Part shown: one piece after another, positions 1 to 64,000 of the stretch | Position numbering within the stretch: position 1 is the stretch's first letter | How the letters are laid out: every line of letters begins with the position of its first letter | DNA from: Methanobacteriota archaeon | GTDB taxonomy: Bacteria > Myxococcota > UBA727 > JABDBI01 | Assembly (NCBI GenBank): GCA_013288705.1 | Contig: JABDBI010000002.1 | Coordinates: 880-64,879, forward strand | Length of the DNA stretch: 64,000 bases | Reading direction: 5' to 3' | Position numbers and translations under genes: made by a program | The notes under the pieces: model-generated | What the model saw: only the letters and a program-made list of their open reading frames with translations | Told to the model about the DNA's origin: nothing | The model's database searches: none

Positions 1-1182
1 AAATAACGCATTTTCATCGCCGCGCACCATTTCCAAAGCTGTCAGATAGAATTCTCTATCTAAGTGCGGTTCAAGCATATTAAGGGCCCATAGATTGGTC
101 TCGGTCTCTTCTATAGTACAGCGGTTCTTGCTCGGATCTCGCCCTATGCTTCCACGAGCAATATGGCCAATCTCATGTAGTAAGACGAATGCTTGAAGAG
201 CTTTAGGCAAAGTATCCCGATAAAGAATATGATAGCAAGTACCTTCGGCATAGACCAGCGACGCACAATTGAGATTACTAGCAGGCACTGCCCTAACGGA
301 TGCTACCCGATATCGATTTAAGAGTGTCGATGTTAAACTCTCCAGTGTCACGCTCTTTCTTTCGTCGACGTATTTGGTGTAGAGAGAGGCAAGTGATACG
401 TCATCATGAATTGAGCCAATCACTTCCCCAAACTCACCAATTTGAATTTGCCCGTCTGCGCCAATCACCAAGGGAGGATATTTGCTGCCACGACGTTTTT
501 TGCCTGCTTTCATATCATACTGTGGAATAGCCACCCACTCACCATCGTGGTTATACTTTTGGCAAATGCCCACGATATGCTGTTTTTCTTCTGCGCTGAG
601 TGCGAGCTTTTCTATATCGCTGCCGCTTTCTTCCCAAAAAGCAACCTTCACCTTGTACAAGCCCAGTTTCTTTGCAAGGGCAAGAATATTGTCCAGGTCC
701 CGCCAATTTCCCTTGTGGCAACAGATAGCCAAGTTGGCCTTTAGCCCACTATTCTGAATCGCCTCAATCGATCGCAAAACAGCTTCAAACACACCAGGCG
801 CTCGATATTTGCGATTTGTTTCTTCCGACGCACCATCTAAACTCACTTGCACACAGGGCAAACCAAGGGCCTTCAACCGACTTGCAATTGTCGGCGTAAT
901 TTCAATACCAGTAGCACCAAGCAAGGGCATGATACGGTACTGCTGCATGAGTGCTAAAATCTCGAACAGTTTTGGATGCAAAAGAGGGTCGCCGCCGGAA
1001 ATCGGCATCATATAAACGCGATGTAGGCGCGCTTCTTCAAGTATACGCGCCACGGCCGAGAACTCTAGTGCAAATTGATTGAGCTTACCCGAGCGAGTCA
1101 GAAAGCAGTGTCCGCAAGAAAGTTGGCAACTATAAGTAATATAGAGGCTCACAACGGGTGGCAAAAAGATACGACTAGCCAT
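1..1182 (-). CDS. radical SAM enzyme fused to a C-terminal HExxH (ImmA/IrrE M78-like) peptidase domain; 3' end runs off the left window edge
   Basis: Absent from the ORF track because it has no stop in the window. Manual translation from ATG 1182 is open for 394 codons. It gives MASRIFLPPVVSLYITYSCQLSCGHCF (CX3CX2C), GGDPLL, then LLHEIGHIARG...EETETNLWALNMLEP (HExxH plus downstream E..N..A..L.P pattern). The start overlaps the MFS stop by 8 nt (ATGGCTAG). Confidence 0.8.
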   Translation of the reverse strand, partial: MASRIFLPPVVSLYITYSCQLSCGHCFLTRSGKLNQFALEFSAVARILEEARLHRVYMMPISGGDPLLHPKLFEILALMQQYRIMPLLGATGIEITPTIASRLKALGLPCVQVSLDGASEETNRKYRAPGVFEAVLRSIEAIQNSGLKANLAICCHKGNWRDLDNILALAKKLGLYKVKVAFWEESGSDIEKLALSAEEKQHIVGICQKYNHDGEWVAIPQYDMKAGKKRRGSKYPPLVIGADGQIQIGEFGEVIGSIHDDVSLASLYTKYVDERKSVTLESLTSTLLNRYRVASVRAVPASNLNCASLVYAEGTCYHILYRDTLPKALQAFVLLHEIGHIARGSIGRDPSKNRCTIEETETNLWALNMLEPHLDREFYLTALEMVRGDENALF

Positions 1183-2422
1183 TGCTTAATTGCACACTTT
1201 TGGAAACTTGAGACGACGGAAGGAATAGCCAACATAGCAAAATCACTATGCCACCTAGCGCGGACACGATCGCGAATGCATCGGCATAGGCGGAACCATG
1301 TAGCAGCTTGCCACCGGCCACCATTGCCAGTGATGCAGCAATGGCACGTAACATAAAACACAGCGACATGACTGTCGTACGGCTTGGATGTCCAGCGGGA
1401 ATTTCCTTGTTGATGGCATAACGCACATAGGGATCGACAAGACCACGGATCATTTGGTGAATCACAATGGCTGAAAAGACCAAAGGCAATGCCGTACCGC
1501 CAAATAGGATCAATATCGATGAAGACAACATCAACACAATCACAAGCCAACCAAGCTTGAGGCCATCTGTTAACATCGAAGGAAGAAAACTAAAGCAATA
1601 CGCGCAAAAAGCAGCACATAAATTAAATCCTGCCATCATCCAACCAAACTCCGGCAATGAGACATTAAAACTACCTAGCATTGGCTGATAGAAATTGAAC
1701 CCAGCACGCAGAACACCAAAGCAAATCGCCGAAAATAAAATAACACTAAACACCGTGCGATTAGTAACCGCAAGTTTAACGCCAGTTCTCAAAATATGCC
1801 CAAATTCTTGAAACACCTTGGCTGCAACTTGTGGTGTTGGCTTAGCGCTCTCTTCGATGGTGTCATCCAAAAATAAAAGCGCAACGACCAGTGTACTCAG
1901 AAGTAAAATGCAGTCGATGGCCAGCGGCAACCGCAAGTCGAAGTCGCCTAAATATCCGCTGCTCAGACAAGCCAACGCTGAACTGACTAGGCCAAGAGAG
2001 GTGGCTCTCGACGCGAGCTGGAAAAAACGTCCCTTTTCGCCAATTTTATTCAAATTCTCGTACACAATTGCATTCAAATTACCACTGCTTAAGGCAGCAC
2101 CAAAAGAAAAGACCACCGCTGTAGCTAAAACAAATTCAAAACGATGCACAAAAAACAAACTAAGCATCGCGAGCAGATAAATGATTTTTCCAAGAATGAA
2201 CGCGCGCTTGCGGCCCATCATGTCAGACAGCGTTCCACATGGCACAGTGATAAGACAATTCAATAACAAGATCACCGAAAAAAACCATGACATCTGCTCA
2301 AACGTGAGACCAACGTATTTGAGGTAAAATTCAACCATGACAGAAGCAAGAAATATCTCAATTGAGAAAATAGCTTCCACATAAAGAACAATTTTAGACT
2401 GTTTGATAATATGCGCTTCCAT
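1175..2422 (-). CDS. MFS transporter (probable exporter of the cluster product)
   Basis: 415-aa ORF with multiple hydrophobic helices and an MFS motif-A-like GTLSDMMGRKRAF. It sits tightly between the two radical SAM genes. Confidence 0.8.
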   Translation of the reverse strand: MEAHIIKQSKIVLYVEAIFSIEIFLASVMVEFYLKYVGLTFEQMSWFFSVILLLNCLITVPCGTLSDMMGRKRAFILGKIIYLLAMLSLFFVHRFEFVLATAVVFSFGAALSSGNLNAIVYENLNKIGEKGRFFQLASRATSLGLVSSALACLSSGYLGDFDLRLPLAIDCILLLSTLVVALLFLDDTIEESAKPTPQVAAKVFQEFGHILRTGVKLAVTNRTVFSVILFSAICFGVLRAGFNFYQPMLGSFNVSLPEFGWMMAGFNLCAAFCAYCFSFLPSMLTDGLKLGWLVIVLMLSSSILILFGGTALPLVFSAIVIHQMIRGLVDPYVRYAINKEIPAGHPSRTTVMSLCFMLRAIAASLAMVAGGKLLHGSAYADAFAIVSALGGIVILLCWLFLPSSQVSKSVQLSNG

Positions 2423-2430
2423 AGATTCTC

Positions 2431-3453
2431 TTAGGCAAATAAGTTCTGCTGATAGAGGCTATAAGCCACATGGCATTTATTTTGGTGCACTGCGGAAAAA
2501 TCAGCTATTGATTTAGAACTGGCATCTTTCGGCCCCAGGCCACGCCATTTCAAAAACAGTGCGTGCTGCTTCCAAACGTGCGCAATATCCTCAGGCTTAT
2601 GGACAGGTGGCGTTCGGTCTTCTTCTAGCAAGATATCGCAAGCAGACAAGGAAAAGTCATTGTTGACAACCAAACTCGTCGTGCCAGCCCCGCACCCAAA
2701 TGTGGTGGTACAATTGGAACAGGCAGCCTCTTTTTTTGTTAAAAAAGCGCTATCGATCAAAACTTCAGGATATAAAGACTGCAATTCTTCAAGCTTCTTG
2801 CGCACCTGCAAAACGAGATCACGAGAGAGTAAGAATGATGTACCGAGTCCCTCACCTGTACCGATTGGTACAAACGCGCTGAGTTTGAGCTGCCTCACAC
2901 CGAGATCGCGCACAAGACGATGAATTTCGGTCACGTGTTCCGCATTGTGTTTCGAAATCGTAAAGGCCATCGATACCTGTGCACCTGCGTCACGCAAGGC
3001 CCGCGCACCGAGGAGAATGCGGTCGAACGTGCCTTTGCCGCGAACAGGATCGCTCAACTCCGGTGCATGTCCTTCAAGACTCACTTGAAACTGACGCGCA
3101 CCAGCGGCGACCAAAGCACTTGCTCGTTCAGGAGTGACCAGTGTTGCGTTGGTTGCAATTTTGACGCGAATACCCTGTGACGACGCGGCATGAACAATCT
3201 GCTCTAAGTCCCGCCGAACTAGCGGCTCACCACCCAGCAATACCAATCCAACCACTTTTTTCGATACAAAATAGTCAATAAATGACAGAATTTTATCTAA
3301 TGGTCCCTGTTTCGTATAATCCGTTAAATAGCAGTGCGTGCAGCGCAGGTTGCACTTGCCAGTAATCTGCCATTTAACGAAAAGTGGAAATTCGAGCCAT
3401 TCAATATGTTTGGGATTTGCGATCATGGCCCTGAGCTTGAGGATGACATGCAT
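2431..3453 (-). CDS. radical SAM / SPASM-type peptide-modifying enzyme
   Basis: GKCNLRCTHCY (CX3CX2C), GGEPLV, and a C-terminal auxiliary Cys cluster CSNCTTTFGCGAG...SLSAC...KCH. An alternative start at ATG 3426 gives an ATGA overlap with the stop of the upstream 43-aa ORF. Confidence 0.85.
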   Translation of the reverse strand: MHVILKLRAMIANPKHIEWLEFPLFVKWQITGKCNLRCTHCYLTDYTKQGPLDKILSFIDYFVSKKVVGLVLLGGEPLVRRDLEQIVHAASSQGIRVKIATNATLVTPERASALVAAGARQFQVSLEGHAPELSDPVRGKGTFDRILLGARALRDAGAQVSMAFTISKHNAEHVTEIHRLVRDLGVRQLKLSAFVPIGTGEGLGTSFLLSRDLVLQVRKKLEELQSLYPEVLIDSAFLTKKEAACSNCTTTFGCGAGTTSLVVNNDFSLSACDILLEEDRTPPVHKPEDIAHVWKQHALFLKWRGLGPKDASSKSIADFSAVHQNKCHVAYSLYQQNLFA

Positions 3454-3554
3454 CCTTCGACAAGAATAACCTCAAAATCTGGTGCCTCATCTGCGAGCTT
3501 CCGAGATGCTTCTCGTTCTTCATTTTCTATTATTGTGTTGTCGATGTCTAACAT
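3423..3554 (-). CDS. candidate RiPP precursor peptide (43 aa)
   Basis: Below the track cutoff. AGGAG lies 8 nt upstream of ATG 3554. Translation: MLDIDNTIIENEEREASRKLADEAPDFEVILVEGCMSSSSSGP, an acidic leader-like N-terminus with a Cys + Ser5 C-terminus. The TGA stop overlaps ATG 3426 of the rSAM gene. Confidence 0.6.
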   Translation of the reverse strand: MLDIDNTIIENEEREASRKLADEAPDFEVILVEGCMSSSSSGP

Positions 3555-3611
3555 GGTTTTTTCTCCTCTTCAAATGGCGGTAAAACTGCTGATACCTGCA
3601 ATCAGATGAAA

Positions 3612-3640
3612 TGCATAAAGGGAAAAAATCAACTGGTCAA
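3612..3640 (-). promoter_or_regulatory. possible sigma70-type promoter of the RiPP-like operon
   Basis: On the minus strand, TTGACC (3640-3635), a 17-nt spacer, then TATGCA (3617-3612), about 55 nt upstream of the precursor ATG. The -10 is weak. Confidence 0.25.
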
Positions 3641-3743
3641 TATCTGCTGCCGGTTGTTAACTTCCCTTATGGGCGTATGCAGTTATATGGGGGCTCAAAC
3701 AGTTTGAACGAATCTTACCCATCTTTCGACAAAGTTAGTCAGA

Positions 3744-4370
3744 ATGGGCAAGTATATTAGCATAGGCGAGGCCGCCAAATTATTGGGAGTGTCCACCAAG
3801 ACTCTACGTCGATGGGAGGTCCAGGGGAAGCTCAAGTCCACTGAACGCACCGTTGGTGGTCAGCGGCGCTATGATATTTGTGGCTTGCGCCCACACAAGC
3901 GACAGCAGGGTGATGTCAATCGGCTTACGCTCGCATATGCACGCGTGTCAAGCCATGATCAAAAGTCCGATCTCGAGCAACAAAAAGACATGCTTCAGAT
4001 GTACTGTGCCGCACAAGGGTGGTCGTTTGAAATTGTATCAGATCTTGGTTCTGGCATGAATTATCAAAAGCGAGGTCTCCGTCGGATTTTGAACCAAATT
4101 ATCGATGGGGAGGTTGAGCGACTTGTGCTCACACATAAAGACCGACTCTTGCGTTTTGGCGCTGAGCTGGTCTTTTCAATCTGTGCGTCCAAAGGAACGG
4201 AGGTCGTGATGATCAATCGCGGCGATGAGCCGACTTTTGAAGAAGAATTGGCCCAAGATGTGCTCGAAATTATCACGGTCTTTTCGGCGAGATTATATGG
4301 TTCGAGAAGCCACAAGAACAAAAAACTGATCGAGAACTTGAAGACAGCCGCTGAGGCCGCCCATGCCTGA
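3744..4370 (+). CDS. tnpA: IS607-family transposase TnpA (MerR-HTH + serine recombinase)
   Basis: N-terminal HTH ISIGEAAKLLGVSTKTLRRWEVQGKL, followed by the resolvase core AYARVSSHDQKSDLEQQ. Confidence 0.9.
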   Translation: MGKYISIGEAAKLLGVSTKTLRRWEVQGKLKSTERTVGGQRRYDICGLRPHKRQQGDVNRLTLAYARVSSHDQKSDLEQQKDMLQMYCAAQGWSFEIVSDLGSGMNYQKRGLRRILNQIIDGEVERLVLTHKDRLLRFGAELVFSICASKGTEVVMINRGDEPTFEEELAQDVLEIITVFSARLYGSRSHKNKKLIENLKTAAEAAHA

Positions 4371-5811
4371 AGCAATTGCTGTCATCAAGCTCCGGCTAAA
4401 TCCCGACGCCGAGACCGCGCGGATTTTGGATGGGCAATCCAAGAAGTGCAACTGGCTCTACAATCAGCTTTTGGAAAAAGCGAATGCACTGCGAGTGTCA
4501 TATCGTGAGCAGCCGAGCGAAGAAATTAGCAAAGTGCTCTACACCAGCCGCGGTTTGAGAAATCTGGTACCCGGCTTCAAAGAGGAAAATCCCTTTTTGA
4601 AAACAGTTCACTCGTCACCACTCAAGAACGCAGCGCTCCGATTAACCGATTGCATCCAAAGTTATCAAAAATCGCGCAAAGGACAGCGCAAAGGCAAAAC
4701 TGGCTGGCCGAAGTTTCGATCCTGGAAAGCACAGTGGTTTTCTTTGTTTTACGACGAACCTAACAAAGGCTTTTGTATCGAGGGAAGTATCCTGCGCCTG
4801 TCTTTAGGCAGCGGATTAGACAGAAAGGACCGAGCTCTGCAAATTGCTCTTCCAGAAGCCTCTGCACTGAAGGGGAAGTCTGTCCGAAACCTGCGCATCG
4901 TGAAGCAGGCAGGTGTCTTCAGCACAGTGATGACGGTGGTTCGGCAAATGCCGGAGCAGAAACAAATTAAGCGCGTGATTGCCTTTGATCCAAACCACAA
5001 GAACTTTGCCTACGGCGTAGACAATGAAGGCAAAGCGATTGAGATAGAAAAACCCTGGTGGGTGAAGCGCTATGACCAACGCATCGATGAGATAAAATCT
5101 CTACGAGACAAAAAACAAAAGAAATCTCGCCTAATTCCAATTCTTGATGACCAAGGTAATCCAACCGGTAAGCAACGATTTGATGCTTCACGCCAGTATA
5201 AAAAGCTACAAACAACCTTAGAGCGAGCGCTCTCAAAACGCCGAGAACAGGTAAAGGTGTTTTTGTTCACGCTCGCCAACAGCCTATACCGCCAATATGA
5301 TTTGGTGGGTGTAGGTGATTACACTCCGAACGGAGGAGGAATCACGACGCCCATGCGCAGGGCGATGAACAATCAATCGTTGATTGGTCAGTTCAAGATA
5401 ATTGCAAAATGGTCTGCAGAGAAATCTGGTAAACATTTTATGGAGTTTGACGAAAGTGGGACGACCAGAACGTGCAACGTCTGCCATGATGTTGTGCAAG
5501 AAGGTTTGAGTCCGAGCATCCGCACGTGGATATGTGCAGGTTGTAATACCTGGCACATCCGCGATGAGAACGCAGCGCTCAACGGAATCACGCGCATCCT
5601 GCGGGAAGTGCAAGAAAGAAACCCAAAGCAATTTGGGTTAGTGCCCAGCTCGGGCCCCGTTTCTGTAAAGGAACGGTGGGCCTGGCGAGTTCGTCCTAGT
5701 GGCGTGTTACGCACGTCGCGGGGGATGGGCGGCTTTGTAAAAAGCAATCGCCAGGAAATTAAACGGAGGGCGTGGAAGCCCTCCATCCAGGCTGACCAAG
5801 TTTGTGCATAG
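4363..5811 (+). CDS. tnpB: TnpB (IS200/IS605-IS607 OrfB, RuvC-like RNA-guided nuclease family)
   Basis: RuvC-I VIAFDPNHKNFAYGV (D209), zinc finger CNVCHD...CAGCNTWH, and RuvC-III HIRDENAALNG (D401). The canonical RuvC-II position reads YDLVGVGDY, with G318 where Glu is expected. Confidence 0.9.
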   Translation: MPEAIAVIKLRLNPDAETARILDGQSKKCNWLYNQLLEKANALRVSYREQPSEEISKVLYTSRGLRNLVPGFKEENPFLKTVHSSPLKNAALRLTDCIQSYQKSRKGQRKGKTGWPKFRSWKAQWFSLFYDEPNKGFCIEGSILRLSLGSGLDRKDRALQIALPEASALKGKSVRNLRIVKQAGVFSTVMTVVRQMPEQKQIKRVIAFDPNHKNFAYGVDNEGKAIEIEKPWWVKRYDQRIDEIKSLRDKKQKKSRLIPILDDQGNPTGKQRFDASRQYKKLQTTLERALSKRREQVKVFLFTLANSLYRQYDLVGVGDYTPNGGGITTPMRRAMNNQSLIGQFKIIAKWSAEKSGKHFMEFDESGTTRTCNVCHDVVQEGLSPSIRTWICAGCNTWHIRDENAALNGITRILREVQERNPKQFGLVPSSGPVSVKERWAWRVRPSGVLRTSRGMGGFVKSNRQEIKRRAWKPSIQADQVCA

Positions 5812-5850
5812 ATGCATAGGTTTGTCTAAGTTTGGAAGAGCGGTAAGTAG
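5620..5850 (+). ncRNA. putative omega-RNA (reRNA) scaffold overlapping the tnpB 3' end
   Basis: Placed by analogy to characterised TnpB loci. The tnpB tail is low-complexity and basic. A perfect 7-bp hairpin GGAGGGC-gtggaa-GCCCTCC lies at 5765-5784. Boundaries are not determined. Confidence 0.25.
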
Positions 5851-5870
5851 CGCATGATGAAAAAACGCAA

Positions 5871-5998
5871 CCAAAAAGCGCGCCGAACGTGGTGGTTTTT
5901 CGGGGAGAATGTTTGTAACAACGGCGGAACATTTTGATGGAAGCGTTGGTGCGAACTACTGTCTCGCGCAGCCGGACAAATATCCTGAAGCAGATTAG
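5871..5998 (+). pseudogene. orphan 3' fragment (41 codons + stop) of a MazG-like pyrophosphohydrolase gene
   Basis: Translates KKRAERGGFSGRMFVTTAEHFDGSVGANYCLAQPDKYPEAD*. This is nearly identical to the C-terminus of the intact gene ending at 6947. No upstream coding part is present. Confidence 0.75.
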
Positions 5999-5999
5999 A
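5871..5999 (+). repeat. left copy of 129-bp direct repeat
   Basis: Aligned by eye to 6820-6948 with 5 mismatches in 129 nt. Confidence 0.9.
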
Positions 6000-6008
6000 G
6001 GAGGATTC

Positions 6009-6404
6009 ATGACCCAAACATGTCCCTGCGGCTCGAACAATGCCTACCTCAACTGCTGCGGTGCTTTTATCTCCGGGGCACGGCGTCCAGAAACACCAGA
6101 GCAATTGATGCGCTCGCGCTACACCGCCTACACCCAAGCCAATATCGACTACATATCCCGCACAATGAAAGGCCCAGCGATGGTGGGATTTGATCCTGAA
6201 GCTGCACGCGCATGGGCGGAGGGGAACGCATGGTTGAGGTTGGATGTGCTCAACGCCAGCGTGAAAGGCACGACGGGATTCGTTGAATTCGCGGCGCACT
6301 ATGCTTACCAGAATAAAGATCACATCATACACGAACGCAGTGAATTTCGTCTTGAAGATGGCCAGTGGTATTACACTCGAGGCCATTCGCGTACAAGGCG
6401 TTAA
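6009..6404 (+). CDS. ychJ: YchJ-family SEC-C motif protein (UPF0225)
   Basis: MTQTCPCGSNNAYLNCCG (SEC-C metal-binding motif)...LMRSRYTAYT...GQWYYTRG. GAGGAGG lies 5 nt upstream of ATG 6009. The track's longer N-terminus (5934) runs through the duplicated fragment. Confidence 0.8.
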   Translation: MTQTCPCGSNNAYLNCCGAFISGARRPETPEQLMRSRYTAYTQANIDYISRTMKGPAMVGFDPEAARAWAEGNAWLRLDVLNASVKGTTGFVEFAAHYAYQNKDHIIHERSEFRLEDGQWYYTRGHSRTRR

Positions 6405-6548
6405 TAGAGTCGGTTCAGCACCTTCGCATCAGCACGGTGTGGGACTTCAACAAACTTCGGATGTTGTCACGTCTTCCTCATTTTCTTGCCCGCGTTCGTA
6501 ATTAAGGTTCCTGTTGACAAAAGTCCACCGATGATTGACTCCCTCGTA

Positions 6549-6947
6549 ATGAAAAAACGTGTCTTCATTCAAAATAAATTATGGCGCGACCATACCCCAA
6601 AAATGCTGGAGCAAACCGGTTCGGTAATTCACACTAAATACCTCGACGACAATGCATTCAATCACCACCTTCGCCTCAAATTACGAGAAGAAGCCGACGA
6701 GGTGATTTCCGCTGAATCTCAGCAAGAACTGATGAACGAGCTTGCAGATGTGCTTGAAGTTATTGATGCGTTGTGTGCGCTTCATGAGATGTCGCAAAGT
6801 GACATCGTAGCGATTCAAGCCAAAAAGCGCGCCGAACGTGGCGGTTTTTCGGGGAGAATGTTTGTAACAACGGCGGAACATTTTGATGGAAGCGCGGGTG
6901 CGAACTACTGCCTCGCACAGCCGGACAAATATCCTGAAGCAGATTAG
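6549..6947 (+). CDS. MazG-like / phosphoribosyl-ATP pyrophosphohydrolase-like nucleotide pyrophosphohydrolase
   Basis: MKKRVFIQNKLWRDHTPKML...LREEADEV...ELADVLEVIDAL, the all-alpha NTP-PPase pattern. The start is uncertain (6486 TTG, 6531 or 6549). Confidence 0.65.
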   Translation: MKKRVFIQNKLWRDHTPKMLEQTGSVIHTKYLDDNAFNHHLRLKLREEADEVISAESQQELMNELADVLEVIDALCALHEMSQSDIVAIQAKKRAERGGFSGRMFVTTAEHFDGSAGANYCLAQPDKYPEAD

Positions 6948-6948
6948 A
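6820..6948 (+). repeat. right copy of 129-bp direct repeat (3' end of the intact MazG-like gene)
   Basis: See 5871-5999. Confidence 0.9.
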
Positions 6949-6961
6949 AACAGGAGCTGGC

Positions 6962-7219
6962 ATGGAGATTTTTCGAGACGATGTGAAGAATGAATTTTCT
7001 GTGGTTGTCGAGGGCAAGATGTGTAGGCTTCGTTTTCGACAGGTAGATGAGCGGACGGTGGATTTTTTCAGTACGTTTGTTCCGAGCGAATTGCGAGGTC
7101 GGGGAATCGCGGGGAGATTGGTTGAGTTCGCAGTGCATGACGCGCGAGGGCGCGGGCTTACGATTATCCCGACTTGCTCTTACGTGCGGGCGTGGTTGGA
7201 GCGTGAGGGTGGTGGTTAG
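6962..7219 (+). CDS. small GNAT-like acetyltransferase (YjdJ type)
   Basis: 85 aa, FVPSELRGRGIAGRLVEFAVHDARGRGLTIIPTCSY. This is the acetyl-CoA-binding R/Q-x-x-G-x-A-like motif of short GNAT proteins. Confidence 0.65.
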   Translation: MEIFRDDVKNEFSVVVEGKMCRLRFRQVDERTVDFFSTFVPSELRGRGIAGRLVEFAVHDARGRGLTIIPTCSYVRAWLEREGGG

Positions 7220-7659
7220 CATCCCGTGGAAATTCTCGCCTTGATGGTCGCAATCCCCGTCAATAGCGCAATCAAACCGAACATCACGCCAACCCCGATG
7301 GCAAAATAGACAAAACCAAGCACACAAAGCAGCGCAAAGGATATGCTGGCCGCCCAGGCAATTGGCAGCACTGGTTTAAGTTGATTCGGTGGCAATCCAC
7401 CGAGGACCCAAAGAACCACAATCCCGAGGATGAGCAGCGCGGATACCGAAAGACCATTGCCAAGCCAGAAGTCGTACCAGGTGCAGTGTGCTCCTTGCCA
7501 GATGAAGTGAACGGATTTCATTTTTGAGAAAACTTCGTCTGCTTCAGGCCCGGAGGATCGTCCGTGCATAACGGTTGCTAACATGCCACCGAACGTGTGA
7601 CCGAGGGCGCCGAGGATTAGGAGATAGGAGCTGATGCGGTAGAGGTTGAAGTATTTCAT
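7216..7659 (-). CDS. hypothetical integral membrane protein
   Basis: Four hydrophobic segments. GGAAG lies upstream of ATG 7659. The track's longer form starts at 7764. Confidence 0.55.
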   Translation of the reverse strand: MKYFNLYRISSYLLILGALGHTFGGMLATVMHGRSSGPEADEVFSKMKSVHFIWQGAHCTWYDFWLGNGLSVSALLILGIVVLWVLGGLPPNQLKPVLPIAWAASISFALLCVLGFVYFAIGVGVMFGLIALLTGIATIKARISTGC

Positions 7660-7881
7660 CAGGTGCTTCCGATTGCTTGTGTGATCGCCGCCATTGTACG
7701 CCATTCTGGATTTCCATTGTAAGAGAATCTGCGGCTGGCTTCTATTTTCTGCCGGCGGCTGCAAGGCATGCGAGATACCTTCTCTAAAAAGTAAGTTTCT
7801 TGTTCTGACTACTGCAAAATCTAAAGTACACTAACACTGGTTGGTAATGCTGCTAATCATGCGTTTTCAGGCTATCTGAAA

Positions 7882-9783
7882 GTGATTAAAAAATTGCGCA
7901 TCAAAATGTTGAAGTTGACAATCGGAGATATGCAACAACTCGCGACGTTTCGCGGCGGAAAATGCCTTTCGAAAGACTTCAAGAATAATACTACGACACT
8001 TAGATGGGAATGCAAAAAGGGCCACGTCTGGGAAGCGATTCCAAAAAGCATTCGTAGAGGGAGTTGGTGCCCCAGCTGTGCGGGTCGTCGGAAAACGATC
8101 GATGATATGAGGGCCTTTGCTAAAAGAAAGGGCGGCGATTGCCTGTCTGAGAAATATATTCGAGGCGATGTCCCACTTCGGTGGAAATGTTCGAAGGGAC
8201 ACATTTGGGAGGCCAAACCACAGTCTGTTCTTCATCAAACAAGCTGGTGCCATATCTGTTCAAAAAGGCAACGCTACACACTTGACGATATGATTGCGCT
8301 GGCAAAAGAAAGGGGTGGGCGTTGCCTTTCGAAAAAATACGCCAACGTCTTCACCAAGATGAAATGGGAGTGCAGTCAAAAGCACAGATGGTCTGTAGCC
8401 GCCACGGGCGTTATCAGAGGCAGTTGGTGCCCCAAATGCGACACAAGCTTTGGTGAAGAGCTCACAAGGGCATTCTTTGAGGCTTTGTTTAACACACATT
8501 TTCCTTCCGCATGGCCAGATTGGCTAAGGAGCGCGAAGGGGCACGTTCTCGAGCTCGACGGATATAACGAGCCTTTGAAACTCGCTTTTGAACACCAAGG
8601 CAGCCATCATTACAGCACCAGTTCGAGTTTCATTTTTTCCGACGAGGATCTCAAGAATCGTAGGGCCACCGATAGGCGAAAGCGGTATTTGTGTAGGAAG
8701 CTTGGTGTGCGGTTGATAGCAGTGCCGCAAGTGCCTCGCTATCAACCAATACAAACTCTTGAATCCTTCATCAGAAAGAAGTGTCACACTTTGGGAGTCA
8801 CTGTGCCCCTGCCAGAAGGTGAGCTTAGGGTCAATTGGAAAAAAGTATACTGCCCGGATTCCCAGCGCTATTTAGAAGAGCTGAGGAACCTCGCCAGGGC
8901 AAGGAATGGCAAATTGTTGTCGGACAGATATCTCGGCATGCAGACTAAATTGCGATGGCAGTGCGACGACGGGCATGAATGGGCGGCCCAACCTGCCAGC
9001 ATAAAAGCAGGAACTTGGTGTGCATTTTGCAGCACACACCCACCAGCTTCAATTGCAGATATGCATGAACTGGCTGCTAGATATCACGGTAGATGCCTCT
9101 CAAAAATTTACAAAAACGCGACGACAAAAATCAAATGGGAATGTGAATTTGGTCATCGGTGGAAGTCGTTGGCCAGAAATGTGAAAGCTGATCATTGGTG
9201 TCCCAGATGTGGTGGTCGACAAAAGTATACGCTCAAAGAAATGCAACAATTCGCAAGACAATTGGGCGGAGCATGCCTTTCAAACGAATATCTTGGGATT
9301 AGTGAGAAACTAAAATGGAAGTGTGCTCAGGGGCATATTTGGGATGCGCCGCCCGCGCAAATTGTTGGAAAACACTGGTGCCTTGCATGTGCAGCCAAGG
9401 AGCGAGGGAGAAAGCGAAGGCTGACCATCGAAGAAATGCATGAGATTGCTGCAAGCAGAGAGGGAAAGTGCTTATCAAAGGAATATCTAACAGCGCAAAC
9501 ACACCTCGAGTGGGAGTGCAAAAAAGGTCACAAGTGGTGGGCCAAGCCGAACAATATAAAAAATGGCAAGTGGTGTCCGTTTTGTTTTGGTCGCGGTAAA
9601 ACGATTGTCGATATGAAAAGACTTGCCACTGAACGGGAAGGTTGCTGCCTCTCAGAGGAATATTTCGGCATGCATGCGAAGCTACGTTGGCAGTGTGAAA
9701 AAAAGCATGTCTGGGAGGCCACGCCTGCGCATATTTTGCATGGAGGGACCTGGTGTCCTTTTTGCGTTGGTCGAAAGCCATGA
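7882..9783 (+). CDS. multi-zinc-ribbon repeat protein with central PD-(D/E)xK-like nuclease-type core
   Basis: Eight ~60-aa repeats of the form GG.CLS..Y.....L.W.C..GH.W.A....I..G.WCP.C, three N-terminal and five C-terminal. They flank a core with VLELDGYNEPLKLAFEHQGSHHY...RLIAVP. Starts at GTG 7882 or ATG 7906. Confidence 0.75.
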   Translation: MIKKLRIKMLKLTIGDMQQLATFRGGKCLSKDFKNNTTTLRWECKKGHVWEAIPKSIRRGSWCPSCAGRRKTIDDMRAFAKRKGGDCLSEKYIRGDVPLRWKCSKGHIWEAKPQSVLHQTSWCHICSKRQRYTLDDMIALAKERGGRCLSKKYANVFTKMKWECSQKHRWSVAATGVIRGSWCPKCDTSFGEELTRAFFEALFNTHFPSAWPDWLRSAKGHVLELDGYNEPLKLAFEHQGSHHYSTSSSFIFSDEDLKNRRATDRRKRYLCRKLGVRLIAVPQVPRYQPIQTLESFIRKKCHTLGVTVPLPEGELRVNWKKVYCPDSQRYLEELRNLARARNGKLLSDRYLGMQTKLRWQCDDGHEWAAQPASIKAGTWCAFCSTHPPASIADMHELAARYHGRCLSKIYKNATTKIKWECEFGHRWKSLARNVKADHWCPRCGGRQKYTLKEMQQFARQLGGACLSNEYLGISEKLKWKCAQGHIWDAPPAQIVGKHWCLACAAKERGRKRRLTIEEMHEIAASREGKCLSKEYLTAQTHLEWECKKGHKWWAKPNNIKNGKWCPFCFGRGKTIVDMKRLATEREGCCLSEEYFGMHAKLRWQCEKKHVWEATPAHILHGGTWCPFCVGRKP

Positions 9784-9801
9784 TTCGGCTGGACTGCACC
9801 C

Positions 9802-9823
9802 CCTCCGGCTGGAGGTTTTTTTT
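9802..9823 (+). terminator. rho-independent terminator
   Basis: CCTCC-ggct-GGAGG followed by T8, 19 nt after the stop at 9783. Confidence 0.7.
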
Positions 9824-9995
9824 GGAAAGTTGCATGACTTTTTGAATGCCTCAAGAAAATTCAGGTGTTGGCAATAAAAGACTAGCCACCCTCACAATCA
9901 TAGACAGGGTCACTTTAGTTGGCAAAGAGAGCGCTTCTGGATATACTTTAATTGAGAATCAAAGTTAACGCTGCTCGCGTTTGGACTAAGCACTT

Positions 9996-10844
9996 ATGGG
10001 AATTTTTAACTGGTTGGATAGAGTCATTCAGCCCCAAAAAAAAGAAACTAGCCCCAGTCTTATTCTGACGATCGCTGTTCCAACTTGCGAGGACTGTGGC
10101 ACGGGTGCAAAAGCCGATGGCAGAAGGGCAGAGTGCCCAAGTTGTCATCATGCGCTAAAAAAAATCCCAGAGCGAAAGCAAAAATGCCCTTTCTGTCAGA
10201 AATTTATGCTTGTCCGAACTCAACCAAACGATCGCGTTCGAGTCATTGTCACAGAAGATGGGGCTCAAAAAATTGATGACGAATGGGACATGATTACCGG
10301 CAGACTCGACGCCCAACTCGCCAAAAAAAAAGATTTTGAAGATGAAAAGGAGTACTTAAAAAATAAGCGGCATGGCCATGAACCCTCAGACAATGATGTG
10401 AATTGGAGCATGTTTAACAAAGACCTAAGGAAACAGGCAAGCAACAAAAACTGGGGAGGATATCGAAACACAAGGTCTCAAATGGCAGCTTTGCTAGCGT
10501 CGGAAAATAAATTAAAGGCTGCCTTAGCAACTTACCTGGAAGTATGTTACTGGGACTTGAACTTCCTAGCACTCTTGGATGCCAAAGAAAAAGAGCTGGC
10601 CGATTTTTTTCAGGATGGTCGCCCACATCAACGGAAAGACCCCCCTGGGCATTCCGGCGCAATGCTTGCTCCAGGAATCGTTAAAATAGTTGGTAAACTG
10701 GCCAAGAAATTGACCTTGCAAGAAGAAGAGATTCATCTAATTTTCGTTGAAGGTAATAGCGGCGTAGCGAAAAACTTCCGGTTGCCTCGCTCCGTTGAAG
10801 AGTGTTGGCCGGAGCTTGAAGAGTCTCTTTCTAAATTCGGCTAG
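9996..10844 (+). CDS. hypothetical protein with N-terminal CxxC zinc-ribbon motifs
   Basis: 282 aa with CEDCG...CPSCHH...CPFCQ near the N-terminus. The rest is Lys/Glu-rich and helical. No family recognised. Confidence 0.6.
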   Translation: MGIFNWLDRVIQPQKKETSPSLILTIAVPTCEDCGTGAKADGRRAECPSCHHALKKIPERKQKCPFCQKFMLVRTQPNDRVRVIVTEDGAQKIDDEWDMITGRLDAQLAKKKDFEDEKEYLKNKRHGHEPSDNDVNWSMFNKDLRKQASNKNWGGYRNTRSQMAALLASENKLKAALATYLEVCYWDLNFLALLDAKEKELADFFQDGRPHQRKDPPGHSGAMLAPGIVKIVGKLAKKLTLQEEEIHLIFVEGNSGVAKNFRLPRSVEECWPELEESLSKFG

Positions 10845-11040
10845 GCTGATAATTGGCGAATTGGGCGTCAGATACAAGGCACGCACTAGCATTTGTTTGA
10901 GCCAGTAAGTCGCATCCCATATAACGCGCGAGCAAACAATCCTGAAATACAGAATGCGTCGACTTCGCATTGGCAGTGGACAATGACTGGCAAAGCTGAT
11001 CGCTGCCGCTCGCGTCATCCAAAATGAGGATGAATGGATC

Positions 11041-11132
11041 GGGCACGTACTAACACTTGCTACTACTAGAACCTCCACTTACTCAGCTCCCTTAGCATGT
11101 AGTCGAGTAAGAGTACGTGATAGTGTGTGCCC
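11041..11132. repeat. 92-bp imperfect palindrome built from two inverted copies of the island repeat core
   Basis: Outer arms are gggcacGTacta (11041-11052) and tagtGTgtgccc (11121-11132). Inner arms are cttactc (11078-11084) and gagtaag (11105-11111). The right half aligns to the reverse complement of the repeats at 11648 and 12483. Confidence 0.75.
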
Positions 11133-11301
11133 GACATGTTCACCTCGGCGCTCGGGTTTTCAGAACTATGACTACACCCTTTCAATCCGCCCAATACCCG
11201 ATGTGGCGCAAACGGCTTGCCCGTATAATTCAATTAAAAAACGCGCAAACAGCAGGCGGATTTCCCGTCGCTGCAAGCTCGCTCATATCGGGGGGATATT
11301 T

Positions 11302-11565
11302 ATGTTGGATCGAATAAGAGCAGTGACTTATGTTTTAAAGGATCGCGGTCGAATCGCAGGTCTTGGTGGCAATTGGGGGACGACAACTGAAAGCGAAGCC
11401 ATTGCTGACATCGAATTGGGGCGCCACATCTATATTGCTGTCAGCGGCGATTGTGAGTCGAAGGTAGAAGTAGTAAACGGTGAGACAAGAAAGTACCTAA
11501 GGACAAATCGTGATCGTACCCCCAAAGACAATCTTGATTGGCTCCCTGCCTGCAACATGACCTAA
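11302..11565 (+). CDS. DUF3892 domain protein
   Basis: 87 aa ending ...VEVVNGETRKYLRTNRDRTPKDNLDWLPAC. GGGGGA RBS before ATG 11302. A perfect TATAAT lies at 11224-11229. Confidence 0.7.
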   Translation: MLDRIRAVTYVLKDRGRIAGLGGNWGTTTESEAIADIELGRHIYIAVSGDCESKVEVVNGETRKYLRTNRDRTPKDNLDWLPACNMT

Positions 11566-11571
11566 AAGGGC

Positions 11572-11600
11572 AGGCCAGGCGTCGCTGCGGCGCTTGGCCT
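11572..11600. terminator. strong hairpin between convergent genes (no U-tract)
   Basis: aggccaggcgtcg-ctg-cggcgcttggcct, a 13-bp stem including 2 G-U pairs. Confidence 0.3.
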
Positions 11601-11647
11601 TGGATGGACGATAGGAATAGGCACAAATAGTGAAAATGTCGAATGAA

Positions 11648-11720
11648 ATGAAAGAATGAAAGTGCCGAGCACACACTAACACTTGCTCGACTGCATCGCG
11701 GGCACTCAAGCTAAAACCAA
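11648..11720 (+). repeat. 73-nt structured intergenic repeat, copy B
   Basis: Tandem TGAAAG half-sites 8 nt apart, then gagcaCACACTAACACTtgctc (5-bp stem) nested in AGTGCC...GGCACT. Identical to copy C at 58 of 73 positions by hand alignment. Confidence 0.8.
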
Positions 11721-11738
11721 TGAATGCCAAGTCGGGAT

Positions 11739-12344
11739 TCAAAACAAAATGCCAGCGTTTTCCCGGATTTCCCTCGACAGACCACGCATCTTACCGACAG
11801 CGAGACCTTCATGACCTCCCGCACGAATCCCTTCCACCTCCTTGCGAAACGCAAGCAGCTCAGTCACCAGCGGGAGCTCGTCTACGCGCAGCGCGAAGTC
11901 GGCAAGACGGCGTTTGCCGAGCCGTCGGTCAATAACCGCCAGAGCTCGCATAACGACGGAATCATCGTCCAACGCCTGCTCTATGGAAAGGTTTAGGTAT
12001 CCTTCTAACTCATAGTAGAGGTTGTCGTAGGTCATCGACCCCTGACGCAATAAGACGGCGTTTGCTTGGCGCTGTGCATCATGGTAGCCCGCGTTTTGAG
12101 CCGGGTCGTTGTAGTCCGCACACTTGTTAGCTTCTCGAAGGGCGGTCTGTAATTTCCACTCGGCCATCCAATGTCCTAGCGTCGCGAAAGAAGCGATCTC
12201 CCGTTTATCGAGAGTAATCCACCCTCGACCTTCGCTGTCGTGGGAATGTCTGTAGCGTGCAGCATGAACCGAAACACGGCCCTGAACGCTTCGGGCAAAA
12301 CCGTTTTCAATGCGCTTTTTTAATTGTGTCCATTGCATATGCAT
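11739..12344 (-). CDS. SF0329-family-like hypothetical protein
   Basis: MHMQWTQLKKRIENGFARSVQGRVSVHAARYRHSHDSEGRGWITLDKREI matches my recollection of the N-terminal signature of that family. Function unknown. Confidence 0.6.
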   Translation of the reverse strand: MHMQWTQLKKRIENGFARSVQGRVSVHAARYRHSHDSEGRGWITLDKREIASFATLGHWMAEWKLQTALREANKCADYNDPAQNAGYHDAQRQANAVLLRQGSMTYDNLYYELEGYLNLSIEQALDDDSVVMRALAVIDRRLGKRRLADFALRVDELPLVTELLAFRKEVEGIRAGGHEGLAVGKMRGLSREIRENAGILF

Positions 12345-12482
12345 CCTTTCCTAAACAATTTGATGTCGTATCGCAACAAATTGTGACTCGCACAGCGTGC
12401 GTGTGCCCCAGATACGCGCCTAACGCACTAGCACCTGCTAGAGCCTAAGCCGCTAATGGTTTGCTTTAAGAACTGGAATCAA

Positions 12483-12555
12483 GTGAAAGAGTGAAAGTGT
12501 CGGGCCCACACTAACACTTGCTCGATGACAGCGCGTGCACCCGATCCGAAACCAA
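12483..12555 (+). repeat. 73-nt structured intergenic repeat, copy C
   Basis: Same architecture as copy B. It ends 1 nt before the hicB stop codon. A degenerate extra core (gcctaacgcactagcacctgctaga) lies at 12418-12441. Confidence 0.8.
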
Positions 12556-12876
12556 CTAAGCAGCCAACTTCGCACTAACAAGACGATTCAACGACACATG
12601 TGCCTCATGAGCCTCGACAGCGAGCCTTCGATGTACGTCCTGTGGAACGCGAACCTGAAATTTGCCACTAAAGTGTTTCTTTGACAGCGGCTCTGGAATT
12701 TTCTCTTTTCTGATGTGCAGGTCCTCTAAAACTTCTGCCACAACCTTCCGAATTCCTCTAAAGGCGCCGTCTTGTGTTTTTGCTAGCCAACTTAGACTCG
12801 GAAACTCAGCACATAACCCAACATATTCGTCGTCTTCTTCAGACCACACAACGCGATAGCAATATTTGTCATGCAT
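12556..12876 (-). CDS. hicB: HicB-family antitoxin
   Basis: YCYRVVWSEEDDEYVGLCAEFPSLSWLAKT (HicB N-domain) and a C-terminal RHH-like GKFQVRVPQDVHRRLAVEAHEAHVSLNRLV. ATG 12876 overlaps the hicA stop. Confidence 0.85.
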   Translation of the reverse strand: MHDKYCYRVVWSEEDDEYVGLCAEFPSLSWLAKTQDGAFRGIRKVVAEVLEDLHIRKEKIPEPLSKKHFSGKFQVRVPQDVHRRLAVEAHEAHVSLNRLVSAKLAA

Positions 12877-13126
12877 GGCTCTCTTCCTCCTTCCTCTCAA
12901 TTGCCTTGAGCACTTGCCTAACTTGATAAGCCTTGGCTTTTCCTTTATCGTTCTGAATATTCACTCTTGGATCGCCTTCCCATGGCGTCTTAAAAACCAT
13001 GTGACTACTCCCAGACTGACGCGGCTTCCCGAAATAATGCTCGCAAATCTTGGCAAGGTCAGAAAAGCGTATGCTTTTTGGGCTATTACGCATTTTCTCC
13101 AAGATTTCTTCAAACTTTTCACCCAT
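12869..13126 (-). CDS. hicA: HicA-family toxin (mRNA interferase)
   Basis: MGEKFEEILEKMRNSPKSIRFSDLAKICEHYFGKPRQSGSSHMVFKTPWEGDPRVNIQ, including the conserved GSH. It lies upstream of and overlaps hicB. Confidence 0.8.
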   Translation of the reverse strand: MGEKFEEILEKMRNSPKSIRFSDLAKICEHYFGKPRQSGSSHMVFKTPWEGDPRVNIQNDKGKAKAYQVRQVLKAIERKEEESHA

Positions 13127-13130
13127 GGCT

Positions 13131-13154
13131 AATAGTATCATTACTGATACTATT
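13131..13154. promoter_or_regulatory. perfect palindromic operator candidate at the hicA start
   Basis: AATAGTATCA-ttac-TGATACTATT, ending 4 nt from the hicA ATG. It overlaps a possible -10 (TACTAT) with TTGCAA 17 nt upstream on the minus strand. Confidence 0.5.
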
Positions 13155-13242
13155 TTGCAAATCAATTGGTGCCGAGCTGAAGAGTGGAGAGCAAGGTGCC
13201 ACAAAATAGCTTTTCACCAAGCTATCTATCTATAATACCCAA

Positions 13243-14751
13243 ATGGTTCTACATCCCCTCTCCAAGTCCCAATACCTCAAAGGCCGCCACTGCATCCGCC
13301 GCGTCTGGCTCTACAACTGGCACCGCGAACTCATGCAGCCTCCCAGCGAAGTGCAACAATCTATCTTTCAGCAAGGCCACGACGTCGGTCGCTTAGCTCA
13401 CCAGCTTTTTCCTGGTGGCATTGAAATCACCGAGGACCACAATGACCCCGCCGGCGCGCTGAGCAGCACGCAGGTAGCTATCCAATCTGGCGCTCCGGCT
13501 GTTTTTGAAGCGGCATTCGAATTTGACAGCATCCTGATTCGCACAGATATCCTCGCAAAAAACAACGACGGCTCATGGTCTCTCCACGAAGTGAAAAGTT
13601 CCACGAAGGTGAAGGACGAACATTTTCAAGACGTGGCCGTGCAGAAATATGTGCTTGACCACTGCGGGTTCAATATCCGCAACGCAAATCTCATCCATTT
13701 GAATCACCAATTTGTACGCCAAGGTGAGATTTCTCCCGAGAAGTTGTTCACCACAGAAACGCTCGATCGAAATGATAAGTTTATTGAGGCCTATGCGGAG
13801 ATTCCAATATACTTAGCGCGGATTCGCGATGCGTTAGCAAAAGATGAAGTCCCCGAGCAAATGCTCGGATCAATCTGCAAAAATCCCTATGAATGTGAGT
13901 TCAAGAGCCATTGCTGGGCATCGGTGCCCGCAAACTCTATTCATTATCTCGTAGATATCCGCGACAAAAAACGCGAGGCGTTGCTTTCGATGGGCATCGA
14001 CGAAGTTGGCAATATACCAGATAGCTTTGCACTTTCCGAGAATCAGCGGGTTCAGGTTCACGCGGAACGCTTAGGAAAGGCTATCATCGATTACGATGCA
14101 ATAAAGAAACATCTCCAAGAACTCTCATATCCGTTGTGGTTCGTCGATTTTGAAACTGTCGGCTTTGCCATTCCTGCATATGATGGCACTAAACCCTACG
14201 AGCATTTGCCTTTCCAATTTTCGTTGCATGTTCAGGCGGAGCCAGGTGGTTCGCTTGAACATCATGAATTTTTGTTCGACGAGAAAAGTGATTCACGCAG
14301 AAATTTGGCAGCCACGCTATGTTCTTTAGTCGGTGATGAAGGCAGCATCATCGCTTATCACGCGTCATTTGAAGCGGGTCGGATAAAGGAACTTGCTCAG
14401 CTATGTCCCGAGCTCTCGACGAAGTTGCAGTCTATGCTGGGGCGTATTTGGGATCTCGAAAAACCCTTTGCGGAGCGCTGGTATTGTCATCCGCAATTTC
14501 ATGGCCGTTCATCTCTTAAGAGTGTACTGCCAGTAGTTGTCCCCGAACTCTCCTACGACGATATGGAAATTGGCAAGGGTGATTTGGCGCAGCTAAAATA
14601 CACGGAGATGCTGGATTTGCTCAAAACAAGCGAGGCGCATCGCAAAATCAAGAAGGACCTTTTGGCGTATTGTGGGCAAGATACATTTGCGATGGTCAAA
14701 ATTTTGGCGGTGCTAACAAGGCAGATTGCGTTGTCGTCGAACAAGTGTTAG
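13243..14751 (+). CDS. DUF2779 protein: Cas4/RecB-like PD-(D/E)xK nuclease N-domain + DEDD-type exonuclease-like C-domain
   Basis: N-terminus LSKSQYLKGRHCIRRVWL. Cys cluster C...CKNPYECEFKSHC. C-half WFVDFETVGFAIP (D-x-E), YHASFE, YCGQDTFAMV. Confidence 0.75.
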   Translation: MVLHPLSKSQYLKGRHCIRRVWLYNWHRELMQPPSEVQQSIFQQGHDVGRLAHQLFPGGIEITEDHNDPAGALSSTQVAIQSGAPAVFEAAFEFDSILIRTDILAKNNDGSWSLHEVKSSTKVKDEHFQDVAVQKYVLDHCGFNIRNANLIHLNHQFVRQGEISPEKLFTTETLDRNDKFIEAYAEIPIYLARIRDALAKDEVPEQMLGSICKNPYECEFKSHCWASVPANSIHYLVDIRDKKREALLSMGIDEVGNIPDSFALSENQRVQVHAERLGKAIIDYDAIKKHLQELSYPLWFVDFETVGFAIPAYDGTKPYEHLPFQFSLHVQAEPGGSLEHHEFLFDEKSDSRRNLAATLCSLVGDEGSIIAYHASFEAGRIKELAQLCPELSTKLQSMLGRIWDLEKPFAERWYCHPQFHGRSSLKSVLPVVVPELSYDDMEIGKGDLAQLKYTEMLDLLKTSEAHRKIKKDLLAYCGQDTFAMVKILAVLTRQIALSSNKC

Positions 14752-14761
14752 GGCCATCCCC

Positions 14762-15373
14762 CTAAACGAATCTCACCTTGCGCGGAAACAAATAAATCAA
14801 AGGAACCAGCACAAATATCGTCAGAGATATGTATACCGAAATAAAGGCACCCACAATCGATAGTGACCAAAGCGATAAGCCCCAATAAGTCCATCGGAAT
14901 GATCTCTTTCTTTCTTCGAGGGTAATGTGGTCGTGATGAAGATCGCTCCTAATAAATGCATAGTATCGCATCAACGAAAAACTCAGAGATGCCATAAACA
15001 AAACGGAGCCATAAAATATTGCGGCTGTTTTGCTGCTAGGGTACGTCCCCACAAACGACGTTGGAAAGGGAACAAAGCAAAGCCAAAATAGGAGAAGATT
15101 ATTTAACCAAAGAAGCGTCGTGTCGACCTTCTTGAGGGCGTGAAAAAATTCGTGATGGTTAACCCAGAAAACGCATATCGTGAAAAAACTAAGGCCAAAT
15201 CCAATAATTTGCGGCAGGACTGGTGCCAATTCCTTTAAACCGATTTGGGTCGTCGGGTTCTTGATGATATCTGATATTTTTATATTCAATACGAGAAGCG
15301 TGGCGACGACGCCGAAAACGCCGTCGCTGAATGATTCAATTCGAGATGTAGACAGAGAATGATCGTGCACCAT
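14762..15373 (-). CDS. TMEM175-family (DUF1211) potassium channel
   Basis: SRIESFSDGVFGVVATLLVLNI signature (RxxxFSD in TM1) and six hydrophobic helices. Confidence 0.8.
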   Translation of the reverse strand: MVHDHSLSTSRIESFSDGVFGVVATLLVLNIKISDIIKNPTTQIGLKELAPVLPQIIGFGLSFFTICVFWVNHHEFFHALKKVDTTLLWLNNLLLFWLCFVPFPTSFVGTYPSSKTAAIFYGSVLFMASLSFSLMRYYAFIRSDLHHDHITLEERKRSFRWTYWGLSLWSLSIVGAFISVYISLTIFVLVPLIYLFPRKVRFV

Positions 15374-15448
15374 CTACTTGAATGTAGCAGAATCCCCAAC
15401 CGCGTGTCATGGTTCGTGGTGTTTTTCCCATTCGGAGAGAAAATCCAC

Positions 15449-16339
15449 ATGATTTCAGCAGAAGAAAGATATCCTAAACACCACGTCACCGTCCACGGGC
15501 TCAAGATGGCATATGTCGATGAGGGCACAGGTGACCCGATCATCTTTCTTCATGGCAATCCATCGTCATCTTACGAATGGCGTAATGTAATCCCGCATCT
15601 TGTCGGTATGGGTCGCTGCATTGCACCAGATCTTATCGGAATGGGCGACTCGGATAAGCTACCTGATAGCGGGCCATCATCGTATCGCTTTATTGAGCAT
15701 CGCAAATACCTCGACGCGTTTCTTGAGGCACTTGGCGTGCAAAATCGCGTCACTTTGGTGCTTCACGATTGGGGTTCGGCGCTGGGTTTCGATTGGGCTT
15801 ATCGCCATCCGCATGCAATTCGCGCGGTTGCGTACATGGAGTCATTTGTAGCACCGATTGATTCCTGGAAGGAGTGGCCCGAGCAGGCAGTTTCGTTGTT
15901 TCAGACAATACGCTCTGATGCAGGTGAGGCGTTCGTACTGGACAAGAATTTTGTTCTAGAGAATTTATTGCCGGCGGGCGTGCTCAGAAAATTGTCGGAT
16001 GCTGAAATGGCCGTCTACCGTCGTCCTTACAAAAACCCTGGGGAATCGCGGCGCCCAACTTTGACATGGCCACGTGAGATTCCGATCGCAGGTGAGCCAA
16101 AAGACGTCCACGATATCATCCAAACTTACGGTAAATGGCTTGCTTCATCGGATATTCCAAAGCTGTTCATCGAGGCCATCCCCGGTGCGATGTTCAAATC
16201 GCACAGGGATTTTGCTCGAACATGGCCAAACCAGACGCACATAAAAATTACAGGTAGCCACTTTGTGCAGGAAGACTCTCCGGACGAAACAGGGGCAGCG
16301 ATCGCTACATGGCTACAAGGTCTACTTGATCGCCGATAG
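15449..16339 (+). CDS. haloalkane dehalogenase-family alpha/beta hydrolase
   Basis: FLHGNPSSSYEWRNVIPHL, DLIGMGDSDK, nucleophile elbow LVLHDWGSALG, C-terminal GSHFVQEDSP. GGAGAG RBS before ATG 15449. Confidence 0.85.
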   Translation: MISAEERYPKHHVTVHGLKMAYVDEGTGDPIIFLHGNPSSSYEWRNVIPHLVGMGRCIAPDLIGMGDSDKLPDSGPSSYRFIEHRKYLDAFLEALGVQNRVTLVLHDWGSALGFDWAYRHPHAIRAVAYMESFVAPIDSWKEWPEQAVSLFQTIRSDAGEAFVLDKNFVLENLLPAGVLRKLSDAEMAVYRRPYKNPGESRRPTLTWPREIPIAGEPKDVHDIIQTYGKWLASSDIPKLFIEAIPGAMFKSHRDFARTWPNQTHIKITGSHFVQEDSPDETGAAIATWLQGLLDRR

Positions 16340-16939
16340 ACCACGGCTTTGGAGCGTTCGTTGAACCATTACCCGAAAGACTTTGACAAGCTTGTCATGG
16401 ACCGCTTCATCTTCAATAATTCCTAGCGCTCTGGCAATGGCTTCAAAAGTTGCCAGCCCGTTTTCTTTTGGTTCACGACGAAGTTTGTACGCAGAGACTT
16501 GTCCGGCTGGTAACATGACGCGAGGAATGTCCTTAAGGGCGATTTCTCTGTTGGCAACTTTTGAAGCTTGCCGCCAGCTTCCATCCGGCACGATTAATTG
16601 GATAGGCTTCTTAAACTGCTTCAAATAATCTTTACTCAGGACATTAGCCCCCTCATCTGGATAAAGAAAAAGAGGTTGTCTATCGTCTGCAATGAGTTCA
16701 CTTAGTTGAAGCGTCTCGTTTGGAAGTCCTCGCAAAAAGAAATCGCAGTTTGGAATGCAAAGAGCTGCTAGTCTCGCCGTGTTCGTTGTAATATAGCGTT
16801 CTCGATGGTGCATGATAATCGTCGTTTGCGTTTGGATCGCAAGAGAAGCTTTACAAGTAGCAGCACTTTCACAAAGGCAAAGTTCTTTTCTCATCTTGCA
16901 ATGCGGGCATCGGGAATCATGTTTTTTAATTCGGTTCAT
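16322..16939 (-). CDS. DTW-domain tRNA-uridine aminocarboxypropyltransferase-like protein
   Basis: N-terminal CPHC...CLC Cys pairs and LIVPDGSWRQASKV (DTW-type motif). Confidence 0.75.
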   Translation of the reverse strand: MNRIKKHDSRCPHCKMRKELCLCESAATCKASLAIQTQTTIIMHHRERYITTNTARLAALCIPNCDFFLRGLPNETLQLSELIADDRQPLFLYPDEGANVLSKDYLKQFKKPIQLIVPDGSWRQASKVANREIALKDIPRVMLPAGQVSAYKLRREPKENGLATFEAIARALGIIEDEAVHDKLVKVFRVMVQRTLQSRGLSAIK

Positions 16940-16956
16940 AGGAAATAGGGGTCACC

Positions 16957-17502
16957 ATGGATGATATTCACGCGATACTCAAATTCTGGTTTGAAGACAT
17001 CGAATCTTCGAAATGGTGGATACAAGACACGGTATTTGACGAAGAGATTCGTCGACGTTTCTTGACTATTCACCAAAAGGCCACACGTTGCGAGTTAGAC
17101 GCCTGGCGCGACACTCCCGAAGGCGCATTGGCGGAAATCATTGTCCTCGATCAATTCTCGCGCAACATGTTTCGCGGCCAACCTCAGAGTTTTGCATGGG
17201 ATCCTCTCGCATTGGCCTTGGCGCAATCTGCCATACGACTCCAATATGATCAAGAGCTCGATGCAGCTCGGCGTTTGTTTATCTATATGCCTTTTATGCA
17301 CAGCGAGTCGCGGGAAATCCATGCGGTTGCTAAGATGCTATTTGCACAAGAAGGTCTCGAAAATAACGAGAAGTTTGAGATAGAGCACAAGCAGATTATC
17401 GACCGGTTTGGGCGCTACCCACATCGCAACCGCGTGTTGGGCCGGCAATCGACGCCGGATGAGATTGAATTTCTGCACGCCCCAATCAAACAGGATTACT
17501 AA
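16957..17502 (+). CDS. DUF924 family protein
   Basis: ILKFWFEDIESSKWW...LDQFSRNMFRG...RYPHRN pattern typical of DUF924. Confidence 0.75.
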   Translation: MDDIHAILKFWFEDIESSKWWIQDTVFDEEIRRRFLTIHQKATRCELDAWRDTPEGALAEIIVLDQFSRNMFRGQPQSFAWDPLALALAQSAIRLQYDQELDAARRLFIYMPFMHSESREIHAVAKMLFAQEGLENNEKFEIEHKQIIDRFGRYPHRNRVLGRQSTPDEIEFLHAPIKQDY

Positions 17503-17503
17503 A

Positions 17504-18022
17504 ATGCTCTGCATAATTGCCATTGTTCTTTTTCTGATTTCTGTTCCTCGCGAGGGACTCGCTGCCAACGAATCCATCGCGGACATGGGCAGCACAGGAA
17601 TCTCCGCCAGTAGCGATACCGACTCCCTCGCCGGAATGTTTGCGGGAATGTTTCTCACTTTAGGTGCTGGTTATCTCGCAACAGACTGGGTTAGCAGCGC
17701 TGCTAACCGCACACAGTTACAATCCCGCAGCAGAAAAGCTGCTTTCGCGGCACCATTGGCGTTTGGCATTTCTTTGGCCGGATTTGTCACGGGTGTCCTG
17801 ACGGCTAAGAAAGAGGAGCAAAAACTCACGCCGGGCCAATCCAGAGCGAAATTAACGCGGATGGGTGCAGTGGTGGGTAGCGCACTGGCAGTGGTTCTTT
17901 TTAGTGTCCCCGCTTATTATGGCTTAGCCACCGATGATGTGTTTCTCGATTTTCGCAAAGCCTTGTTGGGAATCGCTACCGCAGCGATAGGAATCGCATT
18001 TCTGGCAGAGGGCTATTTCTGA
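17504..18022 (+). CDS. hypothetical membrane protein
   Basis: Signal/anchor MLCIIAIVLFLISVP plus 3-4 hydrophobic helices. The start lies 1 nt after the DUF924 stop. Confidence 0.55.
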   Translation: MLCIIAIVLFLISVPREGLAANESIADMGSTGISASSDTDSLAGMFAGMFLTLGAGYLATDWVSSAANRTQLQSRSRKAAFAAPLAFGISLAGFVTGVLTAKKEEQKLTPGQSRAKLTRMGAVVGSALAVVLFSVPAYYGLATDDVFLDFRKALLGIATAAIGIAFLAEGYF

Positions 18023-18333
18023 TTCTTAGGCAAGGGCAATTCTCCCGCCGTGATTCTGATGAGATGAGCCAGCCATTCCCGATCATCCCATTTGTCGCCC
18101 GAAATCAAGAGATACGGTTTCGCGCCAGGGTACGGACAGCCCTCAACGAACGCACCGATAAACGCCTTGCCAGCCTTGGTAGGTTTGACAAATAGTTCAT
18201 CATCACAAACAAAGGCCACAGTCTTCTCGTCGCAGTAGATACCGTATTCTCCAAACATCTTTCTTGCACGAACCTCTCCTGCTTCTGCGATTTGTTCAAG
18301 AATAAAATCAACGGTGCTTTGCTGAGATCCCAT
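18013..18333 (-). CDS. TfoX N-terminal domain protein
   Basis: VDFILEQIAEAGEVRARKMFGEYGIYCDEKTVAFVCDDELFVKPT. Confidence 0.7.
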   Translation of the reverse strand: MGSQQSTVDFILEQIAEAGEVRARKMFGEYGIYCDEKTVAFVCDDELFVKPTKAGKAFIGAFVEGCPYPGAKPYLLISGDKWDDREWLAHLIRITAGELPLPKNQK

Positions 18334-18919
18334 AATGTGTCCTATCGCATGAAGCCAACACCCGATCCAGTTGATTAGCAAACGCTTGCCGATCCTTCAA
18401 TCCGAGCGTCTTCGGCCCCCCAGAAATTGCCCCACTATCCCGCAAGTCTGCCATCAAATTGCGCGTCGCTAAATGATCTTTGATGTTTTCTTTGGTATAC
18501 AACTCGCCTCTTGGATTTAAGGCAAGCGCATCTTTTGTAATGACCGCGTCAGCGAGCGGAATGTCGGCTGTAACGACAAGATCCCCTGCGCGCACTTCTT
18601 CTATAATTCTGCTGTCTGCGACGTCAAATCCATGTGACACTTGAATGATGCTCACCAGCCCAGACTGAGGAAGCCGAATGGGTGCATTGGCCACAAGAAT
18701 GACTTGCGTCTTAGTTCGCTCAGCGGCGCGGAATACAATTTCCTTCACCACATTTGGGCAAGCGTCTGCATCAATCCATATACGCAAATTCTTTTCCTTT
18801 ACACGGTAAGGGCAGTGCCTGCATCCATTTTGGCAGCAGTAGCCTCTTTTGAGATGATGCAGCTCCGTGAATACATATAAACCGTTCTCATCGATGTAAT
18901 GATCCTCATCTTTATCCAT
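18308..18919 (-). CDS. DUF5522-like Cys motif fused to YaiI/YqxD (UPF0178) domain
   Basis: N-terminus FTELHHLKRGYCCQNGCRHCPY, then IWIDADACPNVVKEIVFRAAERT...VTADIPLA. Confidence 0.7.
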   Translation of the reverse strand: MDKDEDHYIDENGLYVFTELHHLKRGYCCQNGCRHCPYRVKEKNLRIWIDADACPNVVKEIVFRAAERTKTQVILVANAPIRLPQSGLVSIIQVSHGFDVADSRIIEEVRAGDLVVTADIPLADAVITKDALALNPRGELYTKENIKDHLATRNLMADLRDSGAISGGPKTLGLKDRQAFANQLDRVLASCDRTHYGISAKHR

Positions 18920-19066
18920 TTTTAAGACTCTTGCTTGAGTGGCCTTATAATCGCATGAGGTATATCCCGCAAATATTCTCGAAGCTCAGAGGTTGAGTAT
19001 TTCTTCATTTATTTCACCGCGTATAAAACAGGCTATGGCGCGATTATACATGTCAGAGGGCGGGTG

Positions 19067-19429
19067 TCATCTGCTAATTACATGCAAATATTGGGTTCCA
19101 TTCGAGTCAGTGAGCGTTTGTTCATCGAGCGATAGTGTATAGCTATCTGTGTAGGGACCACAATCTGAAGACACGAATTTACCTTGTGTTCCAACAGCCA
19201 TTCGATAGGAGCATATCATTGGAGGATTGCCTTCAAGTACACTGTTGTCGTTAACCATTTGCCCATTCTCCCTAAATGCTAGACAGATCGAAACTCTCAC
19301 AGATCCACCGGGCGGCACACTTGTCACGCGGGTATGACAATAGGTACGCTCGGCAAGCGCATCGGTGTGCGCAGTAAGTCCAACGGTGAGTGATATGACG
19401 ACACAAAAAAACGCGAGTACTCTGTTCAT
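19067..19429 (-). CDS. small secreted hypothetical protein
   Basis: Signal peptide MNRVLAFFCVVISLTVGLTAHTDALA. 120 aa with 4 Cys. Confidence 0.55.
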   Translation of the reverse strand: MNRVLAFFCVVISLTVGLTAHTDALAERTYCHTRVTSVPPGGSVRVSICLAFRENGQMVNDNSVLEGNPPMICSYRMAVGTQGKFVSSDCGPYTDSYTLSLDEQTLTDSNGTQYLHVISR

Positions 19430-19522
19430 GTCGGTTATAGGTCGGATGCATTAATTTTGGCGAAGGAGGCCTAAAAGCACCGTTGCACGCTATTGATACC
19501 CAGGCCACATAACGGAGTATGC

Positions 19523-20746
19523 ATGATCAGCATTTGGAGTATCGCTGCCTTAGCACCAGTGTTCTGGGGTTTACTCATGGGCGGAGACTTTACCCAGAAG
19601 TTCTACAAACCACCACGACGTGCTGCGCTCTGGACCTATCGCTATCGTTGGGGGTTCATCGGCCTCAGTGCAATGCTCTTGAGTTTTGGGTTTTGGCAAT
19701 TTGGAGGTGGCTCTCATACTTGGGCGTTGACCCTTACCACCATGCTTGCAGTCTTTTTTGCGTTCGCGGGCTTTTTTGTTGTCCCCTACGTCATCTTTCC
19801 AACTTTTACCCATCGCATCCCGTGGAAGCCAGCTCTGGAGATATCCTCCGACGAACTGTCAGATAACGATGAAGTCATTGGCCTCGAGATCAACGGCGAT
19901 GCACGCGCCTATCCAGTCTCGTGGATTGTGCGTCCTCACGTCGTTCATGACACCGTCGGTGGCGAGCCGATTGCAATGACCTATTGCGGGCTCAGCCACC
20001 TGGCGCGGTCGTTTGGCTCAAAAGAGAATAATGGCCAGCTCCGTTTTCAAGTCTATTTGCAGATTGAAAATAATCTTGTTCTTTACGACAACGAATCGCA
20101 CGGATTTGTGCAGCAAATCGAAGGAACGCTTGATGGCGGAAAGAGCGCAGGGAGGCAGTTAACTGAATATCCGTCGCGAATTATGTCTTGGAAGTCGTGG
20201 AGAAACCTTTACCCGCATACGCGTGTGTTCTACAATCCTGCGTGCTCAAGTCTTGATCGAGGCGTGCGTAGACTTGTGCAAAAGATACTCGGACATCAAT
20301 TCAATGCTGATACACCTTATTTCCCGACGATAAAACGTTTTGACTCTCGTCTTCATCCAAAAGCGCCAGTGATTGGTCTTCTCATTAATGGAAGGCCGAA
20401 GGCGTATGGCCTCGATTTTCTGCGTAAACATATGGTGATCAACGATACAGTGGCAGGAAAGCCAGTGCTCGTGGTTCACGATCCTGTGACAGAGGTGACC
20501 GAGGTATTTCAGCGCCCAGAGAAAGACGGCGGCGCGATGGAAATCGATGCTGCGTCAAGTGGCCACGGTTTCAAGTTGTTTTGCAAAGCAACAGGAACTG
20601 AGTGGAATATCAAGGGCGAGGTGGTTAAAGGCGATGGCCAGGCGCTTCAACCTAAGGCACATGCCAGCAAGATTCTGTGGATGATTTGGTATAATTTTTA
20701 TCCGCATACCGAGCTGGCATTTGATCGGATTTCTCTTTTACAGTGA
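19523..20746 (+). CDS. DUF3179 domain membrane protein
   Basis: VIGLEINGDARAYPVSWIVRPHVVHDTVGGEPIAMTYCGLSH. N-terminal TM helices. GGAG RBS before ATG 19523. Confidence 0.75.
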   Translation: MISIWSIAALAPVFWGLLMGGDFTQKFYKPPRRAALWTYRYRWGFIGLSAMLLSFGFWQFGGGSHTWALTLTTMLAVFFAFAGFFVVPYVIFPTFTHRIPWKPALEISSDELSDNDEVIGLEINGDARAYPVSWIVRPHVVHDTVGGEPIAMTYCGLSHLARSFGSKENNGQLRFQVYLQIENNLVLYDNESHGFVQQIEGTLDGGKSAGRQLTEYPSRIMSWKSWRNLYPHTRVFYNPACSSLDRGVRRLVQKILGHQFNADTPYFPTIKRFDSRLHPKAPVIGLLINGRPKAYGLDFLRKHMVINDTVAGKPVLVVHDPVTEVTEVFQRPEKDGGAMEIDAASSGHGFKLFCKATGTEWNIKGEVVKGDGQALQPKAHASKILWMIWYNFYPHTELAFDRISLLQ

Positions 20747-21340
20747 AATACGCGCACCGATGATCCCGATCGCTGAACTGATATTTGCGTCGCGCGTGGG
20801 GCCGTTAACCGGAAAAGCGACATTGGCCTGTGCTCCGATGTCGAGCGCGACATGTCGATTAAATCCGATCAAAACACCAACCTGTGGTCCGACGCTGAGA
20901 GCCCAAGATTGGGGAATAGGGCCGGTAGGGGAAAAGCCTCCGGGTATCCAATTGGCTCTGATAGATGCCTGGATATAGGGGTAAATTGGACTCTCATTCG
21001 CAAAAACGTAGAAAAGGCCAGGACCAAACGAAGCGAAGTTGTTCGCGGTGGCGGTAAAAGCGAAATGTCCCTGGGTGTCAAAAATGACAGCTAGATTGTC
21101 GATAAGGAAATAACCAAAACTAAGGTACATTTCTGCTGACCAATTCGTATCCGAATAATTTTTGAGAGATGCAGGACTGAAAACGAGCCCATAATTAATC
21201 GTCGTACCGCCATATGCCATTCTGGTGCCCTGTGAGACTTTAAATGGTTCAGGTTTTTGCGCAAGCGCGTTCGAAGGTGCTAAAACAAATGCGCTGAGCG
21301 CGAGGCAAAAGAGGCTGCTACAGATCAGTTTGCGAATCAT
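20738..21340 (-). CDS. outer-membrane beta-barrel (OmpA-like 8-strand / porin-family) protein
   Basis: Signal peptide MIRKLICSSLFCLALSAFVLAPSNALA, alternating beta-strand pattern, Gly/aromatic rich. Confidence 0.65.
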   Translation of the reverse strand: MIRKLICSSLFCLALSAFVLAPSNALAQKPEPFKVSQGTRMAYGGTTINYGLVFSPASLKNYSDTNWSAEMYLSFGYFLIDNLAVIFDTQGHFAFTATANNFASFGPGLFYVFANESPIYPYIQASIRANWIPGGFSPTGPIPQSWALSVGPQVGVLIGFNRHVALDIGAQANVAFPVNGPTRDANISSAIGIIGARISL

Positions 21341-21439
21341 GGAATTTCTCCAGTCACGAGGGTGGAACTTTTTTTTCACTAGTTTCTTCTTCCATTTTCG
21401 ATGTGTTGTCCAGCGAATATTTTTGCTATAGCCAAGAAT

Positions 21440-22117
21440 ATGAATCACTTGGTCAGAAGAATTTCACTTGCCTTTGCGCGTCTTATCGCCGGCTTAGGCA
21501 TCTTTCTCCTCGTACCGGCGTGGACGCTTGATTTTTGGCAGGCATGGCTCTACGCGTTCATTGTTGTCATGTCTGCCGCCTTGATCACCATGTATTTGTG
21601 GAAAAGGGATCTCAAGCTCCTAAAACGTCGAATGCATGGAGTCTTGGGATCCGAGAAAGAAGCAAGCCAAAGGCGCATCCAGTTTCTCGTATTAGTGATC
21701 TGTATCAGTGTCCTTGTGCTTTCTTCACTTGATCATCGCTTCTCATGGTCACATGTTCCGTTCCAAGTGGTGATTGTCGGGGACGTTTTGGTTGCGCTTG
21801 GGTTTTTCATTATCTTCATTGTTTTTAAAGAAAATACGTTTGCCGCGGCGATTATTGAGCTAGCGACTGATCATCGCGTCATTTCAACCGGACCTTATGC
21901 GATTGTTCGTCACCCCATGTACACGGGTGACCTCATTCTGCTATTCGGTACACCGCTTGCGCTTGGATCCATGTGGGCGCTGTTCTTGTTTGTCCCCATT
22001 ACGCTTGTCATTGTTTGGCGTCTTGTTGATGAGGAGAAGTTTCTGGTGCAGAATTTGCGGGGATATTCAGAATATTGCCGGAAGGTTCGCTACCGCCTCA
22101 TCCCGCTTTTATACTGA
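21440..22117 (+). CDS. isoprenylcysteine carboxyl methyltransferase (ICMT/PEMT)-family membrane methyltransferase
   Basis: RVISTGPYAIVRHPMYTGDLILLFGTPLALGS. Alternative start at 21401. Confidence 0.75.
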   Translation: MNHLVRRISLAFARLIAGLGIFLLVPAWTLDFWQAWLYAFIVVMSAALITMYLWKRDLKLLKRRMHGVLGSEKEASQRRIQFLVLVICISVLVLSSLDHRFSWSHVPFQVVIVGDVLVALGFFIIFIVFKENTFAAAIIELATDHRVISTGPYAIVRHPMYTGDLILLFGTPLALGSMWALFLFVPITLVIVWRLVDEEKFLVQNLRGYSEYCRKVRYRLIPLLY

Positions 22118-22573
22118 CATCGAGCTTTGCAGTCCTTCGAGTAATGGCCCAAGAGCTGCAACCATCAGAATGCCTAGCAACGCAACAACAATGACAACCA
22201 CCGTCCATGCAATTTTTGCTCCACGCGAAAAACGCTGGCTTTGCCATAGCAAGGGAAGTGCGAATGGCCCCACGGCGACGAGCATCCCAATCACGTACCA
22301 AACTGCGTCGCCATTGAATGGGCTCGCTGTTCCATTGGCCACCCGATAAGCATCTCTCGCCGAGGGAAGCAATACTGCTAAGTAAACTACACCCATCAAA
22401 AGGAATGTTGTGTCGGACGCGAAGACGACGGAGCTGACGATAATTCCCAAGACAATGGCAAGGAGGGAAAAGCCCTTTGGTCGTTCTGCGTTATAGAGCT
22501 GGCCCAAACCTGGGACAGCAATTGAAAGTAGAAGGGCAATCCATGGCTTTTTTTGATTGGCAGTGGTCATCAA
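22109..22573 (-). CDS. hypothetical membrane protein
   Basis: 154 aa, four hydrophobic helices, PGLGQLYN motif. Confidence 0.5.
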   Translation of the reverse strand: MMTTANQKKPWIALLLSIAVPGLGQLYNAERPKGFSLLAIVLGIIVSSVVFASDTTFLLMGVVYLAVLLPSARDAYRVANGTASPFNGDAVWYVIGMLVAVGPFALPLLWQSQRFSRGAKIAWTVVVIVVALLGILMVAALGPLLEGLQSSMSV

Positions 22574-22584
22574 GCTATAATAGC

Positions 22585-23628
22585 TCAGAGATCGTTGGTC
22601 ATCAACACCTTGAGTGCACAGTGTTTAGCTGCATTGGCAAAGATGTTATAACCTTCAATAATCTCGCTCATTTTCATGTAGTGACTGATGAGTTTTCGGG
22701 GCTGTAGTCTTCCCGAAATTATGGTCTTCATCAACATGGGGATGGTCGTCGTGTGAACCAATCCCGCCGTCATGGTAAAATTGCGTTTCCACATATGCTC
22801 GAGATGCAATGTCACCGATTTGCCGTGTACGCCCAAGACTGCAAGATTGCCACCCGCAGCAACCATGGCTTCGGAGAGATCCCAGCCCGCTGGGGTGCCA
22901 ATTGCTTCGATCACAACGTCAACGCCTTGGCCCTCGGTCAGGTTCATGACTTGCTCGACAGCGGTGTTATCTTGGTTGTTGACGGCATGTGTTGCGCCGA
23001 GGGATCGACTGATCTCGAGCCGATTTGGATCAACATCGATGGTGATGAGCTGTGCGGGTGCGTAAAACTGTGCGGTTATCAAGGCAGCAAGGCCTACCGG
23101 TCCAGCCCCAACGATGGCAACCGAGCATCCGGGGCGCACCTTGCCATCTAACACCCCCACCTCGAGGCCGGTGGATAGAATATCGCTGAGCATGACAAAG
23201 CCCTGTTCATCGGCATGATCGGGCACGTGATAAAGACTGCCGTCAGCGTGGGGAATGCGGACACGTTCTGCTTGGCAGCCATTGATAGTGTTGCCCAAGA
23301 TCCATCCACCATCGGAGCAGTGCCCGTAAAAGCCTTTGCGGCAATTGAGGCACTTGCCACAAGAAGTGATGCAGGAGATTAGGACTTTGTCACCGATTTT
23401 AAAGTTGGTCACATTGTTGCCAAGCTCTTCGACGATTCCCACGCCCTCGTGGCCGAGGGTCACGCCTTTGTGCGCTGTCGGCACGCTCCCGCGCATGATG
23501 TGTAAGTCGGTGCCACAGATGGTGGTGTGTTTGATGTGGACAATGGCGTCGGTTGATTTGTCGAGTATGGGCGTCGGCTTGTCTTCCCAGGCTTTTTCGC
23601 CAGCGCCGTAGAATACGAGAGCTTTCAT
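22585..23628 (-). CDS. zinc-dependent alcohol dehydrogenase
   Basis: ICGTDLH, GHEGVGIVEELG, structural-zinc Cys cluster CGKCLNCRKGFYGHC, Rossmann VAIVGAGPVG. Confidence 0.9.
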   Translation of the reverse strand: MKALVFYGAGEKAWEDKPTPILDKSTDAIVHIKHTTICGTDLHIMRGSVPTAHKGVTLGHEGVGIVEELGNNVTNFKIGDKVLISCITSCGKCLNCRKGFYGHCSDGGWILGNTINGCQAERVRIPHADGSLYHVPDHADEQGFVMLSDILSTGLEVGVLDGKVRPGCSVAIVGAGPVGLAALITAQFYAPAQLITIDVDPNRLEISRSLGATHAVNNQDNTAVEQVMNLTEGQGVDVVIEAIGTPAGWDLSEAMVAAGGNLAVLGVHGKSVTLHLEHMWKRNFTMTAGLVHTTTIPMLMKTIISGRLQPRKLISHYMKMSEIIEGYNIFANAAKHCALKVLMTNDL

Positions 23629-25019
23629 GCGCGCGCCTCACTTAGCAATTGCTCGGCAAATTGGATTTTCTCTTCTTTGCTCATCTTCTTAGTTTCGTTG
23701 TTCAGCGCGCGCGTGTTGATGGATTTGTTCCAATAATCGAGAGAATCAAAGCCAAGGAGTGAAGACTTACCAACAAACTGACGCAAAATTTCGTTGCTTG
23801 GGCCCATGACCCACCCAGCCTTGGCATCTCGCAGAAGCCGCGCCATGCCCAGACCTTCTTTGAATGCGCTGCCGCCACAGGCGTGCAACATTTTATCGCT
23901 GACGTTGGCGACGTTTTTGGCAGCCGAGAATTTCACCATCCACAACCAATGGAGCACAGTGGAGCGTGGAAGTGTTTGAATATCGTCGTGAATGGACCAG
24001 TCGCAGTTATTGGTCAGCTTGTCGAGTGTTTGCGCCATGAAGTAGTCAAGTGAGCGGCTGGTCGAGGTATCCATAATCGCTTCACCGAAGTAATCTTGAA
24101 TGGTCGGGTAGTCGCACACGCGCATCCCAACATCGGCGTGCTTTTTCTTGGTGACGTGTGCTTTGGCCATATCGATCATGCCAAGGGAGATGCCGTTCCA
24201 ACATGCCGAGGAGAGAGCAAGAAAGAAGGGATCGACAGTTTCATCGTTGGAGCGTGCCCCATCTCCGACAGGTCCAACCAAACGATCTTGAGCGATGGTG
24301 ATGTTGTCGACTTCCAAAGTCCCTGATTGATTGCCCCGTAGGCCCATGCCATCCCAGCCTCCTGGACGGGCGATGACTTCTTTATCGGTCACGACAAAGC
24401 AGGAGAGATTTGCGTAATCACCATTAAAGTCTGGACTGGTGGTTTGAATGACGTACCAATCAGCAAAGCCAGCAGATGTGGTCCATGCGGCCTTTTTACG
24501 CACTTTCCAGCCACCGTCCACTTTTTCTGCTCCGGACGAGATGGGGTACCAAAAGTGTCCGCCTGTCTCTGGATCGGAATAAGACAGAGTGCCAACCAGC
24601 GTTTCTTTATCGAGCCTACACAAAATATCTTTGATGAAGTCATTGTGGTGGTGACGTAAAAGCAGCGACGCGACAGCTCCATAATGCATTGTCAAGCACA
24701 TCGCTGTAGAAGGGCAGGCGTAGCGTGCGATGGTCTCGACGACCATGACCGCTGCAGTATGGTTTTGCCCGAGGCCACCGAGTTCCTTCGGTACAAAAAG
24801 CCCGAGAAGACCTAACTTTGCCAACGTTTCAAAATTTTTGCGCGGAAACAAATACTGCTTATCCGACTCGATGGCATTGGCACGCATGCTCGTGCATGCA
24901 GCCTCAATGAGATCAGATTGAATGCGTTTTTGCTCGGGCGTGAAAAGCCATTGCGGGTCGTATTCGAAACCTAGGCCCCAAAATGTTTCTTTTCCCCACA
25001 TTTTTGTATCGACACTCAT
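23625..25019 (-). CDS. acyl-CoA dehydrogenase-fold flavin-dependent oxygenase component
   Basis: ACAD-like fold over the full length. AGGAGA RBS before ATG 25019. The track start at 25091 would overlap the divergent reductase gene. Confidence 0.7.
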   Translation of the reverse strand: MSVDTKMWGKETFWGLGFEYDPQWLFTPEQKRIQSDLIEAACTSMRANAIESDKQYLFPRKNFETLAKLGLLGLFVPKELGGLGQNHTAAVMVVETIARYACPSTAMCLTMHYGAVASLLLRHHHNDFIKDILCRLDKETLVGTLSYSDPETGGHFWYPISSGAEKVDGGWKVRKKAAWTTSAGFADWYVIQTTSPDFNGDYANLSCFVVTDKEVIARPGGWDGMGLRGNQSGTLEVDNITIAQDRLVGPVGDGARSNDETVDPFFLALSSACWNGISLGMIDMAKAHVTKKKHADVGMRVCDYPTIQDYFGEAIMDTSTSRSLDYFMAQTLDKLTNNCDWSIHDDIQTLPRSTVLHWLWMVKFSAAKNVANVSDKMLHACGGSAFKEGLGMARLLRDAKAGWVMGPSNEILRQFVGKSSLLGFDSLDYWNKSINTRALNNETKKMSKEEKIQFAEQLLSEARA

Positions 25020-25089
25020 CCCGTCTCCTGCATCAAAGTCGACGTGACAACCTAATTGCCACCGTTGCTTATTCCGGTTAAAAAAGCGC

Positions 25090-25578
25090 ATGAGCCAAAA
25101 TCATAAAGATCTGCGTAAAACGTTAGGCTGCTTTGCCACAGGTGTGACGATCATCACGGCGCTGGGTCCGAAGAAGGAGCTGATTGGAATCACAGCCAAC
25201 TCGTTTAGTGCTGTCTCGCTTGATCCGCCGTTAATACTCTTTAGTTTGCAAAAAAAAGCGTTGAGTTTGGTCGCATTTTTGTCGACGCATCATTTTGCGG
25301 TGCATGTTTTGCGTGAGGATCAACATAGCCTCTCCGATCGCTTTGCCCGGGCACAGTCGGAGAAATGGGCAGGCGTTGACTACCTCGTGGACGATCGTGG
25401 CTACCCAGTCCTGCGCGATGCACTTGCCGTCTTTGCATGCAGGACACATCACACGTACAATGGTGGAGACCATATTATTTTCGTGGGCGAAGTGCTGGAC
25501 ACCATTGCCGATACGTCGGGGAAGCCATTGGTTTTTTATCAAGGCCGTTATTGCAAGCTGCTGGATAGCGCGATTTGA
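25090..25578 (+). CDS. flavin reductase (NAD(P)H:flavin oxidoreductase)
   Basis: LGCFATGVTIITA...ITANSFSAVSLDPPLILFSL...GGDHIIFVGEV. Confidence 0.85.
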   Translation: MSQNHKDLRKTLGCFATGVTIITALGPKKELIGITANSFSAVSLDPPLILFSLQKKALSLVAFLSTHHFAVHVLREDQHSLSDRFARAQSEKWAGVDYLVDDRGYPVLRDALAVFACRTHHTYNGGDHIIFVGEVLDTIADTSGKPLVFYQGRYCKLLDSAI

Positions 25579-25585
25579 TATTGTC

Positions 25586-26545
25586 ATGAAAATCACACTG
25601 ACGCGTATTGCGGGGATCCAAGTGGGTCATGCCCAGGACCTAGATGCCATTACCGGCTGTTCGGTTGTTTTGTGCCCTCCCGATACCAGATGTGCGGTTG
25701 ATCAACGAGGTGGTGCGCCGGGTACACGAGAGACCGACTTGCTGAGACCCGGGCGTTTGGTACAAAATATTAACGCGATTATGTTGGCTGGCGGAAGCGC
25801 ATTTGGCTTGGCAGCAGCCGACGGAGCGATGGCGTTTCTCGAAGAGAAGGGCCTCGGTTATGAAACAGCTTTTGCGCCTATTCCAATCGTTCCTGCAGCC
25901 ATTTTGTATGACCTAGAGATCGGTTCTTCTGAGATTCGCCCGGATGCAGAGATGGGAGCAGAGGCATGCAAAAATGCATCTGGCGCGCCTGTGCAAAGTG
26001 GTTGCGTGGGTGCAGGGACTGGCTGTCGGGTGGGTGGCTTTGGCGGGTTGCCCCGATCAACAAAGTCTGGTCTCGGTAACGCTGGCATGTTTCTCCCTGG
26101 TGGCGTGGTGATCAGTGCCATGATGGCCGTTAACGCACTTGGCGATGTGCTCGACGAGCATGGCAAAGTGATCGCTGGCCTACGAAAATCAGACAACTCC
26201 CATGAATTCGCGGACAGCGAAAAAGAGCTGCTCGCGGAGGCTGGAGAGCTGCCAAGGCGCAGAGCCAATACCGTGATCGGGGTTGTGGCGACCAATGCGA
26301 AGCTCTCGCGCGATGAGCTCACCCACATCGCTGCCATGGCCCATGATGGTTTAGCGCGCGCGATTCGGCCAAGTCATACAATGTTTGATGGGGACACGAT
26401 TTTTGCCCTGAGCGCGGGGGAGCTGCCGTGCAATCCGCTTCAAATTGGTGTGGCAGCTGCGCAGGTGACCCGGGCGGCCATAGTGGATGCAGTTTGTAGC
26501 GCAACTTCTCTTGGCAATGTGCCGGCAATATGCGATTTTAAATAA
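25586..26545 (+). CDS. P1-family (DmpA/S58-like) aminopeptidase
   Basis: MKITLTRIAGIQVGHAQD...QRGGAPGTRETDLL...AIMLAGGSAFGL. The track's N-terminal extension from 25295 overlaps the reductase gene and is rejected. Confidence 0.8.
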   Translation: MKITLTRIAGIQVGHAQDLDAITGCSVVLCPPDTRCAVDQRGGAPGTRETDLLRPGRLVQNINAIMLAGGSAFGLAAADGAMAFLEEKGLGYETAFAPIPIVPAAILYDLEIGSSEIRPDAEMGAEACKNASGAPVQSGCVGAGTGCRVGGFGGLPRSTKSGLGNAGMFLPGGVVISAMMAVNALGDVLDEHGKVIAGLRKSDNSHEFADSEKELLAEAGELPRRRANTVIGVVATNAKLSRDELTHIAAMAHDGLARAIRPSHTMFDGDTIFALSAGELPCNPLQIGVAAAQVTRAAIVDAVCSATSLGNVPAICDFK

Positions 26546-26559
26546 AATTGGGGGCTGGT

Positions 26560-26856
26560 ATGAAAATCAAATCGGTCGTTTTGTTTTTGTTGTTAGGTGC
26601 ATGTGCGAGTTCCGAAGTTCGCCAGAATTTAACATCCGCATGTCGTGTCGATACGGATTGCGCGATCGTGAATCCAAGTTGTTGCAGTTGCAATGCCGGT
26701 GGTTCTCAACAGGCAGTGCTAAAAGAGCTCGCACAGACGAATGCCCAGCATTGTGCGGCCTTTCCAGTTTTTTGCGCGCAGTATATTAGTAATGACCCGA
26801 CTTGCAAAGCAACCGGGGCAATATGTCAGAATGGTCAGTGCCAATTGCAATATTAA
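26560..26856 (+). CDS. Cys-rich lipoprotein, hypothetical
   Basis: Lipobox LLLGAC. 12 further Cys after the lipobox Cys in a ~98-aa protein. Confidence 0.55.
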   Translation: MKIKSVVLFLLLGACASSEVRQNLTSACRVDTDCAIVNPSCCSCNAGGSQQAVLKELAQTNAQHCAAFPVFCAQYISNDPTCKATGAICQNGQCQLQY

Positions 26857-26868
26857 CGAGTGTCAAAA

Positions 26869-28689
26869 ATGGGAAAAATACAACGGCTCGATGAGATCGT
26901 CGCCAATCAAATTGCGGCTGGTGAAGTGGTGGAACGTCCACAGTCGGTGGCCAAAGAGCTAATTGAAAACGCGCTTGACGCGGGCGCCATGCAGATTGAT
27001 ATCTTAGCCGATATGGGCGGTGTGAGCAGGTTGGTCGTGACCGACGATGGCCATGGCATGGAGCCGGAAGATGCGGTGCTGTGTTTTTCTCGGTATGCGA
27101 CGAGCAAGCTGAGAAGCGCTGCAGATTTGGAACGCATTGCGACATTTGGTTTTCGGGGCGAAGCGCTGCCTTCGATTGCGGCAGTGTCTAAAGTGCGCTT
27201 GCTGTCGCGCACAGAGCACAAACTTGCGGCAACTGAAGTCTGCATGGTGGGTGGCAAAGTGACCCACGTTGGCGAGACTGGGGCCACAGTTGGCACGCGC
27301 ATCGAAGTCGAAGATCTGTTTTTTAATGTTCCAGCGCGACGCAAATTTTTGAAATCGGAGCGCTCCGAGTGTGCGGCGATCGAACATGTGGTGCGTACTG
27401 CGGCGCTATCACAACCAAGTGTTGGGTTTTCATTGCGCATGGATGGGAAGCAAATTCTCGACGTGCGCCAGGCGCCTGAGGGCGCGGCGCTGGATCATCC
27501 TCGACGATTGGAGCGTGCCATTGCTTGCCTTGGCGAGGAAGTACGGGGTTTTATTTATCCGTTTTCAGCGAGCACGGGGCTGCTTTCGGTGGAAGGCTAT
27601 TTGGTTGCACCGCTGGTGACGCGTCGGGATCATCGAGGCATTCGTCTGTCGATTAACCGGCGCCCGGTGGAGGACAAGCAACTGGTGCAAGCGGTGAAAG
27701 TTGCTTATCGCACATTGCTCGAGGTGGGGCGCTTTCCAATTTGTGCGCTGAATGTGACACTTAACCCGGAGCTTGTGGATGTGAATGTGCATCCGCAAAA
27801 GCTAGAGGTGCGATTCTCAGACCCATCGCAAGTGCAGGGGAATTTGATCCGGTTACTGAGCCAGTTTTTGGCAACGACGCCATGGCTAAAAGGCCAGCAG
27901 ATGTTCTCTTCCAATGCGGAGAGGCGAGAATCCCCAGTGGCCTTCGCCCTACGCCTCAACGATATTGATGCCGGTCTCCCTCTCCCGCAAGGCGGGAGAG
28001 GGATTAAGGGTGAGGGTGACTATTCTGCACGCACAATGATCCACCCTCACCCTACCCTCTCCCGCCCAGCGGGAGAGGGAATTTCGAGCATGATCGGTGG
28101 AGCGGCTCGCTACAGTGACCTGCGTGTTCTCGGCCAAGTTAACAGCACCTACCTCGTCCTCGAATCCGCAGGCGCCATGGTCGTCGTCGATCAACACGCC
28201 GCCCACGAACGCGTGATGTTCGAAAAATTCCGCAACCAAATTCGCTCCGCCAATCTCGTCGGCCAACCCCTGCTTTTCCCCATCACCATCAACCTCTCCT
28301 CCGACCAAATGGCCGCATTGCGAGACCACAAAGCAACGTTACTGCGCTATGGCCTCGAGGTAGAACCCTTCGGCGATTCCGTCGCACTGATGAAAGCCGC
28401 CCCCAATGAGCTGCCCAAGGAATCTTTAGAACAAGTCCTCAAAGACACACTCTCCGAGCTTCTCATATCGGGTCGCCCCGACGCGCTCGATGAACTCACC
28501 GACCAAGTCTGCGCAAGCATGGCCTGCCACGGATCCGTACGGGCGGGGCAACGCTTACAAGCTGCAGAGATCGATGCGTTGTTGCGTCAACTTGATTGCA
28601 TCGACTACGGCGCACATTGCCCACATGGAAGACCTGTAGTGCGCGCAATTTCATTTACCGAGATGGCAAAATGGTTCAGCCGATTGTAG
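26869..28689 (+). CDS. mutL: DNA mismatch repair protein MutL
   Basis: IAAGEVVERPQSVAKELIENALDAG and FGFRGEAL (GHKL ATPase). C-terminal dimerisation domain QHAAHERV. GTG 26860 is an alternative start. Confidence 0.95.
   Translation: MGKIQRLDEIVANQIAAGEVVERPQSVAKELIENALDAGAMQIDILADMGGVSRLVVTDDGHGMEPEDAVLCFSRYATSKLRSAADLERIATFGFRGEALPSIAAVSKVRLLSRTEHKLAATEVCMVGGKVTHVGETGATVGTRIEVEDLFFNVPARRKFLKSERSECAAIEHVVRTAALSQPSVGFSLRMDGKQILDVRQAPEGAALDHPRRLERAIACLGEEVRGFIYPFSASTGLLSVEGYLVAPLVTRRDHRGIRLSINRRPVEDKQLVQAVKVAYRTLLEVGRFPICALNVTLNPELVDVNVHPQKLEVRFSDPSQVQGNLIRLLSQFLATTPWLKGQQMFSSNAERRESPVAFALRLNDIDAGLPLPQGGRGIKGEGDYSARTMIHPHPTLSRPAGEGISSMIGGAARYSDLRVLGQVNSTYLVLESAGAMVVVDQHAAHERVMFEKFRNQIRSANLVGQPLLFPITINLSSDQMAALRDHKATLLRYGLEVEPFGDSVALMKAAPNELPKESLEQVLKDTLSELLISGRPDALDELTDQVCASMACHGSVRAGQRLQAAEIDALLRQLDCIDYGAHCPHGRPVVRAISFTEMAKWFSRL
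27977..28080. repeat. ~104-bp nested palindromic repeat element lying in frame in the mutL linker
   Basis: Three stems. tccctctcccgc/aag/gcgggagaggga (27977-28003). agggtgagggtg (28007-28018) with caccctcaccct (28042-28053). ccctctcccgc/cca/gcgggagaggg (28055-28079). Confidence 0.85.
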
Positions 28690-29534
28690 TAGGGGGGCCG
28701 ACAGCATCGGGAAAAAGCGCTTTCGCGATGCAACAGGCCAAGGAGCGCGACGGCGAAATTATTTGCGCCGACAGCCGTCAAGTATTCGCAAAGATGCGCG
28801 TTGGCACAGCTGGTCCATCTGACGACGATATGAAATCGGTGCCTCATCATGGATTTCACACGCTCGATCCTAAAGAAACATTTGATGCAGGGCGTTTTGT
28901 TACGCAAACGGACGCTTTCGTAAAAGAGATTTTCAGTCGGGGAAAAACCCCCGTTTTAGTTGGTGGCACAGGTCTTTATCTGCGCGCATGGCGTTTCGGA
29001 CTCTCTGATGTCCCTGCCAAAGACATGAAGGCTCGTGCACAACTTCTTGAAGACATTAAGCAGCTAGGCCTTCCTGCTCTCTATAAAAGATTGGTTGAGA
29101 TCGATGAAGAAAGCGCAAAGCGCATTTTGCCAAACGACGAAATGCGTATCGTAAGGGCGCTTGAGATTTTTCTCACGACAGGCAAGAAGCCCAGCACGCT
29201 TCGACAAACAAATTTTGCTGGGCCACCCCGCGTCGATGCCAAATGGCTACTGTTATGGCCAGATCGCATAACGCTCAATGCCCGTATTGAAGCACGCACG
29301 CATATGATGTTTGCACAGGGTCTGGTCAATGAAGCGCTTGCGTTGCGCACATATCTCGGAGCTGGCCACGCGCTTTTACAAACCATGGGCTACGAAGAAG
29401 CGCTTGCTCTAGCCGATGGAAATTTGACGCAAAGAGAAGCAATTGCTTTGGCTACCCAGAGACAAAGAGCCTACGCAAAACGCCAAATCACATGGTTTAA
29501 AAAAGAGCCTTGGTGGCAGCGCATCGACTCTTAG
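28671..29534 (+). CDS. miaA: tRNA dimethylallyltransferase MiaA
   Basis: VVGGPTASGKSAFA P-loop. Overlaps the mutL 3' end. Confidence 0.9.
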   Translation: MVQPIVVGGPTASGKSAFAMQQAKERDGEIICADSRQVFAKMRVGTAGPSDDDMKSVPHHGFHTLDPKETFDAGRFVTQTDAFVKEIFSRGKTPVLVGGTGLYLRAWRFGLSDVPAKDMKARAQLLEDIKQLGLPALYKRLVEIDEESAKRILPNDEMRIVRALEIFLTTGKKPSTLRQTNFAGPPRVDAKWLLLWPDRITLNARIEARTHMMFAQGLVNEALALRTYLGAGHALLQTMGYEEALALADGNLTQREAIALATQRQRAYAKRQITWFKKEPWWQRIDS

Positions 29535-29628
29535 TTTGATCAGCAGAATACAATTTGCGCCATTCCCACAAAGAAATAGCTCAAAGTGATTGTTGTAGTA
29601 ATCCATTTCTTTGCAGAGGGCATCTCTC

Positions 29629-30756
29629 ATGCTTCCATTGGCCGAACCGTACGTGCTTCAGCTCGACCCCTATAAGCCTGGCAAGTCCATTCGTGACACT
29701 GAGCGGGAGTATGGGGTGGCTGATGTGGTGAAGCTCGCTTCCAATGAAAACCCATTTGGCCCCTCGCCAAAGGCGTTGGAAGCCGCGCAAAAAGCGCTTT
29801 ATGACGGTCATATGTACCCCAATATTCTTCGCGGTGAGGTGAAGGAATGCATCTGCGCATACCTAGGTTCACCAGAATTTCAACTAAAACACATCATGTT
29901 GGGAAACGGATCCAATGAGCTGATCTCTTTGCTAGCGCGTGCATTGCTGTCCCCTCGAGAATCACTGCTGAATGCATGGCCGTCGTTTTTGGTGTATCGC
30001 ATGGCTGCGCAGGCGATGGGAAGGCATGAGCACACCGTGCCACTGTCCAGTGCGCACGAATATGATTTAGAAGCGATGGTTGATATAGCCAAGGCGCGTA
30101 CCTCTCATCCTGTGAAGCTCGTTTTTATCGCCAACCCCAATAACCCAACTGGGCGGTATATTACGCGATCCGATCTCGAGAGGTTTTTTGCGACGATTCC
30201 AGAAGACATTGTTGTGGTGTTTGATGAGGCATACGCCGACTACGTTGATGCTCCGGACTATGAGAGTGCATTGCGCTACGTTTTAGTTCGGCCAAGAACA
30301 GTGGTGTTAAAAACCTTCTCGAAAATTTACGGCATGGCAGGCTTCCGCATCGGGTACGCAGTGGCCGATCCGCAAATCAACGATATTATTCATCGCGTGC
30401 GGGACCCATTCAATGTGAATGGCATCGCCCAAGCTGCAGCGATGGCGGCGCTCCAAGATAACGCTCACGTAGCAAAGAGCAGGCAAAATAACTCTGCGGA
30501 AATGCCAAGGGTGGTTACAGCACTGCAAGAACTTGGCTTGGTTATCACGCCAAGCGCAGCTAATTTTGTATTGGTGCACCTTGCCCCCCACATGCCCAGC
30601 GTGCCCAAGGTCATGGAAGCGCTTATTCGTCGTGGAGTCATTGTTAGGTCACTCGAAAACTATGATTTGCCCAGTGCCTTGCGGGTGACCATTGGTACGC
30701 CTGCACAAAATGGAAGATTCCTAAATGCGATGGCAGCCGTTTTAAAAACCGGTTGA
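29629..30756 (+). CDS. hisC: histidinol-phosphate aminotransferase
   Basis: KLASNENPFGPSP, FSKIYGMAGFRIGY (PLP lysine). Confidence 0.9.
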   Translation: MLPLAEPYVLQLDPYKPGKSIRDTEREYGVADVVKLASNENPFGPSPKALEAAQKALYDGHMYPNILRGEVKECICAYLGSPEFQLKHIMLGNGSNELISLLARALLSPRESLLNAWPSFLVYRMAAQAMGRHEHTVPLSSAHEYDLEAMVDIAKARTSHPVKLVFIANPNNPTGRYITRSDLERFFATIPEDIVVVFDEAYADYVDAPDYESALRYVLVRPRTVVLKTFSKIYGMAGFRIGYAVADPQINDIIHRVRDPFNVNGIAQAAAMAALQDNAHVAKSRQNNSAEMPRVVTALQELGLVITPSAANFVLVHLAPHMPSVPKVMEALIRRGVIVRSLENYDLPSALRVTIGTPAQNGRFLNAMAAVLKTG

Positions 30757-30792
30757 GCATATTATAGTCTGCGCAACAAAGGCTCTACGCAT

Positions 30793-31473
30793 ATGGCACT
30801 CATTGTAGCAATTGATGGACCCGCGGGTTCAGGGAAAAGCACAGCTGCACGCACACTCGCACGTGCAATGGGATTTTTATACGTCGACACTGGCGCTATT
30901 TATCGCGCTGTCGCACTCAAGGCAAAGCAAAGCGGAATTGATCCCACCGATCCGATCGCTTTGGCTGCATTGGTCAAGAGTGTGCGCATCGAGATGCAAG
31001 ACGGCAAACCTGAACAACAAATTTTGCTCGATGGTGTGAATATCACCAAACAGATCAGAACAGAAACCATTAGCAAAATGGCTTCTAAAATCAGCCGATA
31101 TCCGGAAGTTCGTGGCGGTCTACTTGAACTTCAGCGCAAACTCGGTCTTGCCTCTGATAGGGGAGCTGTGTTGGAAGGGCGCGATATTGGCACCGTGGTT
31201 TTTCCCGACGCCAACCTGAAATTTTTTCTGAGCGCATCGAGCGAAGAGCGTGCCAAGAGACGGTTTTTGGAATTGCAACGTGGCGGCGAGAACGCAGCCT
31301 ATAGCGATGTTTTAACTGAATTGACCAAGCGCGATCGCCGCGATCAAGAGCGCGAAGTTGCGCCTCTTGTCGCTGCCGAAGACGCGATCATGATTGACAC
31401 CACGGGTTTATCTTTGGAAGAAGTTATCGCGAAGATTCGTCAACACATTGATCAATATCGAGAACAAAAATGA
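30793..31473 (+). CDS. cmk: cytidylate kinase
   Basis: IAIDGPAGSGKST, DTGAIYRAV. Confidence 0.95.
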   Translation: MALIVAIDGPAGSGKSTAARTLARAMGFLYVDTGAIYRAVALKAKQSGIDPTDPIALAALVKSVRIEMQDGKPEQQILLDGVNITKQIRTETISKMASKISRYPEVRGGLLELQRKLGLASDRGAVLEGRDIGTVVFPDANLKFFLSASSEERAKRRFLELQRGGENAAYSDVLTELTKRDRRDQEREVAPLVAAEDAIMIDTTGLSLEEVIAKIRQHIDQYREQK

Positions 31474-32753
31474 GTATATTACGCGCCGTGAAGGGCATGA
31501 ATGATCTGTTCGAGGAAGAGCTTTCCACATGGAGAATGCTTGAGCAAAAGACGCGTGAACACTTTGCTCTCTATGGATTTGGAGAAGTGCGTACGCCGAT
31601 ATTGGAGGAGCTTGATCTCTTTGTGCGAGGTGTAGGCGAGGGCACGGACATTGTTGAGAAAGAAATGTATGTGCTCGAAGATCGAGATGGCAAAAGGCTC
31701 TGTCTTAGACCTGAGAATACTGCTGCAGTAGTGAGAGCATTTGTTGAGAATCGCAAGTTCAGCCCCGATACAGAACTCAAAGCCTATTATATCGGACCCA
31801 TGTTTAGACGAGAGAGACCGCAAAAAGGTCGCTTGCGACAGTTTCATCAAATTGGCGCTGAAGTTTTTGGTATTGCGGATCCAGTCGTCGATATCGAAGT
31901 CATGGTCATGCTGCATGATCTATGCGCCTTACTCGGTCTAAAAAATCTCAAGTTGGCGATCAACACGTTGGGTCAGCCCGAGGAGCGCATTTCTTATGCG
32001 AGCGCACTGCGCGACTATTTTTCGCAATTTCAAGATCAGTTATGCGAAGACTGTAAACGCCGCCTGATTAAGAACGCGTTGCGCATTTTAGATTGCAAGC
32101 AGCCACATTGCGCGACGCTGCGCGAAAAAGCGCCAGCCATTGCGGACTTTCTGAGACAAGATTCACTTGCGCACTTTGAGAAGGTGAAAGCGGGTCTTTC
32201 GGAAGCGTCGGTGCAATTTGAAGTCATGCCACGTCTGGTGCGCGGGTTGGACTACTACACGCGTACGGTGTTTGAAGTGTTGGCAGAGACGGGTCTTGGT
32301 GCGCAAAATGCCGTCGCTGCGGGTGGGCGCTATGACGGCCTGGTGGAGAGCCTTGGTGGGCCAAGTACACCGGCGTTTGGCTTCTCTGCTGGGATTGAGC
32401 GCATTGCGCTGCTGCTACAAGAACAGCAAACACATGGACCGGAAAAAAGTGGTCCAGACATTACGCTGGTCTTTGCAGATCAGATTGGCGAGCGCACGGC
32501 GCGCAAGCTCGTCACGGATCTGCGAAGAGAGAAAATTGCCGCCGACGTCGATTATCGTACCCGCAGTGTAAAAGCGCAAATGCGTCGAGCAGATCGGATA
32601 TGCGCCAAGATGGTGATGGTCATAGGCGAGAGAGAGGCATCCCAAATGCGGGCAGACATGAAATTGATGGCTACCGGTGAAGCAAAGTCCGCCAATTTAG
32701 TGGCCAACGACATAATTAGTATGCTGGCTACTTTTGGCGTGAGAACCCCATGA
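31470..32753 (+). CDS. hisS: histidine--tRNA ligase
   Basis: Class II motifs FRRERPQKGRLRQFHQ, RGLDYYT, GGRYDGL. Confidence 0.95.
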   Translation: MSILRAVKGMNDLFEEELSTWRMLEQKTREHFALYGFGEVRTPILEELDLFVRGVGEGTDIVEKEMYVLEDRDGKRLCLRPENTAAVVRAFVENRKFSPDTELKAYYIGPMFRRERPQKGRLRQFHQIGAEVFGIADPVVDIEVMVMLHDLCALLGLKNLKLAINTLGQPEERISYASALRDYFSQFQDQLCEDCKRRLIKNALRILDCKQPHCATLREKAPAIADFLRQDSLAHFEKVKAGLSEASVQFEVMPRLVRGLDYYTRTVFEVLAETGLGAQNAVAAGGRYDGLVESLGGPSTPAFGFSAGIERIALLLQEQQTHGPEKSGPDITLVFADQIGERTARKLVTDLRREKIAADVDYRTRSVKAQMRRADRICAKMVMVIGEREASQMRADMKLMATGEAKSANLVANDIISMLATFGVRTP

Positions 32754-33598
32754 AATACAAGATGTCTACCCGAAGAAAATTGGCGATCGCTTCCTGGTCT
32801 ACTCCCAAGGAGGGTAATATTTACGGCAAGCTTGTCGTCGATATGGGACCGGCACTTCGCTACATTGAACATTTGCGGGAAACTTCTGGAGAAAAGGTAA
32901 CCGTGACCCATTTGGTTGGCAAAGCTGCCGCCATGGCGTTGGCAAACGCACCTGATTTGAATGGCCGCATTTTTATGGGCGCCTACAGGCCTCATGAAAG
33001 CGTCGACTTGGCCTTTCTGGTGGCGCTAGAGAGTCACGACTTGGCCAAAATCAAAGTCTGTGGGATTGATAAAAAGACAACCGTTGAAGTCGCCAAAGAG
33101 CTTCGTGAGCGCGCTGCCATGGTGCGTGGCGGCAAAGATGACCAGTTTAATAAAAGTAAACCACTCTTAAAATATTTGCCGACTTTTTTGATCCGCCCTG
33201 TTTTATGGAGCGTGGGTTATCTTACGGGCGCTATGGGTGTGAGTATTGAAGCGCTTGGCTTAGAGAAGTTTCCGTTTGGCGCTTGTGTTGTTACCAGCGT
33301 TGGTATGTTGGGCGTTGATGAAGGCTATGCGCCGCCAACGCCATTTGCCCGCGTGCCTGTTTATATCGTCGTGACCAAGGTCCAAGATGTTCCGGTTGTT
33401 GAAAACGGGCAGGTTGTTGTGCGGCCCCAGATGAATTTGATGTTCACCGTGGACCATCGATTTATGGATGGCTATCAGGGTGCAATGCTGGCGAAGATCA
33501 TACGTGGCGTTTTTGCAGAACCTTGGAAGTTGGATGGGATGCAGAAGCCCCAACCCCCATTGACCTCGTCGGAGATGCTTGTCACAGCCCACGCATGA
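32750..33598 (+). CDS. stand-alone 2-oxoacid dehydrogenase acyltransferase (E2) catalytic-domain protein
   Basis: VDHRFMDGYQGA active-site motif (DHRxxDG). No lipoyl or E3-binding domain. ATGA overlaps at both ends (hisS stop and fabG start). Confidence 0.75.
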   Translation: MKYKMSTRRKLAIASWSTPKEGNIYGKLVVDMGPALRYIEHLRETSGEKVTVTHLVGKAAAMALANAPDLNGRIFMGAYRPHESVDLAFLVALESHDLAKIKVCGIDKKTTVEVAKELRERAAMVRGGKDDQFNKSKPLLKYLPTFLIRPVLWSVGYLTGAMGVSIEALGLEKFPFGACVVTSVGMLGVDEGYAPPTPFARVPVYIVVTKVQDVPVVENGQVVVRPQMNLMFTVDHRFMDGYQGAMLAKIIRGVFAEPWKLDGMQKPQPPLTSSEMLVTAHA

Positions 33599-34344
33599 CG
33601 AGATTGGCGACGAAGACCGCCTTGGTGACTGGCGCAAGCAGGGGTATAGGGCGAGCGATCGCGATCGCGTTTGCCGAGCAGGGCGCGCGCGTCGTGGTGA
33701 ACTACGCGCGTCGCGTTGAAGAGGCACAGCAGACGGCTCGTCAAATTCTCGACGTGGGCGGCGCAGCACCTGTCCTTAAACAATTCGATGTCGGCGATGC
33801 AAAAGCCGTCGAAGATGCATTCGCGCAGATTAGCAAAGAGATTGGCGGAATCGATATACTGGTGAACAATGCCGGTATCTCGATCGACGGTTTGCTCGCG
33901 CGAGCCAAAGTGGAAGACTGGCAAGCAGTGATGCGCACCAACCTCGATGGAGCTTTTTTTTGCGCAAAAGCTTGCGTGAGACACATGATGAAGAGTCGGT
34001 GGGGACGTATCGTGAACGTTTCCAGTGTCGTCGGTGAGATGGGCAATGCCGGACAGGTTGCTTACTGCTCCGCAAAAGCTGGTCTAATTGGCATGACGAA
34101 AGCGTTGGCACGCGAGCTCGGGTCGCGCAATATTACGGTAAATGCCGTGACACCTGGCTTTATTGAGACCGATATGACATCTTCTTTTGACAACGCAACG
34201 CGAGAACAACTCTTGCAGAATATTCCGCTTGGCTGCGTGGGAACAGTCGATGACGTTGCTAAAGCAGTGACGTACTTGGCAACAGATGACGCACGGTATA
34301 TAACAGGCCACGTTTTGGCTATTAACGGCGGCATGTACATTTGA
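33595..34344 (+). CDS. fabG: 3-oxoacyl-ACP reductase FabG
   Basis: [32 protein letters not shown]. Confidence 0.9.
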
Positions 34345-34354
34345 AGGAGTGAGG

Positions 34355-34588
34355 ATGTCGATTGAAAATCGAGTAAGGGCGATCATTGCTGAGCAGCTGG
34401 GTGTTTCTGAGGAAGAAATCAAACCAGACTCTCGCTTTATTGAAGATTTGGGTGCCGACTCGCTCGACCTCGTGGAATTGATCATGGCGATGGAAGAAGA
34501 GTTTGAAACTGAAATTCCCGATGAAGAAGCTGAGAAAATCGTTTCAGTTTCTGATACCATTAACTACATTCAGGCACATCAATCGTAA
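34355..34588 (+). CDS. acpP: acyl carrier protein
   Basis: [19 protein letters not shown] (DSL phosphopantetheine site). Confidence 0.95.
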
Positions 34589-34600
34589 TGGTCGGATGAT

Positions 34601-35875
34601 ATGTTTCGTCGCGTTGTTGTGACAGGGCTTGGCATTATTTCACCGGTTGGCAACTCCGTTGACGAAGCGTGGTCATCATTGCTTGAAGGCCAGAGCGGCA
34701 TCGATACCGTTGCAGAGTGGCAGGATGCTCAGATTGCGGGAGAGCGCCTGCACGTGACTATTGGTGGTGCAGTCAAAGGGTTTGTGCCAGAAGCTTGGAT
34801 CGAACCCAAAAAAGATATTCGTCGGATGGATCGCTTCATCCAGTTTGCGATGGCGGCGGGAAAACAAGCGTGGCAAATGGCGGGTCTTCCTGATCGCTTG
34901 GACGATCAGGCGGGAGATCGTGCGGGGACAATCATAGGTGTAGGCCTGGGCGGTTTGAGACCGATGCTAGACTCTTACGACACATTGTGTGAACGCGGGC
35001 CAAAGCGTGTCTCCGCGTTTTTCATTCCGTCTACCATTGCGAATCTTGCACCGGGAAATTTGGCGATACGTTATAACTTGCGAAACGCTAATTTTGCACC
35101 TGTGTCGGCGTGTGCGTCTGGCACACACGGGATTGGCGAAGCGGCCATGCATATTCGCGATGGCCGCGCAGACTTAATGCTCGCCGGTGGCGCAGAAAGC
35201 GCAATGCATCCGCTCGCGCTGTGTGGGTTTCTATCCATGCACGCGCTCTGCACGAGCAAGAATCATGATCCGAAAGCGTCTAGCAGACCCTTTGACAGAG
35301 AACGGGATGGTTTTGTCATGGGCGAGGGTGCAGGGCTTATCGTATTGGAAGAATTAGAGCATGCTAAACGTCGAGGCGCCAACATTTTGGCTGAGCTGAT
35401 TGGATATGGCTCCACAAGTGATGCTTATCATATCACCGCACCGTCGGAAGGCGGGGAGGGAGCGCATCGTGCCATGCGGCAGGCTCTGCAAATGGCACAG
35501 GTAAATCCGGAAGACGTCGATTACATCAATGCCCATGGCACCTCGACCCCTTATAACGACAAAGCTGAAACCGATGCCATCAAGAGCGCTTTTGGCGATC
35601 ACGCAAAAAAGCTCATGGTGAGCTCAACGAAGTCAATGACAGGCCACCTGCTTGGCGCTGCCGGTGGTGTCGAAGCCGTCTTCTCTGTACTATCGCTGAT
35701 GAAAGCAGTTGTGCCGCCAACGATCAACTACACGACGCCAGATCCAGAATGCGACTTAGACTATGTTCCCAATGTCGCACGTGAGCAGCGCATTCAAGTT
35801 GCCATGTCCAATTCCTTTGGGTTTGGCGGAACCAACGCTGTTTTGCTGTTTCGTCGACCAATCCATATTCTATAA
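34601..35875 (+). CDS. fabF: beta-ketoacyl-ACP synthase II
   Basis: Active-site ACASGTHGIG, HGTSTP, NSFGFGGTN. Confidence 0.95.
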   Translation: MFRRVVVTGLGIISPVGNSVDEAWSSLLEGQSGIDTVAEWQDAQIAGERLHVTIGGAVKGFVPEAWIEPKKDIRRMDRFIQFAMAAGKQAWQMAGLPDRLDDQAGDRAGTIIGVGLGGLRPMLDSYDTLCERGPKRVSAFFIPSTIANLAPGNLAIRYNLRNANFAPVSACASGTHGIGEAAMHIRDGRADLMLAGGAESAMHPLALCGFLSMHALCTSKNHDPKASSRPFDRERDGFVMGEGAGLIVLEELEHAKRRGANILAELIGYGSTSDAYHITAPSEGGEGAHRAMRQALQMAQVNPEDVDYINAHGTSTPYNDKAETDAIKSAFGDHAKKLMVSSTKSMTGHLLGAAGGVEAVFSVLSLMKAVVPPTINYTTPDPECDLDYVPNVAREQRIQVAMSNSFGFGGTNAVLLFRRPIHIL

Positions 35876-35909
35876 CGCTAATAGCTACATTCAGGTTAAG
35901 GAGTAACCG

Positions 35910-36575
35910 ATGTGGCAAGCCATTGCAGAGCATTATCGGGCTGGTGGCGTTTGGATGTATCCAATTTCGCTGTTTCAGCTTTTCTCGTTCACTGTGATCG
36001 CAGAGCGTGTGTGGGTACTCTATTTTAAAACGCGCACAAACAAAGACCAGCTGCTGGGCACTCTTCGCGAACTGATTTTTCAAGGTGATCTGAGTGGATC
36101 CATCCGTTTTTTAGCTGATCAACCGAAAAATCCGCTCGCACGAATTTTGAAGGCCGGGCTTTTGCACACACGCTATGGCGAGGAAGAAGTTCAGGCCGCG
36201 ATGGACGAGGAATCTTTTCACACGCTTCCCTATTTGGAAAAAAGAACAGGCTATCTGGCGATGATTGCCAATGGCGCTACGCTTGCTGGCCTTCTTGGAA
36301 CCATTCTTGGCATGATCAAGGTGTTTGCAGGTGTGTCGCAAGTATCTGCTGCGGATAAAGCCGCCATGCTCTCGAACGGGATTGCGGAAGCGATGAATTG
36401 CACTGCCTATGGCCTTGTGACAGCGATACCACCATTGGTTATCTACGCTTTTCTGCAAGCGCGGATGCAACATATTACAGACGACATACAAGCAAGTGCT
36501 GCCAGCACCGTTAATTTTGTTTTACGGAACAAGGACAAGCTCGACACGTCTGCACTTTTGGAGCGCAACGCATGA
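35910..36575 (+). CDS. MotA/TolQ/ExbB-family proton channel
   Basis: LAGLLGTILGMIKVF...GIAEAMNCTAYGLVTAIP. Confidence 0.85.
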   Translation: MWQAIAEHYRAGGVWMYPISLFQLFSFTVIAERVWVLYFKTRTNKDQLLGTLRELIFQGDLSGSIRFLADQPKNPLARILKAGLLHTRYGEEEVQAAMDEESFHTLPYLEKRTGYLAMIANGATLAGLLGTILGMIKVFAGVSQVSAADKAAMLSNGIAEAMNCTAYGLVTAIPPLVIYAFLQARMQHITDDIQASAASTVNFVLRNKDKLDTSALLERNA

Positions 36576-37012
36576 GGGCTAGATCGTTGAGCGCGTTTGT
36601 CAATCTTGTGCCCTACATCGATCTGATGACGACCATCATCACGTTTTTGATGATGACGGCGATCTGGACGCAAATGGGGAGCATCGATGTGCAAAGCCAA
36701 GCAGCAGCATCTGCCGCGCCTGAGAACGAGCTGAAGGTAAAACCAGTCTTGGTGATGATCACTGCACAAGGGCTTATGGTTGGAGAGGAAGATGCCAAGC
36801 CGCAGACGTTGCTTAAAACGACCAATGGTGAATATGATTTGCCCGCGCTTAAGAACGCTCTTCTCCAATTAAAATCTTCTCACCCAGAACGTTTAGAGCT
36901 CGGTCTATTTGCGGCAGATGGCACTAAGTACCAGCAGATTGTACAAGTGATGGACGTTGCAACCGGGATTGGGCTCTCCCAAATTTCATTGCAACCACTG
37001 GCTACGAGTTGA
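36572..37012 (+). CDS. ExbD/TolR-family protein 1
   Basis: N-terminal TM with conserved Asp (PYIDLMTTIITFLM). Coupled to the preceding gene. Confidence 0.8.
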   Translation: MRARSLSAFVNLVPYIDLMTTIITFLMMTAIWTQMGSIDVQSQAAASAAPENELKVKPVLVMITAQGLMVGEEDAKPQTLLKTTNGEYDLPALKNALLQLKSSHPERLELGLFAADGTKYQQIVQVMDVATGIGLSQISLQPLATS

Positions 37013-37015
37013 GTG

Positions 37016-37525
37016 ATGGCAGTTCAGATTCGCTCCGTAAGACAATCCAAGCGTTTCCAGGCTATGAAGCTCCTTCGCTACCATCGCGATCGGTCAGTGG
37101 ATATGCATATCAATGTCACTGCTCTGGTCGATATGATGACCGTTCTCGTCATCTTTTTGCTCATGCAATTCAATGTTTCTGGTCAGATTTTGTTTATTTC
37201 GAAAGATCTTAGGGTGCCTAAGGCAGTGCACGTGCTGGAGATTGCGAAGGGACCTTTAATTGCGCTCACACGGGCCGGAGATTTGTACTTTGAGGGTCAG
37301 CTGACTAAGACAAAATTGACAGCGCCGACTGCTGCAAATAGGTGGGAAATCGCCGAGCTCGCAGATGCTTTACGCGCAAGTCATATGTCGGATGTAGTGA
37401 ACGTACAAATCGATCAAAACGTCGACTACAGCTTGATTAAACGTGTTTTGCACACATGTGAAAGTGCGGGCTACAGACGCATCCACCTGAGCGTGGGTGA
37501 TGGGCGCCAAGATAGAAAAATTTGA
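37016..37525 (+). CDS. ExbD/TolR-family protein 2
   Basis: INVTALVDMMTVLVIFLL. Adjacent GTG 37013 is an alternative start. Confidence 0.8.
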   Translation: MAVQIRSVRQSKRFQAMKLLRYHRDRSVDMHINVTALVDMMTVLVIFLLMQFNVSGQILFISKDLRVPKAVHVLEIAKGPLIALTRAGDLYFEGQLTKTKLTAPTAANRWEIAELADALRASHMSDVVNVQIDQNVDYSLIKRVLHTCESAGYRRIHLSVGDGRQDRKI

Positions 37526-37608
37526 AATCCGTTTGCAATCCAATTTCGTCTTGTGCGATTCTTCAACAGATGAATCGCATGACTAAGGTTTAAAGGCGAG
37601 AGGACGTT

Positions 37609-39108
37609 ATGAAACGCTTGGATAGTTCAGCAAATCGCATGCAGATGAAGCATGCAATCATTTTCGGTTTAGTTGCCTTGATGGTAGGTTCGTCTGCACG
37701 CGCGGCTGACCAGTCTACGACAACAACAACCAATACCAGCACACCCGCTGTCGAGGGGACTGGCTATATGCCTGACTTCCTTCGTGGCGAAGAAGGTCGA
37801 GGTGTTGGCATAACGGATGATGGGAAGACGCGCTTGCACCTTAGCTTAGATGCAGGCTTTGGCTACAACAGCAATCCCTATTCTCTCGCCAATGGGAATG
37901 AGGCGGCACCTGGTAGTGCCCCGATTAGAGGTGACATAGTCTTAAAGTTACGGCCCATCCTTTATCTCGCGGCACGCGGCAAAAAGATGTCCTTTGAGAT
38001 GGGCCTCGGAGCGGATTGGGCTGGATTTCCTGGAGCTCTTGGTGGGCCACGACAATTTGTGCTGTTCACTGGCCGAGCTTATGGTCGTGGAGAGGTTAAC
38101 CAGGGCGGCGTCGCGTCGCTGTTTTTGCGAGGCGATGTACTTGCAACTAGAGAGGTAGGGCAGTTGTACGTAGCCAACTTCACGCACATCCGTACCGAAG
38201 TTGATGTGGGCTCAACAATTCGTCCTGGCAGCGTAACGAAATTGGATTTGGATGCGCAGTTCGTCAAAGAAATTTGGCCGCAAGATTTATTCGGCTCGAC
38301 CCAAAATGGGCTTGCCGGCGCACCGCCGGCCAATGCGGCAGCTGCTGCCTTGGTAAATGCGAACCAAGTTGCAAACAACTTCAATAACACGGGTATCTAT
38401 GGACACGCAAGACTCAACTGGCGCGTGATGCCCAAGACATCCTTGTTTCTTGAAGGGAAGTCTGGCACGTTCACAACCCTATTAGACTCGGACCTCACGG
38501 AAGTTCCAGTATGGGTTACTGCGGGTGTGATCAGCGGTCTTGGCGGTAATGTGACTGGTACGCTGAGCGTTGGTTATGCTGACACATTTATGCAAGTTGG
38601 TAGCGCCACTCTGAAGCATGATAATATACCCGTTTCAGCCGAGGCCTCGTTGATCTGGGACGATCATCGTGGTTCACAACTTTCTGCCGGTGTGACGAGA
38701 CAGATGTCGCCAGTACCAGATTTTCTGGATGTATTTGCCAATACTGCCTATCTCTCCCTAAACGAAGACTTTGGCCACAATGTGACACTCGTGTTTGCGC
38801 CGAGCGCAAGTATTTATCAATTTGGTAGACCAGAGGCAGCCCGCAAGGCAGGCCTTGGCAGCCAGCGTATTGACTATAGTTTCGATGGGCGGGTTGAATT
38901 AGCCTATCATTTCAAGAAATGGCTTGCACTTGGTATTGCGGAGGCATTTACGGCGCGATGGACCAACGCGGATTTAACCGGAAATCCTGCCTTGCAAATT
39001 GCAAACGTTCCTGCGGGCGCTGCTGGCTTGATAGCCTCGGCGAGCGGTAATGTGCAGGCTCTGTTTAACCGCAGCGAAACACTGCTTGTTCTCAATATGA
39101 CCTACTAA
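37609..39108 (+). CDS. outer-membrane beta-barrel protein (Wzp-like candidate porin of the export cluster)
   Basis: Signal peptide ...FGLVALMVGSSARA/AD, alternating-strand composition, C-terminal LLVLNMTY (aromatic terminal residue). Confidence 0.65.
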   Translation: MKRLDSSANRMQMKHAIIFGLVALMVGSSARAADQSTTTTTNTSTPAVEGTGYMPDFLRGEEGRGVGITDDGKTRLHLSLDAGFGYNSNPYSLANGNEAAPGSAPIRGDIVLKLRPILYLAARGKKMSFEMGLGADWAGFPGALGGPRQFVLFTGRAYGRGEVNQGGVASLFLRGDVLATREVGQLYVANFTHIRTEVDVGSTIRPGSVTKLDLDAQFVKEIWPQDLFGSTQNGLAGAPPANAAAAALVNANQVANNFNNTGIYGHARLNWRVMPKTSLFLEGKSGTFTTLLDSDLTEVPVWVTAGVISGLGGNVTGTLSVGYADTFMQVGSATLKHDNIPVSAEASLIWDDHRGSQLSAGVTRQMSPVPDFLDVFANTAYLSLNEDFGHNVTLVFAPSASIYQFGRPEAARKAGLGSQRIDYSFDGRVELAYHFKKWLALGIAEAFTARWTNADLTGNPALQIANVPAGAAGLIASASGNVQALFNRSETLLVLNMTY

Positions 39109-39131
39109 TAGTCAAACCAAATGCGATTGAC

Positions 39132-39167
39132 GATCGCCCTTCGAACCTTCGAGGGGCGATTTTTTTT
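39132..39167 (+). terminator. rho-independent terminator
   Basis: gatcgccct-tcgaaccttcg-aggggcgat stem followed by T8. Confidence 0.7.
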
Positions 39168-39203
39168 GAACGGATCATTTTACTGCTGCGACTTTACAAC
39201 ACC

Positions 39204-39809
39204 ATGAAAAACCATTCTCTATCATTTTTGTCGATGTGCTTGATGGCCTTCGCCGTGTTCGTGGCAGGGTGTACGCATGTTCCCGTGAACTCCGCTGCCG
39301 TGGTGCCACCAAAGGAAAGCGCGGCCGTGCTTGGTGAGGGTGATGTGATCGAAGTCCGTGTGTTTGACGAGCTGGAGCTATCTGGCACGCACCAGATCAA
39401 TTCAGGTGGAACAATTCGTCTTCCTTTAGCGGGAACGTTTAAGATTGGTGGCCTCACACCAGAAGAAGCTGCGTCAAAAATCGGCGCAGAGTACGAGAAG
39501 AAGTATCTGAAACACGCACAAGTCACGGTGTTTGTCCAAGAGTTCAACTCGCGCAAAGTCATTGTCCTTGGCGAAGTCAAAAATCCTGGTCCCTATCCAT
39601 TTGAAGAAAACATGACGGTTATCGGCGCTATCGCACGAGCGGGAGGTACAAATACCACTGGCGCTCCAAATCGAACAATGGTGACCAGAGAAATTGGCGG
39701 CAAGCCTGTCCGGATGACAGCGAAGGTGGCAGACATTGGCCGCGGTGAAGCGCCCGATATATCGCTGCAGCCCGGTGATATTGTCTTTGTTCCAGAGAGC
39801 TTCTTCTAG
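39204..39809 (+). CDS. short outer-membrane polysaccharide export (OPX, Wza-like) lipoprotein
   Basis: Lipobox FVAGC. PES domain GDVIEVRVFDELELSGTHQINSGGTIRLPLAG. One SLBB domain. Only 201 aa, so no C-terminal membrane-spanning helix. Confidence 0.85.
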   Translation: MKNHSLSFLSMCLMAFAVFVAGCTHVPVNSAAVVPPKESAAVLGEGDVIEVRVFDELELSGTHQINSGGTIRLPLAGTFKIGGLTPEEAASKIGAEYEKKYLKHAQVTVFVQEFNSRKVIVLGEVKNPGPYPFEENMTVIGAIARAGGTNTTGAPNRTMVTREIGGKPVRMTAKVADIGRGEAPDISLQPGDIVFVPESFF

Positions 39810-39858
39810 TCCTTCACTTGAGAATTTCGAGAATGGCATTTTTTAAAAGGCGGCTTTC

Positions 39859-42120
39859 ATGAGCACTGTTGACAAATTAAACAAGCAAACATCTGGCGCC
39901 ACCGCTGCGCGGCAAGGAATCAGCAAAGACTTGATGGAAGTAGGGCAAGTCGTTGAAGCCATTCGCAAGCGATGGCCATTGGTTGTCGCGGTGATAACCG
40001 CTGTTTTGGCTTTAGGCGTGATTTACACCCTGCGGGCTCCAAAGCTCTATCAGGCTATCGTATCCATCGTGATATCTCGAAATGCGCCACAGGTTTTGAC
40101 TGGCGTCCAAGAGTTGACTCCAATGGGTAGCGGAGCCTATTGGGATGAGGCGTTTCTCCAAACCGAATACAAAATTATTGGCAGCCGCACCGTAGCCCTG
40201 CGAGCGGCGAAAAAACTCAATCTTCTCATGGATGATCGCCATAATGGTTTGGATAAAATCCAAGATCCAAAGCTGAGAGAGGAAAAGAGAAAATCCTTAG
40301 ACGTTGCCAAATTAATTGAAGACAGCGTTGAAATTGTTCCTGTCAAGCGATCTCAGTTGGTGACCCTAGAGGTTGTCAATTCTGACGCGAAGTTTGCAGC
40401 GGCATTGGCGAACGCAATGGCCACCAGCTATATGGAATACAACGTCGAGAAACGCATGAGTGGTACTGCTGAGGCAAGCACATGGCTGTCTGTGCAGCAC
40501 GAAGATCTCAAGAAAAAATTGGCCAGCTCGGAAGATGACTTGTATGCGTTCATGGCCAAGAAAGGCATCTTAAATGCCAGCCTAGAAAGTCAGATGGATG
40601 AGGTCAAAAGTCGGCTGACGCAGTTTATTGGCAAACTCGCAGAAGTGCAGGCCCAGCGCATTGCGGGCCAAGTCAATGGAGAAGCACTGAAGCGCGTTTA
40701 TGATGATCCGGGCGTACTGGATTCCTTGACCGACGTGCAGAATGCATTGGTCATCAACACGATGAAAGGGAAGCTGATGGAGGCGATGGCGATGCATTCG
40801 GATCTCGCATCCAAGTATCTGCCGGATCATCCGAAGATGGTGGGGTTGCAAGATCAAATTGCATCTTTACAGAGAAGCCTAAAAAAAGAAGTGGATGCGA
40901 CGATTAAGCGACTTGAGCGTGATCAGATTTCACTCGCAAAGACTGAGGAAGGATTAAATGCAGCGGTGTCGCGGGAGAGATCTCGAGAAGCGGCGATGAA
41001 CAGGCTTGGGCTGGAGTACGGTCGACTAAAACGAGACGTTGAGACGAACTCCAAACTCTATGAGATGGTGACCACGCGATTAAAAGAAATCGGCCTAACA
41101 GGCATGATGCAGATTAACAACGTGCATCTCTTGGATACGGCTGAGGTGCCGCGAAAGCCCTATAGGCCAAGTTGGCCCCGCAATTTGGGTCTGTCGCTGC
41201 TCGTTGGTCTATTGTTGAGTCTCGGCCTTGCCTGGTTACTCGAGATGCTTGACACCTCACTGAAGACGCAAGACGAGGTGGAAAAATTCCTTGGCCTGCC
41301 ATTCCTCGGTGTGATGCCGATTATCCAGCCTTCGACTGCTTCTAAATCAAAGGCAGGCACTAAGTCCAAGCGCGCCGATAACGAGTCTATACGTGAGCGC
41401 GATCTCTATGTGCTGCATAATCCAAAGAGCATGGCAGCAGAATGTTCGCGTGCTATTCGTACAAATCTTCTCTTTATGAGTCCAGATAATCCGTTAAAAA
41501 CTTTTATCATCACTTCTGCCATGCCTCGAGAGGGTAAGACAACGACGGCCGTCAATTTGGCAGCGACAATGGCGCAAACGGGAAGCAGAGTTTTGATTGT
41601 CGATACGGATTTGAGAAAGCCGCGAATTCATAAGAGCTTTGGGTTGCCCAATGATGTCGGTGTCTCCAGCATTATTGTTGGCGAGACCAGATTAGAAGAT
41701 GCGATTCGACACAGTGAGTTGCCTGGATTGGATGTTTTAACCTGCGGCCCCATTCCGCCAAATCCCGCCGAGTTGCTTCATACGGCGAAGTTCCAGGAGC
41801 TTTTGACACTGCTGAAAAGCAAATACGATAAGGTTATTTTTGATGCTCCGCCAGTGGGTGCCGTCACAGATCCAGTGATTCTCGGTACTCAAGTTGATGG
41901 TGTTATTCTCATTGCCAAGACTGGATATACTGCTAGAGAAATGGTTGTCCATGCTGTGCGAACCTTGGAAGATGCGAGGGTGCATTTGCTCGGGGTGATT
42001 CTAAATGACATGGATATTTCCGCTAAGAAGTACGGGTACTACTATGGCAAATATTATCGCTACGGTCGTTACTACGGTCAGTACGGAGAAACCACTGGAG
42101 CAGGTCAGAAAGCCAGCTAA
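39859..42120 (+). CDS. polysaccharide co-polymerase / BY-kinase (Wzc/GumC-like tyrosine autokinase)
   Basis: Wzz-type periplasmic coiled-coil region. Walker A SAMPREGKTT. VLIVDTDLRKP. Walker B VIFDAPPV. Tyr-rich tail KKYGYYYGKYYRYGRYYGQYG. Confidence 0.9.
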   Translation: MSTVDKLNKQTSGATAARQGISKDLMEVGQVVEAIRKRWPLVVAVITAVLALGVIYTLRAPKLYQAIVSIVISRNAPQVLTGVQELTPMGSGAYWDEAFLQTEYKIIGSRTVALRAAKKLNLLMDDRHNGLDKIQDPKLREEKRKSLDVAKLIEDSVEIVPVKRSQLVTLEVVNSDAKFAAALANAMATSYMEYNVEKRMSGTAEASTWLSVQHEDLKKKLASSEDDLYAFMAKKGILNASLESQMDEVKSRLTQFIGKLAEVQAQRIAGQVNGEALKRVYDDPGVLDSLTDVQNALVINTMKGKLMEAMAMHSDLASKYLPDHPKMVGLQDQIASLQRSLKKEVDATIKRLERDQISLAKTEEGLNAAVSRERSREAAMNRLGLEYGRLKRDVETNSKLYEMVTTRLKEIGLTGMMQINNVHLLDTAEVPRKPYRPSWPRNLGLSLLVGLLLSLGLAWLLEMLDTSLKTQDEVEKFLGLPFLGVMPIIQPSTASKSKAGTKSKRADNESIRERDLYVLHNPKSMAAECSRAIRTNLLFMSPDNPLKTFIITSAMPREGKTTTAVNLAATMAQTGSRVLIVDTDLRKPRIHKSFGLPNDVGVSSIIVGETRLEDAIRHSELPGLDVLTCGPIPPNPAELLHTAKFQELLTLLKSKYDKVIFDAPPVGAVTDPVILGTQVDGVILIAKTGYTAREMVVHAVRTLEDARVHLLGVILNDMDISAKKYGYYYGKYYRYGRYYGQYGETTGAGQKAS

Positions 42121-43745
42121 TTTGCTTCCTGCGGGGAAGCGATGCTAGAAATTGCCTGAAGCACCGTTGCCATCGACGGTGCTTCAATCATTGTGACTTC
42201 GCCAATTGCTTTTGGGATTACGAACCTCAGATTTTTGCCGACTCGTTTTTTATCATGGCCCATGGCGTTGAAAATAGCTTCCGCTGAAACCCTTTCCATT
42301 TGCGTGGGCAAGCCATATTGCTTGAGCACAGCACGAAGTCGAGCAGGAAGACCAGGGCTACATTGACCAAGGTTTAGAGCGAGTTCGCTCGCTGCAATGA
42401 GACCCAATGCGACAGCTTCGCCATGGGGTATTTTGTAATTGCTTACAAGTTCGATGGCATGTCCGAATGTATGACCCAAATTCAATTTGGCGCGCTTGCC
42501 AAGCTCAAGCGGATCTTCTTCGACGATGTGTGCTTTCACCAAGACCGCACGGTAGATCATTTCGCTTAAATCTTGGTTTTGTTTCTTTTCAAACATCTCA
42601 AACAGTTTGGGGTCGCCAATGATCCCATGTTTGATGGCTTCAGCAATGCCACAGTTGATTTCTCGCTGCGGAAGAGTTTCCAATGCGTTGGGATCGATGA
42701 ATACAGCTCGGGGCTGTTTAAAGGTTCCGACTAGATTCTTTCCTTCTGGCAGATCCACTCCATTTTTGCCACCGATGGAGGCATCCACCATAGAGAGCAA
42801 CGTCGTTGGAATTTGGATGTGGTCAATACCGCGCAAAAATGTTGCTGCAGCAAATCCGGCGATATCACTTGTGACGCCACCGCCAACTGAAATCATCGGG
42901 CAGTTACGCGTAATGCCATGCGCGAGAAATTGCTCGTAAATTTTCGCCACGCTTACGAGCGTTTTATATCTTTCACCATCGGCAATGATGCATAGTTTGG
43001 TGGCAAATCCGGCTGCCGCGAGACCCTTTTCTATCTCCACACCCGTTGCCTCCCACACTTTTTTGTTGGTGACGACCGCCACGTGGGTGGGGTTGTAGTG
43101 GAGCCAATGCATTGCTTTGCCAATGTCTTTGCGAAGGTCTTTGGCAATCACGACCGGGTAGGGGCCATCGGAGGTTTTGACGAAGAGCGTATTCTTGTGA
43201 CCAAAATGCACGTCTAATTCTGTGAGCTCCAAAATTTGACTAACCAGTGTTTCGGTAGACTTTTCGTCTGTTCCGATCTGATGAAAAATGCGCCGATAAG
43301 CAGTTTTGCGATCTTCGAGCAACTCGTGAATGGTTTGCAAACGATCGACATCGCGTGCAGGCAGAAGCGGTCGGCCGTTATGATTTCTCAGCCGCCCGAG
43401 TATGATCTCAGGTGCGGCGTTCAAACAAAAGACAGAGGTTGTTTGGGCAAACAAAGACAGATTCTTGCGCGCGAGCAGCGTTCCACCGCCGGTGGAGATC
43501 ACGAGATTGGTTTTTTGCGAGAGCTCATCACAGAGCTTAGCTTCCGCCTGACGAAAAGCGCTCTCGCCATCTTGCGCGAAAATATCAGCGACAGATTTTC
43601 CTGCCCGCTTCTCGATTTCTTGGTCAGTATCCAAAAACGCTCGACCAAGCCGACGTGCAAGCAACTGGCCTACAGCAGATTTGCCGGTGCCCATGAAGCC
43701 GGTCAAAACAATCGTGCGCTCGCCCACGCCTTCAAATCTGCTCAT
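42117..43745 (-). CDS. aroKB: bifunctional shikimate kinase / 3-dehydroquinate synthase
   Basis: N-terminal GFMGTGKSAVG P-loop (AroK), followed by the AroB core GGGVTSDIAGFAAATFLRGI and HGEAVALG. Confidence 0.9.
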   Translation of the reverse strand: MSRFEGVGERTIVLTGFMGTGKSAVGQLLARRLGRAFLDTDQEIEKRAGKSVADIFAQDGESAFRQAEAKLCDELSQKTNLVISTGGGTLLARKNLSLFAQTTSVFCLNAAPEIILGRLRNHNGRPLLPARDVDRLQTIHELLEDRKTAYRRIFHQIGTDEKSTETLVSQILELTELDVHFGHKNTLFVKTSDGPYPVVIAKDLRKDIGKAMHWLHYNPTHVAVVTNKKVWEATGVEIEKGLAAAGFATKLCIIADGERYKTLVSVAKIYEQFLAHGITRNCPMISVGGGVTSDIAGFAAATFLRGIDHIQIPTTLLSMVDASIGGKNGVDLPEGKNLVGTFKQPRAVFIDPNALETLPQREINCGIAEAIKHGIIGDPKLFEMFEKKQNQDLSEMIYRAVLVKAHIVEEDPLELGKRAKLNLGHTFGHAIELVSNYKIPHGEAVALGLIAASELALNLGQCSPGLPARLRAVLKQYGLPTQMERVSAEAIFNAMGHDKKRVGKNLRFVIPKAIGEVTMIEAPSMATVLQAISSIASPQEAN

Positions 43746-44931
43746 ACTGGAACCGCCAAGGCTGATTGGTAAGATGCACATCAGATAGACGGTTTTGCCG
43801 GAGCATCTCAAATCTCGGCACCATCTCGTCGTAGCTATCACCACCCAGCTTTTCAAGCAGCGCATTGGCAAGCACGTACGCCATCATGGCCTCGCCGATT
43901 GGCACCGCCCGAGGAACTGCACAAAAGTCGCTACGCTCATAGGTCGTCTTACTGGCTTTGCCTTTTGCCATATCCACACTGTCGAGCGGGTTAAGCGTCG
44001 TGCTAATCGGTTTCATGGCAATGCGTGCCACGATTGGCATGCCGTTTGAAATACCACCCTCGAGGCCAGCCCCCCGATTGGTTTTGCGAAAAAGACTACC
44101 GTCTTTGTCTATAAAAATCTCATCGTGGACTTTGGTTCCGCGCTGCTCTGCATTGCGAAACGCATGACCAAGTTCCATGCCTTTCATGGCCGGTATGCTC
44201 AACATGGCCATGGCAATTTGCCCGTCGAGGCGCCTATCCCAATGCGCATAGGTCCCAAGGCCAACCGGGACACCGAGGGCGACAATTTCAAATATTCCAC
44301 CCAGAGTATCTTTGTCTTTCATGCAACGATGAATTTCTTCCCGCACTGAGTCTTCAAAAGATTCATCGGGGATGGCAAACTCATTTGCACGCGCGATATC
44401 AAAGCGCTTCACAAAGTCAGCACGATCGGAAAGCTCATTGAGCTTAATTTTGATCGGACCAATTTGGGTGACGTAGCCACCGATAGTCAAACCGAAAGGT
44501 TCGAGAATCTGTTTGCAAAGGCTGCCCGCGCACACGCGCATGGTGGTTTCCCGTGCGCTCGCACGCTCGAGGCTGAGGCGCAGATCTCGATGCCCATACT
44601 TAAGCGCTCCGGTAAGATCCGCATGGCCGGGTCGCGGCGTTGTCATTGGCTCAATCGCCTTATCTTGCCAACTCTTGTAATCAGCGTTGGTAATTTCCAT
44701 GGCGATCGGAGCGCCCGTGGTAAGCCCTTGTGCGACTCCGGATGAAATGTGCACTTCATCTCGTTCAATCTTCATTCGCCCGCCGCGCCCGAAGCCTTGT
44801 TGGCGTCGCGCTAGATCGGCGTTGATGGTTTTGGTGTTGATAGCGAATCCCGCGGGAGCACCCTCGAGAATTGCTGTGAGCTTGGGGCCATGGCTCTCCC
44901 CGGCGGTTAATAGGCGCAAACGACTAAACAT
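43732..44931 (-). CDS. aroC: chorismate synthase
   Basis: MFSRLRLLTAGESHGPKL, GRSSARETT-like ERASARETTMRV. Confidence 0.95.
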   Translation of the reverse strand: MFSRLRLLTAGESHGPKLTAILEGAPAGFAINTKTINADLARRQQGFGRGGRMKIERDEVHISSGVAQGLTTGAPIAMEITNADYKSWQDKAIEPMTTPRPGHADLTGALKYGHRDLRLSLERASARETTMRVCAGSLCKQILEPFGLTIGGYVTQIGPIKIKLNELSDRADFVKRFDIARANEFAIPDESFEDSVREEIHRCMKDKDTLGGIFEIVALGVPVGLGTYAHWDRRLDGQIAMAMLSIPAMKGMELGHAFRNAEQRGTKVHDEIFIDKDGSLFRKTNRGAGLEGGISNGMPIVARIAMKPISTTLNPLDSVDMAKGKASKTTYERSDFCAVPRAVPIGEAMMAYVLANALLEKLGGDSYDEMVPRFEMLRQNRLSDVHLTNQPWRFQYEQI

Positions 44932-45754
44932 TGAGGGCCTCCTCAGCCGCACTCTTCATAATCTCGATCGGAGCTTTTTCGCCCGTCCACATTTCGAAGG
45001 CAAGCGCACCTTGATGCACCAACATACCGAGTCCGCTAATTGCGCGAGCACCATCCGCTTCTGCTTTCTTAAACAAAGCTGTTTTGGGTGGGTTGTAGAT
45101 TAAGTCATAGACAATCTGTTGCTGGTTGAACGAAATGCTCGGATCCCACGGAAGTGCATCGCTCTCGTTCAAGCCGAGCGATGTGCAATTGACAATCAAG
45201 CCCGCTCTTGAGGGCTTGTTGTTGGTGATGACGGCATCAGCAAAGAGTATTTTCATGTCATCGATGATTTGCTGTGCTCTTTCTTTGCTTCGATTAATAA
45301 TATTTAGACTGGTACACCCGGCCTCGAGTAGCCCATAGACAATCGCTCGAGCAGAACCGCCCGCTCCGAGCACCGTCGCTTGAGTTTGCTCTGGCACAAT
45401 ATTGTGAATGCGAAGGTCGCTAATAAACCCGGGGGCATCGGTGTTGTCTCCGAACAGCGTTTTGTCGCCTTTGACCAAAATGGTATTCACTGCTCCAATG
45501 TTATTTGCGCGTTCACTGAGACGATCCAATAGCGGCATGACTGCTTCTTTATAGGGCACCGTGACATTAGCGCCTCGAAAGTGATGATAGTGTAGGTTAG
45601 CGATAGTATTTTCCAAATGGCTCGAATGTTCCGTGGAGACGGGCATGCGCAAATAGTTCCAATCGAGGCCGCAGTGCTTAAAAGCAGCATTCATCATCGC
45701 AGGACTGAGGCTGTGACTCACAGGCCATCCGATCACGCCGGCTAGTTTCGTCAT
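44924..45754 (-). CDS. aroE: shikimate dehydrogenase
   Basis: VIGWPVSHSLSPAMMNAAF, NVTVPYK, LGAGGSARA. Confidence 0.9.
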   Translation of the reverse strand: MTKLAGVIGWPVSHSLSPAMMNAAFKHCGLDWNYLRMPVSTEHSSHLENTIANLHYHHFRGANVTVPYKEAVMPLLDRLSERANNIGAVNTILVKGDKTLFGDNTDAPGFISDLRIHNIVPEQTQATVLGAGGSARAIVYGLLEAGCTSLNIINRSKERAQQIIDDMKILFADAVITNNKPSRAGLIVNCTSLGLNESDALPWDPSISFNQQQIVYDLIYNPPKTALFKKAEADGARAISGLGMLVHQGALAFEMWTGEKAPIEIMKSAAEEALNV

Positions 45755-47076
45755 GGTCGAACCTCCTTGGAGCTAATCGCTGCACCAAGTGCACTTAAAA
45801 CTCTGACAAAACTTGGAAAGCTATCTTTCACAACTTCGCTGTGCGTCACAGTCGTATTGCCTTGCGCATGGAGTCCAGCGATGGCCATCGCCATGGCCAG
45901 GCGATGGTCTCCATGACTATCCACGGTACCGCCGTGAAGTTTGCCTGGACCATCTACCACGAATCCATCGTCTGTTGCCGAAATTGTCGCCCCCATCTTG
46001 CGCAGTTCTCGCACTGTTGTGTCGATTCGATTCGTTTCTTTCACTTTGAGCTCACCGGCATTTCGAATGGTCGTCAGGCCCTTAGCATGTGAGGCGGCAA
46101 CGGCTAGCACGGGCAGCTCATCGATCATGCGTACAACAACATCACCGGCAAATGTAGCGCCGTGAAGTTCACTTCCGAGAACATGAATATCTGCGACGGG
46201 TTCACCGCCTATCTCATGCAAATTTGTCACCCGAATATGAGCGCCCATGGCGCGGAGTGCATCGATGATTCCGGTGCGCGTTGGGTTTACTCCGACGTGC
46301 CGAATCATCACATCACTTCCTGGTACAATTGCAGCGGCGACGAGCAAGAATGCTGCAGAGGAAATGTCACCGGGAACAGTGATTTCGAGAGGCTTTAGCG
46401 AAGATGTGAGCGGAGAGACGCAGATAGTTTGGCCTCGAGTGACAATTCTTGCACCCATTGCGTTGAGCATGCGCTCCGTGTGATCGCGCGCAGGCCCCGG
46501 CTCGGAGATCGTCGTATCACCATCGGCAAACAATCCAGCCAACAGCAAGCAGCTTTTCACTTGCGCGCTGGCCACGTCCATTTGGTAAGAGATGCCGTGA
46601 AGTTTGGGATTGGGTCCAATTTGCAGCGGCGCCAAGTTATTTCCCTGATGCGCCGAAATCACCGCTCCCATTTGTCGCAACGGCTGAATCACACGACCCA
46701 TGGGGCGACGTCTGATTTGGTCAGTCCCCGTGAGAATGCTGGTGAATGATTGACCTGCAAGAATACCCGCCATAAGGCGAATGGTGGTGCCGGAGTTGTC
46801 ACAGTCAAGCACTTCCGTGGGCGCGTGCAATCCATGCGCTCCGACGCCATGCACAACTAACTCATTTTCGTATGGCCAGTCGATTTTGACGCCGAGTTTT
46901 TGCATCACATGGGTGGTAGCGACGCAATCTGTGCCGCGCAAAAACCCCTTGATATGCGATGCTCCGGATGCCAGCGACGCAAACATAACAGCACGGTGGC
47001 TAATGGATTTGTCACCATCGACGAGAACATCTCCAACAAGTTTTTGTGCTGGTTGCACATGCAGTTCTTGGGCCAT
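45751..47076 (-). CDS. aroA: 3-phosphoshikimate 1-carboxyvinyltransferase (EPSP synthase)
   Basis: DKSISHRAVMFASLA, CDNSGTTIRLMAGILAG, DHRLAMAMAIAGL. Confidence 0.95.
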   Translation of the reverse strand: MAQELHVQPAQKLVGDVLVDGDKSISHRAVMFASLASGASHIKGFLRGTDCVATTHVMQKLGVKIDWPYENELVVHGVGAHGLHAPTEVLDCDNSGTTIRLMAGILAGQSFTSILTGTDQIRRRPMGRVIQPLRQMGAVISAHQGNNLAPLQIGPNPKLHGISYQMDVASAQVKSCLLLAGLFADGDTTISEPGPARDHTERMLNAMGARIVTRGQTICVSPLTSSLKPLEITVPGDISSAAFLLVAAAIVPGSDVMIRHVGVNPTRTGIIDALRAMGAHIRVTNLHEIGGEPVADIHVLGSELHGATFAGDVVVRMIDELPVLAVAASHAKGLTTIRNAGELKVKETNRIDTTVRELRKMGATISATDDGFVVDGPGKLHGGTVDSHGDHRLAMAMAIAGLHAQGNTTVTHSEVVKDSFPSFVRVLSALGAAISSKEVRP

Positions 47077-47084
47077 GCACTATC

Positions 47085-47531
47085 CTAATCGAGCAATCGA
47101 TGTTTGTCTTCTGGGGTTGGAAGTCTGCAAGCATCGCGTTTGCCAAACCAATTGTACCGATGATGGGCGATCCAGTTATAGACTCCATCCCGAATGATTC
47201 GGGGAACCACTCGCCCAAGATACCCAAACCAGCGATAAGGCCCGCCCATGTGCACGAGCACACTCAGCACCGCGTCAGACCGAATATGCTGCCCATGCTC
47301 ATCGAGATAAACCAGCGTCTCTAGGTTCTCCCTCTCCCGCTGGTCGGGAGAGGGACCAAGGGTGAGGGTGGTTGTATCTGCAAGCCACATCTTTGCATTC
47401 TTCCCCTGCAGCGGCGCAAAATAGAAGCTATTGCTGTGATCCCGCGTAAACACAAAGTCGATAAACGTGTTGCATAAAATGCAAACACCATCAAAAAAGA
47501 TAATTGGACGCTCAAGTTTCATATCCGCCAT
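47085..47531 (-). CDS. thiol-disulfide oxidoreductase DCC family (DUF393) protein
   Basis: FFDGVCILCN...YNWIAHHRYNWFGKRDACRLP. Confidence 0.8.
   Translation of the reverse strand: MADMKLERPIIFFDGVCILCNTFIDFVFTRDHSNSFYFAPLQGKNAKMWLADTTTLTLGPSPDQRERENLETLVYLDEHGQHIRSDAVLSVLVHMGGPYRWFGYLGRVVPRIIRDGVYNWIAHHRYNWFGKRDACRLPTPEDKHRLLD
47329..47370. repeat. half copy (42 bp) of the mutL palindromic element, in frame inside the DCC-family gene
   Basis: tccctctcccg-ctggt-cgggagaggga followed by aagggtgagggtg. It encodes TTLTLGPSPDQRER on the minus strand. Confidence 0.8.
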
Positions 47532-47546
47532 GATCTCATCTTTGCG

Positions 47547-48887
47547 TCATTTTATCCACACCGTCTTGATATTCACAAACTCCCGCATCCCCAGAACTCC
47601 CAATTCCCGTCCATGCCCGGAGCCTTTCACTCCGCCAAACGGCAGCCGCGGATCCGAGCGCACGTAATCATTCACAAACACACTCCCCGCTTCTAACTCC
47701 CTCGTTAGCATTTCAATGCGTTTCGCATTCTTGGTCCATAGATTTGCCCCAAGTCCAAATTGCGATCCATTCGCAAGAGTCACCACTTCTTCATCGGTAA
47801 AAAATTGATGCACCACTGCCACCGGCCCAAATAATTCCTCATGAAACGCCCGCATGTCTGGTGTCACATTGATGAGAATGGAAGGCGGATAGAAACATCC
47901 TTCACCATTTGGCATTTCACCGCCACACAAAACTGTCGCCCCCTTTCTTTTGGCATCCTCAACCTGGTCGGAGAGCAATTGCTGCTGCTTTTTTGTAGCG
48001 AGCGGGCCGGTGTCTTGCGCGCGCATGCGGGGCACAAATCCAGCCATGAAAGTCTTTGCGACACCTGCTTGCACAAAGAAGCGCTTCGCTGCAATGCAAC
48101 TTTGCCCATTGTTTAAACACCGTGATGTCACGCCAGCCTCAACCGCTGCTTCCACATCACAATCATCAAAAACAATAAACGCATCGCTCCCCCCAAGCTC
48201 CATCACAGTTTTCTTCAGATGCTGTCCAGCGATCGTGCCTACCTGCGCCCCTGCACGGCTGCTCCCCGTGAGCGTGACACCACGTATACGCGGGTCAGCA
48301 ATAATAGTCGCCACCTGCTCATGTGTCGCAAAAAGCGATTGAAACGCACCTTTCAAAAGTCCCGCCTCCGCAAAAATTGCCTCGATTGCAAGTGCACATT
48401 GCGGAACATTCTCCGCATGCTTGAGCAAGATCACATTGCCCGCCATGAGATTTGGTGCGGCGACACGAAAAACCTGCCAAAATGGAAAATTCCACGGCAT
48501 GATTGCCAAAATCGGTCCCAGCGGTTCAAATCGCACCAAACTTTTGTTCGAATCGGTTTGGCGATTTTCCGGCGTCAAAAATTTCTCGGCATGATCTGCA
48601 TAAAAACGGCATGTTAATGCGCACTTTTTGCTTTCCGCGACACCTTGCGCAGCAGGTTTACCCATCTCGAGCTCCATGAGCGCGCCATAGTTTTCTGCAT
48701 TGTGCTCCAGAATATCTGCTGCTTTACGCAGGACTTCGCTTTTGTGATTGAGCTCTTCGTTCCTCCACCCCCGAAAGGCCAAACTTGCTTGGTCGATATG
48801 CATATCAACCGCGTGGTCCGAAAGATGGGCAAATGTTTGTAGAAGTTGACCGCTTGCTGGGTTTATGGTTTGGTATGTGGGACGCAT
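47547..48887 (-). CDS. NAD(P)-dependent aldehyde dehydrogenase (succinate-semialdehyde dehydrogenase-like)
   Basis: VMELGGSDAF, NNGQSCIAAKRF (catalytic Cys), EELFGPV. The track start at 48935 would overlap divergent apaH. Confidence 0.85.
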   Translation of the reverse strand: MRPTYQTINPASGQLLQTFAHLSDHAVDMHIDQASLAFRGWRNEELNHKSEVLRKAADILEHNAENYGALMELEMGKPAAQGVAESKKCALTCRFYADHAEKFLTPENRQTDSNKSLVRFEPLGPILAIMPWNFPFWQVFRVAAPNLMAGNVILLKHAENVPQCALAIEAIFAEAGLLKGAFQSLFATHEQVATIIADPRIRGVTLTGSSRAGAQVGTIAGQHLKKTVMELGGSDAFIVFDDCDVEAAVEAGVTSRCLNNGQSCIAAKRFFVQAGVAKTFMAGFVPRMRAQDTGPLATKKQQQLLSDQVEDAKRKGATVLCGGEMPNGEGCFYPPSILINVTPDMRAFHEELFGPVAVVHQFFTDEEVVTLANGSQFGLGANLWTKNAKRIEMLTRELEAGSVFVNDYVRSDPRLPFGGVKGSGHGRELGVLGMREFVNIKTVWIK

Positions 48888-48909
48888 CGCAAATTCCTTT
48901 GGTGTTGGC

Positions 48910-49716
48910 ATGGCAACGTACGCGATAGGAGACATTCAGGGTTGTTACAAGACCCTCAGGCGCCTGCTTGACCGGATTTCGTTTCATCGAAAATCCGATC
49001 GCATCTTTTTGGTCGGCGATCTTGTGAATCGTGGGCCAGATTCGTTAGATGTCTTACGCTGGGCGGTGGAGCTTGGTGATCGCGTGATTTCGGTGCTCGG
49101 TAATCACGATTTGCATTTGCTAGCCATTGCTGCTGGTGTTTCGGTAGGTCGTCGGCAAAAGACGCTCGATAAAGTGCTGCGCGCAAAAGACTGCGATGTT
49201 CTGCTTGAGTGGCTGAGGAATCGGCCGTTGTTATACCGCGAAGGGCGTCTCGCCGTGGTGCATGCGGGGATTTTGCCGGCGTGGTCGGTCGATGTTGCGG
49301 CCAAGCACGCGCGTAAGGTGGAAAAGATCATTCGGGGAAAGAAATTCGCGGATTTGATGCGCTATTGCTACAAAGAGCCCGCATTTGTGTGGAACGACGG
49401 GTTGGAGGGGCTAGAGCGCCACGCAGTGGTTCTGAACGCGTTTACGCGCATGCGGCTTTGTCGTTCGTTATATGAAATGGATTTGAATTTTGCGGGGACA
49501 CCAGAGGAAGGTCCGCGCGGTGAGAAGCCGTGGTTTCAGGTTGGGGGGCGTAAGGCAGAAGATCACACGATCATTTTTGGGCATTGGGCATCTATGGGGT
49601 TGCATGTGACGCAGAATGTGATTGCGCTGGACTCTGGGTGTGTTTGGGGCGGATCGCTGACGGCGATGCGGCTTGAGGACGGGGGGATTTTTTCGGAGCC
49701 TTCCGTGGAGAAGTAG
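48910..49716 (+). CDS. apaH: bis(5'-nucleosyl)-tetraphosphatase, symmetrical
   Basis: MATYAIGDIQGCY, GDLVNRGPDS, GNHDLHLL, FGHWA. Confidence 0.9.
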   Translation: MATYAIGDIQGCYKTLRRLLDRISFHRKSDRIFLVGDLVNRGPDSLDVLRWAVELGDRVISVLGNHDLHLLAIAAGVSVGRRQKTLDKVLRAKDCDVLLEWLRNRPLLYREGRLAVVHAGILPAWSVDVAAKHARKVEKIIRGKKFADLMRYCYKEPAFVWNDGLEGLERHAVVLNAFTRMRLCRSLYEMDLNFAGTPEEGPRGEKPWFQVGGRKAEDHTIIFGHWASMGLHVTQNVIALDSGCVWGGSLTAMRLEDGGIFSEPSVEK

Positions 49717-49808
49717 ACGCGAAGTTTAATGCACAGTGAAGCGTTGTGCTTTGCAGCAATATTATAATATGATTTGCTTATCGCCATTTTTGTTTTTCTG
49801 GGGGGGAT

Positions 49809-52800
49809 ATGGCAAAGAGAGTTGGGCCGCCGCATGAGTTGAGAGCTCCGCATGAAGTGCCGAAACAGCCAATGGCAGAGAAGCATGAACCAGCGCCCCT
49901 CACGCGATCTGTGTCGGCACCCAGGCGTGAGGAAGCAACTGGCGTCGCTCAGCGGCAAGCAGATGTACATCAGCGTCTGGCTGCTACGGCAGCACCAAGA
50001 GTAGCGGAGCCGGAAGTTCCTCTTCCAGGCAAACATGCACCCGAGCCAACGGCAGTTGCACCAAAAACAGCGGATCAAATTCGCAACGAGCATCGACAGC
50101 AACTCGACCAACTGATCAAAGCAACGCAGGCAGTGAGCCACGATCCCCCCTTTGGGCCGACTCACATGGAGGCTGCCGTGCCGAAATCAGCGGAACTTGG
50201 ATGGGGTGGCGCACTTCTCAAATGGGTTGGTGACGCCGCAGGTGCTGTCCGAGAGCATGGACCAGTGGGTGCGCTCGTCGGGGAGGCGCCAAAAGACGCA
50301 AAGAAACGAGAAGCACTACAGCAGGCTCAGCAGCGAGAGAGTTTAAGAGAGGATCTCGTTCGCCTGAACGCATCTGCAATGCGGCTTCGAGAAGAACCCC
50401 TGACCTTCCCCCCTGAGGATTTTAGTAGATCACTAGATTTGGCTCGCGCGGAATTCGTGAAAGTGAGAGGGAAAAGAGCTCATATTGAGAGCGATATTAG
50501 AGATTTGCCTCGTCAGGAAATCTTGGGTGTGAAAGGGCGAAGAATTCGTATTGCCCGCTATATTGAGGAATTGGCAGCCGCAAGGAATAGATTGGTTAGA
50601 GAAATAACCGCTATCGATAACGAAAAGAAGGCCTTTCTCCTGAAACGCATCGATGATGAAATGCAGCGTGCCACGAAGGAGATGGAAGCGCTAAATCGCT
50701 ACATCAAGTACTTTGAAAGCACCTTCATGCCTCCAGAAAAAGTTGCGGCTCCTGCGCATGTTTCTGCAGTGGTAGCAGCTGCCACTCCGCCGGCGAAGAA
50801 AGCTGAGCCGATGCTCAGGCCTTGGGTCATAGGTGTTAGAGATCAAATTGCTAAAGAGACTGACATCGGAAAACGGGCGACGAGCGCAGCGACTATTCTG
50901 CTGGAACAGGTTCAGCGACGTTCAATGATACGAGGACAAGAGGCCGCTCTTGTGGCAGATGTATTGACAGCTGTGGAGCATGCAAGCCCAGTCGACACGT
51001 CGGATGCGGCTCGCGACAAGATTCGTGGTACCGATCCACTGGAACAGGTCGCAAATTCAACCAACCAAATTGCGCAAGCGGCAGCAAAGAGAGTTCTCAA
51101 AGAAAGTGCGGCAATTAGAGAGGGCTTGGTACAAGCAGAACAAGAGTTTGAAAGGCAAACCACCCGACTGAAAGCCATAGAAGTGCAACAGGAGGTTGTA
51201 AAAAAGCGAATCAAAGAGTTGAGTGCAGCGCTCAAGAACGAAGCTGTTCTAAAAGCTGTTGAGCAGCGACAACATGATGTCAATGCGCTGAGCCAGTTTT
51301 ATCGGAATGGCAACATCGGTGAAAAACTCAGGTCAGCTTTGCAAGAAATCCAAAGAAAGGAAGCAGAGCTCCAACAATTGTCAAGAGAACGACAGCGTCT
51401 GGCGCTTGTGACAAATCGCAATGGGGAAGAAGAAGCAAGATTTAAGGAGCTCGGAAATCAGGAACTTTTGATAGCGAAGTCGCTTGATGAATATCGCAAA
51501 TATCGACAAGCACTGCTTCAGTCCGGCCCATTTCCCATGCGGGACATGGACGTCTCTAATGCTTTAAGAAAAACTGTTGATTTGGCTGAGACAGCACAAA
51601 AAAGTCTTCAAGAGCAACCAGGGCAACTCTTTCATCAAGCCGCGATGGATCCGGGCGCATTTGCAAAAGATCTTCAAGGACGACTCGCGTATCAGGTTGG
51701 ACGTACGCCCGAAAGCGAACAATTGATTAAGGAACTTGGCACACGGGAGCGCGGCCTTCGAGAGTATTTTGCAAAGCTAGGCGCAGTGAAGGCTCAACTA
51801 GGCGCAGAATTAAAGGAAAAACAGGATAAGGTTGCAGCTGCAGGTGGGGTGGCATCGAAAGAGCTTGCAGCGGATATTGCAAAACTCACTGCTTTTGTGG
51901 CTTCCGTTGATCGTGAGATGGAGGCTCGCCAAAGCGAAGCAGATCTTATCGCTAGCGTCGTTCAACGCCATTCAGACGTGGGGACCGCCTTGGATTCCGC
52001 GCAGGTTGTGAACGCCGCCGGAGAGAAGGTGGCGGCGGAAGCTGCTCGAGAAGAACTTGGCATGCTTATCGCTGTCAGTGGCCATCTTTCCGCCCAACAA
52101 GCCAATGCCGTCGCGCAAAGAGAAAGCTCTGAGCGAGCGGCTAATTTTGCGCGATACCAGAGCCTTGGCAAAGGCGTCAGCGTGCTCAACAATGAAACCA
52201 GACAATTAGTTCAGCGCCAACGAACAATCAATCGGGAGATGCAGGCACGCTTTTTATTTGAAATGCGGAATGAGGCGGCGGCGACAGAAAAGAAAGGAAG
52301 AGAAGCGGAAGCTATTTTGCGAAAGCGCGTGGAAGACAGGCAGGCTGACTTTTCAGCGGTAGCTAAAAAATGTCGAGCTGAGCTTGTCGATGCGGCAGTC
52401 AAGGCCGCAGAGTCTCGACGGAAGGATTTAGACAGGCGGCTTGTGGACATTGCCAAAAGAGAAGCAGCTGCGCAGGTGAGTGCTGCAGCGCTTGGAGCTG
52501 GAGAGAAAGAGAAAGCCGCGGTTCGAGACATACAAAAGGAGAGAGAAGATCTCCAACGAGACATTCGGCAAAACGCGGTGCTAGAGGTTAGCGTCAGACT
52601 GAAGCCGGTTGAAGCCGAAATCCAAAAACTTAGAACTCAAATTGCCGGGGGAGGATTGGATGAAAAGCAACTGCAGGTGTTGCAAACACAACTGGATCGT
52701 AGAGAAATTGAGCGGCAAACAGCCATATCGCTGATGACGGAACTTGGCAGTTCCACAGCGGATGCGGTGCAGAAGCAAAGTGGTTCATGGGTACCTACCT

Positions 52801-55208
52801 TCGCGGCAACGGAAGCTCAGCGCCCATTCCAAAAAGAACTGGATGCCATCGCCAAGGAAAGAAAAGAGGCAACAGCCGCGTCAATCGCGGAATCTCAAAA
52901 GATGGCAGACGAAAATAACGCGCTGATAAAAAAACTGAGTAAAGATATCGAGGCCATTGGTGAATCCACCGATCCAAAGCAACAAGCACTGAAGCGTAAA
53001 CACGAGGCTGCAAGGCAGAGACTACGGGCGGTAACGCAAAATCTTGAAATTGCGATTGGCTGGGCACGAGAGGGACGAGAGGTAGAGGGCATTGAATGGC
53101 TTCCTGAAGAAGCAGCCTTTCGGCAAAAGACAGCAACTGCTGAACGTAACAAACTTGAGAGCGAAATCAAGGAGCTTAATAGGCTGCGGCAAGCTGGATA
53201 TGAGAAAAGAGTCGCATTGTTGCAGCAACAAAAAGATGCCGTGCAAGCTGAATTGGACAAACTCGAGAAAGCAAGATCAGCACCGTTGGGATTAACAAGA
53301 AGTGAACTTGCCATGGAAGATCCTGCTAATCGGAAGAAGCGCTTAGCAAACTTAGCGGTCGAGCTCGGCACCTGCCTTGCTCAGCAAAGCGACAACGATG
53401 CCGCCTTTCACTACATGATTAAGATCCTCCAGCGATTTGATGGGCATACCCGTGAGGCATGGAGAGACGCCGGACGCGGCGATAATCCATATCCCAATAG
53501 TTGGGCGAGCATTTTTAGCCAACAGGTGGGCAATTTTGCATCTGCATTGCAAGGCGAAAACTATCAACGGTCGACGTCGCAATATGTGATGGAAAGACAT
53601 CTTGCTAGACATGGTCTCGAGCCTGGCATCCTAGGTTTTGTGGAAGCGTATAAGAGACTTGCCGCGACTATGACTGGACGCGGTTTAGCTCTGCCAGAGC
53701 GCAGTCGACGGGATTTTAATGGATTTGTAGAGGGTCTAAGGGGCAGTTTTTCTGCAATTATGGATCACCCTGAAGAAGCACAAATGCTTGCCGCCGATCT
53801 CGGGCATGCGTATGCAATTTTACAAAATGGCGCTCTTTACTTAACCGACGCGGTACCAAAAATGTTGCAAGGCGCTCTGGCGAGAAGAACCGCGCAGGAC
53901 ATTGCAAAAGACATTTTAGAGGGGCGCCGTCGTCATATAGCGGGAGGTGAAACGCCGGAGCCGACTATTTCAGTTGAAATGTTAGCGTTGTTGCATTTAG
54001 GCAGCTTAATGCCTTACGTCGCTGGCGCGTATCGAGGTGCCACCGGGCAGGATGTTGTGGGTCGTTTGCTCGGATACTTTGCTCCCGAGGGCGTTTTGAG
54101 AAATATGGTTGGGGCGATTGGTGGTACGGTGCAAACCCATGCGGAGGTTGCCGGAGCCAATTTGATGAGTCGCGACACTGAAGTTCTCGTCAACTCCATG
54201 GTAAGAGCGTATTCGGTGGGCATCGCCAATGGAGAAGGCCCGATCGCTGGCATTAAGGCGGGTGCCAAATATGCGCTTGCGCGACAGGCTTTGCAGGACG
54301 CAGGCACCCATCTGCATGACGTCTATCGCGGGACTGGTATAAAACGTATTTTCCAGGAACTTGCGTCGTGGTGGAAGGCTGTTTCATTTAGGGAGGCAAT
54401 CAGCCGCGTTCTGACTACCTTAGCCCCGGTCGGTGCCGCTATTGGCGCGATTTTTGTCGTTGGTTTGAGCTTGACCGGTATCGGCGCTGTTGTGATAGCA
54501 GCCATCGCGGCTGCCTATGCCATCCATAAATACTGGGGCTACATTTCTCGGCGTACACGGGAGAGAGCAGATCGTATCTTCGAAAAGGTCAGGATGCAAG
54601 AAGCGCTCGATGCGCTGCCGGGTCGACTGCATGATACAGCTGGAACAAATGCCGGTATCTTGTCAGACAACATCGCCTATTTTATGGAACGGCATGCTGA
54701 CGAGATTGCAGCTGGGGCAGGTATTTCAGCGGGCAGCCTTGAGAAACAACTTAGGGCGGGTCTAAAGATAAAAATTAAGGAGAAAGTAGAACTCTTGAAG
54801 GCAAGAATGAATGACACAAGCGAGGAAGGAAAACAGTTGCGAAACCAACTGGAGACACACAGGGATCCTGAAGATAGGTTGAGAATTTTGCAAAGTGAAT
54901 TGATGAGGCTGTTGGAGGGCGATTTACGTGAGCATTTGCGCGCCGTTGCTGATGCTGCAGTGAAAGCCGGATCCGGTCGCGATCAGACAGGGCGATTGGG
55001 CCCGAGAGAAGGCCTGGAGGATGAGGTTGGCCAGGTTGAAAGGCAGATGTTCGCCCTGGATGATTCCAGCGTTAACTATGGCGACAGGCCCGAGGCTGGG
55101 GCGCGATTTAGGCGTTGGCGAGAGCGGCAGAAAAGCGAAGGCCAGCTATCAGGTCTTCCACGTGACGAAACGCCCGCTCCACCCCCCAGTCCAGCTGCCA
55201 CGGATTGA
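49809..55208 (+). CDS. giant orphan protein (1799 aa): disordered Pro/Ala N-terminus, ~1100-aa coiled-coil, globular region, bilobed hydrophobic hairpin, acidic/Pro-rich tail
   Basis: Uninterrupted 5.4-kb ORF with a G-rich RBS. E/K/R/A/Q heptad-like composition over aa ~170-1240. Hydrophobic stretch LAPVGAAIGAIFVVGLSLTGIGAVVIAAIAAAYAI (nt 54396-54536). No recognisable catalytic motif. Confidence 0.8.
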   Translation: MAKRVGPPHELRAPHEVPKQPMAEKHEPAPLTRSVSAPRREEATGVAQRQADVHQRLAATAAPRVAEPEVPLPGKHAPEPTAVAPKTADQIRNEHRQQLDQLIKATQAVSHDPPFGPTHMEAAVPKSAELGWGGALLKWVGDAAGAVREHGPVGALVGEAPKDAKKREALQQAQQRESLREDLVRLNASAMRLREEPLTFPPEDFSRSLDLARAEFVKVRGKRAHIESDIRDLPRQEILGVKGRRIRIARYIEELAAARNRLVREITAIDNEKKAFLLKRIDDEMQRATKEMEALNRYIKYFESTFMPPEKVAAPAHVSAVVAAATPPAKKAEPMLRPWVIGVRDQIAKETDIGKRATSAATILLEQVQRRSMIRGQEAALVADVLTAVEHASPVDTSDAARDKIRGTDPLEQVANSTNQIAQAAAKRVLKESAAIREGLVQAEQEFERQTTRLKAIEVQQEVVKKRIKELSAALKNEAVLKAVEQRQHDVNALSQFYRNGNIGEKLRSALQEIQRKEAELQQLSRERQRLALVTNRNGEEEARFKELGNQELLIAKSLDEYRKYRQALLQSGPFPMRDMDVSNALRKTVDLAETAQKSLQEQPGQLFHQAAMDPGAFAKDLQGRLAYQVGRTPESEQLIKELGTRERGLREYFAKLGAVKAQLGAELKEKQDKVAAAGGVASKELAADIAKLTAFVASVDREMEARQSEADLIASVVQRHSDVGTALDSAQVVNAAGEKVAAEAAREELGMLIAVSGHLSAQQANAVAQRESSERAANFARYQSLGKGVSVLNNETRQLVQRQRTINREMQARFLFEMRNEAAATEKKGREAEAILRKRVEDRQADFSAVAKKCRAELVDAAVKAAESRRKDLDRRLVDIAKREAAAQVSAAALGAGEKEKAAVRDIQKEREDLQRDIRQNAVLEVSVRLKPVEAEIQKLRTQIAGGGLDEKQLQVLQTQLDRREIERQTAISLMTELGSSTADAVQKQSGSWVPTFAATEAQRPFQKELDAIAKERKEATAASIAESQKMADENNALIKKLSKDIEAIGESTDPKQQALKRKHEAARQRLRAVTQNLEIAIGWAREGREVEGIEWLPEEAAFRQKTATAERNKLESEIKELNRLRQAGYEKRVALLQQQKDAVQAELDKLEKARSAPLGLTRSELAMEDPANRKKRLANLAVELGTCLAQQSDNDAAFHYMIKILQRFDGHTREAWRDAGRGDNPYPNSWASIFSQQVGNFASALQGENYQRSTSQYVMERHLARHGLEPGILGFVEAYKRLAATMTGRGLALPERSRRDFNGFVEGLRGSFSAIMDHPEEAQMLAADLGHAYAILQNGALYLTDAVPKMLQGALARRTAQDIAKDILEGRRRHIAGGETPEPTISVEMLALLHLGSLMPYVAGAYRGATGQDVVGRLLGYFAPEGVLRNMVGAIGGTVQTHAEVAGANLMSRDTEVLVNSMVRAYSVGIANGEGPIAGIKAGAKYALARQALQDAGTHLHDVYRGTGIKRIFQELASWWKAVSFREAISRVLTTLAPVGAAIGAIFVVGLSLTGIGAVVIAAIAAAYAIHKYWGYISRRTRERADRIFEKVRMQEALDALPGRLHDTAGTNAGILSDNIAYFMERHADEIAAGAGISAGSLEKQLRAGLKIKIKEKVELLKARMNDTSEEGKQLRNQLETHRDPEDRLRILQSELMRLLEGDLREHLRAVADAAVKAGSGRDQTGRLGPREGLEDEVGQVERQMFALDDSSVNYGDRPEAGARFRRWRERQKSEGQLSGLPRDETPAPPPSPAATD

Positions 55209-55238
55209 TTCTTCTTTCACACGTGTCAAGATGGACTC

Positions 55239-56006
55239 ATGACTTCCGAACAACGACGAATTTGTGTCGGCCGCATCAACACCACCTACTACCAATCCTC
55301 CTCGCCCCTTACCGGCGATGTCGTGCTCCTTCTCCATGGCTGGGGCATTTCTGGCAAAACCTGGCTGCCACTCTTCGAGCACATCGGCGATAAATACCAC
55401 ACCCTGGCCCCCGATCTCCCGAATTTCGGCGATAGCGACGAGACACCAGGCCCATGGGGCTATGAAGACTACGCGCATTTTGTCGCGGAATTTCTTGCGC
55501 AGCAAGGAGACAGCGTTCAGGCGCACGTGATTGGCCACTCAATGGGCGGTGGTATCGCTGCAGCGTTCGCCGCACTTTACCCAGACGTCGTGAAGAGTCT
55601 CGTACTCATTTCACCAGCTGGGGTACCGCTATCAAAAGTGCAGCATGTGGCTTTTACACGCATCGCCGAGGTATCTGTCCAGTTGGCGCAGAGTGGATTT
55701 CGTTTTAATCAGTTTAGCTTTCTCAATACTTTTCTCGACAACGTGATCAAACGACCGAACAACATGTTGCAGACGATGCAGTTTCCCGCCAGCGAAGATG
55801 TTCGTCCGCTCTTGCCCAGCGTCAAGGCGCCATGCACGGTGTTGTGGGGTAAAGACGATAAGCTTCTTCCCGTCACGCTTGCGCCGGACTTTCAGGCGGG
55901 CATCCCGCATGCGACATTGCAGGTGATTGAGGGGGCGGGGCATGAATGGTGTTTGATTTATCCGGAGCAATTGGCTCAGGTCCTAAATGTCAGCATTCGC
56001 GCTTGA
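55239..56006 (+). CDS. alpha/beta hydrolase
   Basis: LLLHGWG, nucleophile elbow GHSMGG, C-terminal GAGHEW. Confidence 0.8.
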   Translation: MTSEQRRICVGRINTTYYQSSSPLTGDVVLLLHGWGISGKTWLPLFEHIGDKYHTLAPDLPNFGDSDETPGPWGYEDYAHFVAEFLAQQGDSVQAHVIGHSMGGGIAAAFAALYPDVVKSLVLISPAGVPLSKVQHVAFTRIAEVSVQLAQSGFRFNQFSFLNTFLDNVIKRPNNMLQTMQFPASEDVRPLLPSVKAPCTVLWGKDDKLLPVTLAPDFQAGIPHATLQVIEGAGHEWCLIYPEQLAQVLNVSIRA

Positions 56007-56763
56007 TCAGCGCAAAATACAACGGACCAAATTCCGTCGTGTCGGGCAGGATGAGCCAGCCATAACGTGTGGATTCTCCAAAAGGTGCTGAAGGCGGAAT
56101 CACAGAGATTTTCTCCCCACGCTTTTTGATGAGTTTTTCGATGACACCGTCGTTTTCAAACGGCGAGATAGAGCATGTCGCATACAACACATGCCCGTCC
56201 ACACGCACAACTTGTAGCGCCGAGGCAAGCATCGCATACTGGCGCTGCGCGAGAAAGCGCGTGCGATTCGGCGTCCACTCGGCAAGCAATTTGGGTTGAG
56301 CTATCAAGTGCCGTTCAGAAGAACATGGCGCATCGAGCAAAATCGCGTCGTATGCGTCTTTCTCGTAGATACACCATTTACTGGCGTCATGGCCAGTGAT
56401 GCGAACGCGGCGCAGCAATTCTTCGGGCAGGTATTCTTCCAAGACTCTCTTCAGACGCGCTCTTCTCGTGGCTGAACGCTCGTTGGCAACAAGCGTGCCT
56501 GCATCCTTGATGCGTTCTGCCAGCACCAGACTCTTGCCTCCTGGCGCTGCGCATAAGTCCAGCACGGCGTGTCCCGGCGAAATCGGCAGCGCGCGCGCTG
56601 CCACAATAGAAGCCGCATCGAGAAAATATGGCTCGTCGGCGCAACCAAATGGATTCAAACCTTCTTGCCTAGGCTTGGCTTGCAGCGCAGCGAGAAGCTT
56701 CGGCCAACGCTCCGCATAGATCTGACTAAAAAATTCGCTAAACGTGTTTTGGCTCACGCACAA
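55990..56763 (-). CDS. NOL1/NOP2/Sun-family RNA cytosine-C5 methyltransferase (RsmB/RsmF-like, short form)
   Basis: DLCAAPGGKS SAM motif, DAPCSSER, YATCS catalytic Cys pair. Confidence 0.8.
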   Translation of the reverse strand: MCVSQNTFSEFFSQIYAERWPKLLAALQAKPRQEGLNPFGCADEPYFLDAASIVAARALPISPGHAVLDLCAAPGGKSLVLAERIKDAGTLVANERSATRRARLKRVLEEYLPEELLRRVRITGHDASKWCIYEKDAYDAILLDAPCSSERHLIAQPKLLAEWTPNRTRFLAQRQYAMLASALQVVRVDGHVLYATCSISPFENDGVIEKLIKKRGEKISVIPPSAPFGESTRYGWLILPDTTEFGPLYFALIKREC

Positions 56764-57325
56764 CCAAGCTCAATAGAATTAGAATGAATGCAACGACGGA
56801 AAAAACCACATCGCGGGTAAAGAAAAATAATGGAACATAGATAAAAACGGAGGCTGCAAACGCAAGCCAATAGGTGAAGCGCCAGCGTGCTAAAAATAAT
56901 GCAAGCGCTTGGCAAATAATCAGCGACACACCAAACGCTCCCCAATAGGCGATCTCCGACACATTGCTGGCAATGTAACTCCAATGAAGCCAGACCACTT
57001 CAGCGAATACAAATACGGACGCCACCGCAATGATGAGTACACCGCCCGCTGCTGCATCTTTTGCAACCATGGCGAGTCTGTGTGTCTCGCCCATGTACAA
57101 GTCTACAATCGCTTCGAGCGCAGTATTAAGCAGCTCGGCAAAGAGCACCATCGCCATGGCAAACAAAAGCGCCACACGCGTGCCAAATTCAAGCGGAACC
57201 GTCATGCCAAATAGGCTGACTGCCAACGCACACAGCATGTGGATTTTCATGTTGCGCTCTGTGCGAATAGCATGCTTGATGCCGGCGAAGGCGAAATGCA
57301 GACTTTGAACGAGTTTCTTGGTCAT
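56738..57325 (-). CDS. dgkA: diacylglycerol kinase (DgkA-type) with ~75-aa extra C-terminal transmembrane extension
   Basis: FAFAGIKHAIRTERNMKIHM...AELLNTALEAIVD...AKDAAAGGVL. Two or three additional hydrophobic helices follow. Confidence 0.7.
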   Translation of the reverse strand: MTKKLVQSLHFAFAGIKHAIRTERNMKIHMLCALAVSLFGMTVPLEFGTRVALLFAMAMVLFAELLNTALEAIVDLYMGETHRLAMVAKDAAAGGVLIIAVASVFVFAEVVWLHWSYIASNVSEIAYWGAFGVSLIICQALALFLARWRFTYWLAFAASVFIYVPLFFFTRDVVFSVVAFILILLSLVVREPKHV

Positions 57326-57336
57326 GAAGCCCTAGT

Positions 57337-58686
57337 CTAGTGCAAATCGAAAACACGGGGAAGTTCACCCAGCGTATAAATCATATTGAGCCGGGAAACT
57401 TCAAGGTTGAGCGTGGCTTTTTCAAAATCATTTTCTGCACGAGACAATTGTGTTTCAGCCGTCATGAGGTCGAGGCTAGTGGCATGCCCAACTTGGTATA
57501 AATTCTTCGAACTTTTGAGCACAGCCTGAGCAAGTTCAAGCGCGCTTTTTTCAGTCGTCAAGAATTGCTTTTTAAGCTCAATGTCTGTGAGGGCACCCCG
57601 AACTTCGAGCACCGTTCCGCGTTCTTTTTGGCGAAGCAAAAGCAACTCTTGTTGTCGCCGTGCTGCGGTTTCTCGAATAACGCCATAGCGAGCGCCGCCG
57701 TCGTAGAGCGGTATGCGAAGCTGCAGAGATACATCGGAGGCAAAGCCACCGAAAGGCCCGCGGAGGTCGCTGGCCAACTCGAGCCTCGGAAAGAACTGCA
57801 GCCAGCCAGTGAGGCGAGCGCGATGCGCAATCTCGAAGGCAATGCGTCGTACTTTCAGATCCGGGCGATTTTTCTCTGCACGCTGTTCGAATTCTTCGAC
57901 AGAAGCTTGTTGCTCGATCTCTGTCAACAAAGAAGGAGCAGCCAAATCAAATTCGGTCTTTTGGTGAATGAGAAAACCCAAATTGCCCAATGCCAGCTTA
58001 TAGGCGACTTGATCCCGCTGCAGTCGTTCGACCGCGCGTACGGTGACGAGTTTGGCGCGCTGCAAGTCCAGTGAAGCAGAATGACCCGCATCTACTCGCC
58101 GCGCCATCGACTGTTCTTCTGCGCGCGCCCGCTCGAGTTGGCTTTGCGTGACCTTCACGAGACGGCTTTGCAGATAAGCTTGATAAAATGCACGTCCCAC
58201 TTGCATCAGCGTATCGTGCTCCGACGCATTCAGTGACGCGCGCGCTTGGCGAATACTAGCATAACTATTAATCGTCGATAGAATGGAGGACGCATCGAAA
58301 ACTGGTGCAGTCAGTGTTAACCAGCCTACCGAGCCGTCGGTTGCAGGAGGCACCTGGCGGCCAATGAGTTGCGTACGAAAGAGTTCGCCCGCAACGCTTA
58401 ACTGTGGCAGCAAGTTCGCCAGCGTGCGCCGCGTGATGCCCTGCTGCACCGCGATTTGCTCTTTGGCGATCAACACCTGCTCGTTTTTATGCATCGCCAT
58501 TTGCATGCATTGCAAAAGAGAGAACTGCTCGCGGTTGTCAATTGGAATCAATGCGTAGAGTTTTTGCTCGCTGCTTAACTCGGCAAATTCTTGCTCGTAT
58601 TGCTCGTCGAGATCGAGCATAGTTTGTGCAAGCATACCGCGCGCAAAAATAATTAAGGTAGCAATGACGAGAGATCTAGCTTTCAT
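57337..58686 (-). CDS. TolC-family outer membrane efflux protein
   Basis: 449 aa with a signal peptide and the duplicated coiled-coil/beta architecture. Terminal gene of the RND operon. Confidence 0.8.
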   Translation of the reverse strand: MKARSLVIATLIIFARGMLAQTMLDLDEQYEQEFAELSSEQKLYALIPIDNREQFSLLQCMQMAMHKNEQVLIAKEQIAVQQGITRRTLANLLPQLSVAGELFRTQLIGRQVPPATDGSVGWLTLTAPVFDASSILSTINSYASIRQARASLNASEHDTLMQVGRAFYQAYLQSRLVKVTQSQLERARAEEQSMARRVDAGHSASLDLQRAKLVTVRAVERLQRDQVAYKLALGNLGFLIHQKTEFDLAAPSLLTEIEQQASVEEFEQRAEKNRPDLKVRRIAFEIAHRARLTGWLQFFPRLELASDLRGPFGGFASDVSLQLRIPLYDGGARYGVIRETAARRQQELLLLRQKERGTVLEVRGALTDIELKKQFLTTEKSALELAQAVLKSSKNLYQVGHATSLDLMTAETQLSRAENDFEKATLNLEVSRLNMIYTLGELPRVFDLH

Positions 58687-61685
58687 ACGGATTTCTGTTT
58701 TTTCATGAGGATGTAGAAGGTCGGGATCACGACCAAAGTGAGCAGCGTGCCGAAGCTCAATCCTCCCACGAGCACAAAGCCAATCGCACGCCTCGCTTCA
58801 CTGCCGGCGCCTTGCGAGAGCATCAGTGGAATAGAGCCAAACACCATGGCGGCCGTCGTCATCAAAATAGGTCTTAGACGGCGCTGTGCAGCAGTGATGA
58901 TGGCATGACGCTTATCTTGCCCATCCCGCATTAACTGATTGGCGAAGTCTACGAGCAAGATACCATGCTTGGTGATGAGCCCTACCAAGGTAATAAGCCC
59001 GACCTGGCTAAAAATGTTGATGCTGCCTCGAGAGGCCCACAGCATGAGCAGAGCGCCGCACGAGGCCAACGGCACAGTCAGCAAAATGATAAAGGGATCA
59101 GTGAAACTCTCAAATTGAATTGCTAATACGCAGTAGATGAAAACAAGTGCCATGCCGAAAAGAAGAAGCATGAGCTGGGAAGATTCTTTTTGCTGTTTGG
59201 CGATACCCATAAATTCGTAGGAATAGTTTGATGGCAATGTTTGTGCGAGCTTTTTCTCGAGATAGGAGACACCGTCGGAAAGTCGATAGTTTTTGCCAAG
59301 GTCGGCCTCCAGGTTCGCTGCACGCATTTGATTGTGGTGAGCGAGCTGTTGTGGCTCAGCAGTAGGCAGAAGTTCTACAACCGAGCTGAGAGCAACCGGA
59401 TAACCTTGGTCATTGGCAACATAGACTTCATGCAAATTGCTCGGAGATGTAGCTCCTTTCATGACCACGTTATAGCGTTGGCCATCCTTCATAAATTGAA
59501 TGGCCTCGGCTTTGTCGAACATGGTTTCCATCGATTTGGCAACAGCCTTAGGTGTGACTTCCAAAAGGGCCATTTTCTTGTGATCAATTTTGGCGACAAG
59601 GCCTGGGAAATCTAGGTGCAAGTCATGATAAATATTCTTTAGCACGGAGTCTTTTGCACAGGCTTTTTCGAAGGCATCCATTTCTTTGGCAAGCTCTTTG
59701 TAAGTGGCAGGTGCTTGTATTGCGACGGAGAGATTACCGTGCCGACCGCTAATCGCATCAAGGCCTGGAAGGCCTGTTTCCCAACTCCAACCATGCGCCG
59801 TGGCAGAGGGAACTTCTGCAAGTTTGCCCCGGACGTCATTGATAATGGTTGCGGCAGATCGTTTACGCTCGGACCAATCTTTTAGGTTAGCGAAGACGTA
59901 AGATCCCTCTTCCATCACGATTGCCCCGATGCTCTGCACCTCGGGGATTTGAAGAAAGATCTTCTCAACTTTCTCTACATATTGCACGAGAACAGTATTT
60001 GGCTTTCCGGGCAAGGGTTCGACAAATGCCCCGACCAATCCGCGATCCTCGACCGGTGCAACTTCACCTGGGAGAATGCGAAACAAGAAAACCGACGACG
60101 AAAGCACGAGCGCTGCCAGCGCAAGAATTGTCTTGGGCCGCCTGAGCGAACTATTCAGGAAGTTATGATAATGCTCTTCTATCCATCGGAGCGCCACATC
60201 AATTTTGGGGAACATCTGATGCTGCTCGGAGCGTAACATGCGCGCGCACATCATGGGCGACAACGTGAGGGCAACGACGCCCGAGACGACGACACTCGCT
60301 GCAAGTGTTAACGCGAACTCAATGAAGAGCCGTCCGATCGTTCCTTGAATGAATGCGATAGGTGCGTACACGCTCGCCAGCGTGAAGGTCATTGCAACGA
60401 TAGCAAAAGCAATTTCTCGACTACCCTTTTTGGCTGCTGCGAGCGGAGAAAGCCCTTTCTCGATGTGGTGATGGATATTCTCGACCACAACAATCGCGTC
60501 ATCGACCACCAAGCCCACTGCGAGAACCAAGGCGAGCAATGAGATTGTATTAATGGAGAAGCCAAAGAGTTGCACGAACGCGAGCGTGCCGATCAAAGAG
60601 ATCGGGATGGTCACGAGGGGGATAAGTGTGGCGCGTAAGTTACGCAAGAATAAGAAGATAATGCATAGCACCAGCAACCCGGCTTCAAGGATCGACCTTT
60701 GAATGCTGTGAAGGGATTGGCGAATGAAATTGGCGTTGTCGGTCACAATATGAATCTCAACACCGTCTGGCAGGCTCTGCCTGATGTTGGGCATCAATTT
60801 GCGGATGGCATCCGAGATACTAAGCGGATTTCCATCACTGGCTTTGATAATGCCAGCAAACACGCCAGGTCGACCATTTGCGCGCACGATCTCGCGCTCA
60901 TCGACGGATAAGCGTACTTCCGCGACATCTTTTAGAAGCACTACCGAATGATCGTTTTTTGCCAAAACCAGGTTTTCAAAGTCCTCCGGAGTTTCCATTG
61001 CAAGGCGCAGCGTCACCGGAAGCTCTTTGCGAAACTTACCGGCTGGAAGCGAAACTTGGTTTTGTGCTAAGACTTCGGCGACGTCTTCTGCGCTTAGCCC
61101 GTGGGCAAACAGCTTGAGACGATCAAGCGCAATTTCCATGGTGTATGGAGAGCCCATCACGCGCACAGAAGAGACGCCCTTGACGCTACGCAGTGTATTC
61201 TTGACATGAAGCTGCACAAAATGAGTGAGTTCGGCAAAGCTATGGGTCTTGCTCTCAAGCGTCAGCCACATGAATGGCTCGGCGTTGCCACCTTCTTGTA
61301 AAATACTTGGTTCCTTGGCACCCTTTGGCCAAAAGTCGCGGACACGCCCGATGTGATCGCGTATGTGGGCGAGGGCACTATCCATAGAGGTTTCTGGGTG
61401 AAAAGTCAGAGTGACTTTTGTCTGGCCCGACATCGTTGCTGAGACCATGGTGTCGAGACCTTGGATACCGGCTAACGCTTCCTCGAGCAAAAAGGTGAGA
61501 TCAGATTCAATCACTTCGGCGCTGGCATTTGGATAGAGCGCGGTCACGGTGACGATTGGCACGGAAACGTTTGGATATTCTGCGACTGTCAAATTACGAT
61601 AGGCTAGCAATCCCACAATCACGATGAGAGAATTCAAGATGACAGCGAACACCGGTCGCTTGATGAAAAATTCGGGTAGACTCAT
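58683..61685 (-). CDS. RND efflux transporter permease (AcrB/HAE-type)
   Basis: MSLPEFFIKRPVFAVILNSLIVIVG, 1000 aa, 12 TM with two large periplasmic loops, VVDDAIVVVENI. Confidence 0.95.
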   Translation of the reverse strand: MSLPEFFIKRPVFAVILNSLIVIVGLLAYRNLTVAEYPNVSVPIVTVTALYPNASAEVIESDLTFLLEEALAGIQGLDTMVSATMSGQTKVTLTFHPETSMDSALAHIRDHIGRVRDFWPKGAKEPSILQEGGNAEPFMWLTLESKTHSFAELTHFVQLHVKNTLRSVKGVSSVRVMGSPYTMEIALDRLKLFAHGLSAEDVAEVLAQNQVSLPAGKFRKELPVTLRLAMETPEDFENLVLAKNDHSVVLLKDVAEVRLSVDEREIVRANGRPGVFAGIIKASDGNPLSISDAIRKLMPNIRQSLPDGVEIHIVTDNANFIRQSLHSIQRSILEAGLLVLCIIFLFLRNLRATLIPLVTIPISLIGTLAFVQLFGFSINTISLLALVLAVGLVVDDAIVVVENIHHHIEKGLSPLAAAKKGSREIAFAIVAMTFTLASVYAPIAFIQGTIGRLFIEFALTLAASVVVSGVVALTLSPMMCARMLRSEQHQMFPKIDVALRWIEEHYHNFLNSSLRRPKTILALAALVLSSSVFLFRILPGEVAPVEDRGLVGAFVEPLPGKPNTVLVQYVEKVEKIFLQIPEVQSIGAIVMEEGSYVFANLKDWSERKRSAATIINDVRGKLAEVPSATAHGWSWETGLPGLDAISGRHGNLSVAIQAPATYKELAKEMDAFEKACAKDSVLKNIYHDLHLDFPGLVAKIDHKKMALLEVTPKAVAKSMETMFDKAEAIQFMKDGQRYNVVMKGATSPSNLHEVYVANDQGYPVALSSVVELLPTAEPQQLAHHNQMRAANLEADLGKNYRLSDGVSYLEKKLAQTLPSNYSYEFMGIAKQQKESSQLMLLLFGMALVFIYCVLAIQFESFTDPFIILLTVPLASCGALLMLWASRGSINIFSQVGLITLVGLITKHGILLVDFANQLMRDGQDKRHAIITAAQRRLRPILMTTAAMVFGSIPLMLSQGAGSEARRAIGFVLVGGLSFGTLLTLVVIPTFYILMKKQKSV

Positions 61686-62662
61686 TTGTGGACCTGAACA
61701 GCCGCCCCGGGGTTAAGTTTGTTGTGACCGCGCGTCACTACGACGTCATTGGCATGCAAGCCATCCGTGATTTCCACGAGGCGATCGGCAGTCATACCCT
61801 TTTTAATGGGCGTCAACACTGCTTTATGCTTTTTCACAACGTAGACAAATTCTTTTCCGTCTTTGAGGAAAATAGCTTCGCTTGGAACTGCGATAGCTTG
61901 CGTGCGTTCTTTGGCAGCAACTTCCACATCGATATGGCTGCCTATGACGCAGTGAGGGCATTGCGCAAGTTTAGCGCGCGCGCGTCCCATTTGGGTTTCT
62001 GGATCAATGGCGCGCTGCACGGATATGATGGTGCCATTTTGATCAAAGACATGCACCTGCATGCCGACGTTGATTTGATGAACGAGTTTCTCGGGTACCG
62101 AGAACTCGACTTCAAGATGGCTGGCATCGTAGAACGCCACGAGTTCATCGCCAATTTGTACATAGGCGCCCTCGGATACGCGAAATACGCCACACGTGCC
62201 ATTGAAGGGTGCTGAAAAAATAGTTTGGTTAAGGGCGGCTTGTGCTTCGCTAACAGCGATTTTTGCATCGGCCCATTTTTGTTTGCTTTCTTCTAGAGCT
62301 TGTTTACTGATATCCTTGTTCTCGTAGAGATGCTTCATGCGCTCATATTGTTCTTTCTCAATTTTGGCGTTGTGCTGCGCAAGCTCATAGGCTTCTGCGG
62401 ATTCTAGATTCTTGAGTGTGATGAGGCGCGTGCCTTTTTTGATCTGTGTGCCCTCTTTGGCAAAAATATGATCGACGATACCCGCGACTTGCGCGGTGAT
62501 ATGAGATTCTTTTTGTGCTTTGATGGTACCGACGAGTTTGACGCGCTCAACCAGATCGGTGGGATGCACCGTGATGGCTTCTACCATTTTAGGCTTTTCG
62601 CCCGCATCCGCATGAAGATAGGGCACGAAAACAAGCAGGAAAAGGGCGACGCGGGTCCACAT
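61682..62662 (-). CDS. RND efflux periplasmic adaptor (membrane fusion protein)
   Basis: Signal/anchor, lipoyl-like and alpha-hairpin regions. Coupled to the RND pump. Confidence 0.85.
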   Translation of the reverse strand: MWTRVALFLLVFVPYLHADAGEKPKMVEAITVHPTDLVERVKLVGTIKAQKESHITAQVAGIVDHIFAKEGTQIKKGTRLITLKNLESAEAYELAQHNAKIEKEQYERMKHLYENKDISKQALEESKQKWADAKIAVSEAQAALNQTIFSAPFNGTCGVFRVSEGAYVQIGDELVAFYDASHLEVEFSVPEKLVHQINVGMQVHVFDQNGTIISVQRAIDPETQMGRARAKLAQCPHCVIGSHIDVEVAAKERTQAIAVPSEAIFLKDGKEFVYVVKKHKAVLTPIKKGMTADRLVEITDGLHANDVVVTRGHNKLNPGAAVQVHK

Positions 62663-62732
62663 AAAAACAGCCTTAAACGATGGTGAAAAGGCACTCTGTC
62701 ACAGATGCTGAATGAGCGCAACAATGGGGGTA

Positions 62733-63608
62733 TTAGGCTTCTGCGTGGTAGCTTGATCGCACCAATGGGCCGCTTTCCACGCGCGAAAAGCCTAAACTTA
62801 TCGCATACTTCTTGAGTTCTAAGAACTCTTCCGGTGTCGCATAACGCATAATCGCGTGATGCCACTGGCTTGGCCGCAAATATTGTCCAATGGTCAAACT
62901 GCTCACATCATGATCACGTAAATCACGAATCGACTGCATGACTTCTTCGTTGGTTTCACCAAGGCCAAGCATGATGCCAGATTTCGTTAGAATATGCGGC
63001 GCGCGTGCATGTGCAAGCTTCAGAACAGCCAGGGAGCGCCGATACTGTGCACCCGAGCGAATTTTCGGCGTGAGGCGTTCGACTGTCTCTAGATTATGGT
63101 TAAACACAACGGGCGCCGCATCCAATACCACCTGAATGGCATTCTCGTCGCCCGAAAAATCAGGCACCAACACTTCGAGAGAAATATTGGGCACCTCCGC
63201 CCGAACTGCTTCGAGGCAACGCGCAAAATGCATCGCACCGCCATCTGGCAAATCATCACGTGTCACCGACGTGATCACTACGTACTTGAGGCCCATCGCT
63301 TTCACTGTTGCAGCAAGGCGTTTGGGCTCATCGAGATCAAGTGGCTTCGGACGCGAGTAAGAATTGACATCACAAAAGCGACACGCCCGCGTGCACACAT
63401 TGCCCATGATCATGAACGTCGCTGTGCCACGCTCCCAGCACTCCCCGATATTGGGGCAAGACGCAGATGAACAAACCGTGTGCAAGCGTTCTTTGGTGAT
63501 CAGTTGGCGCAAATGCGTATAGTTTGGCCCAGTCGGCGCACGCACGCGTAGCCACTCTGGTCTTACAATTCGCTCTGCAGGCGCAATCATCAGGGTGCCG
63601 TCGTCCAT
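62733..63608 (-). CDS. lipA: lipoyl synthase
   Basis: CSSASCPNIGECW and CTRACRFCDV clusters. Alternative start 63590 (TGATG junction with the upstream gene). Confidence 0.95.
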   Translation of the reverse strand: MDDGTLMIAPAERIVRPEWLRVRAPTGPNYTHLRQLITKERLHTVCSSASCPNIGECWERGTATFMIMGNVCTRACRFCDVNSYSRPKPLDLDEPKRLAATVKAMGLKYVVITSVTRDDLPDGGAMHFARCLEAVRAEVPNISLEVLVPDFSGDENAIQVVLDAAPVVFNHNLETVERLTPKIRSGAQYRRSLAVLKLAHARAPHILTKSGIMLGLGETNEEVMQSIRDLRDHDVSSLTIGQYLRPSQWHHAIMRYATPEEFLELKKYAISLGFSRVESGPLVRSSYHAEA

Positions 63609-64000
63609 GTCTCAAGGGTTTGTTTTAGGTCAGCCATGAACATGTCTGCAGTTGCACCGTCGATCAAGCGATGATCGAAAGATAAACTGAGCCAACCCAT
63701 GTTGCGAATGGCAATCACATCGCTGCCATCGACTTCGATGACGACGGGTTGTTTCTTAATGTTGCCAACGCCAAGAATCGCGACTTGTGGCTGATTGATA
63801 ATCGGCGTGCCAATGATCGCACCGTAGTTGCCAGGATTGGTGATCGTGAATGTGCCGCCAGACAGCTCATCGGGCTTGATCTTCTTGGTGCGGACGCGCG
63901 TGCCCACGTCAGCGATGGAGCGTGCAAGACCGCGTAGGCTAACCTGATCGGCGTTGCGAATTACCGGCACCATCAAACCTGGTTCCGGTTCTTGGATGGC
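63590..64000 (-). CDS. 2-oxoacid dehydrogenase E2 (dihydrolipoamide acyltransferase), C-terminal part; 5' end beyond the right edge
   Basis: LSLSFDHRLIDGATADMF catalytic motif. The reading frame is open to position 64000. Confidence 0.85.
   Translation of the reverse strand, partial: AIQEPEPGLMVPVIRNADQVSLRGLARSIADVGTRVRTKKIKPDELSGGTFTITNPGNYGAIIGTPIINQPQVAILGVGNIKKQPVVIEVDGSDVIAIRNMGWLSLSFDHRLIDGATADMFMADLKQTLETWTTAP

Follow-up and report, generated by a model that had tools for sequence, protein, structure and literature searches.

A compact gene cassette predicted to make a radical-SAM-modified peptide from a 43-codon precursor gene

One end of the 64-kb stretch of DNA analyzed here (the window) carries two radical SAM enzyme genes and an MFS transporter gene, preceded by an open reading frame of only 43 codons (Table 1). 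This arrangement raises two questions: is the short ORF a genuine gene, and does it encode the substrate of the enzymes that follow it? The initial annotation had read the locus as a compact RiPP-like operon in which a hidden precursor gene is followed by genes for two radical SAM enzymes and an MFS exporter, a reading that conserved homologous cassettes now support. Current annotation overlooks the cassette: its genes appear in RefSeq simply as “radical SAM protein,” “MFS transporter,” or “hypothetical protein,” and the Bacillus precursors are uncalled.

Table 1. Coordinates of the cassette features within the window
Feature	Position	Strand	Details
Shine-Dalgarno AGGAG	3567-3563	minus	direct reading; 8 nt 5' of precursor ATG
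Precursor peptide gene	3554-3423	minus	43 aa; ORF and translation read from sequence
rSAM1, radical SAM enzyme	3426-2431	minus	331 aa; PF04055 at 3.9e-25
MFS transporter	2422-1175	minus	415 aa; PF07690 at 4.2e-26
rSAM2, radical SAM core (about residues 1-300)	283-1182	minus	PF04055 at 9.5e-16
rSAM2, predicted C-terminal M78 (ImmA/IrrE-type) zinc peptidase domain	1-282	minus	HEIGH; PF06114 matches in family

The 43-codon gene and its motif

The short ORF is present where it had been proposed and encodes MLDIDNTIIENEEREASRKLADEAPDFEVILVEGCMSSSSSGP; the annotation of the source genome also calls it as a gene (P0126). The two signals first noticed around it were seen again: the AGGAG is separated from the ATG by the 8-nt spacer AAAAAACC, and the precursor stop codon overlaps the rSAM1 start codon in an ATGA junction at 3426-3423. 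The peptide consists of a variable N-terminal part, a putative recognition-like motif (PDFEVILV), the invariant core G-C-M-S-S, and a variable tail (SSSGP).

A test set beforehand was whether homologous loci have a short upstream ORF with a Cys and a Ser-rich end. Such an ORF is conserved in Bacillus cereus and Bacillus mycoides, a cyanobacterium, Burkholderia, Pandoraea, Salinarimonas, and metagenomes. The motif F-x-x-[I/V]-x-V-x-G-C-x-[S/N/T]-S lies in a short same-strand ORF at all rSAM1-family loci that include upstream DNA (18/18). Searched as F..[IV].V.GC.[SNT]S, it occurs once in the whole 64-kb window and never in the control, 80 unrelated radical SAM loci read in six frames (995 kb). 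Synonymous positions of the motif codons vary freely; the invariant Gly is encoded by four codons, the Cys by two, and the last Ser by six, with both Ser codon families in use. These comparisons confirm at the sequence level that the 43-codon ORF is a genuine gene, beyond chance, and the putative precursor of a RiPP family.

The database holds 19 homologs of the precursor, each annotated as hypothetical. Precursor length ranges from 25 to 71 aa across related loci; those of Bacillus have 25 aa, with just five residues ahead of the motif, and B. mycoides encodes three tandem copies. Conservation is limited to about five core residues, and the tail is free in length and charge. The residue two positions before the Cys may be E, D, A, or S, and because of this variation no cross-link partner residue can be named. 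None of 16 precursor peptides matched an NCBIfam precursor model, which agrees with the earlier placement of the peptide outside the known precursor classes.

Enzymes, peptidase domain, and recognition element

The sequence of rSAM1 (identical to database protein P0001) opens directly with the radical SAM core, without an N-terminal RiPP recognition element (RRE). Its SAM cluster motif, CxxxCxxC (C25, C29, and C32), is invariant in the family alignment, where C245, C263, and C318 are the only other conserved or invariant Cys columns. The SPASM model PF13186 matched neither rSAM1 nor 50 members of its family; more distant relatives do match. Because this match is absent and just three extra Cys are conserved, we class the C-terminal domain as twitch-like, without a full SPASM domain and with predicted cluster binding, and the “rSAM/SPASM” label first given to the enzyme should be dropped.

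The rSAM1 family is sharply bounded, comprising about 50 clusters. The best fold matches of its AF2 model (pLDDT 92.6) are SkfB, SuiB, BlsE, and CteB. SkfB (PDB 6EFN) ranks first both in sequence (profile E 6e-25) and in fold (TMq 0.71, rmsd 3.3), and among the top sequence or fold matches SkfB, BlsE, and MoaA are twitch enzymes; identity to solved enzymes is 17 to 21%. In NCBIfam the best match is MftC (TIGR03962), at 115 bits against a cutoff of 265, and rSAM1, rSAM2, and the precursor peptide all fall short of the cutoff of every curated model. The NCBIfam check recommended for both enzymes returned no curated non-RiPP family; no sulfatase lies nearby.

The MFS gene begins 8 nt past the rSAM1 stop codon, and its own stop overlaps the rSAM2 start at 1182 (ATGGCTAG). 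The transporter shows weak similarity to drug-efflux MFS families (NCBIfam), is found in each homologous cassette complete enough to show one, and is presumed to be an exporter.

The full-length rSAM2 (P0158) has 415 aa, the last 21 of which are removed by the window edge at position 1. Its core is related to that of rSAM1 (hhalign E 2e-37) and contains an invariant CxxxCxxC at residues 19 to 26 and an SGGDP motif; the family alignment has no conserved Cys beyond the SAM cluster. The best PDB sequence matches are SkfB (7.6e-21) and PqqE, and the best NCBIfam match is again MftC (TIGR03962), with 88.5 bits against the cutoff of 265. A peptidase-like domain had been suspected on this enzyme, and the evidence bears this out. 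Namely, the motif HEIGH (H336, E337, and H340) is followed by E359-x3-N-L-W, with the H, E, H, and E invariant in the family, and PF06114 matches the domain in 24 of 25 members at E values of up to 1 (best, 6.8e-8). The rSAM2 of the window itself scores 16.7 to 19.1 bits, below the cutoff of 22. Three weak PDB sequence matches were found for the domain, and the two best are IrrE proteins. Judged by its HExxH motif and downstream Glu, the C terminus of rSAM2 is a predicted M78 zinc peptidase domain.

The initial annotation saw no evident PqqD or RRE domain. This holds within the window, but nine relatives have a predicted discrete RRE after rSAM2. In these homologous cassettes, the nine with downstream DNA, a small ORF of 81 to 106 aa (a called gene or one read by hand) directly follows rSAM2 or its split-off peptidase part. 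The small protein had no match in Pfam or in PDB sequence searches. Its AF2 model (pLDDT 92.2) is closest to TbiB1 and other lasso B1 proteins (TM 0.73 to 0.77), followed by TigE, the SuiB RRE, and PqqD. All of the top six fold matches are RREs that bind leaders, with full-length alignments and modest Foldseek E values (2e-3), and ToxR DNA-binding domains also appear among the matches. According to this model, the small ORF beside rSAM2 in relatives encodes a predicted discrete RRE. In this genome the gene would fall just beyond window position 1, and it is not visible here because the window ends inside rSAM2; none of the proteins retrieved in a search for RRE homologs came from the 119-kb source contig. 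Since the RRE escapes Pfam, it would probably be missed by genome mining that finds RREs with such models.

Mobility, proposed pathway, and alternatives

Homologous cassettes occur in B. cereus, a cyanobacterial MAG, Burkholderia, Salinarimonas, Pandoraea, and metagenomes, as well as on a B. mycoides plasmid. Five modules co-occur in these distant bacteria: the precursor, rSAM1, the MFS transporter, rSAM2 fused to or followed by M78, and a stand-alone RRE. Gene order differs, and one locus is permuted, with rSAM2 and the peptidase split, an arrangement that speaks for a functional unit and against simple inheritance of gene order.

A mosaic origin had been suggested from hand tallies of GC content (35 to 42% for the MFS gene and 50 to 53% for the adjacent radical SAM gene). 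The tallies are roughly right, but the conclusion drawn from them fails: GC3 is uniform inside the cassette (rSAM1, 0.473; MFS, 0.457; rSAM2, 0.452), and the MFS gene owes its lower total GC to first codon positions, i.e., amino acid composition. Overall, cassette GC3 (0.36 to 0.47) lies below that of the 22 other ORFs in the window (0.528 ± 0.039). Being uniform within the cassette and below its neighbors, GC3 fits acquisition as a whole cassette without internal mosaicism. An IS607-like tnpA/tnpB pair begins 190 bp upstream; this adjacent IS607-type element and the lower GC are consistent with lateral acquisition of the cassette in this genome.

We consider it likely, with a probability of about 0.75, that the cassette is a self-contained, horizontally mobile unit that makes a radical-SAM-modified RiPP of an undescribed family. 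It has two generic features of a radical SAM RiPP cluster, namely, a conserved short precursor gene and CxxxCxxC in both enzymes, and our literature search found no description of this precursor/rSAM1 family. In the pathway that we propose, the RRE would bind the F-x-x-I-x-V strand of the precursor and offer the G-C-x-S-S core next to it to the two enzymes, which lack RREs of their own, a role modeled on PqqD with PqqE and on MftB with MftC. The modification is probably centered on the invariant Cys, by a chemistry suggested by distant relatives. Here rSAM1, whose three-Cys auxiliary cluster would probably leave one iron site open, may act most plausibly by forming a thioether to a nearby carbon, like its closest relatives SkfB and CteB. 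Lacking an auxiliary cluster, rSAM2 would add a second radical modification, its M78 domain would take off the leader, and the MFS transporter would export the finished product.

Alternatively, the product could be a small molecule excised from the internal G-C-x-S-S core, as with PQQ, mycofactocin, or pantocin A, instead of a peptide as long as the precursor without its leader; the rest of the precursor would then be only a scaffold. A discrete RRE with RRE-less radical SAM enzymes is the architecture of PqqD/PqqE and MftB/MftC, and MftC is the top NCBIfam match of both enzymes. The tiny precursors (25 aa in Bacillus, with five residues before the motif), the restriction of conservation to about five core residues beside a tail free in length and charge, and the use of an MFS exporter rather than a peptide ABC transporter point the same way. 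Excision would require two cuts, however, and the cassette has only one peptidase domain; homologous cassettes have no conserved partner oxidoreductases or glycosyltransferases beside them, and a mobile cassette that is patchily distributed and carries an exporter fits a secreted secondary metabolite better than it does a cofactor. We therefore regard excision as rather unlikely. Equally tentative is the idea that the product is a third kind of peptide-derived small molecule beside PQQ and mycofactocin, in which Gly-Cys-x-Ser-Ser would be rebuilt by two radical SAM enzymes with a PqqD-like chaperone into a new sulfur scaffold, which the MFS transporter would export after its excision.

A different chemistry for rSAM1 is doubtful: like the anaerobic sulfatase-maturating enzyme (anSME), it might convert the core Cys or Ser to formylglycine, or carry out another dehydrogenation, rather than form a thioether. 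Although anSME is among the sequence and fold matches and the core has a Cys and invariant Ser residues, anSME ranks below SkfB, SuiB, BlsE, CteB, and PqqE, and its SPASM domain is complete, with two auxiliary clusters. The absence of C/S-x-P-x-R from the precursors, the lack of a sulfatase at any locus examined, and the presence of only three extra Cys in rSAM1 likewise led us to reject assignment to anSME. Finally, the short ORF might not be a substrate at all but a chance or regulatory upstream ORF, with the radical SAM enzymes acting on a small molecule carried by the MFS transporter. Amino acid conservation across phyla with synonymous turnover, including switches of Ser codon family, speaks strongly against this, as do the occurrence of the motif at every locus and its absence from the controls, the three tandem precursors of B. 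mycoides, the peptidase domain fused to rSAM2, and the full-length match of the small protein to leader-binding RREs in its top six folds. In its favor are the closeness of the RRE fold to the winged helix, with ToxR DNA-binding domains in the fold search, and the fact that no Pfam or NCBIfam model recognizes the peptide or the small protein. We regard this reading as very improbable.

Read as a source of a modified RiPP, the cassette is a minimal testable system, with a short precursor bearing a five-residue invariant core, two enzymes, a chaperone, and an exporter, and its carriers include tractable hosts (the Bacillus cereus group and the Burkholderia cepacia complex). Radical SAM enzymes whose substrates are ribosomal peptides are one of the chief sources of newly discovered enzyme chemistry and antibiotic-like molecules.

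Comparison with known systems

SkfB matures a RiPP; its auxiliary domain is of the twitch and not the SPASM type, and it forms a single Cys-derived thioether. It is the top sequence and fold match of rSAM1, yet identity is only 21%. SkfB has its own N-terminal RRE fused, whereas the RRE here is a separate protein (in relatives); the precursor is unrelated to SkfA, and the cassette adds a second radical SAM enzyme with a peptidase and an MFS exporter.

Mycofactocin likewise combines a discrete RRE chaperone, an RRE-less radical SAM enzyme, a short precursor, and a separate peptidase step, and the MftA end ...VSIDGMCGVY may resemble the ...I-x-V-E-G-C of the precursor. MftC has a full SPASM domain. 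Equivalents of MftD and MftF are missing here, and an exporter is present. We rejected assignment to MftC and mycofactocin: the two enzymes score 115 and 88.5 bits against 265, the precursor lacks a Gly-Val-Tyr end, and MftB/D/E/F neighbors are absent. The PQQ system has a stand-alone RRE (PqqD) and an RRE-less radical SAM enzyme (PqqE), both of which are among our sequence or fold matches; PqqA is similarly tiny, with a conserved block starting K-P-x-F. PqqE (TIGR02109) was rejected as well, with 72 and 59 bits against 381, no Glu-x3-Tyr in the precursor, and no PqqB/PqqC.

Sactipeptides and ranthipeptides (CteB, PapB, and thuricin CD, the last with two radical SAM enzymes) are made by thioether-forming enzymes of the SPASM/twitch clade, and CteB is a full-length sequence and fold match. 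Those systems have several Cys, fused RREs, usually a full SPASM domain, and ABC export, whereas this one has one Cys, a three-Cys twitch-like domain, a discrete RRE, and an MFS transporter. Membership in these classes was rejected given the single core Cys, the lack of a fused RRE in rSAM1, and scores far below cutoff for the StsB, PapB, and AlbA models. A single Cys is unusual for sactipeptides and ranthipeptides, which counts against the mechanism proposed above. Gene clusters with two radical SAM enzymes are already known (PMC12093266, PMC8188230).

For the peptidase domain, the relevant comparison is with ImmA/IrrE (M78), with which rSAM2 shares an invariant HExxH and downstream E-x3-N. 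Known members of that family are repressor-cleaving enzymes that usually occur together with HTH proteins. Here, the domain is instead fused to a radical SAM core or encoded directly after it (L091), and unlike ImmA/IrrE it presumably cleaves a RiPP leader. In our literature search, no description of a radical SAM core fused to an ImmA/IrrE-type peptidase turned up; such a fusion would be a new solution to leader removal.

The precursor gene and its conservation

The short open reading frame (ORF) around which the initial annotation drew a RiPP-like operon reads as claimed: 43 codons encode MLDIDNTIIENEEREASRKLADEAPDFEVILVEGCMSSSSSGP, an AGGAG lies 8 nt ahead of the ATG, and the TGA overlaps the ATG opening a 331-aa radical SAM protein (rSAM1, identical to database entry P0001). 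The tight downstream coupling was likewise borne out: the MFS transporter gene begins 8 nt past rSAM1. The gene for the second radical SAM enzyme, rSAM2, overlaps the MFS stop and exits the window at its edge; full-length rSAM2 has 415 aa (database protein P0158), 21 of which fall outside the window. In the source genome, on a contig of 119,452 bp, the 43-aa peptide is already a called gene. An exact look-up of the precursor returned only a 3-kb Logan contig, and no contig matched in exact look-ups of the window MFS, rSAM1, or full-length rSAM2. Within the window, an Rfam scan gave no match, and a promoter and terminator scan did no better than on shuffled sequence.

Coordinates of features in the window and at homologous cassette loci
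Feature	Location	Position	Strand	Remark
Precursor gene	Window	3554-3423	-	
AGGAG	Window	3567-3563	-	
rSAM1	Window	2431-3426	-	
MFS transporter	Window	2422-1175	-	
rSAM2	Window	1182 to window edge	-	
IS607-type element	Window	3744-5811	+	Begins 190 bp upstream of precursor start, opposite strand
tnpA	Window	3744-4370	+	MerR-HTH/serine-resolvase
tnpB	Window	4363-5811	+	Cas12f-like TNB domain; overlaps tnpA
129-nt direct repeat	Window	5871-5999 and 6820-6948		96% identity; first copy right after tnpB
ORF ending in second repeat copy	Window	6486-6947		
633-aa ORF	Window	7882-9783	+	About nine tandem repeats of ~65-70 aa
1799-aa ORF	Window	49809-55208	+	
Permuted cassette	L091 (JGI Ga0207156_10150)	3578-7550		Precursor, rSAM2 core (273 aa), M78 peptidase (143 aa), small RRE-like protein, rSAM1, MFS
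Cassette amid phage genes	L090 (ENA contig PASC20-1 scaffold_6, 40.7 kb)	1-13011		
Three precursor genes	L099 (Bacillus mycoides Gnyt1 plasmid NZ_CP020744.1)	4515-4847		
metK	L084/L085 (Burkholderia)	5047-6234		SAM synthetase; precedes cassette
TonB-dependent receptor, HemS/ChuX	L088 (Pandoraea)	10062-12993		Haem-uptake gene; after cassette

Whether such an ORF could be fortuitous was judged from homologous loci, a check that the initial annotation had itself proposed. A short upstream ORF is present in 18 loci, every one with DNA upstream of rSAM1, and in 18 of 18 it lies on the same strand and encodes F-x-x-[I/V]-x-V-x-G-C-x-[S/N/T]-S; the 18 include the window itself and one short contig, L086, of the organism that it comes from. 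The 64-kb window has a single occurrence of the motif, and six-frame reading of 80 unrelated rSAM loci (995 kb), a negative control picked up by the generic pattern CNLRCxHCY, gave none. A four-peptide profile retrieved 19 database peptides of 43 to 72 aa, all annotated as “hypothetical protein” and all containing the block, and no NCBIfam model matched any of 16 precursors, the window peptide included. An alignment of 16 peptides has an invariant F, G, C, and last S; E, D, A, or S stands two residues ahead of the Cys, and the tail past S-S varies in length (2 to 39 residues) and in charge. The conserved sites use four codons for Gly, two for Cys, and six, from both Ser families, for the last Ser. 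Since synonymous codons vary at these invariant residues, selection acts on the amino acid sequence of the precursor. Given this variation, and a motif found at all 18 loci versus none in the controls, a chance ORF is rejected; the precursor is translated. In B. mycoides Gnyt1, the cassette is preceded by three near-identical precursor genes in tandem (25 aa each), MVK[V/A]QKPDF[I/V]VISVEGCMNSTKMEM, all of them without RefSeq annotation.

The radical SAM enzymes and the RRE-like protein

Pfam Radical_SAM matches both enzymes, and MFS_1 matches the transporter. Neither rSAM1 nor rSAM2 reaches any curated NCBIfam cutoff; the top match of both is the mycofactocin maturase MftC (115 and 88.5 bits, respectively, against a cutoff of 265). 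Among 5.8 billion proteins searched, the rSAM1 family forms about 50 clusters at E < 1e-55, followed by a gap down to 1e-25, with named members from the Bacillus cereus group, a cyanobacterial MAG, Salinarimonas, several Burkholderia species, and Pandoraea. The SPASM label initially given to rSAM1 did not stand. Members of its family have no precomputed SPASM (PF13186) match, although the more distant hits do, and besides the SAM-cluster cysteines the alignment has three invariant Cys only: C245 (GCGAG), C263 (SACD), and C318 (GCH). A full SPASM domain is rejected on these grounds, and judging from the alignment, the C-terminal domain is twitch-like. The PDB folds nearest to the rSAM1 AlphaFold model (pLDDT 92.6) are SkfB (TMq 0.71), SuiB, BlsE, CteB, PqqE, and anSME, a ranking with which a profile sequence search agrees. 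SkfB, SuiB, and CteB have an N-terminal RRE; the N terminus of rSAM1 is radical SAM core at once.

The core of rSAM2 aligns with that of rSAM1 (hhalign E value of 2e-37, 26% identity), and its best PDB sequence matches are SkfB and PqqE. It retains CxxxCxxC and SGGDP; because the alignment contains no conserved Cys beyond CxxxCxxC, rSAM2 probably lacks an auxiliary cluster. Its C-terminal ~110 residues carry an invariant H-E-x-x-H and E-x3-N-L-W. Pfam Peptidase_M78 (ImmA/IrrE) is matched by 24 of 25 rSAM2 family members (best, 6.8e-8), the window protein scoring 19.1 bits, just under the cutoff of 22; of three weak PDB sequence matches to this domain, the top two are IrrE proteins. A search of 1.84 billion representatives yielded 53 rSAM2 matches at E < 1e-30. 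Among those inspected, about 26 are fused and many are ~270-aa forms without the peptidase; the split rSAM2 and peptidase of the homologous locus L091 fit the presence of the latter, at least some of which are probably explained by splitting of this type.

The small protein of the cassette has no Pfam match, and nothing meaningful was found against PDB sequence profiles. A homologue, P0147, was modeled with AlphaFold from 15 sequences (pLDDT 92.2) as a short strand, a three-stranded sheet, and three helices. Lasso B1 proteins with bound leader (6JX3 and TbiB1 5V1V/5V1U; TMq 0.73 to 0.77) are its top PDB fold matches over the full length, followed by the TigE RRE, the SuiB RRE, McbB, and PqqD; winged-helix DNA-binding domains, ToxR among them, score lower by TM-score. 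By its predicted fold, the small protein is an RRE. The initial statement that no PqqD/RRE domain was evident holds within the window, but in relatives this protein sits after rSAM2. From the conserved gene order, the RRE gene of the window's genome would lie just beyond position 1; of the RRE homologues that a search retrieved, none is from the source contig.

Genomic settings and composition

Nine loci, reached by way of homologues, share the order short ORF, rSAM1, MFS, rSAM2 (392 to 416 aa), and small protein (81 to 106 aa): B. cereus (L081), a cyanobacterium (L082, L083), Burkholderia (L084, L085), Salinarimonas (L087), Pandoraea (L088), and metagenomes (L089, L090). A family-specific metagenome scan added eight further loci. 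The permuted locus L091, with the same five modules in another order and fusion state, speaks for a functional unit. Since the flanking genes differ in every genome, the cassette is self-contained. On a 460-kb plasmid of B. mycoides Gnyt1, RefSeq labels it only “radical SAM protein,” “MFS transporter,” “radical SAM protein,” and “hypothetical protein.” Both B. mycoides and B. cereus L081 have a divergent class I SAM-dependent methyltransferase gene upstream of the cassette. The metK neighbor in Burkholderia and the TonB-dependent receptor and HemS/ChuX neighbors in Pandoraea are probably coincidental, since neither is kept elsewhere. At L090 the cassette lies amid a T7-like terminase large subunit, DNA_Packaging_2, Terminase_2, a Peptidase_S74 tail-spike, and an integrase, a gene content suggestive of a prophage or phage as carrier; neither a phage protein search nor a scan of viral contigs with a family-specific alignment found relatives in GenBank phages or IMG/VR.

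The cassette genes have a GC of 0.44 to 0.48 and a GC3 of 0.36 to 0.47; the 22 other window ORFs have a GC of 0.512 ± 0.024 and a GC3 of 0.528 ± 0.039. The mosaic origin hinted at earlier from GC tallies is not upheld. GC3 is nearly equal in rSAM1 (0.473), MFS (0.457), and rSAM2 (0.452), and first codon positions are responsible for the lower total GC of MFS; internal mosaicism is thus rejected, and in composition the whole cassette looks acquired. The junction of the precursor with the IS607-type element recurs in L086, an independent short assembly. One copy of the direct repeat is the 3′ end of an ORF and the other adjoins tnpB; therefore, a gene fragment was duplicated beside the IS element. 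The remaining window is ordinary Gram-negative chromosome (MutL, an RND pump, a Wzc-like kinase). Its 633-aa ORF, whose zinc-ribbon-like repeats follow the pattern ...GG.CLS..Y......L.W.C..GH.W.A.P..I..G.WCP.C, has no NCBIfam match, nor does its 1799-aa ORF at E <= 1e-5. All window proteins tested are singleton clusters, implying an organism without close sequenced relatives in the collection searched.

Proposed pathway and comparison with known systems

The five modules co-occur. In the proposed mechanism, the RRE would act like PqqD and MftB: it would bind, as a strand, the F-x-x-I-x-V segment with its alternating hydrophobic residues and bring the G-C-x-S-S core to the two enzymes, which lack an RRE of their own. 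A putative three-Cys auxiliary cluster of rSAM1, with one free iron, may hold the substrate thiolate, and rSAM1 could then use the Cys to build a cross-link; the analogy with SkfB and CteB makes a thioether the most likely one. A second radical step would fall to rSAM2, its M78 domain would cut off the leader, and the MFS transporter would export the product.

The main initial reading, a RiPP-like operon with a hidden precursor, is supported, with the corrections on twitch versus SPASM, the RRE predicted just outside the window, and mosaicism. Membership tests place the cassette outside PQQ, the sulfatase maturases, and the classical sactipeptide, ranthipeptide, and SPASM classes; mycofactocin is likewise rejected by such tests, with both MftC scores below the cutoff. 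We found no description of this precursor/rSAM family in the open-access literature searched, which included RRE/rSAM compendium papers. One of these compendia gathers discrete RREs via RRE-Finder or PF05402 (PMC10288494); the cassette RRE does not match PF05402 and would therefore probably be overlooked in this way. We rate the cassette as an undescribed rSAM-RiPP family whose precursor class is new and whose rSAM-M78 fusion is unusual. It is a solid, directly testable lead, its significance limited by how numerous uncharacterised rSAM-RiPP families are and by a chemistry that is so far a prediction. Among known systems, it resembles PqqADE and MftABC in its discrete RRE, RRE-less rSAM, and tiny precursor, and it resembles SkfB in that rSAM1 is an SkfB-like twitch enzyme.

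Follow-up and report, generated by a model that had tools for sequence, protein, structure and literature searches.

A Vsr-like core between arms of DUF4379/CapR-type zinc modules: a candidate free-standing homing-type nuclease

Introduction

The locus studied here raises the question of what is done by a protein in which eight zinc-ribbon-like repeats stand on both sides of a nuclease-like segment. A first-pass annotation, made from the letters of the DNA, had described it as a candidate homing-type or defence-type nuclease with an array of nucleic-acid-binding fingers. We followed up this proposal by analyzing the gene, its repeats, its core, its relatives and its surroundings in the window, by which we mean the whole stretch of 64,000 nucleotides that was analyzed.

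The gene and its boundaries

The reading frame is open throughout from a GTG at 7882 to position 9783 on the forward strand and encodes 633 aa, which is the numbering used below. The true start is probably the ATG at 7906 (M9, MLKLTIGDM...), giving a protein of 625 aa, because the N-termini of homologues match there, beginning 1-4 residues ahead of the first 'K-x-T-I-x-D-M'. An identical protein was predicted on two assemblies, and the genome has one copy of the gene. It is free-standing, flanked by unrelated ORFs, and does not lie inside an intron or intein. The terminator of its own that had been claimed for it was recovered as an intrinsic-terminator-like hairpin (CCTCCGGCTGGAGG) followed by T8 at 9802-9825 on the forward strand, 3' of the stop codon, as found by a consensus scan only.

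An array of eight zinc modules

The ORF translation, the positions of the WCxxC motif and Pfam all bear out the earlier description of a 633-aa protein with eight repeat units split 3+5 around a core. Each unit comprises 56 aa, with three standing before and five after a core of about 100 aa that has a helical extension, and each is closed by WCxxC (aa 66, 126, 186, 383, 443, 503, 568 and 628); the non-repeat stretch between units 3 and 4 spans 141 aa (aa 187-327). The repeats had been likened to DUF4379, and this was correct, as Pfam DUF4379 (PF14311) scored 91.4 bits against a gathering cut-off of 24.5 (E 3.9e-26) in eight stretches that correspond to all eight units. The Pfam CapR homology domain (PF21817) also matched, with 49.2 bits against a cut-off of 24.2 (E 5.9e-13) in three stretches.

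All modules are encoded on the forward strand. On the N-terminal side are module 1 (aa 11-66, 7912-8079; candidate ligands C28, C44, H48, C63 and C66), which the AF2 model shows as a helix, a hairpin and a short helix, module 2 (aa 71-126, 8092-8259; C87, C103, H107, C123 and C126) and module 3 (aa 131-186, 8272-8439; C148, C164, H168, C183 and C186). The C-terminal side opens with module 4 (aa 328-383, 8863-9030; C361, H365, C380 and C383), in which L345 replaces the Cys of the 'CLS' motif, and continues with module 5 (aa 388-443, 9043-9210), module 6 (aa 448-503, 9223-9390), module 7 (aa 513-568, 9418-9585) and module 8 (aa 573-628, 9598-9765), for which Pfam, the motif and AF2 agree. The pattern C-x3-H...C-x2-C occurs in 8/8 units, in line with the four or more metal ligands per unit proposed before, and the extra 'CLS' Cys in 7/8, with Leu in unit 4. 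When 30 homologues were aligned with MAFFT, the candidate ligand columns were invariant or nearly so. A zinc site of the form C-x3-H...C-x2-C in each module is probable.

The units were also said to be diverged from one another, and they share on average 43% identity at the amino acid level and 52% at the nucleotide level, with a maximum of 61% for nucleotides. Only module 4 (position +1) has positional counterparts in homologues, the other units being without positional orthology, and the scaffold of the module is constant except at about 12 high-entropy positions. DNA binding has been shown experimentally for CapR, where it requires four conserved cysteines (PMC8096241), and by homology we infer that the modules described here may bind DNA as well. 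A more speculative idea, which we consider rather doubtful, is that together they read DNA module by module, as zinc-finger or TALE arrays do. Each unit would contact a few base pairs with the variable positions on its surface, units could be reshuffled freely, and the nuclease would cut between the two arms. If this were true, the family would be a natural and very diverse library of programmable long-site nucleases.

The nuclease core

The segment between the arms consists of a predicted Vsr/DUF559-like nuclease core (aa 187-285, 8440-8736, forward strand), delimited by conservation, AF2, BFVD fold matches and hhalign, and of a helical extension with a linker (aa 286-327, 8737-8862, forward strand), in which AF2 places helices at 290-303 and 319-323 with mostly good confidence and which is partly conserved among homologues. 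Across 109 homologues, E192, E224, D226, E237, H243, D264 and K267 show little or no variation, and all of them are intact here. Five of these, E192, D226, E237, H243 and D264, are invariant in the 109 cores and follow the E-D-x-H-D arrangement known from Vsr and I-Bth0305I. The AF2 model of aa 182-347 has a pLDDT of 91.6 and shows an alpha-beta-beta-alpha-beta core. The whole-protein model reached a pTM of only 0.39, and thus the mutual arrangement of the domains is not predicted.

When the core model was compared with the predicted viral structures of BFVD, 60 matches were obtained at E<=1e-3, with viral models annotated as restriction endonuclease, DUF2726, DUF559 and homing endonuclease matching at E 1e-11 to 5e-4. 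The Foldseek search of the PDB with the core model ranked Vsr (1cw0) second, as a weak match (E 1.3, TM 0.41), and I-Bth0305I (3R3P) was absent from the top 50. Sequence and HMM searches of the PDB gave nothing meaningful, whether they started from the whole protein, from the core or unit profile, or from gp194, a phage relative treated below, and the isolated core matched no Pfam family at E<=10. Profile-profile comparisons were then made with home-made profiles (28 cores of the family, 15 DUF559 domains and seven I-Bth0305I-type sequences). In hhalign, the 28-core profile aligned to the DUF559 profile with a probability of 88.8% and E 2.5e-6, and D226, E237, H243 and D264 fell in register with DUF559 residues. 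These results support remote homology of the core to DUF559, a Vsr-like PD-(D/E)xK family; the core appears to be a member of the superfamily that lies outside Pfam family DUF559 (PF04480), because the Pfam HMM gives no direct match. The nuclease-like core suggested at first pass is therefore supported at the level of a Vsr-like PD-(D/E)xK fold, by AF2, BFVD and hhalign to both DUF559 and gp194.

Other family labels were also compared. DUF2726 (PF10881) matched 9/28 family cores at E<=1 (best E 0.0092), with no match to the core of the window protein itself, and a DUF2726 search of the same order gave only two matches, not enough for a profile. PHROG 559 (E 9e-79), whose match spans modules and core, and PHROG 681, an endonuclease family (E 2.5e-60), were both hit; the name 'HNH endonuclease' attached to PHROG 559 was rejected, as there is no Pfam HNH match and the name appears to be a mislabel. 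An Endonuclease_7 hit (E 0.011, 16 bits against a cut-off of 23.6) falls on a zinc module.

The fold also bears on whether the substrate could be RNA, since Vsr-like RAP/FASTK domains act on organelle RNA, zinc ribbons can bind RNA, and FASTKD4 has been described as a Vsr-like RNA-binding protein (PMC11879112). The whole-protein model gave nothing significant in the PDB by Foldseek; a Toxoplasma mitoribosome-associated chain was matched with a probability of 0.89 and a non-significant E of 0.51. The closest characterized relatives of both parts (CapR, phage homing nucleases, DUF559 and Vsr) act on DNA, however, and we regard an RNA-directed role as very improbable.

Relatives among known systems

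The closest precedent in composition comes from phage group I/II introns, in which 3-5 CapR/DUF4379/DUF723-like domains are joined to an EDxHD/Vsr-like nuclease in intron-borne homing endonucleases, and whose authors noted thousands of unannotated relatives and a large unrecognized outgroup of homing endonucleases (PMC12350094, NAR 2025). Both these enzymes and the window protein combine tandem zinc modules of about 60 aa with a Vsr-like nuclease of about 100 aa. They differ, going by the published description, in that the intronic enzymes carry the nuclease at the C-terminus, behind 3-5 modules, whereas the window protein has 3+5 modules flanking a central nuclease and is free-standing in a bacterial chromosome.

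The prototype EDxHD homing endonuclease is I-Bth0305I (PDB 3R3P), which acts as a dimer (PMC3239194). Its residues E170, D196, N208, H213 and D222 occur in the same order as E192, D226, E237, H243 and D264 of the window protein, with spacings of 26/12/5/9 against 34/11/6/21 here, and it has an invariant E206 two residues ahead of N208. The hhalign comparison of the core profile was not significant with either I-Bth0305I alone (E 0.015, probability 3%) or the seven-sequence profile (E 0.0021, probability 13.5%). In the latter alignment, E237/E206, D264/D222 and K267/K225 with the next G are in register, and H243/H213 is offset by a gap. I-Bth0305I is intron-encoded and has helix-turn-helix NUMOD motifs, in contrast to the zinc modules of the window protein. 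A clearer match to the core is gp194, a 'homing nuclease' of Bacillus phage 0305phi8-36 (ABS83752), which was found by tblastn at 1e-6 and which hhalign indicates to be homologous in the core (99.3%, E 3.6e-20, 34% identity across 79 columns). The protein gp194 is short (170 aa), has a single small CxxC...CxxC zinc ribbon instead of a DUF4379 array, and owes its putative function to annotation. Likewise, DUF559 and Vsr proteins are small and single-domain, in contrast to the multi-module window protein, and Vsr is a mismatch-specific nickase with its own zinc site within the nuclease domain.

[quoted passage not shown] On the module side, PLE CapR of Vibrio cholerae and the T5orf172/GIY-YIG homing endonucleases of ICP1 and T5-like phages have the zinc DNA-binding module in common with the window protein (PMC8096241), and tblastn also found matches to 'endonuclease' genes of T5-like phages. 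The partners of the module differ, as the ICP1/T5-like enzymes join it to a GIY-YIG/T5orf172 nuclease, CapR has no nuclease, and the window protein has a Vsr-like one.

Family distribution and the proposed function

The core family comprises about 27,800 clusters at 50% identity, with homologues in bacteria, archaea, 311 phage records, 107 plasmid records and giant viruses. Arrays stand on both sides of the core in about 109 of the 120 best homologues, and on this comparison the 3+5 layout is typical of a very large family. The closest homologue is only 45% identical. The window protein is a divergent representative of this mobile family, which has already been flagged in the literature. A search of a collection of genome contigs for related loci found one distant locus only, which was of no use for synteny. 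The gene was absent from all of the 40 genomes searched, which were drawn from the same family, order and phylum, and this argues against a conserved host role. Among named organisms, the best aroA matches were only about 61-62% identical and came from Chloroflexota, and genomes of 9-11 Mb occur in the same phylum.

This absence also speaks against domestication, in which the protein would be a repressor or a nucleoid-type DNA-binding protein like PLE CapR, with the nuclease fold kept and cutting lost. CapR is itself a domesticated relative of the module and works as a repressor (PMC8096241), and degenerate cores do occur, as some family members have two cores in one chain of which one is often degenerate. 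However, the window protein retains every acidic and His residue of the core that is invariant in the family, and we consider a domesticated binder improbable.

Instead, we propose that the gene encodes a free-standing, rare-cutting, homing-type nuclease that would owe its sequence specificity to the zinc-module array, a reading to which we assign a probability of about 0.6. The eight DUF4379/CapR-type modules would act as a string of DNA-binding units, and the central Vsr/DUF559-like 'E-D-x-H-D' domain would cut DNA in a Mg-dependent manner. The three N-terminal and five C-terminal modules may hold the DNA to each side of the cut, and both arms would jointly define a long, rare target. Cutting of both strands would probably need two nuclease domains brought together by dimerization, which is suggested by the members with two cores per chain and by the dimeric action of I-Bth0305I. 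As a selfish gene, it would spread horizontally, either alone as one gene or carried by islands, plasmids, phages and giant viruses. Cleavage activity, dimerization, target length and homing are the parts of the proposal that we infer.

The core family is among the largest nuclease families without biochemical characterization, and its members are spread over bacteria, archaea, phages and giant viruses. Biochemical and structural work on a tractable representative would yield the first structure of a DUF4379/CapR module, and would show how strings of 5-14 modules read DNA and whether the arrays are modular enough for re-engineering.

Genomic setting

The main rival to the homing-type reading is that of a lone defence nuclease against phages or plasmids, spread as cargo of defence islands, in which the array would recognize foreign, perhaps modified, DNA and the core would degrade it. 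Several neighbourhoods are in keeping with such a role. The homologue of Priestia megaterium lies between ScoMcrA-like HNH, NucS-like, SIR2-HEPN and HsdR genes, that of the B. cereus group is cargo of an integrase-bearing island and not a clean single-gene insertion, and the accessory stretch around the window gene also has a HicAB-like pair and a Cas4/DUF2779 gene; moreover, the family is diverse and patchy, as defence genes are. However, PADLOC-DB 2.0 matched 0 defence families at E<=1, and the six homologue loci examined share no conserved neighbour gene, be it a methylase, an immunity gene or a sensor. Phages and giant viruses themselves encode many homologues, annotated as homing endonucleases, and others stand alone among housekeeping genes. 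The location of some homologues in defence islands or next to integrases fits cargo carriage or defence as well as autonomous homing. We therefore regard defence as unlikely, albeit a serious competitor, and of the earlier pair 'homing-type or defence-type' the homing-type half is the better supported, the other half being without a PADLOC match.

The gene had also been placed at the edge of a repeat-marked accessory region. The accessory stretch is present, but of the repeat said to mark it there is only a 10/11 core match upstream of the gene (7830-7840) and no copy directly downstream of it. The GC content of the gene (0.484) is close to that of the window (0.504), so that composition gives no sign of recent acquisition.

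An IS607-like tnpA/tnpB pair at 3744-5811, about 2 kb upstream, might suggest that the gene is an accessory gene of this element. The two are separated, however, by a 129-bp duplication and at least four further ORFs, and IS607 was found at 0/6 of the homologue loci; this cargo reading was rejected on both grounds and is the least probable of those considered. In this genome, the homing-type nuclease gene would add to the signs of a mobile stretch, acquired horizontally, beside IS607.

Results and discussion

The best-supported reading of the open reading frame at 7882-9783 on the forward strand (GTG start, 633 aa) is that it encodes a predicted rare-cutting, sequence-specific DNA endonuclease, a divergent representative of a kind that is already known but has not been characterised. 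Because the ATG at 7906 (M9, MLKLTIGDM...) agrees better than the GTG with the N-termini of homologues, it is probably the true start; residues are numbered here from the GTG. A hairpin followed by T8 lies directly 3' of the stop codon, and the GC content of the gene is unremarkable. The first-pass annotation had described eight zinc repeats split 3+5 around a nuclease-like core, and this layout is confirmed by the WCxxC motifs that close each unit (aa 66, 126, 186, 383, 443, 503, 568 and 628) and by the 141-aa segment without repeats between units 3 and 4.

Pfam placed all eight units in DUF4379, labelled 'probable treble clef zinc finger' (E 3.9e-26; 91.4 bits, cut-off 24.5), which is the domain originally proposed, and they also match the CapR homology domain (E 5.9e-13). 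CapR, the one characterised relative of the module, is a phage-satellite repressor that originated from the DNA-binding domains of homing endonucleases, and mutation of its four conserved cysteines abolished DNA binding (PMC8096241). The units share 32-55% identity in protein (mean 43%) and 42-61% in DNA (mean 52%); this low identity indicates that they are old or strongly diversified, in line with the earlier impression of repeats that are old or under selection. Among 1,159 units taken from the best 120 of 2,409 homologues found by a word-based search, 1,012 were exactly 56 aa long, with a rigid scaffold (xxTIxxMxxxAxxRGGKCLSxxYxNxxTKLxWxCxxGHxWxAxPxxIKxGxWCPxC) in which about a dozen positions had high entropy. 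The extraction pattern itself fixed the Cys and His positions, but a separate MAFFT alignment likewise showed little or no variation at them. Since the Cys of 'CLS' is replaced by Leu in unit 4 of our protein, the predicted zinc site is likely to be C-x3-H...C-x2-C. AlphaFold2 folded each unit as a helix, a short strand, a beta-hairpin and a short helix, and because the linkers were of low confidence and pTM was 0.39 (whole-protein pLDDT 82.6), the model of the whole protein amounts to beads on a string. Neither sequence search nor fold search found solved structures resembling a unit. Positional orthology among the homologues compared was found for the unit directly after the core and for no other.

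In 109 cores aligned with MAFFT, E192, F207, E224, L225, D226, G227, E237, G240, H243, D264, K267 and C271 were invariant or nearly so, and all 12 residues are intact in this protein. The AlphaFold2 model of aa 182-347 was confident (pLDDT 91.6), running from a helix (E192) through strands (D226, E237) and a long helix (D264, K267) to a final strand. It matched 60 predicted viral structures at E<=1e-3, the best being giant-virus 'zinc-ribbon' and 'restriction endonuclease' proteins (TM 0.70-0.74), followed at lower rank by one phage 'homing endonuclease', one DUF2726 protein and one DUF559 protein. A fold search of the PDB with this model was weak, with Vsr (1cw0) second (E 1.3, TM 0.41). Pfam, which recognised the repeats, gave no significant match for the core by sequence, nor did the PDB; DUF2726 was weakly matched by 9 of 28 family cores. 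The core matched the 'homing nuclease' gp194 of Bacillus phage 0305phi8-36 both by tblastn (1e-6) and in a profile alignment (99.3% probability). Against 15 DUF559 domains from genomes of the host's phylum the core profile scored 88.8% (E 2.5e-6), and the D, E, H and D of DUF559 line up with D226, E237, H243 and D264. Comparison with I-Bth0305I, the EDxHD prototype, whose sequence was taken from the recA intron of phage 0305phi8-36, was not significant (probability 3% for I-Bth0305I by itself and 13.5% when a profile of seven sequences was used); E237/E206, D264/D222 and K267/K225 are in register, with the catalytic His gap-shifted. Taken together, these comparisons make the core a distinct family that belongs, within the restriction-endonuclease-like superfamily, to the Vsr/DUF559 branch, in agreement with the Vsr/PD-(D/E)xK fold first suggested for it. 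A canonical DUF559 protein (E 5.5e-35) is encoded elsewhere in the host genome (contig 18, 19825-20151), at a position unrelated to this gene.

The Vsr/DUF559-like core and the DUF4379/CapR units support the view of the protein as a candidate nuclease with a predicted DNA-binding array. We propose that the two zinc-module arms would bind DNA to either side of the Vsr-like catalytic domain, in which D226 and E237 would bind metal and H243 and D264 would have the roles that they have in Vsr and I-Bth0305I. Two catalytic domains would probably be required to break both strands, as the I-Bth0305I dimer and the existence of natural relatives with tandem cores suggest. Some family members have two tandem cores, one often degenerate. 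Four such homologues (P0243, P0244, P0314 and P0373) carry both cores in a single chain, and three of the four have lost the Asp of 'ELDG' from the first core (replaced by T, S or N), like a pseudo-dimer.

The architecture of modules plus core is common and has already been noticed. Unit arrays flank the same core on both sides in about 109 of the 120 best homologues, where 2-9 units precede the core and 0-8 follow it, and a core-profile HMM scan returned 27,783 clusters (50% identity) at E<=1e-3 and 8,642 at E<=1e-10, from proteins of 142 to 1,305 aa. [quoted passage not shown] The gene is of value because this biochemically unexplored family is so large and because its module array may read DNA in a modular manner.

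Of the homing-type and defence-type roles initially considered, that of a free-standing homing-type selfish gene is the most likely. The gene is single-copy in the host genome (1.63 Mb, 74% complete) and absent from 40 genomes of the host's family, order and phylum, and its nearest homologue in the word-based search has 45% identity. Homologues occur in 311 phage records, mostly annotated as endonuclease or homing endonuclease, on megaplasmids, and alone among housekeeping genes in one flavobacterium and one archaeon. The main rival is a solitary defence nuclease: the Priestia homologue is inside a defence island and that of the B. cereus group is in an island adjoining an integrase, but a PADLOC search for the gene gave no match. 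No partner gene was conserved across the homologue loci examined (flavobacterium, archaeon, Priestia, B. cereus group and megaplasmids). On the Bacillus mycoides megaplasmid p419 (NZ_CP036030.1) the query hit seven places by tblastn, and the full-length homologue (locus L009) has phage-like surroundings, which include genes for a KilAC antirepressor, an HNH endonuclease, a nucleotide pyrophosphohydrolase and a helicase.

Upstream of the gene are small ORFs and an IS607-like tnpA/tnpB pair (3744-5811), of which TnpA (208 aa, MerR-HTH/serine resolvase) overlaps TnpB (482 aa, Cas12f1-like TNB and OrfB_IS605 domains). A 129-nt direct repeat, 96% identical (5871-5999 and 6820-6948), flanks the region just right of IS607. 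Downstream follow an unknown 282-aa ORF, DUF3892 and SF0329 genes, a HicB-type pair and a DUF2779/Cas4-like gene. The pair (~12556-13141, reverse strand, from Logan contig gene calls) consists of a 90-aa ORF followed by a HicB-family antitoxin gene (106 aa) and is probably a HicAB toxin-antitoxin pair; the 502-aa protein at 13243-14751 combines DUF2779 (E 4.7e-42) with a Cas4-like PD-(D/E)xK domain (E 1.5e-5), a second restriction-fold nuclease in this accessory stretch. A repeat family with the core ACTAACACTTGCTCG occurs at 11027-11061, 11641-11720, 12476-12555 and 14728-14751 (inverted), and upstream of the nuclease gene only as a weak 10/11 core match (7830-7840); the window holds five matches to ACTAACACTTGCTCG at <=1 mismatch, where chance alone would give 0.58. 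The SF0329-like gene has an 80-nt copy on each side, and these two copies are 80% identical. Farther along, a shikimate-pathway cluster on the reverse strand (42117-47076) comprises an aroK-aroB fusion (584 aa), aroC (406 aa) and aroA (441 aa), and the best named relatives of this aroA, from Caldilineaceae (Chloroflexota), are only about 61-62% identical.

Follow-up and report, generated by a model that had tools for sequence, protein, structure and literature searches.

The mutL gene in the 64,000-nucleotide stretch of DNA analysed here (the 64-kb window), which comes from an uncultured host whose closest MutL relatives are Myxococcota MAGs, contains in its reading frame what is very probably an inverted doublet of the pan-bacterial BoxC/PIT/TM repeat, a dispersed and probably mobile sequence that landed in the permissive linker of MutL and is tolerated there. 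To judge from its letters, each half of the element is the published BoxC/PIT/TMECO intrastrand-triplex repeat, with CCCTCTCCC, a loop, GGGAGAGGG, a spacer and AGGGTGAGGG in that order. The BoxC/PIT/TMECO repeat reportedly goes back to Bachellier et al. in the 1990s, and its triplex motif is said to have been treated by Hoyne, Maher et al. in 2000. This repeat, also known as a G4-hairpin switch, has been studied since the 1990s and has no agreed function or mode of spread. The features of the doublet, and of a third half-unit elsewhere in the window, are given in Table 1.

Table 1. Features of the repeat and its two host genes (positions in the 64-kb window)
Feature	Position	Strand	Description
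mutL ORF	26860..28689	+	609 aa in ORF listing; 606 aa in public gene call
In-frame read-through	27976..28080	+	35 codons, MutL residues 373-407, LPLPQGGRGIKGEGDYSARTMIHPHPTLSRPAGEG
Half-unit A	27977..28018	+	TM/BoxC unit: hairpin TCCCTCTCCCGC-aag-GCGGGAGAGGGA, spacer tta, third purine block AGGGTGAGGGTG
Central spacer	28019..28041	.	23 nt, ACTATTCTGCACGCACAATGATC, separates the two inverted half-units
Half-unit B	28042..28080	-	TM/BoxC unit: CACCCTCACCCT, 1-nt spacer, hairpin CCCTCTCCCGC-cca-GCGGGAGAGGG(A); nhmmer E = 3.5e-10 on minus strand
Stem 1	27977-27988 / 27992-28003		12 bp, 100% complementary, loop 3 nt
Stem 2	28007-28018 / 28042-28053		AGGGTGAGGGTG / CACCCTCACCCT, 12 bp, 100% complementary, arms 23 nt apart
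Stem 3	28055-28065 / 28069-28079		11 bp, 100% complementary, loop 3 nt
Direct repeats	27978..28003 (copy 1), 28055-28080 (copy 2)	+	88% identical, starts 77 nt apart
DCC1-like thiol-disulfide oxidoreductase gene	47085..47531	-	Pfam PF04134, E = 1.8e-21; third half-unit in a loop
Third half-unit (singleton)	47329..47370	+	TCCCTCTCCCGctggtCGGGAGAGGGAccaAGGGTGAGGGTG; minus-strand reading TLTLGPSPDQRERE; nhmmer E = 7e-13

A first-pass annotation of this DNA had described about 104 bp with three stems inside mutL, and all three are present within 27977-28080. With 92% complementarity between its outer 26-nt arms, the whole 104-bp unit is nearly self-complementary, as had also been claimed. Folding, which had been proposed as a check, places the structure beyond chance both as RNA (-86.9 kcal/mol versus -42.9 +/- 4.0 for shuffled sequences, z = -11.0, with 0 of 200 shuffles folding as well) and as DNA (z = -10.5); the predicted fold is an almost continuous stem of ~37 bp, and these ViennaRNA calculations describe secondary structure only. 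The doublet thus folds into one long hairpin in the manner of REPs and REPINs, and its two 39-42 nt half-units, inverted at the ends, constitute terminal inverted repeats like those of MITEs. Neither locus has an evident target-site duplication, and the mutL flanks (...GCCGGTC and ATTTCGAG...) have no common repeat. We note that the singleton at 47329-47370 has GGTT on either side, possibly by chance, and that perfect stems are also the outcome expected from selection for structure.

All three half-units in the window show the block order CCCTCTCCC, loop (3-6 nt), GGGAGAGGG, short spacer and (A/G)GGGTGAGGG, and half-unit A matches type A, CCCTCTCCC..GGGAGAGGGTTAGGGTGAGGG, in the TMECO table of Holder et al. 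(2015, PMC4666352), who dealt with TMECO as an intrastrand triplex motif; Kaplan et al. (2016, PMC5100583) treated the same motif as the HPG1/HPG2 G-quadruplex-hairpin. A TM unit is defined by a third block that mirrors the purine arm and by G.G-C, A.A-T and T.A-T triads (PMC4666352). The third block of half-unit A, as read from the sequence, mirrors its purine arm at 11 of 12 positions, and when 3'-GTGGGAGTGGGA-5' is set against 5'-GCGGGAGAGGGA-3' all but one of the 12 triads are allowed ones (11), consistent with a class II purine-motif triplex. The likeness to BoxC/PIT/TM thus extends to the blocks themselves (CCCTCTCCC, GGGAGAGGG and (A/G)GGGTGAGGG), their order, similar spacers and the purine mirror symmetry. 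The family as a whole is multi-copy and found in many phyla, and no linked transposase is known for it (PMC4666352).

TM units also occur in E. coli as inverted pairs on opposite strands (PMC4666352; PMC5100583), and these palindromic pairs, separated by a short spacer, have the same plan as positions 27977-28080 of the window. The E. coli hrpB-mrcB pair (164547-164631), which we read directly, consists of a hairpin, a G block, a spacer of ~16 nt, a C block and a second hairpin. The differences are that the stems here are 11-12 bp long, being lengthened by terminal GC/CG, that the spacers are 1 and 3 nt rather than the 2 of E. coli TM units, and that BoxC in E. coli is intergenic (23 of 23 copies, "none within" ORFs; PMC4666352, PMC5100583) whereas both loci here lie inside Pfam-supported genes. 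Intergenic location, however, describes the E. coli copies and is not a structural definition of the family. A blastn search of 5,426 E. coli genomes with the element gave no match, for which the short query and the low-complexity filter are the likely cause.

The host protein is an endonuclease-type MutL in which the DQHAAHERVMFE and CPHGRP motifs are intact, the invariant columns of the orthologue alignment are retained, and Pfam recognizes HATPase_c_3, DNA_mis_repair (residues 222-337) and MutL_C (424-566); its gene overlaps the downstream IPPT (miaA) gene. The translation of the element given in the first-pass annotation is correct, and the element does lie between the two domains, after residue 337 and before residue 424. 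The doublet is open in only two of the six frames, and frame +0 is among them. AlphaFold2 gives pLDDT < 50 and no secondary structure for residues 346-411, a stretch that includes the whole element, and when MutL orthologues are aligned 27 of 28 have no such peptide; together with the Pfam boundaries, these results agree with the earlier description of the site as an insertion-tolerant linker. Without the element peptide MutL would be 574-575 aa long, and its nearest relatives are 562-600 aa. MutL linkers are proline-rich, and E. coli MutL from which 40 linker residues were removed is not a mutator (PMC6902014). Even the nearest orthologue shares only 58% identity, and every aligned orthologue has a hypervariable linker, so we infer the insertion into mutL and do not see it directly.

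The preferred reading would run as follows. A copy of 102 or 105 bp (34-35 codons) would have been inserted into mutL; in the mutL frame it would have been read without a stop as a Pro/Gly/Ser/Glu/Arg-rich, disorder-compatible peptide; it would survive there because an unstructured linker tolerates changes in length; and the host gene would stay functional. A protein search with this MutL returned an identical protein, P0001, and 8000 homologues. When 120 MutL homologues were scanned for the peptide signature, ten were flagged, of which only P0001 and P0010 have genuine TM peptides. The other eight were rejected as carriers, what they have being a common conserved SPSLPTLA..PGRG stretch that is not repeat-like. 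An HMMER search with the 35-aa peptide against 1.84 billion representatives gave 0 matches at E <= 0.001, and a word-indexed protein search with a 41-aa query gave no candidate; short low-complexity queries with a variable centre are ill-suited to such searches.

The related half-unit that had been reported at 47329 in another gene is real. The DCC1-like alignment contains a clean 11-residue insertion exactly at this half-unit, missing in 23 of 24 orthologues, and the 42-nt unit of mutL recurs there identical, on the other strand of an unrelated gene; a half-unit is open in five of the six frames. Within the window the hairpin pattern occurs three times versus 0.00 expected, and AGGGTGAGGGTG with at most one mismatch occurs four times (three exact) versus 0.16 expected. 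The three units, at two loci, are all inside genes and translated, and a half-unit profile scan of the 64-kb window found no degraded copies. Outside the window the exact 26-mer is found, in two collections that do not include the source contig, in 14 stretches of species-representative genomes from many phyla and in 34 metagenome stretches, and the bare hairpin pattern is found in at least 120 viral-contig stretches. The loci that were fetched contain 26 inverted pairs among 217 units, with spacers of 11-102 nt, and in-frame units are present in genes of other phyla, namely thrS, AAA_28, LutB, an Eco57I-type methylase, a DUF1156 protein and a TPR protein (two units). The description of the element as dispersed therefore holds, given the insertion in the unrelated DCC1-like gene and the unit's presence in many other genomes. 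Neither of the two outcomes named beforehand as refuting the claim, the same linker sequence in relatives without the repeat family or no further genomic copies beyond chance, was observed.

A family described as strictly intergenic in E. coli is thus translated here in an intact mismatch-repair gene and in a second gene, and its in-frame units in mutL, thrS, lutB, the methylase gene and others put it beside RPEs and intragenic REPs as selfish DNA able to live in proteins. The question posed by a near-identical ~40-nt sequence in so many phyla becomes sharper as a result. The Rickettsia RPEs (Ogata et al. 2000; reviewed in PMC10969869), to which the element had been compared at the outset, are similar in that they are palindromic selfish repeats of ~100-150 bp that lie in frame in housekeeping genes, are translated, and do no evident harm because they are tolerated where they fall on the protein surface or in loops. 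They differ in being an unrelated sequence family, confined to Rickettsia and inserted very frequently in one genome. Because the unit is fully accounted for by the long-known BoxC/PIT/TM repeat, the comparison stands as an analogy of behaviour, and RPEs are not the closest relative.

Intragenic REPs of the GTAG and CGTC superfamilies (Di Nocera, De Gregorio, Rocco 2013, PMC3733652) resemble the element in being short, GC-rich and palindromic and in occurring as singles and inverted dimers. They lie in frame in known genes, to which they add 20-30 amino acids; many of their hosts are DNA synthesis/repair genes and tRNA synthetases (mutL is not among the genes named in the main text), and in modular or loop regions their presence is considered neutral (PMC3733652). 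The units here begin TCCCTCTCCC and end GGGTGAGGGTG, and they differ from REPs in having a third block (predicted to form triplex or G4) and in having neither the GTAG nor the CGTC tag, the conserved tetranucleotide that marks one end of a REP palindrome (PMC3733652). Membership of the REP/RAYT system was rejected because the tag is absent; an association with RAYTs is itself known for GTAG REPs only. REPINs (Bertels and Rainey 2011, PMC3116915) and bacterial MITEs share with the element the plan of two inverted units with a short spacer that form one long hairpin, a plan in which singletons are likely remnants, and a low-GC metagenomic family in which TM units are terminal inverted repeats around a conserved core of ~89 nt is similar to both. 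REPINs are extragenic, whereas the element is intragenic with no target-site duplication seen, and no parent IS with matching terminal inverted repeats is reported for the family (PMC4666352). Most likely the element is selfish DNA of the REP/REPIN or MITE type that is non-autonomous and depends for its movement on a putative enzyme acting in trans. Its predicted hairpin, triplex or G-quadruplex potential likely makes it a place where replication slips locally, which we take to be a side effect rather than a selected function.

A broader reading, which we consider unlikely, is that TM/BoxC is an active cross-phylum mobile repeat, unusually compatible with translation in that its half-unit is open in most frames and encodes a disorder-prone peptide, that repeatedly seeds or lengthens disordered protein segments, and that in mutL it raises the rate of inactivating deletions and so gives lineages with the element a heritable tendency to mutator variants. 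If segments are seeded in this way, MutL linkers in the clade would be partly TM-built (35 of ~73 linker residues in this MutL, and the greater part of the linker of P0010).

The palindrome could instead be a selected structure in the mutL-miaA transcript or DNA that tunes expression of MutL or of the downstream miaA, for example as an RNase III/processing site, a ribosome-pausing hairpin or a G-quadruplex/hairpin switch. Its perfect stems, its very stable ~37-bp fold and the overlap of mutL with miaA fit such a role, as does the sense-strand tract G3-N3-G3-N5-G3-N3-G3 read at 27994-28016, since the motif has been proposed to be a G4-hairpin-duplex switch in E. coli (PMC5100583). The unit, however, lies in unrelated genes and intergenic DNA across phyla and so is not specific to mutL, other MutL orthologues have no element, and PIT elements are reported to have neither promoter nor terminator activity in E. 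coli (PMC4666352). Scans around the element found no promoter- or terminator-like site at it, and Rfam gave no family at the gathering threshold. We therefore regard such a selected role as distinctly unlikely. Sub-threshold Rfam matches to miRNA-precursor hairpins were discarded as generic and meaningless.

The element could also be a mutator contingency locus, in line with the suggestion of the first-pass annotation that deletions or slippage might toggle mutator phenotypes: slippage induced by its structure would delete or rearrange the element, and the mutation rate would rise as MutL is switched off. The two 26-nt direct repeats, 77 nt apart, would allow this: in simulation, the 77-nt deletion between them shifts the MutL frame and brings a stop at residue 394, before the C-terminal endonuclease/dimerisation domain, and TM loci in E. 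coli are deletion-prone, with an excess of small deletions (PMC4666352). Such a deletion is irreversible, however, and so not a toggle; the databases hold a single version of the sequence (P0001 clusters with no other protein, and the Logan contig agrees at 100% identity); and TM units in only 2 of the 120 MutL homologues give no sign of selection for the element in mutL. A contingency locus is thus very unlikely, and what the element in mutL does offer is a testable, putative link between a structure-prone repeat and loss of repair.

That an assembler spliced a repeat into mutL is hardly credible. The contig was assembled from a metagenome, and chimeric joins can arise at repeats, but the reading frame is kept with both MutL domains intact, two separate in-frame cases in one contig are improbable as errors, and a second assembly, Logan contig SRR8432536_140, which possibly derives from the same reads, is 100% identical across both loci over spans of 4.4 kb and 20.4 kb. 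The chance that the sequence is a native Pro/Gly-rich low-complexity linker, palindromic by accident or codon bias, is negligible: MutL linkers are indeed proline-rich and hypervariable (PMC6902014), but this reading is effectively refuted by the hairpin count, the shuffles, the 27 of 28 orthologues without the peptide, the copies in other phyla and in E. coli intergenic DNA, and the insertion in the unrelated DCC1-like gene. For annotation, peptides of the PSP...GRG.KGEG, TLTL.PSP or GEG.RVRV type inside proteins can be read as repeat-derived.

The element at window positions 27977–28080, within the mutL ORF (26860–28689), contains the three stems that the first-pass annotation described there (see table), and with its outer 26-nt arms 92% complementary the whole is, as had been stated, nearly self-complementary and folds as one near-continuous stem. 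The folding check bears this out, with an RNA minimum free energy of −86.9 kcal/mol, far below the −42.9 ± 4.0 kcal/mol of dinucleotide shuffles (z = −11; 0 of 200 reached it), and a z-score of −10.5 when folded as DNA. Against 0.00 expected, the 64-kb window has three copies of the hairpin pattern; the related half-unit reported near 47329 is present at 47329–47370, with AGGGTGAGGGTG downstream as in mutL. A profile of the three half-units found no additional or degraded copies in the 64-kb window, and both loci are 100% identical in the Logan assembly of run SRR8432536.

A full-text search with the element's block sequences located the TMECO motif of Holder et al. 2015 (PMC4666352), whose type A is CCCTCTCCC-loop-GGGAGAGGG-TT-AGGGTGAGGG and whose type B has -CC-GGGGTGAGGG. 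The motif goes back to the 1990s as the BoxC repeat, and it is also what Hoyne, Maher and colleagues called the PIT (potential intrastrand triplex) element; according to Holder et al., it has 23 copies in E. coli K-12, all intergenic, is found in >260 genomes, forms a stable triplex in vitro as an isolated strand, has neither promoter or terminator activity nor a linked transposase, shows an excess of small deletions between strains at its loci, and forms "palindromic TM" pairs of inverted copies on opposite strands (PMC4666352). For Kaplan et al. 2016 this motif is a G-quadruplex/hairpin switch, with 0 copies inside ORFs and opposite-strand pairs <50 bp apart (PMC5100583). The E. coli hrpB-mrcB pair, whose sequence we inspected, reads CCCTCTCCCtgtGGGAGAGGGccGGGGTGAGGG, a ~16-nt spacer and CACCCTCACCCTaaCCCTCTCCCtcaaGGGAGAGGG, the same layout as in the window element. 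Judged by sequence inspection, the mirror symmetry required for a purine-motif triplex holds in the unit, where 11 of 12 triads would be allowed with the third block antiparallel to the purine arm. The block match, the hrpB-mrcB layout and this symmetry identify both halves as TM/BoxC units, separated by a 23-nt spacer, so that the 104-bp feature as a whole is a palindromic TM doublet. It belongs to a long-known repeat family, here intragenic and translated, a setting from which the E. coli literature reports the family to be absent. Among other palindromic repeats there is ample precedent for such a setting, with RPEs as the classic case within genes (PMC10969869); Di Nocera et al. 2013 (PMC3733652) described intragenic REP singles and dimers that add 20–30 residues, in many cases to DNA-repair proteins and tRNA synthetases. 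REPs carry a GTAG or CGTC tag, however, and the element has neither.

The host gene encodes a MutL of the endonuclease type, in which the element is translated in frame as residues 373–407 (LPLPQGGRGIKGEGDYSARTMIHPHPTLSRPAGEG), between Pfam DNA_mis_repair and MutL_C; the first-pass annotation had placed it between the ATPase domain and the C-terminal dimerisation domain. An AlphaFold2 model (29 aligned sequences) is confident for both flanking domains and gives residues 346–411 a pLDDT <50 and no secondary structure. Among 5.8 billion proteins the closest non-identical MutL shares 58% identity with this one (relatives with a name come from Myxococcota MAGs), and the linker is hypervariable across the 29-sequence alignment, so mutL offers no clean empty site and its insertion is what we infer. 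In the orthologue alignment 27 of the 28 other sequences do not have the element peptide; MutL minus 34–35 codons is 574–575 aa long, and its closest relatives are 562–600 aa. In-silico removal of 102 bp (27978–28079) or 105 bp leaves a continuous MutL either way. E. coli MutL missing 40 of 100 linker residues is non-mutator, and linker length influences roadblock bypass (PMC6902014).

The insertion test is cleaner at the second locus. The ORF at 47085–47531 (minus strand) encodes a DCC1-like thiol-disulfide oxidoreductase (PF04134, E = 1.8e-21), and the half-unit, translated on that strand as TLTLGPSPDQRERE, coincides with an 11-residue extra loop segment that is missing in 23 of 24 orthologues; every invariant residue is retained. 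The proposal that the element is dispersed is borne out by this independent copy, which lies in frame where an unrelated gene has an insertion, and by the same unit in other phyla.

An exact match to the 26-mer CGGGAGAGGGANNAAGGGTGAGGGTG of the unit was found in 14 stretches from species-representative genomes and in 34 metagenome stretches, counted in collections neither of which includes the source contig. The species-representative hosts range over Saccharibacteria, Parcubacteria, Ignavibacteria, Anaerolineae, Betaproteobacteria, Syntrophobacteraceae and Poribacteria, among others. The string is common to very distant phyla, CPR lineages among them (comparison loci L123–L136), and such sharing cannot be put down to neutral DNA inherited vertically. 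The bare hairpin pattern is found in at least 120 stretches of viral contigs, mostly, among the matches listed, with GGGGTGAGGG or GGGGAGAGGG on one flank. The 217 units counted in the fetched loci form 26 inverted pairs, which occur in either orientation and have spacers 11–102 nt long.

In-frame TM units are not unique to the source genome: at exact-26-mer sites, a long open frame across the unit and a Pfam-confirmed gene identified the cases in the table. The MutL of a Myxococcota MAG (P0010, GCA_040384225.1; 56% identical) has a linker made mostly of a cluster of 3–4 degenerate TM-like hairpins, at a linker position different from that of the window element; in the 21.8 kb of that genome examined, TM blocks lie solely in the mutL linker. 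The window MutL and P0010 are the only ones of 120 MutL homologues with TM-type peptides, so there is no sign of a special affinity for mutL beyond linker permissiveness. The linker of another homologue, P0016, around LRQGFGGQA resembles at the protein level a translation of another GC-rich repeat.

Coordinates of element stems, MutL domains and TM units elsewhere (L, fetched comparison loci)
Feature	Position	Detail
Stem 1 of element		12 bp perfect, 3-nt loop; TCCCTCTCCCGC aag GCGGGAGAGGGA
Central stem of element	3-nt spacer after stem 1	AGGGTGAGGGTG, perfect pairing with CACCCTCACCCT 23 nt downstream
Stem 3 of element		11 bp perfect hairpin; CCCTCTCCCGC cca GCGGGAGAGGG
DNA_mis_repair (Pfam)	MutL residues 222–337	
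MutL_C (Pfam)	MutL residues 424–566	
Threonyl-tRNA synthetase (thrS), Saccharibacteria	L127:2432-2473	unit within anticodon-binding domain
AAA_28 ATPase	L166:871-912	unit in frame
LutB	L170:3180-3221	unit between Fer4 and LutB_C
Eco57I-type methylase	L123:6223-6264	unit in frame
DUF1156 protein	L139:7090-7131	unit in frame
TPR protein	L125:6838-6879; second near residue 385, same ORF	two separate units
P0010 linker hairpins	L137:11019-11170	peptide LTPSPSPESGEGRSWALSPSPLGGEGFRVRLPS...SPSPTSGRG
Ga0187783 MITE-like family	L154:1941-2114; L164:668-836; L169:2762-2938; L172:408-580	

In a low-GC organism of metagenome Ga0187783, TM units are the terminal inverted repeats flanking a conserved AT-rich core of ~88–91 nt; this family is a MITE-like element, multi-copy in the one metagenome and accounting for 13 of the 34 metagenome 26-mer stretches. 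The doublet/singleton organisation and this relative suggest that the element may have spread as a non-autonomous mobile unit of the REPIN or MITE type; against this, it has no GTAG or CGTC tag, no target-site duplication is evident at its loci and no transposase is known for the family. A 102-bp (27978–28079) or 105-bp copy would have inserted into mutL and would persist because the linker tolerates changes of length and sequence, the frame used is stop-free (two of six frames are open through the doublet, five of six through the half-unit), and the encoded P, G, S, L, E and R are compatible with an unstructured segment. The core of the first-pass reading, a dispersed palindromic repeat in frame in a tolerant linker, is supported by the disordered linker, the DCC1-like insert and the occurrences in other phyla. 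The near-identity of units across phyla, and what moves them, are a puzzle of the whole family and not of the mutL locus.

That the element is instead a selected RNA or DNA structure is improbable: its stems are perfect and the sense strand carries a G4 tract, but the unit occurs outside mutL, no promoter-like or terminator-like site was found at the element, and an Rfam search with it gave no meaningful match. Slightly less probable still is a mutator switch, whose one concrete basis is that the two hairpins are 26-nt direct repeats 77 nt apart; deletion between them, when simulated, shifts the MutL frame and brings in a stop at residue 394, and E. coli TM loci are prone to deletion. Such a loss would however be irreversible, and protein records and the Logan assembly hold a single allele. 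An assembly artefact is very hard to reconcile with the intact ORF, intact Pfam domains and identical Logan assembly. A native low-complexity linker is ruled out, with hardly any doubt, by the three hairpins against 0.00 expected, the 0 of 200 shuffles, the 26-mer elsewhere and the DCC1-like insert.

Two other window features were seen. At 33655–33674 lies a short palindrome, tandem or overlapping (GCGATCGCGATCGC), whose core GCGATCGC matches the cyanobacterial HIP1 octamer; this is a single occurrence and may be due to chance. A called gene of 1799 aa without a Pfam hit on record occupies ~49800–55200 on the minus strand (L138:2315-7714), and coincides with a strong AT skew of +0.21 to +0.22 at 50001–54000, compared with ~0 elsewhere.
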